DNA of 63,831 nt, the filler included, from Folioceros fuciformis (taxonomy: Eukaryota), in NCBI GenBank assembly GCA_049999805.1. It is 6 parts of 6 records of this genome, joined end to end, with 100 filler letters (N's around TTAATTAATTAA, not from the genome) between each part and the next. Parts side by side here need not be neighbours in the genome. Positions count along the whole stretch, not along the records: positions 56,525 to 63,831 come from JBNGIO010004143.1; 5 more parts are not named here. The stretch is one strand, 5' to 3'. The number at the start of each line of letters is the position of its first letter. Positions within the stretch are counted from its first letter, which is position 1. Below, in pieces: positions 1 through 63,831 of this stretch. The notes beneath the pieces were generated by a model. That model saw only the letters and a program-made list of their open reading frames with translations, made no database searches and was not told the DNA's origin. Position numbers and translations under genes: made by a program.

Positions 1-120
1 CTTCGTAAGGAAAGGGCTCCCGGAGGGGAACTGAAGGCTTGCCTGTGCAGACCAATGTACACAAAAAAGATGGTGGCGAGTAGATGCGGGCGCATTCTGT
101 GAAGCAGAGAGTGAGCGGAG

Positions 121-1572
121 ATGCAGCAACCGGCTGAGAACAAATTGAAGAGTGTGCGCGGTGAGGCGGAGGGGGGAATGAGCATGAGCGGCGACCTGGA
201 GCGGGGAGTGGAAGGAGGAGGAAGAGCAGGAGGAGAAGGGATGGAGATGCTAGTGAAGATGGCGATGGAGACGGAGGAGAGGAGGAGTCGGAGCAGGGAG
301 GTGCCGAGCTGGCTGGAGGCCTTCATCAGGCCGGCTTACTTTGAGGTGTGCAACAAGCATGTCGGGGGCAAGGCGGACCGGAATCACTTCTGTTTGAATT
401 GCGAGGAAGGGCCACTTTGTTCTACCGGGTTGCAGACTCATGCAGGCCATGCCACGCTGCAGACCAGGAAGGCTTCTTACAAGGATGTGGTGCGGCTGGA
501 GGACGTACAGGAGTACCTGAATGCGGACGATATCATGATCTACAACATCAACGGAAGCAAGATCGTGTTTCTGCGCTCCAGGCCGCAGCAACAGCACACG
601 CGAGATAGCCCGCGCTGCATTATGTGCGGGAGGGAGTTCACGCATTCCGCGTCCTTCTGCTCGCTGGAGTGCAAGCTCAAGGGCATCCGGAGCAACCCGG
701 ATGACGCCAGCTTGACATTCGCCAAGGCCGGGGCGGAGGATGCGGAAGGTGGAAGATTGCGACAAGTCCAGGCCCGGGGAGACTCTTGCAGCCACGAGCC
801 GAGGCGGGATGCCGCAGGAAGGGCGCTAGTGGCGAACCGCGTGAGGGTCGGGAGGCGGAACAGTAGCAGCGATGCTAGCTCCGCTCCTGTGCAGAGGAAT
901 GCTGGCCAGAGGAGGGGAGGAAGAGGTCGGGAGGCGGAGAGGGAGGTGGAGCAGGTGAAAGTGGAGGTGCCACCTCCTGTCCCTGCCCTTGTGCCTGCAA
1001 ACAGGTCTTCGCGTGATTCTGTGGCTGCAGCCAAGCCCCCTCGTGCTCCTGCGGCAAGGAGGAGGAAAATGCTGCTGAGGACAATTGCTCCTGATGCCGC
1101 TGGACCAGGTGCTACAGCTGCTGCCGCTCTTAATTCTGCCATTGATACTGCCGCCACGGAGGCGGCTGCCGGTGCTCTAGCTGCCGCCGCTGTCGACATG
1201 GAACGCAAACGGGAACGGAAACGGGAATCGGTGGCTGAGCGGCATCGCGGCCCGGTGAAGAAGAGGCGGAAGGCAATGAAGCCGCCACCGCCACCTGTTC
1301 TTTCGGAGGGGCACGAGGAGGAAGAGGCAGGACCCGGATCCTCAAGCGATGGACAATGCCGCCGCTCGGCATCGGCAGGCTCGTTCCGCCCCCGTGTCCG
1401 CCGGAAGCGGGAAGAGAACCCCGCCTTCTCCCCAACTTCGGTGCTGGCTGTGCCTCTTTGGTCTAGTGGAGGACCGGATCCGCCCCTGCCTCTCTTGGAG
1501 GTAGAGTCGGTTGTGCAGCGGAGACGCAGGAGGAGGAAGCCTGCTGTTCCCACCCGATCCTCTTTGCAGTAG
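121..1572 (+). CDS. PLATZ zinc-dependent transcription factor, intronless, with long low-complexity basic C-terminus
   Basis: 483-aa ORF with PLATZ motifs WLEAF..YFEVCNKH..NHFCLNC..PLC..HAGH..LQTRKASYKDVVR..IYNINGSKIVFL..RPQ..CIMCGR..FCSLECK and C-terminal RRKPAVPTRS. The start codon is uncertain (several upstream Met). Confidence 0.9.
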   Translation: MQQPAENKLKSVRGEAEGGMSMSGDLERGVEGGGRAGGEGMEMLVKMAMETEERRSRSREVPSWLEAFIRPAYFEVCNKHVGGKADRNHFCLNCEEGPLCSTGLQTHAGHATLQTRKASYKDVVRLEDVQEYLNADDIMIYNINGSKIVFLRSRPQQQHTRDSPRCIMCGREFTHSASFCSLECKLKGIRSNPDDASLTFAKAGAEDAEGGRLRQVQARGDSCSHEPRRDAAGRALVANRVRVGRRNSSSDASSAPVQRNAGQRRGGRGREAEREVEQVKVEVPPPVPALVPANRSSRDSVAAAKPPRAPAARRRKMLLRTIAPDAAGPGATAAAALNSAIDTAATEAAAGALAAAAVDMERKRERKRESVAERHRGPVKKRRKAMKPPPPPVLSEGHEEEEAGPGSSSDGQCRRSASAGSFRPRVRRKREENPAFSPTSVLAVPLWSSGGPDPPLPLLEVESVVQRRRRRRKPAVPTRSSLQ

Positions 1573-1656
1573 AGCACCTTCCATTGGTTGTGAAGCCCAG
1601 ACGGATGGAAGGAGCCTTTGAGCACCTTCCATCGGTTGTGAAGCCCAGACGGATGG
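1571..1656. repeat. Short tandem duplication at the PLATZ stop/3' UTR
   Basis: gagcaccttccat(t/c)ggttgtgaagcccagacggatgg occurs twice. Confidence 0.8.
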
Positions 1657-2955
1657 CTCTCTCGGAGCGGAGAGTAGACGCAAGCCTGGGCTCGAATTTG
1701 AAGGGAGCGACGAAGAAATGGAGTGTGGATATGGCTTGTTTATTTTGTAAAATTTCCGTTGTAGATAGTACACTCTCACGGAGTATTCACTCTTATTTAT
1801 GGTTTATGGTAGTGGTAGAAGATGCTGTAGCTCCAGAAATTCGACATTCGAATGTGGTTTCATATGGCATGCCAAAGGAACACTCTCTCACTATATATTT
1901 TTTAATGCTTTCTCATGGTGTATCTTCACGAATATTCCATTTCGTCTCATGGTGTATCTTCACGAATATGTCCCTTTCAGTACTTAAGGGCACACATAAA
2001 AAAGTCGGGCCCCAAAGGGACACAAAAAAGGGGACTCGGCACGAAAGGGGGCACACACAGAGAAAAACACACCACAACACCAAAGGGGACTCGGCACAAA
2101 CACCATAACACGTACATATCTCAGGAAACAANNNNNNNNNNGGGGACTCGGCACAAACACCATAACACGTACATATCTCAGGAAACAAGCACAAACTCTT
2201 GGTTTTCATGTGAAACTGTCATAGAGATTTTCTATCTCTAGGGTTGGATCTTTAAAGAATATTCTCTTTTTAGGGTTTACAAAACAACGACACCCAATTG
2301 GATCTTTACAAGATATTCCTGTTTTTAGGGTTTGCGCCGCTTCCCAACTGTTACGTGTATATGGCTTTATATAGGCTTTTAGGGTCAGCACCCAAGGCAG
2401 ACAATCACTAGCCCTTAGGGTGTTCGGTATACGATGTGCTAAAGTTCGCCATTCCGATTCTGCAAGTGTGGTGTTTCATTATAATCCATCACAACATTGA
2501 CTATCAGTCTTCCATCACTTTTCACTTTTCCATCTAGAACACATAACATACTTTTGAGCAACCATGAGCCACAAAATTGGGCGCTCAACGAGCACCAAAA
2601 TGTGCCACCCTATCTATTGCTAAGCTGTTGCATGCACACCGTATAACCAAAAAAGGGTTTTCTTCATGGGGGTGTCTGCTTACCACTCAATCCACATCTA
2701 CTCGAGCCACTACTCTGCCTATATCCCCTACAGCCACAACTCTATTTACATCCCCTCTGTATATTTGCAACCTCTACGAATCCCCTAATTCCACAGCTAC
2801 CTCGTCCATACCTACTGTTAGTGTATCCATGCTTGCCTTCAAGGTATCGACACCCGCCTTCAAGTTCTCCACCCCTATGACCGTGTGTCACTTTGTGCAC
2901 AACAGCCACCATAGACCTCAAGGCACAGAACACATCCTTCACTATATCTTCGTTG

Positions 2956-3168
2956 TCACTCCCACCTCCTATTCCTCGCTGCGAGCCTACGTTGACACTC
3001 CCACCTCCTATGCCTTGCTGCGAGCCTACGTTGACACTCCCACCTCCTATGCCTTGCTACGAGCCTACGTTGACACTCCCACCTCCTGTGCCTTGCTGCG
3101 AGCCTGCGTTGACACTCCCACCTCCTGTGCCTTGCTGCGAGCCTACGTTGACACTCCCACCTCCTGTG
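2956..3168. repeat. 39-bp minisatellite, about 5.5 copies
   Basis: Unit gttgacactcccacctcct(a/g)tgccttgctgcgagcctac. Confidence 0.9.
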
Positions 3169-3199
3169 ACGGTATGCCTTCTCGGTGTTAGAGCCACAC

Positions 3200-4260
3200 C
3201 TCGTCCGCCAGGCAATTGGGGTCGGTGTCGTGTCCTCTCGTCCTCTTCTGAGCCCAATTGAGGGTCTGTGTACGTGACTTCCCTCCTCCGCCACTGTGGC
3301 CTTGGGTTCAGTGGACTTATGATCACCGTATTGTGCCCCACTTCCCTTTCTCACTGTGCTCCCTACGTTTGCCCCCCCCACCCCTCGTTGGCTGCTGCCT
3401 ACTCGATCCTGCACTTCCCCCATTTCTTGCAATGCTAGCATGGGTGGGGTCTACCAAGGAGTCCTTCCCCCACCTTCTAGTTGCCTATTGCTAAGAACCA
3501 TCACAGGTTCTCGCTCCACCCAAGCCTACGCTTCTTCCTCTATGAGTTCTTCCAAGATTGCCTCCGAAAAACAGGGAGGCAACCCCCACACCCAGAAGCA
3601 ATGGGAGAAGCACATCCCCCACGAGTCCTCATTTGTAGGAAGTAAGCCCTTGTTCCTCCCCCTCCTCCCGTGGGCTACCCCGAACCGTCTGTCTTCTGCT
3701 CTCCAAGGGTATCGGGGAATCCTCTGCTCCTCTGGCTGCCGCTGTTCCCAACCCTGTCCTCCTGGTGTGGGTTGCCATCCCAACTCTCCCGGTTGCGGGT
3801 TCCGCGACTGTTGCTGCTTCCTCTACCCTGGTGGGGCTGTCCTCTACCAGCGTGGTCTCCCTCTGACCGATAGCGTCTTCTGCTACCTCAGTCGTAGACC
3901 TGCTACTCCGTTTGACCTTCCCTTTTCCTTTCACTCGGCTCCGAGCCTCATGCTGTTCACATTTATAACGGTTCGCGAGCTTCTGGACCTTCTCCATTGC
4001 AACTGCCTCCTGCTCTTGTGCCCTCAACAGCTCCTATTGCATTTCCTGGTTAGCTTCGTGGACCTCCTTAACTTGAGTCAAGAGCAATCCTTGCTGATCT
4101 TTCACCCTCCTGAGCCCGACGTACTTCCTCCTACGCTTATTCCTTTGCTGCACTCAGGGCCTGTCGGACTTCCTCCAGTTGCTCCCGCCTTGCTTCCATC
4201 TCAGATACCTTGGCCCGCACCTCCTCTTCTCTCTGGCCCTGCATGCTTAGTCAAGTGAGC
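3200..4260 (-). pseudogene. Decayed coiled-coil/low-complexity ORF, probably TE-derived
   Basis: Minus strand reads QREEEVRAKVSEMEARREQLEEVRQALSAAKE*A*EEVRRAQE...EANQEMQ*ELLRAQEQEAVAMEKVQK. The TAA/TAG stops sit where CAA/CAG would fit, and there is a frameshift. Confidence 0.4.
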
Positions 4261-6087
4261 GCCTGTGCAACCTGATAGGGGTGGTCGAGAGCGTTGCTCC
4301 GCAGCTAGTGGTGAGGGGGACGGATAAGCAAGGTTTGCTGACACGGGAGAGGAGCTGGGGATTGGAGCGAAGCAGGTTTGGAACTTGCTCGTAACACTGT
4401 TGTGTCGTCCACAAGCTTCTCCTTCCCTTATTCCCTGAGCTACTAACCGTGTTCCAAAATTCCGAGTGTGGAAATGTGTGTGTGAAGACGAAGATTGAAG
4501 GGGTGAGTGAAGAAAATGTGTGTGTGAGTGACCTGAGAAGAGAAGGAGAGAAGGAGAGAAGGAGAGAAGGAGAGAAGAGTGGCCAAGTACTTAACGCGAT
4601 GTGAGGTGTGAGGCAAGAGATTGAGAGTGAAGGAGAAGAACTAACTACAACTAACTGAAGAAGATTGCTGGGAGATTGTTGCAAGATTGCTGGAGATTTG
4701 AAATGGCTCCTGGAAGATTTTTGAGAGATTTCTAGGTGTTTGTGGAAGGTTGTTGAAGATCGTTGGAAATTGTGGTGGGTTGCTGAGGAATTGATGAGGA
4801 TTTGTGGACATTGTTGGAGGGTTGGGGACATTTGGAAGCGGGCCCGTGAGAAGCAAGTGTGAGGCAGAGCGCGTGTGCATTTTGTATGTGTGGAGAGTTT
4901 TGCCTGAGTGAGTGAAGGAGGGTGGCTGGTTCGTGGGGCCTTGTTTCCCAAGAATTGGCACTTACAGGAGTAGAGAGCATCCCATAAGACCAAATCGGTG
5001 AGTCTGGAAGCCCTTGGGGCAGAAACTCGTGGTGCCGCGTGCACCAGAAAAATATTAGTTAGGGTTCTGAGTGGATCCCACCACGGTCGTAGAAACAACT
5101 ACCGAACGCGAAAACAGCAACCGCAATCGAGGAGCGGGATCGGAGTTGTAGAGTAGGGTCCATGGTAGCTGGGCTAACTGGGGGTAATAGTAGATGAACT
5201 GGTAGGTAGAAAGGACGGTAATGGGTGAGTCTTGACTCAGGTAAGAGATAGTAGTGATAGAGGTTAGCATTCCTTTGCACAAATCAATTCCCTTGGGAGC
5301 ATGCCAACACATGCCGGGCGGATGGACAAGGCGCTCGTCTTTCCGTAGTGGTTGGCGGGTGCGTCGGGAGGTAGAAGGGCTGCGAAACCCAAAACCCTGG
5401 GCGAAAGATTGGGTTGGAAGGTGATGGCATGTTTCCTGTCGATGGACGGAAACGTCTTTCGAGTGGCCTGTACACACGTTTTTTCACATGCATGTGCCAA
5501 TTGCCCGACAGTTTGGTTTTGGACGTTTGGTTTTGGACGCTCCAAAGGGGACGCATAAACCGTGTGTTTGTAAAAAAACCTAGAGGGTCCCCTTTGGCAT
5601 GCCATAGTTTCATCCAAAAAAAAGCTTTTGGGACACATATCTGCTGGGTAGTGTACGCAACACGATGGCACTGGTTTTCTGCTTGAGTTTTGCTCGTTTT
5701 GCACTCCGCACCAGTACAGAACAGTTGTGACTTGTGTTATTAGTTTGTTATCAGCCACTGCTTTCGGCGCAAGTACCAAAAGTTAGATCACACCGTCATC
5801 TTGAGAGCATCACAGATGATTCATCCCCACGTCCCGGGATTTTAAAAAATTGAACCAAGTACATAGTACAACAATCATCCTTGGTGGTGCGCGCGTGCAA
5901 CCTAACTTCTAAACCCAAAACTTGTCACCAAGGCCTGAATGCCCGCCTATCAGTCTGAAGTTGAGCATTTGAAAAAGTGTCGTATCAGTTCTGAAGGAAA
6001 GACGCACTCAGACGTGGTCAAGAATCACGAGAATGGACGGACGGTAGGGTGGAAGAGAGGGCAAGGCAGAGCAGACCACAGCAGGAC

Positions 6088-8936
6088 TCAGAGCATGCCA
6101 CCTTGGCTGTAATTCTGATACGTCCGAATCTCACCTCCTAGGCCAGCAGTCACAATTACCAAACCAAAGCTACGGGACACAGAGAAGTCAGAAGTCTTGG
6201 ACAAGGAACTGCCCACCGCAGCGTTGAAATCTACGCTGCTACTGCTGTTACTACTCAGCTGAGGAGACCCATGCCCGTTCGAGGCCATAGTCGAAGGCTT
6301 GGAAGAAAGAGACAAGGTACTGCTGGAGGTGGCGGCAGCACTGCTGGAGGTGGTCATGGAAGGCTGTTTGAGGTCTACGAGAGAAGACTGGGGGTTGTAA
6401 GACTGGGAGTCTTCTCTGGTATCTGCAGAGCTGAAACTATTCTGGCTGCTGATACTACTAGTTTGAAATTGAAATGTAAGATAAGGTTCTAGAGGAGATG
6501 CACCACAAGATAGCGACTTTACTGACAGCTCCGAGCTGCTGACCGGTGATGGGTGACCCGAGGCATATGATCCAGCAGGCAATACCTGTTTAGAACTTCT
6601 CTCCACATCCGGATACTCCATGCCGTGATCAAGGGCACCTGATGATCGCAGTCCACTACAACCATTCTCGTCACCGCCACTTGTGTTGTCATCGTCATAC
6701 TCGGGTGACTCTAAGTTGTGACCCATATTGTAGCTACGATCCTTGGTGGCTCCTGTCGTCCAAGTTCGTTGCTCCCCGTTGCACATGTTGTCACTCCTAG
6801 ACTCGCTTGCAAGCTCTTGTCCATCCTTGTCCAGGGACGGACGCAGTCTATGACCTGTACTGCGAAGAAGCTGCCTGGAGGTGCATACTTCCCGTGCATC
6901 CACATTTTCTCGGGATGCCCCCAGCCAGGGTGAAACAGCCCTGGACCTGCCTTTAGAGTAATCCCCATATTCAAATACATCACTGTGAGAATGCAATGGC
7001 GATCCATCTCCAGAGGGCCGAAAACTCATTCCTGTCCACGGGATTGCTACACAGACGTCACGACAACCAAAGTCCTCGAATGACTGATCAGCTTCCCTTC
7101 TGGGAGTTTGGGCCTGAGAAGAAGGCACAGTCCAAATGTAAACTCGGGAGTCTTCACTCGGACAAATAATATAATGCCCATCTGGGCTGAAGGATGCAGA
7201 GAGTTTGCCATTTGTGTGTCGAATCCCTGTAAACAGACTATTGACATAAGAAGACGCGGGTCTATTCCCAACCACCACAAACGAAGGTCATCAACACACC
7301 TTTGTATCGGCAGCTTAGCTGTGTGCCGTTAAAAAGCCTCACACGAGAGTCGTTCGTTGTGATGAGCAACCTTTCTGCATCTCCTGGCATGCACTGCACA
7401 AACAAGAGTTGATGGTCGGGGCACAGCAATCAAACCCAGCATATATGATAAACCCTGGAAGGCAGACAGAAGTAGCACACACCTGAAGACCAACTATCTT
7501 CTTGCCATACCCTTTCTTTTTCTTATTTTCACACACCTCAAACTGGTGCGAGAGTTGTAGCTTGTTGGCTGTTTAGTCACACGGCGCAATCAGCGTTCCA
7601 CACCCCTTAAGGTGTTACCCACTCATGAAACAGGCTATATTCTACTGATTGTTGAATTGAAGCGGCCACACACTGCAACACATGATGATAACTTGCCAGT
7701 TGTTTTGTAGCAACGGCAGAAGCCCTTGTATGTACCAACGAATGCCTTCTGTACAGAGGGCACACTGAAATCAGTCTGGCAACACACGGGCAACAGTTGC
7801 TGAAAGCTATGTGCTGCAAAGTTTCCACCACAGTACCTCGCCTTCAGGTGTGTAACAAACTGCTGATACCATTGCCCTAATATCCGCCCAGTCCACAACT
7901 TGATAGTCAGGGATGCTCCAAATTCGGATTTTGTCATCAAGTGATCCGCTTATGAAATATCTGTCATCCACTGGGTTGAACTGAATGCAGGTGACTACTC
8001 CGACCTCCACAGAACGCAAAATTTATCGAGACTGATCAGAACGTGTGCCAGTTCGAAGGGGGAACAGAATGCAAGTTCATGTGTGAAAAGAAGACGGTAA
8101 CATACGATATACCATAGTCATTGTGTGCAAAGATTCGAAGGCAGTCCGCAGACGAGCTATGCCACAAACGGACTGTATTGTCCATTGACGCCGACAACAA
8201 CAACTGTCACAAAACAGAGCTAAGATCAGATTAGGACTCCCTGACCCAACTCTCTTGTGAAATACGCCTTCCACACGAAGCAATACGTGTCAAGACCTGA
8301 CCTGTATGTGGAGAAGGCTGTGTGTACCTGAGAATACGACCAAGAAAGATCCAATACATCCTTGGTGTGACCATAATATGAATGTAACGGTTTCTCCGAA
8401 AGCTTAAACGACCTGTCTCCCAGATCCGACGCCACCTTCCTCAACGAAGGATCAATGTCGCCAGGCTTATGCCCGTTTTGCAAACCAGCCCGTGGTGAAC
8501 AGCTTGCTTTGCCAGATGAATCCGACCTCTCCATATCATCAGAGGATGCAGCTACAAAACAGGGACCATCCTGAACCTCCCAAACATGAATCACGAAGTC
8601 CGTGCCCGCGGACGCCAATAAACGCCCGTCCACACTGAATTTCATGGCCAAGACAGCTCCCATATGTGCCTGGATCTCCTGCTCCCTGAACAGCTCCGTG
8701 AACTCCTTGGCAGGCTTCCGATGAGCACGAACCTTCATCCGCTCCGAGCCCCTCGACAGAGACGCGGACTTGGCATCAGCTGCAACAAAAACAAGACCGT
8801 GAGCACCGATCCCCGTTCATTCTTCCCAATCCTAGATCTACCATGCCATCATACCGGACAGCGCCTTCTTGGCCTGCTCGAGGGCCTTAGGTTTGCCGAC
8901 GTCCGCATCCAGCCAGGCCTTGATCTGGCGCCTCAT
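6088..8936 (-). CDS. WD40-repeat protein, WDR44-like, 8 exons
   Basis: Spliced exons read [125 protein letters not shown]|..[11 protein letters not shown]|..[40 protein letters not shown]. The start is inferred. Confidence 0.9.
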
Positions 8937-11120
8937 TCTGACAGGCCGCAGATCCGGCGTCAGACACTTCCAGCTCCCTCAGCCCGGGCTAGCCAGCCGC
9001 ATGCGGAATCGCCGGTGGCGATTCCAGGATCACATAGCAAGGCTCCGAGCTCCAGACTTCAATCTGCTGTCGTCTGAATGACCCCAATCTCATGGATCTG
9101 AAACCTTCTGCGGCTTCAGCTCCAGATTCCTCTTCCACCTCGCTGGTAGTGATCATGGAGATGGCCAATGCAGCGGGTGCGCGGGATCATCGGAGAGGGT
9201 CACTGCAACGCAATTGCTCCATGCACCGGGTGACGTGTGCTGTGACCTACGCCCTGGAACATTTCACGTCCCAGTCTTCATCTTACAAAACTGAGCTTCT
9301 TAAAGGACAAGGTCTTCACACCAGGGTTAACGGTCCCGCGTGTCCAATAAACAACGCTACGCCATGGACTGTACAAGGTATGGCTCTTTTCGCCTGCTCG
9401 TTGTTGTCATTGCTTTTGCCACTTCCACGTCCGGAGGCTAGTCCCCCCTTCCCTTTCGCCCCTTCGTGAAAATTCAGGTACCGAGGACTTCGGCGACACC
9501 CGTGGGGGCAGAGAAAAACCGTGGGCCTAACCTTATTGTCAAGTATATTTTATTGAAAAAATAGATGAAAGATTTTTATCTATTTTATTCAAAGAAGAGG
9601 GTTTGAGATCTCATAAGTAAAAAAGAAAAAAAAAGGAGGAGACCCAAAGATGCTGCCAAATATCTTGTCTCTTGCTCCCCCTCTTGTTGCTATCCTATAT
9701 AGCGTGTAGGTAAGCTTCAGGCGTAGGATGATTCGTTTCAATATGGAAGGCCTATCTACTCCTTGCTTTTGTGCTTGTTGTTGTCCCACCACATACAATG
9801 GCAATTTCTTTGCGGTGTAATATTTTTATTGAAAGAAGTTTTTTTAATTTTTTATTTACCCTTTCTCTTAGAGGGGCCTAAATTAGTAGGCATAAAAACC
9901 TAGCTCATTGATGAATAGACTTTCTTGTCAAGGGGCATTCTCTTGAGTGAATCTTCATCAAAGTACATTCTCTTATTGGAAATCCAATTGAGGTGTTCAT
10001 GTGCGTAGTGTGCTCTTAAAGACCACGTGATATAAATGTGGATTTAAGAAGCCAAGTTATAGTTCTGAGAAATATGGAAAATATGGATGCAGGTACTAGA
10101 GATTTTATGGTGTCTAAAAGAAACAAACCCTTCACTTTTACAACCTTATAACATGATGACCAAAACACATGGGTGAAGGATCATTTACTCACTTTACTCA
10201 ATAATGCAATCTCAAGTGGGATCAATGATGATAATAACATGGTCCTTCTATATCATTGAAACATGCCAAGGAGACAATGTTAAGCAAAGTAAAAGGTACT
10301 CTATGTGAGGAATAGAGCCATACCCCTTCACCAACAACAATATGACATCACCAGTAGCATCGCATTTAGCACTTTGTTCTTGCCCATGAATGGAAAGTAA
10401 GGTTGGCCCTTGAGTCATCAAAGAACAAGGTCTGACCGAGATAGGCGTATTCCACCATTTTAGGCTTCGCGAGATTTTGATACTGAAAACTTGTCTAAGA
10501 TATCTGCATTTTCACGAGTTTTTGATAGGAGAACCCGAAATGTGGCCTAAAAGAGTGTTGAGTCTAAATGTAATCATCAATTGTTTCAAAAGTACTAGCA
10601 AATTTGCGCGTGTCATTTCATTCAAATACATGACAAAATCTCGTAATATGGCGGGTATCACGTAATTCACATGTTATCCGATTCCATGTAAAGCCCTAAG
10701 TGTGCGAGCTATACCTCATATCAGGTGACCCTATTCTTCAAAAATATCACCTGTCGATATCTATCTTCATTTTCCACAAACGGTGGCGAAATAGAACTCC
10801 AGTGAATCGGCGCGAAACAAGCGGGAGTGCGCCGGTCTACCGGCAGACCGGCGCACACTGCCAAAGGCACATGTATGGCAAGTGGAAAACGAAACTTGCC
10901 TAGCGCTACATACAAAAATTATCATACTAGTTTGTACTTAACACTTTTATCTAAACGTCTAACAAGTTTTCATTATTTTTAGGCAGTAGTGTATCCTTGT
11001 CGCGATTGAGGACGTATAGGTTTCTGCGAATGAGAGTCCTCGTTCGGGAGGGAAGCTGTTTTTGGCGTGTCAAGTCAAATCCATATGCTAGAATAAAAGT
11101 GTCTTCAATGAATAATGTAT

Positions 11121-11948
11121 CTATATGCTTTGCTTTTGAAGTCTTCTGCTTGACCTGCGTCTGCGACCTCCATGTAACCCTCTTGGTGGAGCTTCATGTG
11201 GTAAAATCATCTCTTCTTGGTAACGACCCTCAAAAGCATTTGAACATTTGGTTACCCACCAGTGCACTTTGACATATGGTTTTTCGCATGTAATATCTGC
11301 CTCTAAGGCTTTGGCAATCCAAAACGGCGTATTGTCTTCGTCATTCTTGCAAGGGACTGCAATCATATGCCCTTTTTCTATTTTGGTTATATCCCCGTTC
11401 AAACTTTCGCGGTCGTCATTGAGGTCCGTCTGCCTACGATATGCCCCCACATACATGTTTCTTCTAGGGATCTCGCAGATGCATGGATTGTGAATAACGA
11501 TTTCGTCTAGTACAATTACGGGTGCATTCAATAGTTCTGCTGCCTCTCGATTATACCACCGCCAAGGAGAATCAAGGTCTCTGTCTACACCGAAGTTTAT
11601 TGAATGCACGATAGCCTCTTGCTCTGCCCAAAACCCATCCCACCACAAGTTCTCGCCTGGTCCTAAGTGTTGTCCTAATTCCATCTCCAGTTTTGATCTA
11701 ATTTGTGCCAGATGATATTCAACAACATTGTCCAAAACTATCCTCTGTTTTTTGCTCCTGGATTGTAGATGTAGAAATGGAGTAGCTTTGATATTTGTGT
11801 CTGGAATATGCTTCAGCAACTCGATACCCTCATCTAGCGACCAAAATTCATTTGTAGAATACTGCTTCCCGTGCATCACTGTTATAAAGCCCCGTTCACA
11901 TTGGCTCTCCCTTGTGATCTTGAACTGGTGTTGGAACGAAATATTGTG
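11121..11948 (-). mobile_element. Probable C-terminal part of a DNA-transposon protein, truncated by the scaffold end
   Basis: Intronless, AT-richer ORF open up to the gap (HNISFQHQFKI..MHGKQYS..W..IELLK..MIAVPC..PFWIAK..VKVHWW) in AT-rich non-genic context. Family not firmly recognised. Confidence 0.4.
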
Positions 11949-12048
11949 NNNNNNNNNNNNNNNNNNNNNNNNNNNNNNNNNNNNNNNNNNNNTTAATTAA
12001 TTAANNNNNNNNNNNNNNNNNNNNNNNNNNNNNNNNNNNNNNNNNNNN
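11949..12048. other. Artificial scaffold spacer
   Basis: 44 N + ttaattaattaa (stops in all six frames) + 44 N. Confidence 0.97.
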
Positions 12049-12736
12049 GCCTGTGCCTATGCCTATGGTGACAGGAGGATGGGCCAGCGCTCCGGATGGC
12101 CCATACGCTTGGGGCCTGTGCTACATAACGGAGATTGCCTGCTCTGCGTACTGCGCCTCCTCTTCCACCTATCCATGCGCACCAGGCAAAAACTACTGCG
12201 GCCGAGGCCCCATCCAGCTATCCTGGTGCGTTGACCTAGCGCTCCGTGTCTCTCCATGCAATCCCTGGGCCTTTTCTCCACACCATTACATTCCCTGGCT
12301 AGCGCGTGGAGGATGCATCCCTGAATTGCCTACTAAACGCGCTTGATGTCATTATGGTGCCAGGAATTACAACTACGGGCAAGCAGGAGCCGCTTTGGGC
12401 CTGGACCTGCTCAACAATCCAGATCTTGTGGCAACGGACAATGTCGTGTCCTGGAAGACAGCGCTCTGGTTCTGGAACACTGCGCAGCCTCCCAAGCCGT
12501 CTGCTCACTCGGTCATGGTAGGACAGTGGAGCCCTTCCAGCGCCGATCAGGCCGCCAACCGCCTCCCCGGCTTCGGAGTCACCACAAACATCATCAACGG
12601 CGGCTTAGAGTGTGGCCCCAGTGGCAATCAGGCCGCCGTACAGGACCGCATCGGTTTCTACGAGCGCTATTGCCAAATTCTGGGTGTGCCGACGGGAGCC
12701 AACGTCGACTGCAGCAACCAGACCCCGTGGTCATAG
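12049..12736 (+). CDS. Class I GH19 chitinase, 3' half (exons 2-3) of a duplicate copy
   Basis: Appears identical to 14621-15308; [52 protein letters not shown]. Confidence 0.85.
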
Positions 12737-14011
12737 CAAAAACAAGTGACGAAGAGGAGGACAGTTGGAAAGCAGCAACAGCGAGCGAGCTTAACGAGTC
12801 ACAAATGGGTCTGACTAACAGATTCAATTGCATCGATCGTAAGCTGATATCAGCACAACATCACGTTCAAAGGTCTGTGTCAGTGCAATCCACAAAATTT
12901 CAGAGGCGACCAAAACAACCACTTAGACCTTCTGTAGTTCATGGAGATGAGATCAGGCGTCCTGGTCAGGTCTATGGCATGCCAAAGAGAGACGCCTACT
13001 CTCTCTCTCTACGTGCATCTCTTTGGTGCATCCGCGAATGTTCATACATGGCGTGAAAACAGATTGGCTGTAAAAGATTGGCCGTCCTCCCCGTGCACAT
13101 ACGGCTGGAGCGTACCTTTCCCTGCACGTCTTCGTTCCAGTTGCAATGGCCGCGAGATCTGGTGGCCACCAGACCATGCAGCACAGCAGGTGGACTCACC
13201 CCACCTGTCTCTGGCTATTCCAACCATCACTCTCCCTCGACCGAGGGCTGGCCCCCACACCATGCAGCTCACCAGGTGGACTGACCCCACCCGTCTCCGA
13301 ATATGCTCGTAGATACCCTGGAGTGCACCCTGTCTGAGTCTCATAATTATACCATTCACTCTCCGAGCTACATGCATCGTCAATTTTCCTTGTTGCATAC
13401 ATACGCCACATCCTTGTCACAACGGCCTCGGCGTGCGCCGTGGGATTTCTGTGTCAAACACATCCGCTGAAACCAGGTCCTGAGTGGACATCTGTCCCAG
13501 AGCGACAGGCTCAGATGTCCACCATGGGCTATCGAGACACGATCGAATTACAGTTGCCCCACGTATTGCGGAAGACTTTTCAATCCACTCCAACTCATGC
13601 TCTCGCCCCTCTCATTCTGCACCACAAAGCCCATGACTCAGATATGCGGAGGTGTGCCCATCCCGTACGTGTTCCGCTCGCGAGAATTGACTGACCGTAA
13701 GCAACTGGTAAGGGCGCCAAGCGCGTGCTGCGAAATGGCCCTCCACGCTGCTCCTTGACCACCACGCTGTCGGCCTCGAAAGAATATGATCGGTTTGAAA
13801 CTCCAAGCTCCCGGGCGGAAGCTTCATATGACGCTGCAAGTCATGCCACGAACAAAGCACAGACTACAATTGCAGGTTGTGTTGTTCCACTATCAGATGA
13901 GTGTTCCAGCTGCCATCAAGCTCACCCCAGAACGCTCCCAGTCGGCAGCGCCCAACGAAAGGCCTCCTTCAATCCTCCATAGTTGTGCACGGTGCCGTAG
14001 CGGCAGGCAGC

Positions 14012-15308
14012 ATGGCAGGTGTGCGAGGAGATGTGGCAGGAATTGTGTGGATGATGCTCCTCCTCCTGTGCAGTCCTCACCTCCGACTCAACGTGGCGGC
14101 CCAGACCTGCAGTGCAACCTCGCTGTGTGCCGACAACTTGTGCTGCAGCCAGTACAACTTCTGCGGCACCACATCCGACTACTGCGGCAACGGCTGCCTG
14201 AGCGGACCCTGCACGGGATCCGGCTCTCCGCCCGCGGGGTCGGGATCCGGCGTGGGGAGTATCATCACCCAGAGCGTGTTCAACCAATTCTTCCTCCACA
14301 CTAGCGACTGTTCCACAAACAACTTCTACACCTACAACGCCTTCATCACCGCAGCCTCCTCCTACAGCGAATTCGGCAACACTGGGGACGACACCACCAG
14401 GAGGCAAGAGCTGGCAGCTTTCTTCGCTCAAGTCTCGCATGAGACCACCGGTGAGCGAGATATCCTTGGCTCCCAGTCCGATGCGTCAAACGCTTCTTTT
14501 CTCCAAGTTTCTCCACTGCGCATGCATCAAAGTTCTTCCTTCAAGTCTGATCCCATGTCCATGCATCACACGATTGTTTCCTCCGACCTACTTGCTCACT
14601 GTGAACGTTGNNNNNNNNNNGCCTGTGCCTATGCCTATGGTGACAGGAGGATGGGCCAGCGCTCCGGATGGCCCATACGCTTGGGGCCTGTGCTACATAA
14701 CGGAGATTGCCTGCTCTGCGTACTGCGCCTCCTCTTCCACCTATCCATGCGCACCAGGCAAAAACTACTGCGGCCGAGGCCCCATCCAGCTATCCTGGTG
14801 CGTTGACCTAGCGCTCCGTGTCTCTCCATGCAATCCCTGGGCCTTTTCTCCACACCATTACATTCCCTGGCTAGCGCGTGGAGGATGCATCCCTGAATTG
14901 CCTACTAAACGCGCTTGATGTCATTATGGTGCCAGGAATTACAACTACGGGCAAGCAGGAGCCGCTTTGGGCCTGGACCTGCTCAACAATCCAGATCTTG
15001 TGGCAACGGACAATGTCGTGTCCTGGAAGACAGCGCTCTGGTTCTGGAACACTGCGCAGCCTCCCAAGCCGTCTGCTCACTCGGTCATGGTAGGACAGTG
15101 GAGCCCTTCCAGCGCCGATCAGGCCGCCAACCGCCTCCCCGGCTTCGGAGTCACCACAAACATCATCAACGGCGGCTTAGAGTGTGGCCCCAGTGGCAAT
15201 CAGGCCGCCGTACAGGACCGCATCGGTTTCTACGAGCGCTATTGCCAAATTCTGGGTGTGCCGACGGGAGCCAACGTCGACTGCAGCAACCAGACCCCGT
15301 GGTCATAG
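14012..15308 (+). CDS. Class I chitinase: signal peptide + hevein (CBM18) + GH19, 3 exons (14012-14450, 14647-14797, 14936-15308)
   Basis: Hydrophobic leader, 8-Cys hevein [52 protein letters not shown], second catalytic Glu in CYITE, GT-AG introns in frame. Intron 1 spans a 10-N gap. Confidence 0.93.
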
Positions 15309-16583
15309 CAAAAACAAGTGACGAAGAGGAGGACAGTTGGAAAGCAGCAACAGCGAGCGAGCTTAACGAGTCACAAATGGGTCTGACTAACAGATTCAAT
15401 TGCATCGATCGTAAGCTGATATCAGCACAACATCACGTTCAAAGGTCTGTGTCAGTGCAATCCACAAAATTTCAGAGGCGACCAAAACAACCACTTAGAC
15501 CTTCTGTAGTTCATGGAGATGAGATCAGGCGTCCTGGTCAGGTCTATGGCATGCCAAAGAGAGACGCCTACTCTCTCTCTCTACGTGCATCTCTTTGGTG
15601 CATCCGCGAATGTTCATACATGGCGTGAAAACAGATTGGCTGTAAAAGATTGGCCGTCCTCCCCGTGCACATACGGCTGGAGCGTACCTTTCCCTGCACG
15701 TCTTCGTTCCAGTTGCAATGGCCGCGAGATCTGGTGGCCACCAGACCATGCAGCACAGCAGGTGGACTCACCCCACCTGTCTCTGGCTATTCCAACCATC
15801 ACTCTCCCTCGACCGAGGGCTGGCCCCCACACCATGCAGCTCACCAGGTGGACTGACCCCACCCGTCTCCGAATATGCTCGTAGATACCCTGGAGTGCAC
15901 CCTGTCTGAGTCTCATAATTATACCATTCACTCTCCGAGCTACATGCATCGTCAATTTTCCTTGTTGCATACATACGCCACATCCTTGTCACAACGGCCT
16001 CGGCGTGCGCCGTGGGATTTCTGTGTCAAACACATCCGCTGAAACCAGGTCCTGAGTGGACATCTGTCCCAGAGCGACAGGCTCAGATGTCCACCATGGG
16101 CTATCGAGACACGATCGAATTACAGTTGCCCCACGTATTGCGGAAGACTTTTCAATCCACTCCAACTCATGCTCTCGCCCCTCTCATTCTGCACCACAAA
16201 GCCCATGACTCAGATATGCGGAGGTGTGCCCATCCCGTACGTGTTCCGCTCGCGAGAATTGACTGACCGTAAGCAACTGGTAAGGGCGCCAAGCGCGTGC
16301 TGCGAAATGGCCCTCCACGCTGCTCCTTGACCACCACGCTGTCGGCCTCGAAAGAATATGATCGGTTTGAAACTCCAAGCTCCCGGGCGGAAGCTTCATA
16401 TGACGCTGCAAGTCATGCCACGAACAAAGCACAGACTACAATTGCAGGTTGTGTTGTTCCACTATCAGATGAGTGTTCCAGCTGCCATCAAGCTCACCCC
16501 AGAACGCTCCCAGTCGGCAGCGCCCAACGAAAGGCCTCCTTCAATCCTCCATAGTTGTGCACGGTGCCGTAGCGGCAGGCAGC

Positions 16584-17182
16584 ATGGCAGGTGTGCGAGG
16601 AGATGTGGCAGGAATTGTGTGGATGATGCTCCTCCTCCTGTGCAGTCCTCACCTCCGACTCAACGTGGCGGCCCAGACCTGCAGTGCAACCTCGCTGTGT
16701 GCCGACAACTTGTGCTGCAGCCAGTACAACTTCTGCGGCACCACATCCGACTACTGCGGCAACGGCTGCCTGAGCGGACCCTGCACGGGATCCGGCTCTC
16801 CGCCCGCGGGGTCGGGATCCGGCGTGGGGAGTATCATCACCCAGAGCGTGTTCAACCAATTCTTCCTCCACACTAGCGACTGTTCCACAAACAACTTCTA
16901 CACCTACAACGCCTTCATCACCGCAGCCTCCTCCTACAGCGAATTCGGCAACACTGGGGACGACACCACCAGGAGGCAAGAGCTGGCAGCTTTCTTCGCT
17001 CAAGTCTCGCATGAGACCACCGGTGAGCGAGATATCCTTGGCTCCCAGTCCGATGCGTCAAACGCTTCTTTTCTCCAAGTTTCTCCACTGCGCATGCATC
17101 AAAGTTCTTCCTTCAAGTCTGATCCCATGTCCATGCATCACACGATTGTTTCCTCCGACCTACTTGCTCACTGTGAACGTTG
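16584..17182 (+). CDS. Class I chitinase, 5' half (exon 1 plus partial intron) of a duplicate copy
   Basis: Appears identical to 14012-14610 at an offset of 2572 nt. Confidence 0.85.
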
Positions 17183-17282
17183 NNNNNNNNNNNNNNNNNN
17201 NNNNNNNNNNNNNNNNNNNNNNNNNNTTAATTAATTAANNNNNNNNNNNNNNNNNNNNNNNNNNNNNNNNNNNNNNNNNNNN
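17183..17282. other. Artificial scaffold spacer
   Basis: 44 N + ttaattaattaa + 44 N. Confidence 0.97.
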
Positions 17283-18617
17283 CCCCTGGCGCGGCCTGCC
17301 GGCTACATCTGTACTGCAGCAGCCGCTGCTGCTCGCCCGCTGGCGAGTGCGCGCCCCCGGGAAACGGCCTGGCGGGCACCAGCAGCCCGGCCATCACCCC
17401 ACCGGCGCCGAGCAGCCCCAATTCCTCCTTTTTCCCTACTTCCTCCTGCGGGCCACTGCTCCGACAGTCGCACGCAAGCGCACAGCAATCTGCCTCCGCT
17501 GTCGCACTTTTCGCCCTAATGGCAACCTGCAGCGTCGGCGTGCGGGAGATTGCCGGCACAGGGAGCACCACGCATTAGCAGGATAGAGGAGAATGAGGCC
17601 GAGACGGCAGCAGCTGCGGATTCAGCACGTATGCCCTGCCCCCACGCCGTCCCCTGCGCCCGACCACGATCCTCCGCACGCAACGTGCTCGCCCCTCCCT
17701 TCCTTCCTTCCTTCCTTCCTCCCGTCTGTCTTTTCCTTGCTTCCTGGCCAGGAGAAACAACAGGCCCGCCTGCTGCAGTCCAGAGAGCCGAATCCCTGCC
17801 TCTCACATCAGCGTGCTTCCATTCCTCCGGGGTCCGCCCGACGGAACCACGCGTCACGGCAAGGGATTCATCAAAACCACGATATTTTTCTCAGATTCCG
17901 CACATGGGAGGAAAGGCTGGTTCCATTCAACATTCTCACGTCAACCTTTTACTTTATCCACTAGCTAGCTACGTACTAGAAAGACCTTTACATAGAGACT
18001 TGAGTTATCTCTATCTCTTACTCTCCATACTATGACTTAGGATGAATCTCTCTTTTCACCCACAGTTTTTCGGCACCACAATTTTGAAAGCAATGGATAT
18101 GTGTTATAAGAGGAAGTGAGTAAATTTTCTATTCATTGATATTGTAATAAAGTTTTTTATTTATTTTAGAAAAACAAGATCGAAACTCACCGACCCCTTA
18201 AAGAGCCAACTCTCTCAAGCCTAATGATTATCAATAGCACCTAAAATATCATAGTTTGAAAAGTTTACCTACTATTACACAGTTGTTGATGCCACCTCTC
18301 TTGCTAATGTCATCATCTTGTGTATGGATGGCATTATAAAAATCCCAAAAACGCTACAATACATGAAAGAGGAGACTAAGCTCATTTTTCCTATTATGAA
18401 CTACCTTGGCTCAAGACTTTAAAAGCTTGGAAAATGCAAGGAAAATGCCTTGCACATAGGCCCGCGCGTCTCAATGGCAAGGGGGATAAAGGTGTGTTCA
18501 AACTGTAAAGGGGTGTACTTGTAAATCTTGGTTGATACAATCCCCTCTACTTTCCAACCTAGGGAATTGAGGACAACATGCTCCTAGACCGAGACCTAGG
18601 GTCAATTATGAACTCGT

Positions 18618-18825
18618 TGTTCTCTTTAATTGAAGAATAGGTCAAGCCGAAGAGAAACACTATCAAGTGGAGAGTATAGGCGACTCATGTTCTCTCTAAT
18701 TGAGGAATAGGTCAAGCTAAAGACAAACACTTTTAAATAGAGAATATGGGCGACCCATGTTCTCTCTAATTGAGGAATAGGTCAAGTTAAAGAGAGACAC
18801 TTTTAAATAGAGAGTATGGGCAACC
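18618..18825. repeat. ~70-bp tandem repeat, 3 copies, in AT-rich TE-like DNA
   Basis: tgttctctctaattgaggaataggtcaag..acactttaaatagagagtatgggc recurring. Confidence 0.7.
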
Positions 18826-19928
18826 CTTGAAGGATAAAAAACTAGCCTTTTTGACCAGCAAAAACATGACATCTCACGTAGCATCGTGAATAGCAATTCA
18901 TTGATCCCCAACCAAACAATGGGTAAGATGATAGTTATCTAATGATGCCCCACAATTGCAAGAGGAGAGAGCAAACCAAAGGTTGGACCAAACAAAGGTG
19001 AAACCTCATCATAGTAGAAAATGTGGTTGATGCGTCTTCGAAAGCCTAAGCCAAAAGCTAAGAACTTGCGTATGCTCTTTCCTAAGCATGAATGAAGCTA
19101 CGCTCCAATGAGTGTTGAGATAGAAGGATTTCTAAGAAGATTGAGTTAAATGTACTCATATTCCTTCTCGAGAAGAGAAGATTCGAGCCCCCAAATCTCC
19201 ATCCATAAGAGAAGCTTAGAGCTTATAAATCTCCATTGCAAGAAGAGATGAAAATGGAGGCATAGTTGTTCTAGCTACAAAAGAAAGAAAGTCTTTAGTT
19301 GAACTTAGCGACACTTATAAAGAGAGAGCATCCTCCTCGAAAGAAAAATGCAAGAAAATTAGAAATCAAAATCCATGAGTAAAATACAAACATCTAGCAT
19401 TGCATAGCAAAGTAGAATTGCATATGAAGAATGTGTAAAATATAACATATGAGCCCATAGCCTACTATAATTTGAGCAATATGAATAATTTAAAAAAACT
19501 ATTTACTTTTTTTTAGATTTAAACTTGATCTAGTTTTTCTAAAAAAAAGAGATAAGTAGAGTAAATTATAAAGTTTAAAATTTAAAAAAAAAATTAGCTT
19601 GAATGATGCTGAGACTTAAATGAGTTCTTCTATCGACATGCTCGACACTACTCTTTACTTAATGTAATCTTTACTTTGTCCTAAACTAAATTAATTTGAT
19701 TGCAACTAGCATATTCCTATGAATGACATTAGAGATCACCTTGTAACGTTCCAGCGATGGAAGGATTGCCCAAGTTTGATAGACACGACTCATGATCAAA
19801 AAATAAAAATTTCTTTTTGTTTCATATTACATCCATTTGTCAAAATTCAAGCATGGATCCAGACATGAAGCATAGGTACAACAACATACATGCCGCATTA
19901 GTGGAAGATAGAGACGACAAAGCATATA

Positions 19929-21693
19929 CAGTCAAACCCCTCTAATTGGGACCCCTTTTAAATGGGACACTGTCAAACCCCTCTAATTGGGACCCCTATA
20001 AATGAGAACCCCTTCTAAATGAGACACTCGGGCTTACTCCCTTGAATGTGCTACATGCGAAATGGGAAACCCCTCTAATTTATAAATAAATGGGAACATG
20101 TGTCCCAAACATTTAATGCAAGTACATCTTTGTAAAAGGAAAAATACATATTTAAAAAAAATAAAAAAATTGAAGAAATCGTGTTACCGAGATTAAATCA
20201 TGAGTCATTGAGATTATATCAAGTTAAAAGCTATTGAGATTATATCATGAAACATAGACAGTCATCGAGATTGGGTCTATATAGACAGTCATCGAGATTG
20301 GGTCTATATAGACAGTCATCGAGATTGGGTCTATATATGTAGTAGTTCTGTACACTATGCTTCGATCACATTGTTCATAGTACATAAGGTGTTTCATTGT
20401 ACAAGTTCTCTTATGGTGTTGTAAGTTGTTGTCTTGCTGTGAGATATTTTGTATGTGTTCCTTACCCATTCTCTTTGACATGTAGGAATAATGCTGCCCA
20501 AGCTGCCACACAAGTATGCTACCCTAACAAAGCAACGAAAGAAAGAGGTTTGCGAAAGTTATGTCCGACACTCTTGCACACTTAAGGAGTTTGACTAGAT
20601 GGACAACAGAGAAGTTTTCAATAGCGGCTTCTTAAAGTGCGTTGTCTAGAATTGTGAATGACAAAGGCAAATGGTTGGACCTTGCCATTGGTCCAACAAC
20701 TAATATGGCAGGAATGAGGGATAGAGCAATCGTATGCCCATAGATTGACCATGCAGTACACGTTTGGGCTCTTGCAATCCAACCTCAAGGTGTCACCATT
20801 TCAGATGACTTGCTTCGTGAGTGCATTAAGTTGTATCGTGACTATCAAGCAATGGTTATGCTTGTAAAAGATTGGACATCATTTGTGAGTCCCCATACCA
20901 TACGCAATTGTTGGAGGCATAGCACTTTGGATGTAGAATTGCGTGCACAAGATGCTCAGTTCCGTGAATCTTTAGATCTAAACAGTGCACCATATGATCC
21001 AGAGGATCAATTGTCGCATCCTCAAAGTCACTCTAATTTGTTGGAAATGCAGGTAGAAGAACTACAACAGTCCATGCGAAGCTTAGCATTATTAACATAT
21101 GAGGATATGACAGGAATTGCTTATGTTGGATATCCAACGATGATAGCTGAAGAGTATATGAACTTTGAGGAAGATGAAGGATTAAAGACTACGTATATTC
21201 CTACAGAGGACGAAATATGGCAAGCATTAATCCCTCCACCTGTCAATGAGGAGGGTGAGGAGAATGATACAACGTCAGTGGAGACCATAGCGCTAAGACT
21301 GTGTACGACAAAGGATGCTGTAGATAATGCTAGGAGGATAACAAAGATGTTTTTAGAAGAGATGCCACATAACACTCTTTGATGCTTTGAAATTGCATTC
21401 TTAGTTGGAAAAACATATTGCTAATCATTGGATGAAAGCAACTCAAGATCAATTAAGGATTGATGATTATTTTAACCCAACAAACTAGAATTCGCTTGGC
21501 AGGTATGTAGTATGAGGGAGCATTTTGGATTTTTCGGAAGCTTTTAAGCTCTTTAGAAGTTTTGATTTCAAGGATTTTATGATTTTTTGAATATTTTTAT
21601 TTTTAAAAAAAGATGAAAATGCCTAAACGGAACCCCTCTAAATGGGACAAGTTTTGCTACTGCTAATTGTTCCCAATTAGAGGGGTCTAACTG
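19929..21693 (+). mobile_element. Non-autonomous pogo/Tigger (Tc1/mariner superfamily) element with internally deleted transposase
   Basis: TIRs cagtcaaacccctctaattggga (19929) and its reverse complement at 21671-21693 (21/23 match), TA on both sides, subterminal ccctctaa(a/t)tggg repeats. Remnant CENP-B-like ..IDHAVHVWAL..VTISDDLLRE joins directly to C-terminal ..HTIRNCWRHS. Confidence 0.9.
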
Positions 21694-21695
21694 TA

Positions 21696-21980
21696 TGAAG
21701 CATTAGTGCAAGACAGAGACAAGACAAAGCATATATGAAGTATTAGTACAAGACAGAGACAGACAAAGCATATATGAAGCATTAGTGCATGAAGCATTAG
21801 TGCAAGACAGAGAGACAAAGCATATATGAAGCATTAGTGCAAGACAGAGAGACAAAGCATATATGAAGCATTAGTGCAAGACAAAAACAGACAAAGCATT
21901 AGTGCAAGACAAAAACAGACAAAGCATTAGTGCAAGACAAAAACAGACAAAGTATTAGTGCAAGACAAAGACGGACAAAG
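21696..21980. repeat. Minisatellite gcattagtgcaagacagagacaaagcatatatgaa and shorter variants
   Basis: About 8-9 degenerate copies; one further copy lies left of the pogo element at ~19895-19928. Confidence 0.85.
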
Positions 21981-23129
21981 TGAAGCCATCTCCAAATTGG
22001 AAGTGTTGGATTGGTTGTCAGGCATGAGGTACACCACCTTGCATTGATTGTCGAGCAACAGTGTACCTCATGCATTGGTTGTCGAGCAACAGTGTACCNN
22101 NNNNNNNNCGAGCAACAGTGTACCTCATGCATTGGTTGTCGAGCAACAGTGTACCATGAGGTACACTGATTTAGGAAGATGTGGGGTTGTTTAGGGATGA
22201 GGTATAAGTGATTAGGTTAGGATGCTCCGCTTCTAGGATGTTGAAGAAACCAAGGGTGATAGTGTCCAGGAATAGCTCAGCTTCCATGCTTTTCATGGAG
22301 GCAAGTATTTTGCTGCAGACGAAGTCTATTTGCCCAATGCACACGAACCTATTCGAATGCCCATCATCAGAAATTGGAGGATGAGGTAGAAGACGCTCAT
22401 GGGGTTTGCTATGAGCTGGCTTATCCACGAGGAAAGGAAAGGGCTCGACTCGGCTCTTTGCGGCGTCCATTCTTCACAACTGGCCTGCTCTTCTGGGCTT
22501 CCACTTGCAGGAGGAGATCACATGAAACGCTGGGCTCATTCTCCCTTGATCTCCATGTTCCGTTCCGAGATACAGATCCGTTCAATCACTGGACGCCAAT
22601 CCTGCCTAGCAACTCGTTCACTCTCCATCACGACTTGACACTCACGAAACTTCGTCTAAATGCCTTACCTTACTTACTGCCATAAAGTTGCCGAGTCTCA
22701 GAGTTACAAATGGATTCCATTCCAGGGCCTGCGTATGTGTGTAAGTATGTAGTAGTGTTGGTACATCGGGATGCGCGAATCCAAGTGACAGATCACCGAC
22801 ACTCGTACTTCCCATGTAAGATGCACAAGAGTTTTTGTTCAATCTGAGCAGCAGCAGTGGTACCACGATTCCGAACTCTTTCACATCGCATCGCATGCTA
22901 GGTTGCCCGAGGACAAGTCCGTGCAAGCCGCTGAAGGTCTGTCCAACCGCTTCTCAATCTTTCCTGTGTCAGTTCCCTGCAGGGACAGACAAGTTCAAAA
23001 AAAAGGCCTGCTACCCTAACAAGCCCCCTCCTCTGACCAAATTGACGGAGTTGCGCTAGCTGCTCCTTAGGCTGGAAGAGGGGGAAACTGGAGGCGGAAG
23101 TCCCCGGATTCCACGACCCTTCCTCCGGA

Positions 23130-23872
23130 TCACACGACTGTGTCCAAACTGGGCTGGAAGGGGAGCCAGAAGCGGGTATTCCACATAAAGTTCTGAAAGT
23201 ACAGGCCAAACCGGGACCAGGTGCTCGTGATGAACTCCAATGAGGCAGACCACTGGACATCATACGCAAGGCAGTAGTCATAGTCGACAAAGACGATGAA
23301 GGAATCCCCAGAAGTGAAGTCGCCTCGCCAGGACTCAGGCCAGCCGCGGACGACCTCGTACAAGAAGGGCCTGAAGAGCAGCGCGACCTACTCCCACGCT
23401 CCGTCCGGGAGCAGCCTCCAGATCCGAGGGAAGAGGATGAGGAGCAACTCACCCCGGTGCGAGAGGATGAGGGGTCACTCACCCCGGTGCGAGAGCAAGT
23501 CGGGACAAAAGAAGCAAAGGAGGCCGCCCTCTGAGGCGGCCAGACGCGCGCTCGCCATCGGCTCCTCCAGCCACGGGAGATTGGAGGGGCGGAGCTGGCG
23601 CGGGTACAGGGACATCTGCTCCTTCCCCACTCCCAAGGTGGGACTCAAGGTCAGGAACGCGGCGGGGGCCGCCTCCGCAGGGACGCATCCCCGCAAAAAG
23701 CCCGGGTCGGTGAGGATCTCCCGCCAGCGCTTCCTCACGCTCCGGAATCGAAAATGGGCTGCGATAGGCAGCAGCCGCAGCAACTCCACCAGGAGACTCT
23801 CCGGAGCTGGCCCCAGTCCGTCGTGGGGACGCCCTGGCTAGTGCTTGAAGAGTTGGGATCCAGGGAGTCCAA
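23130..23872 (-). pseudogene. F-box protein pseudogene
   Basis: DWGQL / PESLLVELLRLLPIAAHFRFRSVRKRWREILTDPGF..LAASEGGLLCF. The F-box is split by a frameshift, has no in-frame ATG, has a ~28-bp internal duplication (ctctcgcaccggggtgag twice) and has premature stops. Confidence 0.75.
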
Positions 23873-24802
23873 ATGAAAGCCCGCTAATCTTTGATAGCAT
23901 TCCGAATTAGCCGAATTAGGGTTTGGGGAGGGTGGACTGCACGCACAGTACAAACTGTGCATTGGGTAAGGCGGGTGCACCACATTATCTATATATAAGC
24001 CCCATCTGACCAACGTCCCGCCAATGTCAAGGTAAAGCGTTAAATGGGACAATTATTAGGACCATCTTTCTGAAACATCTGGACAGTCAGTACCTGGATG
24101 GGCAGTAAGGTTTATGCAGCAAAATTACGCCTGGAGCTGGCGGGAATATTCGCGGCAAACCAGCTCGGTGATCGGTGAACTCGGCCCGTTGCCAGGGATG
24201 CTCAGGCAACGTCTTCAATCACTCCGTTCCATTTCCAGGGCACGTTTGCGGCGTGCGAAACTGTTATCTTGATCTAGGCTGATCTTCGTTGAAGGTGGGA
24301 GGAGAAGGGAAGAGGCGGCGCGGGGCTGTCACTGTTTGCAGCCTGCTTCGGCATTGGTGTACCGGTTTCCTGTGCTTGCACATGACCCTGGGTCACGGAT
24401 TGGTGGCGAGGGCGTTTTTGAATCTGCAGGCTCTGGTGATGGACTCTGGTCAGGGATAGTAGGTGAGGTAAGGCGACCCGGGTGGGGAGGAAGCGGAGCA
24501 GCAAGAGGAGCAGGAGCGGGAGTGGAGGTGATGAGCAATGATGCAGTGATGAGAACGTTGGGAGTGTGGTGAGAAGCTTCCGGTTTGCAGCCGGAGTCCG
24601 CGGTCGTCGTGGCTGTGAGATCTTAGGGTTTATGCCCGGGGAAAGGGCGGGACGCCGGCCAGTACATGTGCAGAAGGGGCCTCTGCGGAAGCTAGCTGGG
24701 TGTGGATGCGGGACGGGGCGTCGGAGCTGGCTGAATTTATGCCCTAGAATGCAATTGTGTTGTCGGTCTTGGCTGCACGGAAGGATACGGTGACTGGGAG
24801 TT

Positions 24803-26703
24803 ATGCAAGCGGACGCGGCAGCTTCCAAGGCTCAGCTCCGTCCCATCGGCGGAGTAGTTGGAGGTGAGCACAGAGCCCTGGCAGGGGCCCCTGCGGATGA
24901 TGGCAATCTGCCGGACAATGCTGGACAAGGAGCCTTGGAGCCACAGGTGCAGGAGGTGTTGCCGCCGTCGCAAATCGGGACGGCTTCCCAGCTCCTGGCT
25001 GGAGGCGTTGCCGGTGCAGTTAGCAAGACGTGCACTGCACCCCTCGCCCGACTCACAATTCTCTTCCAGGTATGCATCGTTGCTTTTCTCTCTGTTTTTC
25101 TGAATTGTGACGAGCTTTTCTCACGGCTGCTCTCTCTGTCCTGCCGGCTGCGTTCCCAGTTGCTTGAAATATGTGTTCTTAGTTTCCGGCGTGCACGCAC
25201 ATCGCTCTGTCTGGCTGACCTGCTGTCCACGGCGAATCGACACAGGTCCAAGGAATGAATGCTGCGGGTGCCAAGTTGAAAGCTCCAAGCATTTTCCATG
25301 AGGCATCAAGGATATTTCGTGAAGAAGGTGTGAGAGCGTTCTGGAAAGGGAATGGGGTCACGATTATCCATAGGCTACCCTATTCGTCAGTCAACTTTTT
25401 CGCTTACGAAGAATACAAAAAAGTAAGGGCCTGGAACCGTGGCGACAATAGGTGGAGTGTTTTATGGTGGTGTCGGGTGGAATTGCTCTAGAAAGCTTTC
25501 TGAATCTACCTGGTTCTTACAGATCCTTAAGAAGTTGCTTGGTACAGAAGGAAAGGAGGAGAGCTTAGGGGTTGGCATGGGTACGAGACTCGTAGCTGGC
25601 GGAGGAGCAGGCATAACAGCTGCGTCTTTGACTTACCCCCTGGACCTCGTGAGAACGCGTCTGGCAGCCCAGGTGAGGGTCCGATTGTTTGGCGGCTTCT
25701 GTTCGCAGTTTTGAGGCTTTGGTTTGGTGTCCTCTACGGTGTATCTCATCCTGTTTGCATTGTTCTGATTGCCATGCACCTTTGAGGCCTGAGATCCTGA
25801 CTACAAGTTGTTTCTTTTTTTGTGCAGACCAAGGTTTCATATTATAAAGGCATAAGTCACGCATTGTTGACTATTCGGAGAGAGGAAGGTTGGCCAGGAC
25901 TTTACAAAGGATTGGGCACGACTTTGTTGGTACCTTTGGCAACACCTTGTCCTTGCACATTGGTTGTGGTACCTTAGATGTGTTGAAATGATCTTTTCAA
26001 GGGGGATGCCTTGCCTTAATAACGATCCTGATTGTCTTAGCTAGCTAGTGCTTTATCTGTTGTCGTGGCAACCTTCCTAATCTTATGATTATGCTCTATC
26101 ACTGCAGGGTGTAGGACCGAACATTGCAATCAATTTTTGTGTCTATGAAACGCTGAAGTCTATGTGGGTCTCTCATTGGTAAGTGACCGTACTCGCCTAG
26201 ATTTCCATACCTGCTTGTCCAGGAAGCATACTGTGTTGTATTGATGCTTCTAATGAGAACATTGACTGAGCAGTTCGTCTGTCTTGGATGGATTGCAGGC
26301 CTGATTCTTCTCCAATAGTGATGAGTCTAGGCTGTGGCAGTGTCGCAGGAATCTGTTCCTCCACAGGTAAGTGACATGGACTTCATACCGGTGAATAAAG
26401 GATCAGTTGTGCAGGTGGGATACTGGAAGAGTGTCTGACCGTAATTTTCACCGTGCAGCGACATTCCCAATTGACCTCGTGAGGAGGAGAATGCAGTTAG
26501 AAGGTGCTGGAGGAAAGGCTCGCATTTACAAGTCCGGCCTCACTGGCACCCTAAAGCATATCGTCCGGACCGAAGGTTTTTTTGGGCTGTACAGAGGAAT
26601 AGTTCCTGAGTACTATAAGGTGATTCCCAGTGTGGGCATAGTGTTCATGACGTATGAATTCATGAAACGGATGCTGAATCCCAGATCTTGGGATGACTCC
26701 TAA
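24803..26703 (+). CDS. Mitochondrial substrate carrier (SLC25/MCF), 7 exons
   Basis: Three carrier repeats: TAPLARLTILFQ..EEGVRAFWKG; TYPLDLVRTRLAAQ..EEGWPGLYKG; TFPIDLVRRRMQ..EGFFGLYRG. Introns are canonical. Confidence 0.95.
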
Positions 26704-28017
26704 ATTTTGACTACAACTTCGTTTAGATAGTGAGCCCGTCACATGGCTGTGTAGTTAGGCGGCCTGAGTACCTATCACAGCAGCCTCACTATTAATTCTT
26801 GCTGGTAGCTCATTGACGTCAGATTTAACGTGGCCATGTCTTCAGGATACGTGGCCCTAGCTTTGACAGGAACAGGACGGCTTCCATGTCCAGCGTACGC
26901 TGGTCGGAGGCTGACAATTTACCTTGGGCGGTTCCCACTGATACTTCATGCGCGACGGAATCCCATTATTGGGGTCTCTTTGTAGCAGCACCTGTTGCCA
27001 CTTTTTGTCTAGGTGGGTGGTGCGATTGTGGCACAGATGTACAACACTTCCGGGATTCACAACTGGGCTTCGAACCTTCCGTTGGACGACTCAGCTTGGA
27101 TACCTGTGTGTTCAAGCCAGCGCTGTACAGCTGGGACGGTTCTTCTGAGGTGCACGTGTTTTCGATTCCGTGGCCTTTCTGTGAGTCGTTTTTGCACGCA
27201 TTTTTGGCAGTCTGGTATCAATGAACTCTACCGGAGACAATCACACCTCGTGTTTCGCGACCCAATGCCGCGTGAAGGTTGCGCTGTCCACTGGAGTTTA
27301 GCTTCTAGTGTCATCTAGAAGAGAGTATGTTGTCTCCAGTTGAGTGGCGAGGTGTGTGCGTGTGGGTGTCCCAGCAACCTCAAGCCATTTACGCATCCCA
27401 TTGCGTTGCGTCGAGACTCGGAAGCTCGCCAGGTAGTGGTGAAGGATAGGATCTAGAAGGGAAGAAAAGAGAGGGAATACAAGAGTTGAAGTGACGAGCA
27501 ACGGCGGATGGCTTGTCTCTTGTACATTCCCCTCCATCTCTGTCCTTCTGCCTGGCGCAGGAGTATTTTCTGTACGGCGTCCATGCCCTAGACGAAGCGG
27601 GTGATGGATGGACGTACATACTTCTGTCGTTTTCGTCCTTGCTGTAAGGGAATGTCCTAACAAAGCTTGCCGCACCGGAGCCTCGCAACCTCCTTCAGAT
27701 GCTGAAGCCCATGCGCGGCCTGGGGAATCGAGCTTACTATCCAGCATGCGGGTCGAGATACAGATGGACGGACGCTTAAAATTTTTCTTACACAAAAAAG
27801 AAAATTATCCTTCGTTGTCAGCGCGGAGTCTCTGTGTACCTTCGGTGGTACGAGGAGACCTGGTGTCGTCATTGGCCGAAGGGCCAAAGCATTTTTTTGA
27901 GGGAAGGAATCCACTGCCGGAAGAAAGCAAACCCCCGTCTTTTCTTGGGGCTGTGATATCTTTGGCGCAGGCCTTGACCGTGCGAGGGTCAGCCGTCGTT
28001 GCTCCACACCAACAGCA

Positions 28018-30192
28018 TTACAAACCCAAAGTATTCCACAGTGTTCGCAACTTATCGTCAAGGTCGGCTCCATTCACTTCACAGCAAACCTGAAGGCACC
28101 AAATCCTTTCCGCCACTGCAGCTGCTCGTTGAGAGCCAACGACTGAGATGAGGATAACGAGTGACGGAAACATGAAGGAGCATGCTTGTGTGTAAGGGTG
28201 CGGACGGAGAGCACTACCTGTACAGCTGTGGGGCTGCTCCCTGGAGTGAAGTGTACACCTGTCAGTGGCACTGCATGAGAGGGTTTGCAGATACTGTCAA
28301 GGATATCACGACACAAGTTTTGTGGATGTGACAGACCTTCGTGTCGTCGCTTTTGCCTCGTCTACATGAGCAGACAAGGCTTCGGTATATATGTTGATCA
28401 AGGTGAGGCTGCATAACATAAGATCCGTTCAAGGTGCCGCCGATGGTACGGGTTTCTGAGACGCGTGGAGCATAGTGGATGACTCACCTTGATGTCACCA
28501 CTGCTGCTAGCAGTATGGGAGCAAGGATCAACCATATATCAGTTTGCTGTTGTGCCACCTTCACCAGGTATTTTTCAATGTCCTGTCGCTGTGTCCAGGA
28601 CACCCATAGATAAAAGAATCAGTGGACAGGGGTATAGTGTACGGCAACCCTGTGCAATGAGAGGATACAACCTGCGTGGAAACGTGTCTACCTTTTCAAT
28701 GGGCGTGGGTTGAGGATGGAACTCTGTCAACTGGGACTTCAATGTGGTCGGAGACGATGCACACCCCAACGACGATGGAGCTAGGAGCTTGATGCACACG
28801 TCTTTCCACCTCAGAGACGCCATGTACATACAGCAAAGTTCCTGCTACATTGCGTTGAAAATTCAATACCACGATCAACATGGCAAAAAGTGCCAGATAA
28901 GTGAAGACGGAATTCCTTACAGCTATCTCCACCAAGTTGCCCCCACTGCTTCGGACATTTGAGCTTCTGAGTGCATCCAAGACTGGCGTCCACTGGGACG
29001 TCGTCCCCTTGAATATAATCAGGGAACTGGAAAGCCTGTAGATTGTCTCGGCATCCAAGAGGTACGATATCCCATTTTGAGTCCACACTACAACATCTCT
29101 GGCAGCATTTCTCTGACAAAAACCTGTAGAAGAGATATCCATTTGCCTGCGACGAGGCAGTCCGGAATGTAACCGATGCAAACGACATTCCTGCTCATAT
29201 GAACCTGCTTATGCGGGAAGTACCTTGTGCCACCCTCTGGTTCATATCCCCATATGCAGCTCTGTGTAGGAATCTCTGCTCCTGGAAAGGCCAGCTCCCC
29301 AGCTGCTTCTACTATTCTCGCAAGCGAGTCCACATGGGCCACCGCCGAGCATCTCTCAGATGTTTCATACAGTAGCGAACTCCAAAGCTCACTACTTTCC
29401 ATCTTGACTGTCTCTTCCCCAGCTACCTGCTTCGGACTGTGCGCATAGCTACCTTCCCCTCCCTCCCCACCCCGAATCTCCGACATGCACACTTCTACGG
29501 GCACATGAGCTGCTTCTGTTTTGGTCACACACTCTCCAGGAACTGAAATTGGGTTTCCGATGGGAGCCACATCCGGACCCCGAGCTCCCTCGAGTGCAAC
29601 CACGGCTGCAACCACAGATGCAATTTGTCCATTCTCAATTCCCATGGCCTGCAGCAGCACTCGCAGGAGCAGAACCCTCGACTCCAGCAGCACGGCGACA
29701 GAGAGCTTTGGAAGGCCCTGAAATCAGACCAGCCGTCCATGACTCGCTAGGAACAGATAAAGCCAAACCCAAACCACAAGAAAGGAAAAGGAAATGATGA
29801 TGGGCAAATTATACCGGAGGATGGGGGGTCCTGTCCATCATGTCAGCAAGTGCTTCATCCAAAGCCGCCTTGGACTCCTCCTCAAGAGAGTGCATCGCCT
29901 GAAAGCAGGCCCCGACCAACAGCACAACAGCACCACACCGTTATCACACTTGTGACAACCAAACAAAACACAACCGTTGAGTGCAACATCAAAGAGAAGC
30001 AGCAGGGCAGCAGCAAAACCAAGCAATCTCACACGGCCAACTCACATCCTCCAGAAAGGCAGCCCAGCCAAGAGCCCGCTTTACTTGCTCTACACTCCAA
30101 AAGACCCGGTTTCCATTAGATTGAAACCCGGAGGCCAATAGTAGCATGTCCAGGAAAGCTCCGGCATATCCTACTAGCTCTCCTAAATCCAT
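28018..30192 (-). CDS. FANCF: Fanconi anemia group F protein homologue, multi-exon
   Basis: N-terminus MDLGELVGYAGAFLDMLLLASGFQSNG..WSVEQVKRALGWAAFLE, internal ISYLLD..IIFKG..QW and ELCCMYMASLRW, and C-terminal AERIWCL match plant FANCF as I recall it. Internal exon borders are approximate. Confidence 0.75.
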
Positions 30193-31314
30193 GCCCTGTC
30201 GTGACTCAGCCTGCAACGCCTCTGGTTGGCTTTCCAGACGAGACTGAATTACGAGGTGGTCGTGTCTGTATCGCAACAGCGCATACCCTAGAACGTCAGG
30301 CCATGTGCCATTACCTCGAGTGCGTACGTTGTGTGCTAATGGAATTGGATAGCCCAACTGCCCAACTCCTATTCCGACCTACTGGTTCAAAGCTCATTGG
30401 AGCCTCATCAGATGCTCTCGCAGAAAAAGCACGATGACGTATCGGTAAGTAGTTCAGGTTCAGTGAGCGGGCGCCACGTTTGTGAGGGAAAGATGCCGAC
30501 TCGAGAGTGCCGCAAGAGAGCGTGTCGAGCCAGGACTGGCTTCTCCGGGGAGTTCTGCCGACAGAACAGCAGATCCACTGAAGCGCCGTTTCCAGTTCAT
30601 CGAGGCTATTCGAGACCACCCTGTCGCCACAAGCAGGCACATCACTCCTGCTGTCGCCGCAAGCAGACAAGTCATTCCTGAAGCTTCTGTTGGAGGTTCA
30701 TGATTTATTGGAACTTCACCGTGCAGCCCGCCCTCGACCCGATCAATGTATGGTGTTGTACGTGGATTTGCGTGACGAAGTGGAACCTAAAAGTGTGCTC
30801 GAGATCGAGCTGCTTCTTGTCCTCCTCATGTTTCCGATCTCGAGGTGTTCTAAGCTGCCGTGAGCAAGCTGTACTGGGGTGCAAGTTTTGAGCGGAGTCC
30901 TCCGGTGGCTGGCAACAGGCGCCCCGGCGATTTGAACTGCGTTGCTTCCCATCCTGATCGCAAAGCTGCGAAGTGTACCACAGTGTTCGTGACATCGTTA
31001 CCGACACGACACAAAGCATTGCTTCTTGCATGCATCTGACATGTCCCCGCAGCAGTTGTGCTGTTGTGTAGTTGAGCATGGATCGCGGTGCAACGCGGGA
31101 TCTCCCTGCGGCCCTTCAGTGCGGTCGGAGATGTGTTGTCAGTGCTCTGTGAGTGGCAGCCGGCAGACTCTACTGTTGGAAAGGATAATTCTGATACGAT
31201 AGAGGTGTTGTACTTGTGATGGCTTCTTCCAGATGGACTGATCATGTAGCTGGCTGTGTTCTTTGATCCTTTGTTAAGAACCTTGACGGTTAAGCCTCGC
31301 CGGTGCCTGCTCTC

Positions 31315-31804
31315 ATGCATAGCTCCGGACCTGGATATGGTACTGGTAGCGGCATGCCAAGCCTGGTCCCAGGCCGCTCAGATGCGGCGGGACCTGGAGT
31401 GGTCCAGGGCACGACTCCAAGTCCGCCCTGGCCGATGACGCAGGAGCAGGTGGAGATGCTTCGGCGCCAGATTTTCGTCTTCAAAGTCATTTCTCGCAGG
31501 CTCGCGGACACGTTCCGCTCCACGCATCAATCGGATATCGATTGGACTCCTACGTCCGATCAGAACGAGATCTTGGAGCGGATATTCGGGCTTCAAGACG
31601 GTTTCACACGCACTCCTCAGAGAGTGAAGGAGATCTCGGCCGCCTTGTGCTCTAAGGGGCCGCATGTTCACAATGCTGAAGTTCTTCTCTGGCTTCAGGA
31701 GCGCCAATCGCGACAAGACAAGTTGGAAACATCAGGAAAGCAAAACTCAGAGGACAACGAGCGCAAACGGATGCGCGACGAGCATGCACAGTGCCATCAT
31801 CCAG
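31315..31804 (+). CDS. Divergent WOX13-like (T1 clade) homeobox protein, first exon; downstream exons to ~32620 uncertain
   Basis: MTQEQVEMLRRQIFVFKVISRRL (WOX13 upstream motif) followed by WTPTSDQNEILERIF..PQRVKEISAALCSKGP..VLLWLQERQSR (WOX homeodomain); donor ccag|gtcgg at 31804. Confidence 0.8.
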
Positions 31805-32089
31805 GTCGGTGTTTCAAAGCCTTCTTGGTCGTTTGCTATGCCCTTGTTTCATGTGAGGAGGTTGGCCCCTTCCCAGGCCGATCTTTGCGTAGTCCATCCA
31901 GCCTGGTATAATTTCGTGTTTCAGTATTCAATGTAGCTTAGGGTGTGCAGGACAATGCATATGCTTCGGGTTTGATGTAGCTGGGGGGCAATTTCCCGGC
32001 GCCAGATCCTGCAAGAAATGCAGCTGAACGATGTCAAGTCTCTGTATGCAGAAAACTGGGATTTCGGCGACAAGCGTCAAGCCATCCTA

Positions 32090-32250
32090 GGCGAAGCTTC
32101 GGCTTCGCATGAGGAGGGAGGAGGGTGGCCGTCCAGCAATAAGCGTCAGGCCGAAACTTCAGTGTCACATGAGGAGGGAGGAGAGTGGATATCCAGTGCT
32201 AAGAGTCATGCCGAAGCTTCAGCTTCATATCAGCAGGAAGGCGAGAGCGC
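32090..32250 (+). repeat. 60-bp imperfect repeat, ~3 copies, possibly coding in the WOX C-terminus
   Basis: EASASHEEGGGWPSSNKRQA / ETSVSHEEGGEWISSAKSHA / EASASYQQEGES. Confidence 0.65.
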
Positions 32251-33235
32251 ACCCGGATTTACAGAAAGCCTCCTGTTCCAGACGTGTCTACTTCACATTC
32301 TGACGGGTGCCATGTGAAAGTTCAGATGTCGAAGATAAAAAGGAAGGGAAGTCGTCCGGCCACTTCAGATGTCGAAGGAAGAAGCAAGGAAGGGAAGTCG
32401 CCCGGCCACTAGCTATGTCACAGCAAACTTCAATTGTAAATAGGTTTTCAGAGGCCGGCCCATGCCGTGCCACGGCGAACGTTACATCCCTGTTTCTCGT
32501 CGTCTCGTGAATTGTATGGTTGGTCTTCAGGCTGATCATCTTGATGCCAGCCCCTTTTGCTGCATGAAACAGCAGGATTCCAAGCCTCCACAAGACGCGT
32601 GTGAGAAGAGAGGCTAGCTTTGCGCCTCCCTTGCCGGAAGGTATCAACACGTCCGCAGACCGAGCGGGAGAGTCCAACAACGATGCGGCCTGGTGGCAGA
32701 ATGTTTGAGAAAAGCAAGCCAAGATGCGTCACGGCAAACCAGCCGGGCCCGCTGTGACGCCGTGCTCACGACCCAAACTGCCGTACACTCCAGTCCGCTC
32801 CGCCGCCCGGATGTATCTAGTACGCACATACATGCATTTACTACAGTATACCTACTTCGGGGCTGAGATCGTTTAACTTCGTCCTCTGGTTAGTTAACCG
32901 AGAGTGGCGGCCACGTGGAGATTCAGCTGGTGCCGCGGTGGCAAAATATTCCAGACGCGCCGTGGACATGGATGCCAGCTGGCTGTGCACAATAACCACG
33001 TCGATAATGTGACGGCGTGATAAACAAAGGCCAGGCCAAAAGATTAGTATCCGGGGAACGGACTGCTGCTCTTGCTCTCCTCGCATCGCCGCCATGTCGA
33101 GAAATGAAATGCGCTGTGGTCCGAGCAGGGCAGGAAGGGCAGGGCCAAGCCGGGTAGGGCAGGGCGGCCACCAGATTCTCTCTCATGCCCGGGCCCGGAC
33201 TGCCCGCCCTTCCCAACCCCGTCGGAGCCCTGCCA

Positions 33236-33335
33236 NNNNNNNNNNNNNNNNNNNNNNNNNNNNNNNNNNNNNNNNNNNNTTAATTAATTAANNNNNNNNN
33301 NNNNNNNNNNNNNNNNNNNNNNNNNNNNNNNNNNN
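33236..33335. other. Artificial scaffold spacer
   Basis: 44 N + ttaattaattaa + 44 N. Confidence 0.97.
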
Positions 33336-33940
33336 TGCGTCACAATCACAGCCAGACCCGCCACTCCTGCCCCAGCACCAGGCAAGATTCGGAGCCACAT
33401 TGCACCACAGAAGGCGCAGGAAAGTGCTGCATTGCTCACCTACGTGACCGGCGCGGGCGCTACCAGCGCGGAGCTACTCCGAACTGCAGCAGCTTGCAAG
33501 AAAAGCACGGCATTGCCCCGCGGCCAGGGGACGGACCCCAAAGGGCTACGGGCGCGAGGGCGACTAGGGGTGCGTGTGTTCGAAAGCGCGGGCGGCTGCT
33601 TGTTGTCGACTGATAGCAAGCTGCTGCTTGCGCGGCAGCCTGGCTCTAGAGGCTGGCTGCTGCTGGCCTGCCTGCGCCTGTGCGTGCCTGCCTCTTGTTT
33701 GTGCAGAAGAGAGAGAGAAACCAGCGCCAAGGGCGGGAGGCACAGAGGGGGAGGGCTGGGCTGCGGCATACAACGGTTTACTGTCCGTCGAACGCCACAA
33801 CTGGCGGTCTACAATGGAGTCAACTGCACTTCGTCATGTCCGCTCCAAATATCTCCTAGTGTAAGAAAGGAGCAGCCACGAAAATGCCTGACAAAATCGC
33901 CCACCAATTTAGAAAATTCTACATAGCTTTCCGCGTTCCG

Positions 33941-33954
33941 AACCCTAACCCTAA
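33941..33954 (+). promoter_or_regulatory. Telo-box-like motif (aaccctaaccctaa)
   Basis: Tandem AACCCTA, typical of plant housekeeping and snoRNA promoters. Confidence 0.5.
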
Positions 33955-34084
33955 TTTAAGCTCTGCCACCAGCCCTCGTGCAGTGAAAGATACTATTGTC
34001 TGTATGTCGGGGCGTTCTTCGCGGTCAAAGCACAGCTTCTTCTGCCACTTTAACATACATACACACATGTACGTATGAATTTTA

Positions 34085-34228
34085 GGTGTGTGGGTGCTTC
34101 GTAGCCAATTTTTTTGGTCAATCCATGAGGGTCTGGCTTTCGTTTTCAGCACACGCCATAGCCAATCCTTTGGTCGAAGTGGTCAATAATGAGGGACTAG
34201 TATCTCTTTGTCCAAAAGTCCCACAGCC
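34085..34228 (+). ncRNA. Candidate box H/ACA sno/scaRNA
   Basis: Two hairpins (ggtgtgtg/cacacgcc; tttgg/ccaaa), hinge atagcca (imperfect H box), ACA at 34223-34225, UGAG at both apices, ~144 nt. Confidence 0.4.
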
Positions 34229-35168
34229 AATGTAGACTCTGGAATGCTACATACAGGGGTCACTCATTTTCGTGTTCTGCAGAGCTTGTCCCACGTCGCT
34301 TCTATCTCAGATTCTGAGATACCTAGAATCAGTCCTAGCCATGGAGGTACTATACTCTGTGCGCTCAGCCAAGAAATGTCGAATACATAAGCATATCTTG
34401 CCGCCTCTCCGTGTGCGAGGGTAAAAAACAAGGCTACGGCGCAGCCACAGCCAGGCGTGCCCTGCTGCAGTTGATCATTGTCCTCTACTGTTGGTGACAG
34501 CAGACGCTCAGGACTAAAAAGTGGCATACAAAGTGTGGGTAGTGGGACCCCCCGTTGCCTGGCCTGTTGTGCCTGTCCACCCACTACACCCTTCCTGCAT
34601 GCAGCAGACACACCAGCCTGCTGGAACGCACTAAACCGGGAAGCGTTTCTCTCCAACTCTGTATAAGTGATATGTACGAGTTGAGGATGGAAATTTCATT
34701 TTCTGTCACACGTGGTAAGACCTCATGAATTTGACCTTCACTCCAGTGGAGAGGAATCATGCCGAAGTGGGGCAAGCCAATTTTTAGCCACGGTAACCAA
34801 GGTCAGGTCAACACCAAAGCAGGCAGCAAAATTCTCATTATGCACGAAACACGGAATAGTAAGGACACGGAACAATGGGTAAGCAAGCCATGCGAGGCCA
34901 AAAACGTTACCACTTCTGACCGATCGAAGCAGTAGTGCCGATTCCTAGCCCGCTGCTGATCAGATTGAATATGTGCCACATTTCACAGTAACTTGACAGC
35001 GCCAACAGGTACATATGTAGACACGGATAATGCGTGCTGTCTCACAAGTTTCGGTAAAGAGCAGATTTGAAGCTTCTTCAAGGGTGTCATCGCCGGATGG
35101 TTCTGATATCCTCCAGCATATAGGTAGGTGTTACAACATAGGCTTCTTAAGGGTAGTCCCTCGTGGTT

Positions 35169-35972
35169 TCATCTGCGGTCTAAATGCCGATTGGCCACTT
35201 GCTCAAACTGGTCGACAGTCTGTTTCAAATTTTTCCTGCAGCCCGTTCGTCAAAGAAATTCCGTACAATTTTACACCGAGAGACAACAGCAACTGACAAT
35301 ATAGGCATGTCAAGGATACAGTTGAGCAGCTATGGTGCTCATTCCCTTCATCTCTTCGTTCAACCTGGAACGCAACATTGCATGTCATAATGCCGAGGGC
35401 CCCAAGGAAAAAGCGAAAAAACCAACATCGCAGACGGGCAGTGAACAAATTGGAGCTTCACCTTAGACACGAGTTGATGAACCGATTACCTCTCGTTGCT
35501 GCCTCAATGGCTGATCCACAGCCAGCATGCACGTATGGCATATAGTCAGTTCCCACATCTTGCACAAGATCTGGATGCACAGGGCGTCTACATCACCGTC
35601 TACCTGATTCTTGCAACTGCCCGGCGGCCTCACTGTGACACCGCATGTGCTCAACGGTGCTTCCGGTAACCTGCACCATGTCTTTAGATCGGGAAAATGC
35701 AGTTCAGCCACCAGACTCCATCTTGCTATAAGCACTCACCACGGCCAGAGCTCCTTGAAGTGATGACAGCAAAGACTGGAGACTGTTAGCAACGGCTTTT
35801 GCGTCTTCCTCCACCGCTTCTGCCACCTTCACAGCCATCTGCATCATACGCAATCCACGCACTGACAAATCTCGTCGTATCCAGACCTGCCTAGGGTTCT
35901 TGTGGGAAGGGAGCAAACCTCCAGCCCTGGTTGCTGCTTGTATTCAGCTAGAAGCGGCTCCGACAAGGCCAT
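35169..35972 (-). CDS. BORCS6: BLOC-1-related complex subunit 6-like small coiled-coil protein, 6 exons
   Basis: MALSEPLL..|MAVKVAEAVEEDAKAVANSLQSLLSSLQGALAV|VTGSTVEHMRCHSEAAGQLQES|AIEAATRGNRFINSCLR|LNEEMKGMSTIAAQL|KNLKQTVDQFEQVANRHLDRR*. Confidence 0.75.
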
Positions 35973-36907
35973 CGCTTCTCTGACGGCCCCCTCAACAGTG
36001 CGTCCACCAATTGAACGAAAGCCTAACCCGACCTGCAGTTACAGCAACCCGGAAGCCTTCACGGCTTTCGGAAACAGACAACAGGGAGGAAATAGTGGAG
36101 AAGAGGCGTCGCAGATCACGTTGCTGAATTGTGTCACCCCTCAGTCCACGAGATGGTAGCTATGTCGTGCTTAATGCTATCCGCCTTCCTCCTCCTTGAT
36201 CCTCAGTGCTCGTCTGAGATGCATCCAACCTCGATGAACCGCAGGGCTTGCTTTCCTTGCTGAGAAGGCTTTACAGGAGNNNNNNNNNNNNNNNNNNNNN
36301 NNNNNNNNNNNNNNNNNNNNNNNNNNNNNNNNNNNNNNNNNNNNNNNNNNNNNNNNNNNNNNNNNNNNNNNNNNNNNNNTCTTGTGCCTCTCACACGGAT
36401 TAGAGTTCGTGGCCCTTCCTTTTGCCAAATTGCAATAGCTTCTATCCCTCCATCCAAATCGTCATAGCTTCAAAATGGAATGATTTATTCTGGATCTGGT
36501 GAACTATCTGGTGTGTGATCTTCTGGCCAGAATGACCGAAAGGAGGTTGAACAGCAAGCACCATAAGCCCAGTGTGGACGCGCCGCGGGTTGGCTTGTCC
36601 GGTGTGTACGTATAGTATTGAACTTTCCCCGTCCTTCCTTCCCGATCTAGGTTTTAGCCATGTCAGCACCAGATAAGAGGAAGATTTTCGCGCAACTTGC
36701 CAGATTGGGAACCTCTGTTTCTCTCACACGATACAAGGTGAGAGATTCATCCGGCTAGCCTTTAGACCTTGTAGGTCTTATACTAGAGCCTCAATGCATT
36801 CCCGCAGGATGAAGATGGGAGGGACAGTCTGAGGACACAAAAATTGAAAGCCAGTCTCGAATGTAGACATTGCTCGATGACTCCTTCTGACCCTCTGATC
36901 TGCGTTC

Positions 36908-38122
36908 ATGAAGAAGGTTGGGAAGGTCAGGCAGGTAATCTGGAGTGCGGCTCCTGCATTGATCGATAAGAATGCCACGTGCGATGATGACAGGAAGCTC
37001 GCATTCTCCTCCTGGGCCTTGATAATGCTGGCAAAACAAGCATACTCAAGAAGCTATCGGATGAGGATATCACCACCACGGTGCCCACAAAGGTAAAAGA
37101 TTACTCACAGCCCTGCATTCTCGCATATAAGCTGGGGACGATTTGGAGTTTTATGGCTGCATGATGCTTCAAAGTGTGCTCTGAAAGTGATGTAGGGGTT
37201 CAACATCAAGACACTGATACATGAAGGCTTCAAGCTCAATGTATGGGATATTGGGGGTGAATTAATCCTGCCCTACCTAGAGTGCAATTGGTTGACATGA
37301 CTAGATATCAGCCTTTCCATCCAGGCCTAACCTTCTACTACTTTCACTGGGTTGTAGGCCAAAGAGCAATCAGACCGTATTGGAGAAACTACTTTGAGAC
37401 AACAGACGCTTTGGTATAGCAGACATAACTGAACACAAAATTTGAAATAGACGTAGAGGTCATGGGAAATCGGGAAGAGTCTTGATACGAGCTTTCTATC
37501 TGGGTCCACAGATTTACGTGGTAGACACTGCTGATGAGCGTCGACTTGACGAAAGTGGTGGGTAGGCTCTCCCAGTTCATCGTGGATAGCGATCTAACCA
37601 ATTGGCCACAGAATCAGCAATGATGGTAGCTTCTCGCCTTTAGGTGGCGAACTGGAGCTGCTTTTGGACGAGGAAAAGCTTAGAGGGGTCCCAGTTTTAG
37701 TGTTCGCCAACAAGCAAGACTCAACGCTTGCGATGCCACCGGATGCGGTATGCTAAGCACACAACCGTCAACTGCGATGCACATTCGTGTCAACGGAAGC
37801 TACCCACCATTCTTCACAATGCAGGTCGCCAATGGCATGAATCTTGTCATGATCAGGGATCGGGCCTGGCAGATGCAAGGTTGCTCAGGTAAGCGCTTCC
37901 TGACCGGAGCATAGCAGTGCATTTTAATAGCAAGCTTAAGTTTTGAGAGGGACGGTTTTTGAGCTAGTTGGTCGCTTCACACCTGTCTATCTGCGGCATG
38001 CTATCGCAGCAAAAACAGGAGCAGGACTGCAGGAAGGCATGGAATGGGTTTTACAGATGGTAAACCCCCCTAATCGGAAATGCAAACCTTGTAATGAATT
38101 GAGTGCCACCACGTCATGTTAG
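36908..38122 (+). CDS. ARL3: ADP-ribosylation factor-like GTPase 3; N-terminal exon(s) uncertain, may start at ~36660
   Basis: [70 protein letters not shown]..|[36 protein letters not shown]. Confidence 0.85.
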
Positions 38123-38429
38123 TCTCAAGGATTTCCTCCTCTACAAAACCCATAGCGGTTAATTGCCTTCGAGTTGCTACAAATCCAAGGCTCCAAGGTG
38201 TTCCAATTTGTTCTAGAAGACCTCAACACCTGGATAATCTGCGTATGTACAAAAGAAGAAAAAGACAAGAACGAACAGGACGTTCTGTTGGAAGAGGACA
38301 GCCTCGTCAAATCTCAATGTGGCGCTTCTCAGCGTCTGTAGCCTGGGCACATGAAAGCACGAGCTCCTGCAAGATATCGTTGTTTTGAGTTCAAATTGGG
38401 GTGATCAAATCGGCTGGTCCATCTGTCGC

Positions 38430-39318
38430 CTACGCAGCATTGTTGTCCTTGTGTTGTACAACCCCGGTCTCCACAAGATGTGGAACTTCGGCCGCTAGCC
38501 AAGGCCCTAGACCCAGACACAAGCCGTGTGCTATCCCAAACTTGGGGCTAAACAAACCACACATGAAAGAAATACGTCAGAACATGAGGAAGACATGAGG
38601 AAGCAGACGATGAACATGCTGATTTGAATTTGATGAACATGCTGGGTTCCGAAGATCATACCAGTTCCTGGCCCACAAGGGCTTGAAATGCACCGTAAGA
38701 CATATCTTTCCTCCTCTGTACATCTGCACATCAACGGGTCTCATGCGTGAAACCCTGCAAAGCCCACAAAGCAAGCACTACAGTCAGTGGGGAGTACCTT
38801 GGCCGTCTTCCCATCCAGCTCAGGCAACTCGATCTCCGGTGCAGTAGCTGGGTATGTCACCGGTATGTCGAACTGTAGGTCGAACTCGTACTTGAGCAGG
38901 TTGTGGATGTACCAGCACTTGCCCTTCCACTTGGTGCCTTCGGGATTGGCCGCGGCTATCCTGAACCAGTCATTGTCATTGGCCTTGTTCATCTCCATGT
39001 ATTTGATTAGAGCCTGTTTGAAGCAACAAAGCAGCAAGCTGGATGAAAGGAAAAAAAGCAAGCACGAGGAAGTCAAGAATTTGGAGAGCAAAGGTGCATC
39101 ACACACAAGGTCAGGAAGCATAAGGAGGGTATGAAGCAAAGCTGGATCACAGGACTCTGGACATTCGGGAAGGCTGGCCAGCAGCCCGTTTGATAACCCA
39201 CCTGGTACTCCTCCTTGAGACGTTGTGTCCAGAGAGCTCCATCCCGGGGCCCGGCCCTGGTGGCCAGTAACGGGATCTTAGTCACGGTGGATTTGGTGCC
39301 GCTGTCCCAGCTATCCAT
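38430..39318 (-). CDS. UFC1: UFM1-conjugating enzyme 1, 4 exons
   Basis: [110 protein letters not shown]. Confidence 0.97.
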
Positions 39319-39506
39319 GCTGGTGACGATGCCTTGGCGCTCACAGATCCCACACCTGCAGCTGCTAACCAACGCGCTTGCGTTTCTCGTAAACGGGCTT
39401 CGGCAAGGAAAGCCTGTCCGGACCGGACCGGACAGAGGGCCGAGTGATGTAAAATGTAAGCACAAGTGAGAAATCGAAGACTAACAAGTGCTGGGTCGCC
39501 CGCTAC

Positions 39507-41106
39507 ATGGGATGCAGATCGAGGCTCGGGATTTGTTCCAGCGAGTTCTCCGGTTTGGAGGCCCACGACCCCCCAATCCAGATGCTACTGGGCAGAAGAG
39601 GAGTTGCCACAGCCGGGACCGGGTGGCTGAATTTGGTTGGTGGTGTCTCGGTTGCTGCTTGCTCCAAGCAGTCGATGCGCACAAGAGCGGCTGCCCCAGG
39701 CACTGTCGAGTACAAGGAGAAGGGGAGCCAGACGAGGGCGGCCAGGAAGGCTTCTAACATTCTGGAAAGGCTTGACCGAGCTCACGAAACAGAGAGGAGG
39801 GAGATCTTCCGGACCTCCACCCGCTTGTATCCAGCCACCCTTCTGTCGGCTCTGGAGGAAGCAGTCCGGAAGCAACAGTTGGAGTTGGCCCTCAAGGTTT
39901 GTTGCCTCTGTTTTCCTTCCTGGGCAGCAGCAGCAGCTGTAGAGGTGTGAGGTTGACTGCTGACGGATGCTGATGCTTTCGTGTTTGGAGCAGATCTTCG
40001 AGTTGGTGAGAAGGCAGGAATGGTACGAGTCGGAGGGTGCCACATTTGTGAGGTTGATGGGGATGTTGGGGAAGTGCAGGCGTCCGGACCTTGCTCCAGT
40101 GCTGCTACAGAAGATGGTTGAGGACAAGTGCCCTCCCAGCGTGGAGGTGTACACGGCCCTGGTATCGGTGTACACCAGGTGCGATCTGCTGGACAAGGCG
40201 TTGGTGGTGTACGAGGACATGAAGAATGAGGCAGGGTGCGAGCCGGACGTGTGGACTTACAGTCTCCTCATCGGGGCATGCTGCGAGTCGTCCATGTTCG
40301 ACAGGGCTCAGGAGCTTCTCGGCGAGATGGAGCAGTATGGGCTCCAGCCCAACACTGTGACGTACAACACCCTCATCAACCAGTACGGGAAGCTGGGAAT
40401 GTTTTCGCACATGGAGCAAGTGTTCGAGGACATGGAGAGGAAGGGCCAGTGCCCACCTGACATATGGACGTGGAACTCCATCCTCAAGTCGTATGGCATC
40501 AAGGGAAGGACGGACAAGATGGAGTCCTGGTTCAACAAGCTCTGCAGCTCGGGGATGGAACCCGACGTCGTCACCTTCAACACCCTCATCAAGGCGTACG
40601 GACGACATGGGCTGTATGGCAAAATGCAGGCTGTGGTTGCCTACATGCACAAGTTCATGTACCCCGTGGATGTGGTGACCTACAACCTGGTGATCGATGC
40701 TTACGGCAAGGCCGGCAGGCTGGAGCAGATGGAGGAGGTTTTCAAGCGAATGAAGCTTCGGGGAGTGAAGCCCAATCAGGTGACGTACTGCACCCTGATC
40801 AGCGTGTACGGGAAGCTGCCCGAGGGTGTGGAGATGGTGGAGAGGGTGTTGAGGCAGATCAGAAATTCGGATGTCACACCGGATGTCGCCCTCTACAACT
40901 CTCTCATCGACGCATACCAGAGATTCGGAGACCTGGTGGCTATGGAGGACATTTTTAAGGAGATGAAGAGAAGCCGGTGCTGGCCTGACTCCATCACCTA
41001 CCAAATCATGATCGCTGCCTACCGAAGGAAAATGCGACACGACATCGCAGATGAATTGCAAGCCGAGATGGAAACGCACAACAAGAGAGCGTCTCAATTC
41101 TTGTAG
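39507..41106 (+). CDS. P-class pentatricopeptide repeat protein (At3g53170-like), probably organelle-targeted, one intron at ~39897-39993
   Basis: About 10 tandem 35-aa P repeats (PDVWTYSLLI, PNTVTYNTLI, PDVVTFNTLI and so on) preceded by LLSALEEAV..ALK|IFELVRRQEWY. Confidence 0.93.
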
Positions 41107-42097
41107 AGACCCCGATTTGCTCACATGGCTCCACAGAAGAAGCCCTCAACCTCTTCTGGGCCCTTGTGGCCCAAATTGCCTCCTGCTGCTCCTCCTCCTC
41201 CCAGATGTCCTCTTCGTTGGTATGTTTTTCTAATGCTCCTCTGCCAGGATATGCTGCTTTCTCAGTGTGGTCTTGTGAATTAGTCGTTTTCCAGTAATCT
41301 GAGGAAGCTCTGGAAACGGAGAGCCCTCATCCTGTGGAAGGCGGGTGCGTGCTAGAAGCATCCAGAATCAAGGCTCTGCAGAGCACACATTGGACGGCTT
41401 ATCCACGGAAAGGAAGATGGTGGAAAGGGCGACGTGACTGAACCACTTTGATTCCATAAAGTTGGTGCAGACTCACCGTGTTTCCTGTTCGAACATGACC
41501 ATTTAGTTGTCTGTCCCGTGATGTAACGCAGGGACGGACGGAGATCGAATCCCTCTGTCGCCGGTTGGTCAAATTGATTAAAGGTCACGTATTTTATTCA
41601 AGGGACCAAGAAAAGGGATGATCGAAGAAGGACATCAAACCTAGGGGGGACTAAAACCCACGTGGGCCAGGAATAGCGGTAAAGGTCTTTGCAAGAGCCA
41701 GAGCAAGAGCCGTGTCCAGTTTGCATGTAACAGTATGTATATTTCTCTCCAACGAGAAAAGTGGCATAATGTAATCGGGTCATGGCTACAAGGGAAAGGG
41801 AGAGCCTGAAAGGAACGGGCAAGCCATGTACAGTGCAGTACAGTACATGTATTTGGGAAAAGAAAAGAAATGGTTTCCATTAGGTGTGGCTGCTGGAGAA
41901 GTAATCACTTCCGTACATGCAAATGGTTGTGCCCAAAGGGGTAGACTGGGAAAAATACCATTTGTGCATGGGCCTAGGACGGTGGTGCGTGCGGCTTAGT
42001 AGAGCCTGTGGAGTTGAATTTGGTGCGCAGAGTTGTGTGGAATTCATGGTCAAGCATCGCACTCCCAGCCAAGGTTTGATGCAGCCACCAGCGGCTC

Positions 42098-42629
42098 ATG
42101 GGGACGCTCTCGCAATGGACTATGAAGCGCATCTGCAAGTTCTTCATGAAGCGCCTGCTTGGCACGGTGCTGCGAGCCGAGCTCGACTTGGAGCAGCTCG
42201 AAGTTCAGCTTGGCTCAGGGAGGATTCAACTCCGGGATTTGGCTCTCAATACGGACTACATCAACGAGCAGGTGCCACCGCTGCGGCCCTTGTGTGTTCA
42301 TGTCTGCCCTGTGCTGCAGCGCCTGTCCTGGCCTGCCCTGCTTGCTGCCTCCTGCCCTGCTTGCTGCTGCTGCCATGCTGACATGTTAGGGTTCGGGATT
42401 GCCGCGCAGCTGGGAAATTCAGCGGTCATACTCAGTGACGGATCCGTGGGCAGCGTCAGTGCCAAAATTCCATGGAATCCGCTGGGAGCGGAGGCGGTGG
42501 AGATCGAGGTGGATGAATTGGAGCTGGTTTTCATTCCCAGGCCGTGCGCGCAAACCGACACGGATGCATCTGGATTCGTTGGGAATGACGGCAGGGATGG
42601 GGATGGGACGCGGCAGCAGCACGCACCTG
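42098..42629 (+). CDS. ATG2: Autophagy-related protein 2, N-terminal chorein region, truncated by the scaffold end
   Basis: WTMKRICKFFMKRLLG..LDLEQLEVQLGSGRIQLRDLALNTDYINEQ|LG..DGSVGSVSAKIPW..IEVDELELV. Confidence 0.88.
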
Positions 42630-42729
42630 NNNNNNNNNNNNNNNNNNNNNNNNNNNNNNNNNNNNNNNNNNNNTTAATTAATTAANNNNNNNNNNNNNNN
42701 NNNNNNNNNNNNNNNNNNNNNNNNNNNNN
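42630..42729. other. Artificial scaffold spacer
   Basis: 44 N + ttaattaattaa + 44 N. Confidence 0.97.
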
Positions 42730-45700
42730 CACCTTGTCCTATTTGTAGACGTCGTCCTCTCTTCTCTTGTCGTCGTTAATTAGATCCAATACTTTGTAGA
42801 GATTAAACTTCCAAGCCATCATCATGTGCATGCCGACCACCTTGGCAACAAGCAATTCATCTTTGAGATATCTACCCTATTCAATGAAAGACATATTTCT
42901 CTTATTGTCGATCGAACATCATGTTGTGATATGTTACTAAGACACTTATTTCCTGACATGCGCCTTCTACAGTTGACATGCGCCTTCCTTCATGTACGCT
43001 TTTTCCCTGGGCCTATGTCTAGGAGATGTTTCATGGCTGCTACCAAGCACTTCAATCACATACTTCTTTGCTCAAAATCTTTCCTTGTCCAACTTCTCTA
43101 ATGTGGCACACTATGCAAGGTCGATCATACATAGCAAAGGCAATGTACCTTCCTCCACCCTTCCTTTTGCAATTACTGGTGTAAGGTAATTTGTCCAAGC
43201 CTCATCCACCTTTCTCATGTGAGTGTAAGGAGTGAGGTGTGATTGCTCATACTTGTCATTAAGACACAAGTCCTGTTTTTCGAAGGGAACTAGCGTTAAG
43301 GGATCCATGTGCGCGTCCCAAGTAACAAGGGAGGGATCCTATTTAGAGAGTTCTTAATTTGAGAGGGCTGGGCCGGCTCCGCGCCTCTTGAGATTCGGAC
43401 AAACCAATCTTACGTGGGACATATTAGTAAAGACGTGCAAGTGGGAGGGGAAACAAATGTATGCATGCATATACAGAGGACAGGGCAGATAGCATCTGCC
43501 CGCGTACGTGCAGCTAGTGGATGCTCTCACTGGTGGCGTGAGGTGCAGCCTGCCTCTACTTGTGGTCACCATGTGTGGAGTTACGAATCACGTGTCACAC
43601 ACGTTTTGCTTACGCCGTATGAATCCAATTTCCAGATTCCTCGATGCTTTATCTTCATAAAGTATAGTAGATCCAGATGGGATGGGAATTCCATATCCAA
43701 TCCTATAAGCTGCGTTTGCTGTTGGGGATTTCACTCCACACGTAGTACTTACATTACTCTTTCACAGAACACGCGTTGCCCGCCGCAACAAGTGGTTGCA
43801 ACGGCAGCCTGGTGTTGGCGCCCTCCACTCTCTTTCGTTCTTCAGCGGGCTGGAAGGTACACCCAGCTTGCGCTGAAGAGTAGACGGCTGTCAGCCAAGT
43901 GGGACTCAAAACGGAGCCTGGCTGCCTCCAGTTTCGCCACGCTGTCAAGGTTGCTGTGCTGGAAAATAGCCGGGCTAGCAGCGACGAGGGCGGGGTATTC
44001 AGCTGAGAGAACACGGTGGACACGGTGAAAACAATAAACAAACCGGCAATTCCAGATGAGGTCAGGTGGTGGAGGCCTCGAAATTGCGTATTAACCGCGT
44101 GTTCATCGATCGTGAACGGACAATCATTTCTGGAATTTCGACACCGAAATGTGACTGTAAATTTCCTCTGGTCTCTCATCCTTGTTCCGGTGGGGAAGGT
44201 GAATACAATCACTGGCATGCACCACCAACTAACGCCTTACAAAGGCGGTGTCTGGTGGCAGAATTGAAACAAAGAACGAGCTTCCACTACCTGTAGCTTG
44301 CAACTAAAGTAGTCCCTTCCGAACACTGGCAAACGGCGTGTTTCTTTTTACACACTTCCGCATCGAAAAAGAGAATCACTTCTCTACATGTCTCAACAGG
44401 AGCTAGGTGGTTAGCTAGCGCGACCCGGACTGGTTTGACAAGATGCCAAATCCAGAACGAACCTGTATGATACGACTGCGAGCACTGGCCGACTGCGGTG
44501 GATTGCAAAACACAATCACCTCCATAACCGGCTCCAGTGTCACAACTAGGCAGGCAAAAACACAACCTCCAGTGCGCAGTTCCTGCGGCACTGCTATAGA
44601 AATACAAGTAGAAAGACGGTTCTCATGTCTCAACGCATCTTCGCATCAGGAAAAAAAAAGAGGCAACATAAATTTACACTCCATCCGACGGGGGTGAAGA
44701 GCGCAACGCCAGCCTCCGTCCTGACCCGCTTGCCCTCTCCTGGCCCAGGGCCCGAGGCTTGGAGAGCTCACGCGCATGATATGGCCTCTGGCGATTGCAG
44801 GCCGGCAGGAATCTGAATCACCGTCATGATCAGGAGCAACGAATCCGAACCAGACTTCAGTCCATCATCGCATCCAGGCCAGGCCAGGCAAGGCGAGGCA
44901 AGGCCAGCTCTCAGCCCCGCCATCCTCCTCTCCGAGGCACTTCCATCCTTCGATCAGCTTCCAAAATTTGCGACTGCATCAGCGCAGACTCAGTACCGCA
45001 TCCCAACATAGTAGATCAGATTCTCAGATCCGGCATCCGGAGGCGACGCAATTTCTTCCAAGAACCTGGAGGTGACGGAGCTGAACTTGCAAGCAGACTC
45101 CATGATGGAGGCCACCACCTTCGCGAGCGCGCGGAAGACGGCAACAGTGAGCGCCGGGCTGAACATGGTGCAGGCGGAGAGAAGAGTGACCGCGCCTAAT
45201 TGACAACGGCGGACGAGACTCGGCGGCCTCTGGCGCGGAGCTCAGCTGGTGCCCGCCCTCACGGCGCAGCGTGCATACGCCCGAAACGGCATCCGCAAAC
45301 GACACCCCGTTCGAGTCAAGTATTTATGGTAACGGCAGAGAAACAAGAGCTGTTGTCGAAGGGTCGGTGAAAATCGAAGCAGACACGATTTCATTTTCAC
45401 CGATCCAATCTAGTGATATAATATATAATTCTGGACAAATCTCAGGAGGATTTTTCTCGTTACTCGTTTTCTACTAGGCCACTTACAGCCTCCTGAGGAA
45501 CGATTCAGGGTGAAAAATACGGTGGACTTGTGGACGGCGTCGCGTCCGCACTTGGTGGGGGGCCTGGAAATTAGAATTCAATATTAAACGTCATGCCCAA
45601 AAATTAGCCACGTCGCGCGGACGTAAGGCAGCGCCGACTTGCGTGAAACTGGGTAAATGGGCTTCTGACTCTTTTTGGTTTTTCGCAGCTACTTGTCATG

Positions 45701-46280
45701 GATAAGAGGCCCAGAACTCGGCGTACATGCCGGAATGTCATGAGTGGCCACGCACAGCTTTCTCCGCTACCAGACAAGAATGCTTTCCACTCTGGAAGGC
45801 TTCCCGTGCCGAGCCCATTGTCTGCCAGGACGTTCTGATTGCACTTGTCAAGTAAATCCCGCCTAGTCGAGGATTTCCTGCACAAGGTGATGAAGCAGCA
45901 GAGGAGACGAACCCAGGTACAAACAGTCGGGCGCACATGACAAGGAAACATGTCAGTCGGGCAAGCCCACAACATGTGGTAGCATTCTCAAATCTGTACA
46001 ATCACGGTGCTCTGACATTCCAAGAGGTCGCGAACAACAGTGTGGCCTACACAACAGGATTCACTGACACTCTCCTTTATCTTACTTTCAATTTTTTTTG
46101 TCCCATTGAACAAGCCGGTGGGTGAGTATTATAAAGAATGTTGAAGTAGTAGATGCCTGGTGCCGAGGGGTCACCACGCACAGCTTCTACTCCGTGTAGG
46201 GAATTATCTAGAGATTCCAGGGGAAAAAACAGGCGGGAAACAATGAAGATGACAGCAGTATGACCGTTAAGGCTTGGGTG

Positions 46281-47684
46281 TTAGGCAGGAACTCCGAAAC
46301 TGAGTCGAGTCCATTGAGTAGGATCCATCACCAGACACGGGTCCGACTTGATGAGATCCCCGACCTGGGCAAAGTAAAACCAGCATGATATCATCAGCTT
46401 CATCCACAATCTGAAAGACGGATGGAAGGTCACACAAAATTTGACATGGGGACTGTCTTACCTTTTGGCCACAGTTGGGGCAGTAGTGATACTTGTGCCA
46501 CAGGCAATTGCAATCAGGAAAGAGAAAGCAAATGCCGATACAGCAAGCCATCATGCAAGCCAGGTATGTTGCCACACTGCGCTCTGCCCTGCACAATCAT
46601 GGGCACAGTGTGATTGCAAGCGTCACACAAACTGCGACGTCTCACCCCACATCAGAAAGATGCCAAATCCCACAACAAATTGCGCATTTACAAACGTGGA
46701 GCAAAAGTGACTTCTGAAATACGAGAAAGACAAACGATAGCAGGAGAGAGACAGCACCGAACCCTCACCTCACAGTTGTGAGACCAGGCCTGCCACAATG
46801 TAGACACTCAAATGGTGCCGGAGTGTCCCCGTAGAATGTGTTACGCAGATGCAGGCCATCCACATGGGTATATACTGCGTTAGGTGGAATATGTCCCGCT
46901 TGGTAGGGGTCTCGAACCATAGGAGCCATGGCAGGTGTGTGAAATACATACGGCGAACCAGGAGCGGCAGGAGCAGGGGAACCCGGGTGATGGAAGGCGG
47001 CACCTTGGGGTCCGTATCCAGGATTTTGAGGGGCATAGGCCCCAACATTCGGTGCAGCATAGCTTCCGGGATCCTGCGGAGCATAGCCACCTGCATTCGG
47101 AGGGGCATAAACATCTGCAGTCTGAGGGGGATAACCACCAGCAGTCTGAGGGGGATAGCCACCACCAGTCTGAGGGGGNNNNNNNNNNNNNNNNNNNNNN
47201 NNNNNNNNNNNNNNNNNNNNNNNNNNNNNNNNNNNNNNNNNNNNNNNNNNNNNNNNNNNNNNNNNNNNNNNNNNNNNNGAGGGGGATAGCCACCACCAGT
47301 CTGAGGGGGATAGCCACCACCAGTCTGGAGGGGATAGCCACCACCAGTCTGAGGGGGATAGCCACCACCATTCTGAGGGGGATAGCCACCACCAGTCTGA
47401 GGTGGATAGCCACTAGCAGCCTGAGGTGCATAGCCACCAGCAGCCTGAGGTGCATAGCCACCAGCAGCCTGAGTGGGATAACCATCGGCATCTTCAGGAC
47501 CATAGCTCCCTAGCCCCTGCGGCTGAGAGTCACCTGCATCCTGAGGAGCGTACCCAGCATCCTGTGGAGCGTACCCAGCATCCTGAGGGCCGAAGCCTGG
47601 AGAATCGTTCGAGGGTGGATACCCAGTCGGAGGTCGCGAAAATCCATATGGCACCCCGACAGCCGGATCATTTCCTGTGCCCAT
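46281..47684 (-). CDS. GILP: LITAF-domain protein (GILP-like) with expanded Gly/Tyr/Pro/Gln N-terminal repeat; spans a 100-N gap
   Basis: DPAVGVPY..PPNAVY..LRNTFYGDTPAPFECLHCG..GLTTVR|..CFLFPDCNCLWHKYHYCPNCGQK|VGDLIKSDPCLVMDPTQWTRLSFGVPA*. Confidence 0.9.
47030..47600 (-). repeat. Coding 24-bp (and 21-bp) tandem repeats encoding PQTGGGYP / PQAAGGYA / PQDAGYA
   Basis: ctgagggggatagccaccaccagt units on both sides of the gap. Confidence 0.9.
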
Positions 47685-48829
47685 GCTCGTTTTTTACCTG
47701 CACCATATCATCCAACCACCATATGTTACCCTTCCGGCACACTCAAGAACCCTAAATGAAACACCAACCCCAACCATCTGCTCCCCAACTGAAGAATGCA
47801 CGCGCCGCCTAGCCCCAGCTGCAAATTACATCTGCCACACTAAACGAACCCAACTCATCCCAACAGAACACCAAGAGCTCTCACCAGCAACACCTTGGCT
47901 AATCTCCAACAGCTGAACAGCACACGATCGCGAGTCACCTATCCAATTCAACAGCGATACCCTTCCAAAATCCAAAACTTCCCCTTCCGCCTTCAGACAA
48001 ACACAGAAAACCCCGCCGCAGATAGACGCTGCCGGCCCAAATCGCTGCCGTTCCAGATCAGACGTACGCCACAGGCGCTAGAGACGACGCGAGCCAGCTT
48101 GGACCAGGTCAAGCTAACCGACTTCGTCAGCCGGGAAGGATCACGAGCCTTCCCGAGGAGACTGGGACTCCGGGTGGGTCCACTGAGGGCGGCCACACCA
48201 TAACGAGTAAGTGAATGAATCGGAGCGTTAGCTTCGTCCGAATAAGTATGTGTACTGTGCTGTAGTGTACGTACCTATCTTACGGGAGCTAGCTAACTCG
48301 AAAAGCTAGCTAAGGATGTAGAAGCTAAGTGACAGCGTAGGCGTGTGGGGACGAGATGATGCTTGGGGCAAGTGCATCGCCGGTACCAGAGCGACGCGTA
48401 ACCTAACTTGTTTGATGCTGTTGCGGCGGTCAGGGTCCGGGTTTCTGACATACCGGGGCCGCGTGGCATCACACATGGCGGCGGGGCCATGGGCGGTGCA
48501 GCTGGCGCGACACGTGCCTTCTCCTCAGCTCGCTCTTTGCTGGTTAGCCAAGGCACGGAGCGGGAGAGCAGGAAGTAGAAATGGGAGCCCGGATGATGCG
48601 AGGTCCAGGAAAATCGGCCCATTCAGAACACGGGCTTCCTGCAGTTGCAGCCGCATCCTCTGCTGCTATTCTGGTGTCCCAGGCAGGCGGGCTTGAACTG
48701 AAGTGATGTCGTGAGTGTCGCGAACTGAGCCCGGTACTGCGCAGGCATTTTATTCGGTGCTCCGCCGTGAAGGACCACGGAGGTGGAGGTGGAGCCGGTG
48801 ATTGATTCCACGCCGAAGGAGCAGCAGCC

Positions 48830-50895
48830 ATGAAGCTGCCGGGGCATGGCAACAAGGGGAGGGGTAGGGTGCCCCTCAAGGCGGTGGCCAAGGTGGCGAG
48901 CGTGGCCGCTGGGGTGCAATTTGGATGGGCGCTGCAGCTGTCGCTGCTGACGCCGTACGTGCAGGAGCTAGGAATTCCGCACCAATGGGCCAGCTTCATC
49001 TGGCTGTGCGGCCCCATCTCCGGGCTGTTTGTGCAGCCCATCGTCGGGCACTACAGCGACCGCAGCGAGCACAAGTGGGGCAGGCGCAGGCCCTTCATCG
49101 CCGCCGGTGCCAGCTTGGTGGTGGTGGCGGTGCTCGTCATCGGCTTCTCGGCGGACCTCGGCCGCCTCTTCGGGGACACCCTCACCAACAAGACCGGCGC
49201 CATCATCGTCTTCGTCGTCGGCTTCTGGCTGCTGGACCTGGCCAATAACACGCTCCAAGGTCCCTGCCGTGCCCTCCTCGCCGATTTCACAGGTGGGTCA
49301 CGAGTTGTTTCTCTCATGCCAGCCTTGCTTTGAAGTTCGTTTCACCAACGTGCGGCAGGGGTGTTCGTCTGAATCTGTGTGCTGTGGATGGAAAATCAGG
49401 CAAGGACCAAAAGAGGAACCGGAGGGCAAATGCCTTCTTCTCCCTCTTCATGGCCGTGGGGAACATCCTGGGATTCGCCACCGGGGCCTACGAGAGTTGG
49501 TACAAGGTATTCCCCTTCACGCTCACTGACGCCTGCGACATCCCCTGCGCCAACCTCAAGTCAGCCTTCCTCATCGGCATCGTCCTGCTGGCCATCACCA
49601 CGCTGCTCAGCGTCACGGCTGCGTCAGAGGTTCCGTGGGTGAATCCCAACAAGAATTTGGACCCCGAGCCGCAGCCCAGCATCACTACTCCTTTACTGCC
49701 CGAGAAGGAGGAGACCACTGCCGGTGTGCACTTCGGTGAGGTGTCCCAGGTTTTGGTTGACGAAGGTGGCAAGGTGAACGGCACTGCGGCTGTACTGAGT
49801 GATATTAAGGAGCAGGATGAGGAGGAGGAGGACGATGTGGAGGAACCGGAGTCGGAAGCTTTGTTTTCGGAGATTGTGGGGGCACTGCGGGACCTCCCCC
49901 GCCCAATGTGGTATCTGCTGCTGGTGACTGCGCTCACCTGGTTTGCATGGTTCCCATTCCTGCTCTTCGACACGGACTGGATGGGTCGGGAGGTTTACAG
50001 AGGCGAGCCCACCGGGATGGAGGACGGGATTACTTCCCTCTATTACAGCGGGGTGCACATGGGGGCTTTCGGGCTCATGCTCAACTCGGTCGTCTTGGGG
50101 CTTACTTCTCTGGTGGTAGAGCCACTTTGCAGAAAGCTGGGGTCCAGCTACGTTTGGGCAGCAGCCAATGTCGTCATGACTCTGTGCTTGGGAAGCACTT
50201 GGTACATCACCAAGGCTGCGGTCAGGGCTTCCATTCATGGACCTGTTGAACCTCCTTATTCCGTCACTATTCCTGCTCTCATCTTCTTTACAATTCTTGG
50301 AGCGCCCTTGGCGGTAAGCTACAGTACAAATTCCTACTCGTTCTGCAAACTTGATTTTGAAAGTACTTGAAAACATTTGTTTTGACTGTCTGTCTGGGTC
50401 CAGATCACGTACAGCGTACCTTATGCTCTGACGGCAAGCCTGACCAGTAGCTCAGGAGGAGGACAAGGTATTATCTTCGCGAAAGTTGATTTTGGGATTA
50501 AATGGGCCGCTCTAAACCTGCTTAGTGTGTGGAAAGATTTGGATCTTGTTAACCAAATTCCGAACACGCCTTGCAGGATTGTCGATGGGTGTCTTGAATC
50601 TGGCTGTCGTCATTCCTCAAGTGAGTCTCTTTCCCTTGGAACTTTTCAGCATCACAAGGTTCTTAACGGTTAGTAGGACCTGATTGTTTAAACGGTTGTC
50701 GCACTACAGGTCATAGTCTCGGTTGGAGCAGGCCCCTGGGATGAGCTGTTTGGTGGTGGAAACCTTCCAGCATTTATGCTGGCTGCAGTTTCTGCATTCC
50801 TGGGTGCTGTGTGCGCCGTTTTCTTACTCCCCAAACCTCCCCCTGACTTCAGCGGAAACAGGATTCGGAGGACAAGAAGCTCTCCTATTCCCTAG
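48830..50895 (+). CDS. SUT4: Sucrose/H+ symporter, SUT4 (type III)-like, 5 exons
   Basis: [104 protein letters not shown]|..[11 protein letters not shown]. Confidence 0.93.
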
Positions 50896-51929
50896 GATTG
50901 TAGAACTGCCCAAGCTTGACGGAAAAATTGATTTACGGAAGTCCGAGAGTCGTAGATGAACAACCTTCATTTTGATGGATGCTATTTGATAAGACTTATC
51001 AACTTGTTGCGTGCCCGCACCTGTGTGTTGAGAGGTTGTTGACAGCTCCCCTAAATTGCGTGGAGAAGTCATCAGCATACTTCATTCTTCACCTATTGAT
51101 TTTTTTATTCAATCCACATACCTGTAGGTCTAGTGAGCCCTCTGCAGCTCTCCCAGTGTAGGGGAAGGCCTGGTAGCCGAGTCAGAGCCGGTGGTGATGA
51201 TGTATCCAGGCAGCTGCGTGATGCGATTACCATGCAGCATGACGGCAACTTCTAATAAAACAGAAGACAGGGAGGGAGTGGCCTGCGCTTCTCGTGTGAT
51301 GTGCGAGAAGAATGTTTTCCTGGCGTTTTAGTAGGTGTGTGAACACCTCCCTTTGATATCCTGGAGCCCCTTGAATGCTATGGGGTTGGCTTGTTCAAGG
51401 CATGCACCGCTGACGTTCGTGCTGTGCCTGCCCGAATAAAATAACTTTTGATCAGCATGTCTTCCGACTTGTAAACCTCGGCGTCTACCCTGGCCTGTTC
51501 CTTTCGGAAAATGCTTGACATGTACAACTTGCTCGACTCTCGACATGCATATCCTTCCCCAGTTCATGACCCAGAGTAACCACTTGGTGTCCAGCCTGCA
51601 AGGGCTTGCATGCAGGCCAGTGACCACGTCCTCAGAAACATCATGCTTCCTCTCTGCCTAGGCTGCAAAGCCAACCCCATTTTCCGCCGATAGTTTCTCC
51701 AGTTTTTGTCGAAGGGGCTACACTATTCGCTCGCTCTGAAAGATATGCAGCATCATGTGAGGAGCACACAGGTACAGTCACGCGCACAGAGATGGACAGC
51801 TCAGGACTCTGCATGGTATCTACAGCGTGTGCGCCTGGAGTTCAGTGACGATCTCTTTACTTTGGTCTCAAGATTGTACATGAGTACAGGAAAAGAATAC
51901 CTGGTGACAGAAAAAGAATACCTGATGGT

Positions 51930-52210
51930 TTGGTACAGGAGATGGGCCGGCTGTCGGGTTTGATACTATGTTACAGTAGTTCCACAAACAGAAACCCTAA
52001 ACGAAACACACCATTCCCGACCATCTGCTCCCTAGCTGAAGAATGCACGCGCCGCCCCACTCCAGCTGCAATTACATCTGCTACGCGACCCTAACCCGAT
52101 TTTTCCAGCAGAACACCAGCAGCGCTCACCAGCACCACCTTGGCTTGGCTAGACTTAAACAGCTTAACGGCATACACACTTCGGTCACCGATCAAATTCA
52201 ACAGCGATCC
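51930..52210. repeat. Diverged, rearranged partial copy of the GILP 5' region
   Basis: 51967-52210 is similar in the same orientation to 47720-47960. 51932-51958 is an inverted copy (23/27) of the GILP start region. Confidence 0.75.
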
Positions 52211-52895
52211 TGTCCCCGGGCTTGGTTTTCCTCTTTCATGTATTGTAATATATATTCGGCAGAGCGTTTCCATTGCCCGGCGCTATTGGTAGTCATTAGG
52301 TTTTTGGACTTAACCCTTAATGTCCTTGTCATCAAAATTTATCTCTCTACGGGTAGATGATATTCCCATAAAATAAATAAGAAGGGATTAGCCCCTCGTG
52401 TCCTTGTCATGGTTATCTCTCCCTAAGGATAGATAGTTTTCCCATAAAATAAATAAGAAATATTCTCCTTAATTCCAAGGGAACGAAGTTTGTAGGAGAA
52501 GAAGTTCTCCTATTGATTACAATTGGATTAATTTGGAGAAAAAACTATTTATAAAATAAGAAGTTCACCTTTGTTTATAATTAGTTATTATTTTCCGGTT
52601 AAAAATTAATTATTTCCCCTCTTGGAAAACTATTTTTTTTAATTGGAAGACTTAATTACTAATAAAGTTCCAAATTAAATATTAACCGCCTTTATATTTC
52701 ATCTATTAAGGTATATTAACTTTACATCTAAACCTTATTTGATGGAAAAATGATGCGCAGATCCCCTAAAAGGACAATTAAAGAAGAATAAATATGTTTG
52801 TTGAGCTCTTCAAAAATTACCATCATAATTATCTTATTTTATTCTTTACCTATAACTCTTTTGTTCAACCCATATATCTGTCTGAGAAACTGTAT

Positions 52896-55800
52896 TTAGA
52901 CTTGGTTCACATGCACCTGAACCCACTTTATTGTGTTGTTGTTTAGGCGAAGATGCGACATATATCCTAGTTTGTTCCTTTTCGATAATACCTGATTCGG
53001 CCTTCCTCGACTTTCGAGGATTGTCTCATCCCCAGCCAGGAAACTGTGCACTGTTCCTTCCTTGTCCGTCCACCAACTCTGACCTGGCTGCTTCCATGGC
53101 CTCATGCTTTTTCTCCTCGTCTGAAATTCCCATGCCCGCTCCCACATCTGGGCACTGGTGTATATGTTCGACATCAATACATATGCTACAGGATCTTTCT
53201 TATCTATTTTCACAGCTTCAGTGAAAGCCTCGTGTCCCACCTCCACATTGCTCCACTTCCGACAAGCACCCAACAGGGCGCACCAAACTGCAGCATTTGG
53301 CGATACAGGCATTGACCTTACCAAACCTAGAGCCTCATCTAGTTGTCCAGCTCGGCCCAGTAAGTCCACCATGCATGTGTAGTGGTCCTGGGTGGGACTG
53401 ATGCCGAACTGTCTGCTCATGGCATCGAAGTACTCCCACCCTTGCTTCACTAGGCCCGCGTGACTACACACAGTCAGTACACTGAGGAAAGTAATGCCGT
53501 CTGGCTGTACGCCATCCTCTCTCATTCTTTCGAACAAGCCAAATACTACTTCGCTCTCTCCCTGGTACGAGTAGCCTGCTATCAGTGCACTCCAGGCGAT
53601 GACGGTTCTTTCAGGCATAGCATCGAACACCTGTTGTGCAGCAACCATGCTCCCCGACTTGCTGTACATGTTAATCAAACTGCCTGCTAGAAACAAATCG
53701 GCTTGGAGTCCTTGTTCCACAATCTGCAAATGTAGCTGCTTTCCCAGGTACAGAGCTGCCACATTTGCACATGCTTGCAGGAGGCACACGAATGTAACTG
53801 AATCGGGTGAAGCCATCCCTTCTTCTACCATCGTTCTGTAGAGACGAAGGGCTTCCTGCCCCATGCCCTGCTTAGAATACCCTGCTATCATGGCATTCCA
53901 CGTCACAACATCTTTGCAACTGAGTTGATCAAACAGTCTCTGAGCGTGTTCCAAGCTGCCGCACTTGACATACATGCTCACCAAACTGTTGGAGACAACC
54001 CCATCAGCTTCATGCCCCTGTTCTCTAATCTGCATATGAAGCCGCTTCCCCAACTCCAGCGCTGCAATACCCACACTGGCACATGCCTGCAGGAGGCACA
54101 CAAACGTTACCGGATCGGGTGCAGCCATGCCATCTTCGTGCATAGCCCTGTAGAGACAAAGTGCTTCCTGCCCCATGCCCTGCTGGGAATACCCTGCTAT
54201 CATAGCTGTCCAGGTCACCACATCTTTGCGACAGAGTCCATCAAACACTCGCTGCGCATCTTCCAAATTGCCACACTTTGCATACATGTTCATTAAACTG
54301 CTAGCTACAAAAGCATCAGCCTCATGGCCCTGCTCTCTAATCTGCATATGGAGCTGCTTCCCTGTGGCCAATGCCAGGGAGCCAACACTTGCACACGCCT
54401 GCAAGAGGCAAACAAATGTGACGCAATTGGGAACAGCCTTTCCATCCTGTCGCATCGCACTGTAGAGGCGAAGGGCCTTCTGCCCCATGCCTTTCTGCGC
54501 ATATCCTGCTATCATGGCGGTCCATGTCACCTCGTTCTTTTGACCAAGTCCGTCAAACACTCTCTGAGCTTCATCCAGGCTGCCGCACTTTGCATACATG
54601 TTCACCAAACTGCTGGCTACAAACACATCAGCTTCATGTCCTCGATCTCTGATCTCGTTGTGCAGCTGTTTCCCCTGTTCTAATGCTAGGGCGCCGACAC
54701 TTGCACATGCCTGCAGGAGGCAGACAAATGTAAAGCAATTGGGTACAGCCATCCCTTCTTCCTGCATCGCAATGTAGAGCTGGAGGGCTTCTTGCGCCAT
54801 TCCATGCTGGGAATACCCTGCTATCAAGGACGTCCAAGTTACCACATTTTTGTCACCAAGACGGTCAAATACACCCTGAGCATTCTCCAAGCTGCCACAC
54901 TTTGCATACATATCCACCAAGCAAGAACCAACGAACAAATCAAGCTCGACGCCACAGGCCAACGCATCCGCATGCACCTGCTGCCCAGTTTGCATGTCTG
55001 ATCCCCGTGCGCAAGCCTGAAGGGCTGCCACAAACACATGGCCATCTGGCTTCACTCTGGACCTTCTCATCCGGTGATACAGTTGTATGGCCTGCCTGTC
55101 TTGTCCGTGTTTAACATGCGCAGAGATGATGGCCGACCACGTGAACGCATCTGGTTGGGCCACCGTTTCAAACACATCCATGGCGTCTCGCAACCTGCCA
55201 TGAGAAGCATACATACGCAGGATATGGTTGCACAGGACCGTGTCTGACTGGTACCCCTTGTGTACACTCAAAGCGTGAATGCGGCTACCCAGGGCAAGAT
55301 CCCTCTTCACTGCACACTGCCTCAGGACAGTACACAAGAGAGACTTGGACACACAGCGCTCTGTCTGCACCAGCCACTCCAAGGCTTCAACAGCCTCAAT
55401 CAGACAACCCTGGTGGCACAGCTTGCTCACGGTCTCAGCAGTGACGCCCCCACCGTAGCCCCGGCGACGAGTACGATCATCCGGCGAGTTCCTGTCGGAG
55501 GCACCAGGACATATTCCCATTTCCATTTCCACACCCAGAGCGGGAAGCTGTACAAAGACCCGAGCTGGCTGGTAGAAATTGTTTAACCAGAGGACCTCCC
55601 GGGCCTGCCTGCACTCGAAGTCAGGCGACACGAGGCTCTTTCTTCTGTGCCTGCCATCCCAGCAGAATGCAAGGTGCCGAAACAGTTGTCGACACCGTTT
55701 CTCGCAACCACGACCATCGCTAGAAGATGCAATTCGACCAGCTGGATTTGTTGCAGCAGAGCAACACCTCCCGAACTGGTTGTGCGCCAATGGAACACCC

Positions 55801-55901
55801 GTTAGCCCGCCATTTTCCTGAGTCCAAAAAATGCATCCGGACAAGGTGTTGTTCCGTGACTCAACCGCAAGGCTCCAACCAGCCATGCCTCGCAGGAGCA
55901 C
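52896..55901 (-). CDS. PLS-class PPR RNA-editing factor with E domains and PG box; DYW deaminase truncated; intronless
   Basis: Repeated P-L-S triplets, HYTCMVDLLGRAG..VWCALLGAC (E1), AYVLMSNIY (E2), KQPGQSWWTD..VHSFLAGD. No HxE, CxxC or DYW follows. The start is uncertain. Confidence 0.93.
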   Translation of the reverse strand: MLLRGMAGWSLAVESRNNTLSGCIFWTQENGGLTGVPLAHNQFGRCCSAATNPAGRIASSSDGRGCEKRCRQLFRHLAFCWDGRHRRKSLVSPDFECRQAREVLWLNNFYQPARVFVQLPALGVEMEMGICPGASDRNSPDDRTRRRGYGGGVTAETVSKLCHQGCLIEAVEALEWLVQTERCVSKSLLCTVLRQCAVKRDLALGSRIHALSVHKGYQSDTVLCNHILRMYASHGRLRDAMDVFETVAQPDAFTWSAIISAHVKHGQDRQAIQLYHRMRRSRVKPDGHVFVAALQACARGSDMQTGQQVHADALACGVELDLFVGSCLVDMYAKCGSLENAQGVFDRLGDKNVVTWTSLIAGYSQHGMAQEALQLYIAMQEEGMAVPNCFTFVCLLQACASVGALALEQGKQLHNEIRDRGHEADVFVASSLVNMYAKCGSLDEAQRVFDGLGQKNEVTWTAMIAGYAQKGMGQKALRLYSAMRQDGKAVPNCVTFVCLLQACASVGSLALATGKQLHMQIREQGHEADAFVASSLMNMYAKCGNLEDAQRVFDGLCRKDVVTWTAMIAGYSQQGMGQEALCLYRAMHEDGMAAPDPVTFVCLLQACASVGIAALELGKRLHMQIREQGHEADGVVSNSLVSMYVKCGSLEHAQRLFDQLSCKDVVTWNAMIAGYSKQGMGQEALRLYRTMVEEGMASPDSVTFVCLLQACANVAALYLGKQLHLQIVEQGLQADLFLAGSLINMYSKSGSMVAAQQVFDAMPERTVIAWSALIAGYSYQGESEVVFGLFERMREDGVQPDGITFLSVLTVCSHAGLVKQGWEYFDAMSRQFGISPTQDHYTCMVDLLGRAGQLDEALGLVRSMPVSPNAAVWCALLGACRKWSNVEVGHEAFTEAVKIDKKDPVAYVLMSNIYTSAQMWERAWEFQTRRKSMRPWKQPGQSWWTDKEGTVHSFLAGDETILESRGRPNQVLSKRNKLGYMSHLRLNNNTIKWVQVHVNQV

Positions 55902-56424
55902 GCCCGCAGCCTATCCATGTCGCCGCATCAAACCGGATGCGCTCTATGTACCTGAGTTAGCGCGCAGTGCACGATCGATCATTCGAAACAGATGAACAAA
56001 CGGAGCAAAAGACAACTCGGATGCCGTTTGCGCCTGCTTGTCCTCCAGTTGGGCTAGCCAAAAACTGTTCTACCTATATACGTAAATAGTTTCAATATAA
56101 AAGTTTAACCAAATTTGTTCCTCGAATCTAAAACCATCTACAAATAATTTATATAATTTGAATATTTATTTAAAATGTTAAATAGAATAACTTATTCACA
56201 TTATCAATAAACATAGTTCAAATTCCTTGAAAAAATACATACAATAAAACTTATTTTCAGAGTTTGATATAAAATAAACTTGATATTTTAGATAAATTAT
56301 TATATATATTCATATATAGAGGAATAAAAGGTGATTATTTGTTTTATTTTATTTTTATTTTTATTTTTATTTAAATTATTGTACAGTGATTTATATAATT
56401 ATTGTGTATATTTAAGTCCCATGA

Positions 56425-56524
56425 NNNNNNNNNNNNNNNNNNNNNNNNNNNNNNNNNNNNNNNNNNNNTTAATTAATTAANNNNNNNNNNNNNNNNNNNN
56501 NNNNNNNNNNNNNNNNNNNNNNNN
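56425..56524. other. Artificial scaffold spacer
   Basis: 44 N + ttaattaattaa + 44 N. Confidence 0.97.
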
Positions 56525-56982
56525 GTCCAGCCCCAGCCTAGGCCTAGCCTTGGACCGCAAACCAACTCAGCATCGCCTTGGCCCTTGACCTTAGGCCACA
56601 GGCCAGCTCGACATTGCCCTAGCTTGAGCCCCTGACCTAGAGCTATAGATAGCTTAGCAGCATCTTGGCCCACAGCCAGCAGCCGAAGCTGTGCAATTTG
56701 TACATATTCTTACACAAAGAAGTACTAGCCAAATATGTTGGTTTGGAGGATGCCTTATTGATCGAGACACATTTCTACTCTAGTTTTCAAAAAAATAATT
56801 GCTTGGCAAGTTTGTGAATGATCCTCAAAGACCCATGTAGAATCTCCATAAAGTAAAGTCTTTTAGTTTATAAATGACGGTGATAGAACTATGTTTTTAT
56901 AAAGATACGTTAGAGCAAGTTTATTTAAAGTGGAGTGTTTCTAGAAAGAGGAGCCTATTTATCCTCCTTAGAGGAGCTTATT

Positions 56983-57073
56983 GGATAGACTCATGCTATG
57001 TTGCCTGACCTTGTTCGATAGACTCATGCTATGTTGCCTAACCTTATTTGATAGACTAATGCTATGTTGCCTG
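56983..57073. repeat. 33-bp tandem repeat, 3 copies
   Basis: gatagactcatgctatgttgcct.. Confidence 0.8.
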
Positions 57074-57344
57074 CTTTTGAGTGACATCAAGTGTTGTCAT
57101 AGTGGCAAAGCTTGCCTTAGGAAGCTTTATGCTAACTTGAGAGCTTCGTTTGGTGGGAGACCTAACATAACTTTTTGTAGCAAGCACGCCATTGGTTATT
57201 TGCTTCAATCCTTGTTGCAAGGTTGGTGTCCTTAACGTGGATTCTATAAGATAGCAGTGAAAGTCCCCATTGTGCCATGTTCAAGTATCTACCTTTCACA
57301 TATTATCCAATCCAAGGTATCACAATAGGTGTTTGCACCCTAGT

Positions 57345-57682
57345 AGGCCCTACCTACATCACATTCAATTTGAAGAAGTAAGCCTTGCCTACATCACATT
57401 CAATTCGCAAAAGTAGGCCTTGTCAGAAGTAGGGCTTGCCTACATCACATTCAATTTGCAGAAGTAGGACTTGCCTACATCACGTTCAATTTGTAGAAGT
57501 AGGGCTTGCCTACATCACATTCAATTTGTAGAAGTAGGGCCTGCCTATATCACATTCAATTCGCAGAAGCCCTTGCCTTCATCATATTCACTTAAAGAAG
57601 CCCTCGCCTACATCACATTCACTTGAAGAAGCCCTCGCCTACATTACCTTCGCTACAGAAGCCTTGCCTAGATCACATTCTT
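57345..57682. repeat. ~35-bp minisatellite, about 9-10 degenerate copies
   Basis: gaagtagggcttgcctacatcacattcaatttg. Confidence 0.85.
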
Positions 57683-59118
57683 CAATAAGTGACCATCATA
57701 AAAGACTAACACCCTTTAGATCTTAAGCAATACTTACAATAGATTGCAAAATATTATTTATTAGATTAGATTAGATATCCTATAGTCACAGATTCTATAG
57801 CGAAACTTGTCACATCATCCAAGATATATATATATTCCAGTCATACATACATGTCATATCATCCAAGATATATATATATTCTAGTCATACATACATTTGT
57901 GTTGTAATCTGACTATAAGGCTCGACGTGGTTGTATATTTGCAGGACANNNNNNNNNNTAAGGCTCGACGTGGTTGTATATTTGCAGGACAAACTACCAC
58001 AATGCGAAGGAAGTTCGACAGAGTTTTGAAGATATGCGATGCCTGTTACAATAGTGACGCTGCAGTGTTGCCGTAAGCCACAACTTGAAATCCTTGCTAG
58101 TGAGTTGCCCATCTTGGGATGACTTGTCCATCAATGTGCAACTGCATTCTACGAGTGCCAGATCTTTTGTATGAGATGCGTGTGCTGGCCATCAGGAATT
58201 CCTCGTCTACCCCGTCACATAACCTACCAAAGGCAATCCCAGGAGTGAGTGTGAGGTTGAGCATTGCAGCAGGAATGGATTGGAGTTTTTCGCGTGGTGA
58301 AGTGCATCTGTATCTGTGCCCATGGTTAACTGCGGACCTCTGCCCGCTTGGGAGTTGGAGCTGGTCTGCAAACACGCTCCCGGAGTAATGCATGATAGCT
58401 GAAGAGGTATGCAGTGTCAGGGTCACGTTCTCATCGGCTGGACCTGTAAACACCGTGGTGCATCAATGTGACTATTAGTGCTGCATGATATAAAAAATAT
58501 CCGATATATCAGCAGTTGCGTGCAACAGCATCATACCTCCATGGTTCCAAACTTCCAGTTGAGCAAGGCCGTGGCTTGTCTACAAAAATGAGTAGCGGCT
58601 GAATATGACTGGACTCGACCTGCACCTTCTGTTTGCTCATTAGAGCAACTACCCTCCTCCGCATAGATCACTCTCTCACCATCGTCCACAGCTTTACATG
58701 TGCATCTGCAGGCAACCACTGTTGCAGTTTTGAGGTTCCGAGCTCCCAGAGTCAGGGGCTTACTGCATGTCTGGAAAATCATATCGCATTTTCTGAGGAG
58801 GGAAGGAAACCTGATTTGTTGCTTGGCGCTGCTGCTCTGTCCATATACCACCTGGTCACGCCAGGCAGCAACATTGCCACCCGCGCGCACTTCAAGCCAC
58901 ACCAGGTGCGATCGTCAAAATCATCGTCGAGGACTCGGTGAAGAGCTTGCAAGCCCACCTGTGAGCGTAATTGTCCAAACCCTATTTCTCGCGGGTTACA
59001 CCAACTTAAGCCCCACTTTCCGGGTGGACGCTTCCCAAGCGTAGTGGCGCAAAACACGGTAGTCCGCAACGGTCGAGTCCAGTCAAATCCAGCTGCCCAG
59101 ATCCGGGTGGTGCTGAGG

Positions 59119-60561
59119 ATGGCACCAGCCGATAGGCCAAGGAGCCTTCAGTGCCAGTATGGATGCCAAAGGCTTTTCCGTTGCCAGGAAGATATGGAGG
59201 ATCATCGACGGATAAGTCACGCTACACCACGTAAGCAAGTTGATTGCCCTGAGCTGCTCCTGGAAATGTTATCTGTAGCTGGAGATGCCTGATTCTGGTT
59301 TGAAACCTCGAGTGGAAGCGAGCAGTATTGAATGTCGGAAACCGTGACGATGTCGCTCACAAGACCTAATGTGAGAACGAGAAGGGACGTGGTAGGCGGG
59401 GAGTAGGAGAGATGAAAGCAATCCCTTGATCAGTAGCAGTGCTGAGCTGACGGTTATCGTGAACGCTACAGACGCAAGGGGAAGGGCTGCTGTCGCAGTG
59501 CTGCTGAGTCTAGCTCGTGCGCAGCAGGATGCTCGTCCTCAACAGGTTGCTCGTCCTCAGCAGGTTGCTCCTCCACGGCACGTTGCTGGGGTCAGATCCG
59601 TTAAGTCGGTCGGTTGCAACGACTGTGGAAGACGGTTTGCCGACCATGGGGCGTTGCAGCAGCACCAGCTTGCTGCACCTCCTGGTTCGCACACGCTGCT
59701 CGGGAGAGCACCGCACTCCCGATGCTGTCAGAAGTGTCCCCGCGAGGATTTTGCCACAATTGAGGCCCTCGAACAGCACCATGCTACATGCCACGCAGGT
59801 ACGGGGCCGGTTCTGTTTTCTCGTGCCAACGGGACTTCAGTCAAATAGTATGCAGCATTCCATTTCCAGTTAACAATCCGTCATCTCTCCACTCCTTCGT
59901 CGCAGTGGAAGAGTTTTCGCAAGGAAACTCAGAACGTCGAGAGATAGAAGCTTACTTTCACAGGAAATGGCTGCACAACGGTCTACGGAGGCCCGTCATT
60001 CTCTCCGTCCTCAAAATCTACAACCTCGCGAGACGGATAGACAAATTCGAGACGTACCGGGTGGAGGTGAAGGTTAGAGCTAATGAACGTCCCGGCCCAC
60101 AGGACGACAAATCTTTAAAGGACGGGAACGAGGTGCGACGATTTCACGGAACTGCTGTATACTGCAACATTGGCAGTATGTCCAACACTCGAGTCTGCAG
60201 CGAGGCGCGGTGCAGTCTCTGCAACATTATCCGAAACGGATTCCTGTTGAAGAAGGTGAGGAGAGACGCATTCCAGAGATTCGGACCTGGAATCTATACA
60301 ACTGCTACAAGCAGCAAAGCTCATGCGTACGTGAGAGCGGAGTATGGATTGGGGCCAACTAGGAAGGCCTTGATTGTCTGCAAAGTGATCGCGGGAAGGG
60401 TGTTCAAAGTGCAAAACAACATGGAACACCTGGCAGGGCCCCCGCCCGGCTTCGATTCCGTGATTGGAGAACCAGGGAAGGATCTCAAATACGACGAGCT
60501 CGTTGTGTATGACTCGAGAGCTATCTCACCTCGATGTATCGTGATATACGAGTGCCGTTGA
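59119..60561 (+). CDS. C2H2 zinc-finger protein with a C-terminal PARP-like ADP-ribosyltransferase domain, 3 exons (59119-59230, ~59471/59514-59798, 59906-60561)
   Basis: ZF CQYGC..HRRISH, CNDC..HQ, CQKC..HHATCH. ART motifs DGNEVRRFHGT, CSLCNIIRNGF, RFGPGIY, SKAHAY, ALIVCKVIAG, GFDSV, YDELVVY, P..IVIY. The phase-1 GT-AG introns join in frame. Confidence 0.85.
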
Positions 60562-61029
60562 GGCTACTGGCAATGTGGGATCCAGAGTGAGATTGTTTAC
60601 ATTCATGCTCGATTGTCCAAAGGTCCATATTTTTACATTCATGCTCATTGTCCAAAGGTCCATGTTCTTTGTCGTCAAGGCGTCCCTCCTCTTGGACCCA
60701 CATACAGTCCGCCCTCTATAAATGTTATAAATGTTAGACCGCCCTGTGTAAATGTGACCTCCCTAAATGTTATACCTCTATAAATGCTAGAAGTTGTGAC
60801 CTCCCTAAATGTTATACCTCTATAAATGCTAGAAGTTTGGATACTCCCTAGTTGGGAAGTAAGGTTAAATATTATTTTTCTATAAATATTATATATTATT
60901 TATTGTAGGAAAATAAGTATTCTTAATCATTACAGTCTAATTTTATAAATATTATTTTTATTTTATATAATATACATTATACTTAAAATAGTATGAATAA
61001 TATTAATATCTAATTTATCCAATGACGAT

Positions 61030-61392
61030 GCGAGACTTGGATGGACCCAAAGCAAGAGAAGGCCAATCACAATGTAGGATTTGGATGGGCCCAAAGCAAG
61101 AGAAGGCCAATCACAAAGGACTTGGATGGGTCCAAAGCAAGAGAAGGCCAATCACAAAGGACTTGGATGGGCCCAAAGCAAAAGAAGGCCAATCACAAAG
61201 GACTTGGATGGGCCCAAAGCAAGAGAAGGCCAATCACAAAGGACTTGGATGGGCCCAAAGCAAGAGAAGGCCAATCACAAAGGACTTGGATGGACCCAAA
61301 GCAAGAGAAGGCCAATCACAAAAGACTTGGATGGGCCCAAAGCAAGAGAAAGCCAATCACAAAGGACTTGGATGGGCCCAAAGCAAGAGAAG
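61030..61392. repeat. 41-bp minisatellite, about 9 copies
   Basis: ggacttggatgggcccaaagcaagagaaggccaatcacaaa. Confidence 0.93.
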
Positions 61393-61885
61393 GAGGAGGG
61401 AGCAAGGAGGCCTAAGCAAAGGTGGAAGGAGAGAGCAAGAGGGAGCAAGGAGCAAGAGGGAGCAAGGGAGCTAGGAGCAAGAGGGAGCAAGGGAGCTAGG
61501 AGCAAGAGGGAGCAAGGGAGTCAAGAGCAAGAGGAAGCAAGGAGGCCCAAGCAAAGGTGGAAGGAGAGAGCAAGAAGGAACAAGGAGCAAGGAGGAGCTA
61601 GGGAGCAAGGAGCAAGAGGAAGCAAGAGGGAGCAAGGAGCAAGAGGAAGCAAGAGGGAGCAAGGAGCAAGAGGAAGCAAGAGGGAGCAAGGAGCGAGAGG
61701 AAGCAAGAGAGAGTAAGGAGCAAGAAGGAGCAAGAAGGAGCAAGGAGCAAGGAGCAAGAAGGAGCAAGGAGCAAGAAGGAGCAAGGAGCAAGAAGGAGCA
61801 AGGAGCAAGAGAGAGCAAGAAGCAAGAGGGTACAAGGCACAAGAGAGAGAAGGAGAAGGCAAGAGAAGGAGGACCAAGAGAGAAG
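61393..61885. repeat. Purine-rich low-complexity repeat (gagcaag variants)
   Basis: Nearly T-free tract of gagcaag/ggagcaaga units. Confidence 0.9.
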
Positions 61886-62188
61886 TAAGTACGTATTTAT
61901 GTATATAGGAGTGTATGAAGTAAAAAATAATAATTGTATTTTCTTTTTAACTTGGTTTAATATTTATTATTTCATGCGTTATTTTTCATGCGTTAAGCCC
62001 GGAAATCTTATAACTATCTATCTTGGCAGTTTTTTTTTTTTACGCTTTCATGTGGCTTGGGAAGGAACATGTTACCACATTCAAATTGTAATAGGTTTTG
62101 GTAACTCTTGTATTTATTGTTGAAGGCTTTTGATCTAACATGTGTTCTCCATCCAGGTACGTTCTGCTTGTTAACGTGAAATGCTTCT

Positions 62189-62340
62189 AAAATCACATAT
62201 TCGGAGGTATGTTTCTATATTAGATTTGGGATACTTTGTATTTCATTATATTGAATACTCAATTAAATCACATATTCGGAGGTATGTTTCTATATTAGAT
62301 TTGGGATACTTTGTATTTCATTATATTGAATACTCAATTA
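62189..62340. repeat. 75-bp tandem duplication
   Basis: aaatcacatattcggaggtatg..gaatactcaatt twice. Confidence 0.9.
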
Positions 62341-62464
62341 TTAAATTGTATGTTTGCAACTTTTGCTTTTCTTAAGGTGAATTCAATATACCGAGAGAAC
62401 CAAGTAGTAAGAAGAAATTATCTTTGACGATGGGGGCAAAAGAAAGAAATAATATTATACAAAG

Positions 62465-63831
62465 ATGCTCATAGTGGAGCTACTAATCGAGAGGTTAGTG
62501 CTTGGGCTTCTTTATCAATTCAGCATGCTAGTTTCTGCTATGACCATAGGTCGAATTTTCAAGAAAGGAAATGAGTTTCGAAACGTCAAGGATCATGAAG
62601 CTAACTCTAAACGAAATAAGGATACATTTCATCCCAAGGTTGAGGAGGCTTTGTTTTCATGGTTTGTGATGATGGAAGGAAATATCGCTATCTCTGACGA
62701 TATGTTGTGTGAAATGGGAAAACAGTTCTTTGATAGGTTACCAGAAGCAGAAAGGTTGGAAAAACCACTAACATTTTCTCATGGTTGGATAGCAAAGTTT
62801 AAACATCGACATGACATCAAAGGTTTTGTGAAGCATGGAGAAGCTGTAAGTGCTGATATATCGCAGATGTTCCAAGATAGAATGGAAGACATTAAAAGTA
62901 TCATGCGAGGATACGAGCCTCAGGATATTTTTAACATGGATGAAACAGGGTTGTTCTACAGATTGGAACCGAACAAAACATTGGCAACGAAGAGGCTAAG
63001 CGGGAAGAAAACTCCAAAGGAAAGGCTAACTGTTGCTTTGACAACCAATATGGATGGTAGTTATAAATTACCACCCTTTGTGATCAACAAATTCTTGAGG
63101 CCTAGAGCTTTTACTAGTCGCAACATTGAACGAGTGAAGAATTTGGGTATTCATTGGTTAGCAGACTCAAATGCTTGGATGTCGGTGGCTTTATTTGAGC
63201 AATTTATTCTCTTTTTTGATGCGAACATGAGAGTTAGGGGCCGTACTAATGTCTTGCTTCTTTTGGATAATGCTTTTGGATAATGCTCCTGTTCATAAAC
63301 TATCAGCTGAGACACAAAGTAAGCTTCAAATTACAAGGGTTGAATTTTTTCTTCCTAATGTTACGGCATGTTACCAACCCATGGATGCAGGCATTATACA
63401 ATCTTTTAAGGCCAATTACAGGAAAAGGCTTGTTCAACATAAAATCTAAGAGATTCAAAATGGTAATTCTCCTCTTATTTGATGTATATCATGCTGTGAC
63501 TATGTTGGAAAAAGCTTGGCGTATCGATGTTAAAGAGAAAATCATTAGAAATTGTTGGAAACACTCTGGGTTATGGCAAGAGAGAGCAAGTGCTAGCGTG
63601 TTGGATATAGACTTGAATCAACTTAGTTTTGAGACATGAAATGCTAACAGTGATGATGAGCAACAACAAGACAACCAAGCAACACGTGAAGATAGAGATT
63701 ACGCAGAAATAGAAATGCTTCTTTGTCAGTTGAGGGATTTAGAACTTGGCACAACAGGATTGACCCCTACTATGCCTACAGAAGAATTTGTTGATTATGA
63801 GGTGACAAATGCATGTGCTATCTTTTCTACT
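62465..63831 (+). pseudogene. Tigger/pogo transposase (CENP-B HTH + DDE_1) disrupted by frameshifts and stops
   Basis: HPKVEEALFSWF..ISDDMLCE..FSHGWIAKFKHRH; IFNMDETGLFY; KERLTVAL; NAWM; LLLLDNA; QPMDAGII; IIRNCWKHSG. A 13-bp duplication (tttggataatgct) breaks the frame at ~63263-63288. Confidence 0.92.

What the first reader, a model, noticed from the sequence alone, without database searches (positions are those of the whole stretch)
59119..60561. Zinc-finger ADP-ribosyltransferase with a complete H-Y-E triad: candidate uncharacterised plant ADP-ribosylation enzyme
Seen: three spliced exons fuse two clear C2H2 fingers and one degenerate finger to a domain with FHGT, FGPGIY..SSKAHAY and YDELVVY, plus a Cys cluster (C..CSEARCSLC) that could bind zinc. 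Established: H-Y-E is the catalytic signature of ARTD/PARP enzymes; canonical plant PARP1-3 have PARP-zf/BRCT/WGR/regulatory domains and SROs have WWE/RST, none of which is here. Inference, from memory: the frame (HHxxxHAV.E..GxS.R..E..W..LK..N..FE.YR..VK..DGNE..RFHGT..KALIVCxVIAGRV) matches the angiosperm 'C2H2-like' family (At5g54630/At4g27240 type), whose active-site region looks degenerate, while RFGxGIYT..SSKA..Y and PPxGxDSV..YDELVVY resemble fungal stand-alone PARP-like proteins. This copy may be the catalytically active ancestral form of an overlooked plant ART family, or an HGT-linked one, with nucleic-acid-sensing fingers and possibly a defence or stress role.
Basis: partly seen in the sequence, partly recalled or inferred. 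Interest (0 to 1): 0.8.

Follow-up and report, generated by a model that had tools for sequence, protein, structure and literature searches.

The report
Zinc-finger PARP-like enzyme gene, land plant
This is a real-looking three-exon plant gene that joins zinc fingers to a tankyrase-like ADP-ribosyltransferase domain with all catalytic residues intact. It belongs to an old plant family whose flowering-plant members are studied only as zinc-finger transcription regulators and have lost those residues.

Summary
Window 59119-60561 (+) reads as three exons with GT-AG introns and encodes 364 aa: three C2H2-type fingers, then a 217-aa domain.

- **Domain identity:** it passes Pfam's PARP cut-off. Its model (pLDDT 86.9) matches tankyrase catalytic domains at TM 0.75.
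- **Catalytic residues:** H80-G81, Y130, K137, Y141 and E197 align with tankyrase's H, Y and E.
- **Zinc site:** a four-Cys block is a family-specific insertion.
- **Not unique:** Marchantia MpC2H2-23, a Mesotaenium protein and many fungal and protist proteins share the intact signature.
- **Phylogeny:** a careful ML tree puts the window inside a supported streptophyte clade (97/88), outside a long-stemmed vascular-plant clade (100/100).
- **Decay in vascular plants:** the full H-G-Y-Y-E signature is kept in 10 of 10 non-vascular rows and 0 of 23 vascular rows. H-Y-E survives in 3 of 23.
- **HGT:** not supported for this gene.
- **Literature:** the papers read on vascular-plant relatives (SlPZF1, OsTIF1, ZmMRPI) never mention PARP.

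Activity, targets, nucleic-acid sensing and a defence role are untested, and no RNA evidence was available. The gene is a new member of a database-annotated but biochemically uncharacterised family.

The parts
59119..59230 (+). Exon 1: start codon and finger F1 (residues 12-34, window 59152-59220, C-x3-C-x12-H-x4-H).
   Evidence: This is the first ATG of the open frame, and the donor is GTAAGC at 59231. Marchantia MpC2H2-23 residues 31-59 match 59137-59223 by tblastn, 52% identity, E 5e-5, colinear with the exon 2 and exon 3 matches.
59231..59471 (+). Intron 1 (241 nt, GT..AG).
   Evidence: An alternative in-frame acceptor (AG at 59410-11) would add 20 residues. The two cannot be told apart without RNA.
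59472..59798 (+). Exon 2: a low-complexity Q/P/A stretch, the atypical finger F2 (59615-59692, C-x2-C-x12-H-x8-H) and finger F3 (59726-59794, C-x2-C-x13-H-x4-H), which abuts the catalytic domain.
   Evidence: Translation is and the Pfam zf-C2H2 match to F2 (E 8.4e-5, below cut-off). There is no in-frame ATG in this exon, read from the sequence, so it needs exon 1. The alignment is colinear with Marchantia, Mesotaenium and seed-plant proteins across the HA|V|E junction.
59799..59905 (+). Intron 2 (107 nt, GT..AG, pyrimidine-rich 3' end).
   Evidence: The split codon G|TG gives the Val of the conserved H-A-V-x-E motif.
59906..60561 (+). Exon 3: the complete PARP-like (ARTD) catalytic domain and the stop codon.
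   Evidence: Pfam PF00644 at 32.1 bits against a cut-off of 26.7. AlphaFold2 model pLDDT 86.9, pTM 0.86. Foldseek best hits are tankyrase-1 and -2, E about 1e-14, TM 0.75. The family profile aligns with tankyrase-1 over the whole domain, E 2.2e-12.
60145..60150 (+). H80-G81 of RFHGT.
   Evidence: The family H column aligns with LFHGS of tankyrase-1 and lies in model strand 75-83. It is kept in 10 of 10 non-vascular streptophyte-side rows.
60163..60222 (+). Four-Cys block (C86, C97, C102, C105), a putative structural zinc site.
   Evidence: It is an insertion relative to tankyrase, between HGS and the IIxxGF helix. All four Cys are present in 39 of the 45 rows tabulated: 10 of 10 non-vascular, 17 of 23 vascular and 12 of 12 fungal/protist-side rows. 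Zinc binding is inferred, not tested.
60295..60330 (+). Y130 ... K137 ... Y141 (GIYTTATSSKAHAY), the nicotinamide-pocket segment.
   Evidence: It aligns with GIYFAENSSKSNQY of tankyrase-1.
60496..60498 (+). E197 of YDELVVY.
   Evidence: It aligns with the E of tankyrase YAEYVIY and starts model strand 197-200.

Best explanation
Window 59119-60561 (+) is a three-exon gene of a land plant. It encodes a protein of about 364 aa: three C2H2-type zinc fingers, then a tankyrase-like ADP-ribosyltransferase (ARTD/PARP) domain with no regulatory helical domain.

The domain keeps the whole NAD+-pocket and catalytic signature (H-G, Y, K, Y, E). It also carries a family-specific four-Cys insertion that probably binds a structural zinc.

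The most likely mechanism is as follows. The fingers place the protein on nucleic acid or on a partner protein in the nucleus. The ART domain then transfers ADP-ribose from NAD+ to itself, to bound proteins or to nucleic-acid ends. Whether it makes mono- or poly-ADP-ribose is open.

The gene belongs to an old streptophyte lineage that includes Marchantia MpC2H2-23 and a Mesotaenium protein. The vascular-plant 'C2-li' zinc-finger co-regulators (ZmMRPI, SlPZF1 and OsTIF1 type) descend from this lineage and have lost part or all of the signature.

Shown here: gene structure, fold, residue correspondence, phylogeny and the pattern of residue loss. Inferred: catalysis, zinc binding, nuclear action and targets.
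For: - **Gene model:** one open frame over three exons with canonical splice sites. Three colinear tblastn matches to Marchantia MpC2H2-23 cover all three exons.
- **Domain:** PF00644 scores above its cut-off. The model has pLDDT 86.9 and matches tankyrase catalytic domains at E about 1e-14, TM 0.75, rmsd 2.9.
- **Residues:** the profile alignment puts the family's H, Y..SK..Y and E on tankyrase's LFHGS, GIY..SSKSNQY and YAEY (single-sequence alignment).
- **Conservation:** H-G-Y-Y-E is kept in 10 of 10 non-vascular streptophyte-side rows and in 11 of 12 fungal/protist-side rows. H-Y-E is kept in 12 of those 12. In the wider table, 127 of 164 rows read H-Y-E.
- **Phylogeny:** the streptophyte clade of 33 rows has support 97/88. 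Window plus P0035 has 100/94. The vascular clade has 100/100 on a stem of 0.97 changes per column.
- **Relatives' biology, from passages read:** ZmMRPI proteins are nuclear and bind a MYB-related factor through the C-terminal conserved domain (PMC3936200). OsTIF1 occupies the OsTAA1 promoter by ChIP-qPCR (PMC7647119).
Against: - No biochemical data exist for any member that I could find.
- There is no RNA evidence for expression or for the joins.
- The position aligned with the last Ser of tankyrase SSKS is Ala. From recall, that Ser contacts nicotinamide in PARP1 and tankyrase.
- H-Y-E does not by itself predict poly-ADP-ribosylation, nor activity at all.
- Vascular-plant relatives function without the signature, so the fold can serve as a binding module.
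- None of the three fingers reaches Pfam's cut-off.
- I could not measure distances between H, Y and E in the model, because coordinates are not returned.
- Seven of the ten 'non-vascular' rows are unlabelled contigs, placed there only by the tree.
Confidence: 0.6

Rival explanations
1. The protein is a non-catalytic scaffold or reader. The PARP-like fold serves as a protein-interaction module, or as an NAD+/ADP-ribose-binding module, in transcriptional co-regulation, as it does in its vascular-plant relatives and in SRO/RCD1.
For: Seed-plant relatives act as co-regulators with a degenerate site. The full signature is present in 0 of 23 vascular rows. In the passages read, ZmMRPI binds MYB-related factors through the C-terminal conserved domain. 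The Ser-equivalent position is Ala.
Against: All five signature residues are strictly kept in 10 of 10 non-vascular rows and 11 of 12 fungal/protist-side rows over deep divergence, at about 40% identity. That is hard to explain without selection on the NAD+ site. The long stem of the vascular clade (0.97) suggests a change of constraint only there.
Confidence: 0.25
2. The locus is an unexpressed or decaying copy, or the three-exon model is wrong. For example, the fingers may not be spliced to the catalytic exon, or another start or acceptor may be used.
For: No RNA holder was listed and no contig was laid. The gene is flanked by repeats and a pogo-like transposase ORF. An alternative in-frame acceptor exists at 59410-11.
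Against: The frame is intact over 1095 nt with canonical sites. All family-invariant residues are kept. Exon 2 has no in-frame ATG, so it needs exon 1. A single Marchantia protein matches all three exons colinearly. The H-A-V-x-E motif is rebuilt exactly across intron 2.
Confidence: 0.1
3. The gene was acquired recently from a fungus by horizontal transfer.
For: Identity to basidiomycete proteins (37-42%) is about the same as to seed-plant proteins, and fungal members share the intact signature.
Against: The window groups with Mesotaenium, Marchantia and vascular plants at 97/88 support, and the named fungi lie on the other side. It shares the finger-abutting architecture and two further fingers with Marchantia. 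Fungal relatives have other N-termini. It has introns and plant gene neighbours.
Confidence: 0.03

Closest known systems
Tankyrase-1/2 catalytic domain (PARP5a/b)
   Same: It is the best sequence and fold match in the PDB: phmmer E 1.8e-6, profile E 2.2e-12 over the whole domain, and Foldseek E about 1e-14 at TM 0.75. The H, Y..SK..Y and E positions correspond. Neither has a helical regulatory domain in front of the ART fold.
   Different: Identity is only 20-23%. Pfam finds no ankyrin repeats and no SAM domain here. Tankyrase's own Cys/His-rich stretch after the second Tyr is a gap here. Instead a four-Cys block is inserted after H-G. The fingers are C2H2-type.
Marchantia polymorpha MpC2H2-23 (and the M. 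paleacea protein in the same 90% cluster)
   Same: It has several C2H2 fingers followed by the same ART domain, with the last finger abutting it. H-G-Y-K-Y-E and the four Cys are intact. Identity is 45% (41% by tblastn) over the domain, and all three exons match colinearly.
   Different: Marchantia has a further N-terminal finger with no counterpart found in the window and a C-terminal tail. On the tree it is not the window's nearest relative, which is the unlabelled P0035 at 62% identity. I found no paper that names it.
Vascular-plant 'C2-li' C2H2 proteins (ZmMRPI-1/2, SlPZF1, OsTIF1/2, At1g75710-like)
   Same: They are homologous over the last finger and the whole C-terminal domain, at E 1e-33 to 1e-22 and 36-42% identity. 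They share the H-A-V-x-E...W...K-V-x-N...F-E-x-Y-R frame and, in the finger-bearing forms, the four Cys.
   Different: They form a separate clade with 100/100 support on a long stem. They usually have a single finger. The signature is decayed: H-G becomes H-C or Y-C in eudicots, the first Tyr becomes F, L, C or S, and the second Tyr is lost in 23 of 23 rows. They are studied as transcription co-regulators, with no mention of PARP in the papers read.
SRO/RCD1 (plant PARP-like Clade 2)
   Same: These are plant proteins in which a PARP-like fold with an altered triad serves transcription-factor binding. This is an analogy for the vascular-plant branch of the present family, taken from abstracts listed.
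   Different: SROs carry WWE and RST domains, which were not found here. The window's protein keeps H-Y-E.
Animal zinc-finger PARPs (PARP12, PARP13/ZAP, PARP7)
   Same: The general layout is the same, with nucleic-acid-binding zinc fingers N-terminal to a PARP-type domain. This comes from recall and from abstracts listed.
   Different: Those fingers are CCCH and come with WWE domains. Their catalytic Glu is replaced (H-Y-I and similar). The fusions arose independently.

Membership tests
PARP catalytic domain superfamily (Pfam PF00644, ARTD fold) | Score above Pfam's curated cut-off | tested here: met
   32.1 bits against a cut-off of 26.7, E 1.1e-7.
PARP catalytic domain superfamily (Pfam PF00644, ARTD fold) | ART fold comparable to solved PARP domains | tested here: met
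   The model has pLDDT 86.9 and pTM 0.86. Its top hits are tankyrase catalytic domains at E about 1e-14, TM 0.75, and 383 PDB chains match at E<=0.001.
PARP catalytic domain superfamily (Pfam PF00644, ARTD fold) | H-Y-E residues at the positions of the catalytic triad | tested here: met
   They align with tankyrase LFHGS, GIY and YAEY. Spatial convergence in the model was not measured.
PARP catalytic domain superfamily (Pfam PF00644, ARTD fold) | NAD+-dependent ADP-ribosyl transfer | not testable with these tools
   This needs a biochemical assay.
Canonical plant PARP1/2/3 (Clade 1) | WGR and helical regulatory (PRD) domains, with PARP-type zinc fingers, BRCT or SAP | tested here: not met
   No such Pfam family was reported at E<=1 in any of the three exons.
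SRO/RCD1 (Clade 2) | RST domain, with or without WWE | tested here: not met
   Not reported by Pfam at E<=1. The protein ends 20 residues after E197.
Tankyrases (Clade 4) | Ankyrin repeat clusters and a SAM domain N-terminal to the catalytic domain | tested here: not met
   Not reported by Pfam. The N-terminus holds C2H2-type fingers instead.
Streptophyte zinc-finger ART lineage (MpC2H2-23 type) | C2H2 finger abutting the ART domain (H-x4-H-A/P-V), four-Cys insertion and intact H-G-Y-K-Y-E | tested here: met
   Alignment, residue table, colinear tblastn matches and a tree clade at 97/88.
Vascular-plant C2-li C2H2 family (At1g75710 / SlPZF1 / ZmMRPI type) | Homology over the finger and the conserved C-terminal domain | tested here: met
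   E 1e-33 to 1e-22 to conifer, monocot and eudicot members. One relative of P0016 is named 'like AT1G75710'.
Vascular-plant C2-li C2H2 family (At1g75710 / SlPZF1 / ZmMRPI type) | Placement inside the vascular-plant clade | tested here: not met
   The window lies outside the clade of 23 vascular rows, which has 100/100 support.

The most novel reading that the evidence does not exclude
Plants have a further class of ADP-ribosyltransferase besides PARP1-3 and the SROs. It is an ancient tankyrase-like enzyme guided by C2H2 fingers and stabilised by its own four-Cys zinc site. It is still catalytically active in bryophyte-grade plants and streptophyte algae, including this gene and Marchantia MpC2H2-23. 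In this reading, the vascular-plant 'C2-li zinc-finger transcription factors' (MRPI, PZF1 and TIF1 type) are its pseudoenzyme descendants. Their MYB-binding 'C-terminal domain' would then be a disabled ART fold.
Probability: 0.35. Interest if true: 0.7.

Novelty: new member of a known kind. Interest (0 to 1): 0.5.

Why it matters
Surveys of plant ADP-ribosylation count PARP1-3 and the SRO proteins. Citarelli 2010, in the passages I read, adds Clade 6 in moss only and holds no occurrence of 'C2H2'.

This gene and its relatives would add a separate lineage with an intact H-Y-E site in early-diverging plants. The idea can be tested directly in Marchantia.

It would also reinterpret a family of crop-relevant regulators as derived from an enzyme fold. 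These include regulators of maize transfer cells, tomato fruit size and rice grain filling. That reading suggests new experiments on how their C-terminal domain binds partners, and on whether any member still binds NAD+ or ADP-ribose.

If the enzyme proves inactive, the finding reduces to a routine domain annotation.

Tried and rejected
- **RNA evidence:** no RNA holder was listed for 59000-60700. The one run offered by species label (X1, kind guessed) gave no contig on the stretch. Expression and joins therefore stay untested.
- **Whole genome:** none is held for this window.
- **Earlier findings of the scan:** nothing by place or by sequence.
- **HGT reading:** rejected on the tree.
- **Upstream exon:** I looked for a counterpart of Marchantia's first finger and found none in the window. 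The only extra match is a weak paralogous hit to the exon-2 fingers.
- **Second copy:** no second PARP-like copy lies in the window.
- **Overlapping ORFs:** ORFs on the minus strand over and upstream of the gene (58100-59147, 60118-60525) have no Pfam family above cut-off.
- **Exon 2 acceptor:** the alternative at 59412 cannot be excluded.
- **Papers not seen:** Englbrecht 2004 is not held. Royo 2009 and the Aravind 2015 ART review were not read. The search for the review's title listed only papers that cite it. No supplementary files were consulted.
- **Fusarium 'PARP-C':** the fungal PARP preprint describes a short 'PARP-C' with H-Y-E in Fusarium. I could not tell whether it belongs to this family.
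- **Model geometry:** coordinates of the model are not returned, so H-Y-E distances and the geometry of the four Cys were not measured.
Full report
**Observation**

The stretch 59119-60561 on the + strand reads as three exons: 59119-59230, 59472-59798 and 59906-60561. The donors are GT at 59231 and 59799 and the acceptors AG at 59470-71 and 59904-05. Joined in a script, the exons give 1095 nt with a single terminal stop, that is 364 residues.

The ATG at 59119 is the first in its open frame, and exon 2 holds no in-frame ATG, as read. An alternative in-frame acceptor (exon start at 59412) would add 20 residues and cannot be excluded.

**Domain content**

Exon 3 (P0001, 217 aa) matches Pfam PF00644, the PARP catalytic domain. 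It scores 32.1 bits against a curated cut-off of 26.7. No WGR, regulatory, BRCT, WWE, RST, ankyrin or SAM family was reported for any exon at E<=1.

- **F1** (residues 12-34) has canonical spacing but Pfam E 0.14.
- **F2** scores 23.3 bits against a cut-off of 25.2, and its last His is displaced (H-x8-H).
- **F3** has a 13-residue spacer and was not reported by Pfam.

All three are nevertheless conserved in position and ligands in relatives. The displaced-His form of F2 recurs in the Marchantia, Mesotaenium and P0101 proteins.

**Fold and active site**

An AlphaFold2 model of exon 3, built on a 92-row alignment, has mean pLDDT 86.9 and pTM 0.86. Foldseek against the PDB returns tankyrase-1 and -2 catalytic domains first, at E about 1e-14, TM 0.75, rmsd 2.9 and 20-23% identity.

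By sequence, tankyrase-1 is also the best solved relative. The single sequence gives E 1.8e-6. The family profile gives E 2.2e-12, aligned over the entire domain. In these alignments:
- RFHGT lies on LFHGS.
- GIYTTATSSKAHAY lies on GIYFAENSSKSNQY.
- YDELVVY lies on YAEYVIY.

H80, Y130 and E197 fall in strands 75-83, 129-132 and 197-200 of the model. I could not measure distances, because coordinates are not returned.

There are two differences from tankyrase. First, the Cys/His-rich stretch after the second Tyr of tankyrase is absent. Instead a block with four Cys (C86, C97, C102, C105) is inserted between H-G and the IIxxGF helix. Second, the residue aligned with the last Ser of SSKS is Ala. 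From recall, that Ser contacts nicotinamide in PARP1 and tankyrase. Among H-Y-E relatives this column varies, mostly between A and S.

**Organism and context**

Other ORFs of the window match the following families:
- PLATZ
- two PPR proteins, one of 1004 aa with an E motif
- two class I chitinases with chitin-binding domains
- a QLQ domain
- an ATG2-like N-terminus

I did not determine the species.

The gene is followed by tandem repeats and by a pogo-like transposase ORF. Minus-strand ORFs over and beside it match no family above cut-off.

**Relatives**

The closest protein is an unlabelled contig product, P0035, at 62% identity and E 3.7e-81. All others are at 48% identity or less.

An exhaustive search of 1.84 billion representatives found 1535 proteins at E<=0.001, 807 at E<=1e-10 and 66 at E<=1e-30. 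The named ones among the best hits are listed below.

| Group | Relatives |
|---|---|
| Non-vascular streptophytes | Mesotaenium; Marchantia paleacea and M. polymorpha (MpC2H2-23) |
| Ferns and lycophytes | Psilotum, Diphasiastrum, Selaginella |
| Basidiomycetes | Fomitopsis, Serendipita, Tulasnella |
| Amoebozoa | Nematostelium |
| Conifers, ferns, monocots, eudicots | Variously named 'C2H2-type domain-containing', 'ADP-ribosylation-containing protein' and 'nucleic acid binding protein' |
| Angiosperms, shorter form | About 290 aa, no finger, no four-Cys block |

Around the Vigna member, relatives include one named 'like AT1G75710', two named 'C2H2-like zinc finger protein' and one named 'PolyADP-ribose polymerase'. 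The link to At5g54630 is indirect. The SlPZF1 paper states 61% identity of SlPZF1 to At5g54630. It places both with the maize MRP-1 interactors and with Selaginella homologues in the 'C2-li' set (PMC10515234, section 6 read whole).

**Gene model supported by homology**

Marchantia MpC2H2-23 matches the window in three colinear pieces:
- residues 31-59 on exon 1 (52% identity, E 5e-5)
- residues 72-142 on exon 2
- residues 142-347 on exon 3

The conserved H-A-V-x-E motif is rebuilt exactly across intron 2. Marchantia's first finger has no counterpart in the window.

**Phylogeny**

I built a careful ML tree of 45 rows with 379 columns kept, under LG+C20+F+G4, unrooted. It unites the window with Mesotaenium, Marchantia and all vascular plants in a clade of 33 rows, with support 97/88. 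The named fungi, the amoebozoan and a marine protist lie on the other side.

Window plus P0035 form a pair (100/94). The 23 vascular-plant rows form a clade (100/100) on a stem of 0.97 changes per column.

Several limits apply:
- Three long-branched rows (P0026, Fomitopsis P0100, P0029) are flagged as unsure.
- The tree includes some N-terminal columns.
- The order among the non-vascular groups is only moderately supported (88-90).

Recent transfer from fungi is not supported for this gene.

**Residue states**

The table gives states on the 45 tree rows.

| Group | Rows | H-G-Y-Y-E | H-Y-E | Four Cys |
|---|---|---|---|---|
| Non-vascular streptophyte-side | 10 | 10 | 10 | 10 |
| Fungal/protist-side | 12 | 11 | 12 | 12 |
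| Vascular plants | 23 | 0 | 3 | 17 |

- The three vascular rows that keep H-Y-E are Cryptomeria and two unlabelled rows.
- Glu is kept in 18 of the 23 vascular rows.
- In the wider table, 127 of 164 rows read H-Y-E.
- Only Marchantia, Mesotaenium and the window are identified among the ten non-vascular rows. The other seven are unlabelled contigs placed there by the tree.

**Literature**

Searches for the four Arabidopsis gene codes, for C2H2 with PARP terms and for Marchantia with PARP, C2H2 and ADP-ribosyl (0 papers) found no paper that links this family to ADP-ribosylation.

In the passages read:
- The SlPZF1 paper and the OsTIF1 paper hold no occurrence of 'PARP' or 'ADP-ribos'.
- A review describes the conserved C-terminal part of ZmMRPI as a DNA-binding domain and as the MYB-interaction domain (PMC3936200).
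- Citarelli 2010 holds no 'C2H2'. It gives land plants Clade 1 and Clade 2, plus Clade 6 in moss (PMC2964712).
- A 2026 preprint on fungal PARPs holds no 'C2H2' and mentions a short 'PARP-C' that I could not place.

Subscription papers (Royo 2009), Englbrecht 2004 (not held), the Aravind review and all supplements were not seen, so a prior mention cannot be excluded. Database names such as 'PARP catalytic domain-containing protein' and 'ADP-ribosylation' show that automatic annotation already sees the fold.

**Interpretation**

The best-supported reading is a real gene for a zinc-finger-guided, tankyrase-like ADP-ribosyltransferase of an old streptophyte lineage, probably active. The vascular-plant C2-li co-regulators are its derived, partly or wholly disabled relatives.

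The strict retention of five pocket residues across very deep divergence favours catalysis. So does their collapse on a single long branch. Nothing here shows catalysis, its product, its targets or a role in defence.

The main rival is a non-catalytic scaffold. A wrong or silent gene model and fungal HGT are less likely.

**Verdict**

The gene is a new member of a family that databases annotate but nobody appears to have characterised as an enzyme. Interest is moderate. It would be high for plant ADP-ribosylation biology if activity is shown, and routine if not.

Noticed in passing
window 61034-61393 and 61429-61855: Directly downstream of the gene lie a 41-bp tandem array (8.7 copies, 94% matches) and then a purine-rich array with periods of 10, 17 and 27 bp. 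These arrays create long spurious ORFs on both strands.
   Followed up: partly
window 62453-63283 (+): An ORF with HTH_Tnp_Tc5 and DDE_1 domains, a pogo/Tigger-like transposase, runs towards the window's end.
   Followed up: no
window 13901-14806 and 16473-17234 (+): Two neighbouring ORFs each carry a chitin-binding domain and the start of a GH19 class I chitinase, with near-identical match coordinates. This looks like a tandem duplicate.
   Followed up: no
window 52896-55910 (-) and 39964-41106 (+): There are two PPR genes. The first is an uninterrupted 1004-aa frame with a C-terminal E motif, the type associated with organellar RNA editing in land plants.
   Followed up: no
window 115-1572 (+), 31294-31911 (+), 42080-42685 (+): ORFs with a PLATZ domain, a QLQ domain (GRF-type) and an ATG2/VPS13-like N-terminal region.
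   Followed up: no
window about 57900-57960: Translations across this stretch contain runs of X, so the sequence holds N there. It lies in an AT-rich block (GC 0.345 for 56001-58000) upstream of the gene.
   Followed up: no
relatives P0053, P0058, P0072, P0081 and similar (angiosperms, about 290 aa): A second angiosperm family of the same fold lacks the finger and the four-Cys block. It forms its own long-stemmed group (100/100) inside the vascular clade. Some members are named 'PARP catalytic domain-containing'.
   Followed up: partly
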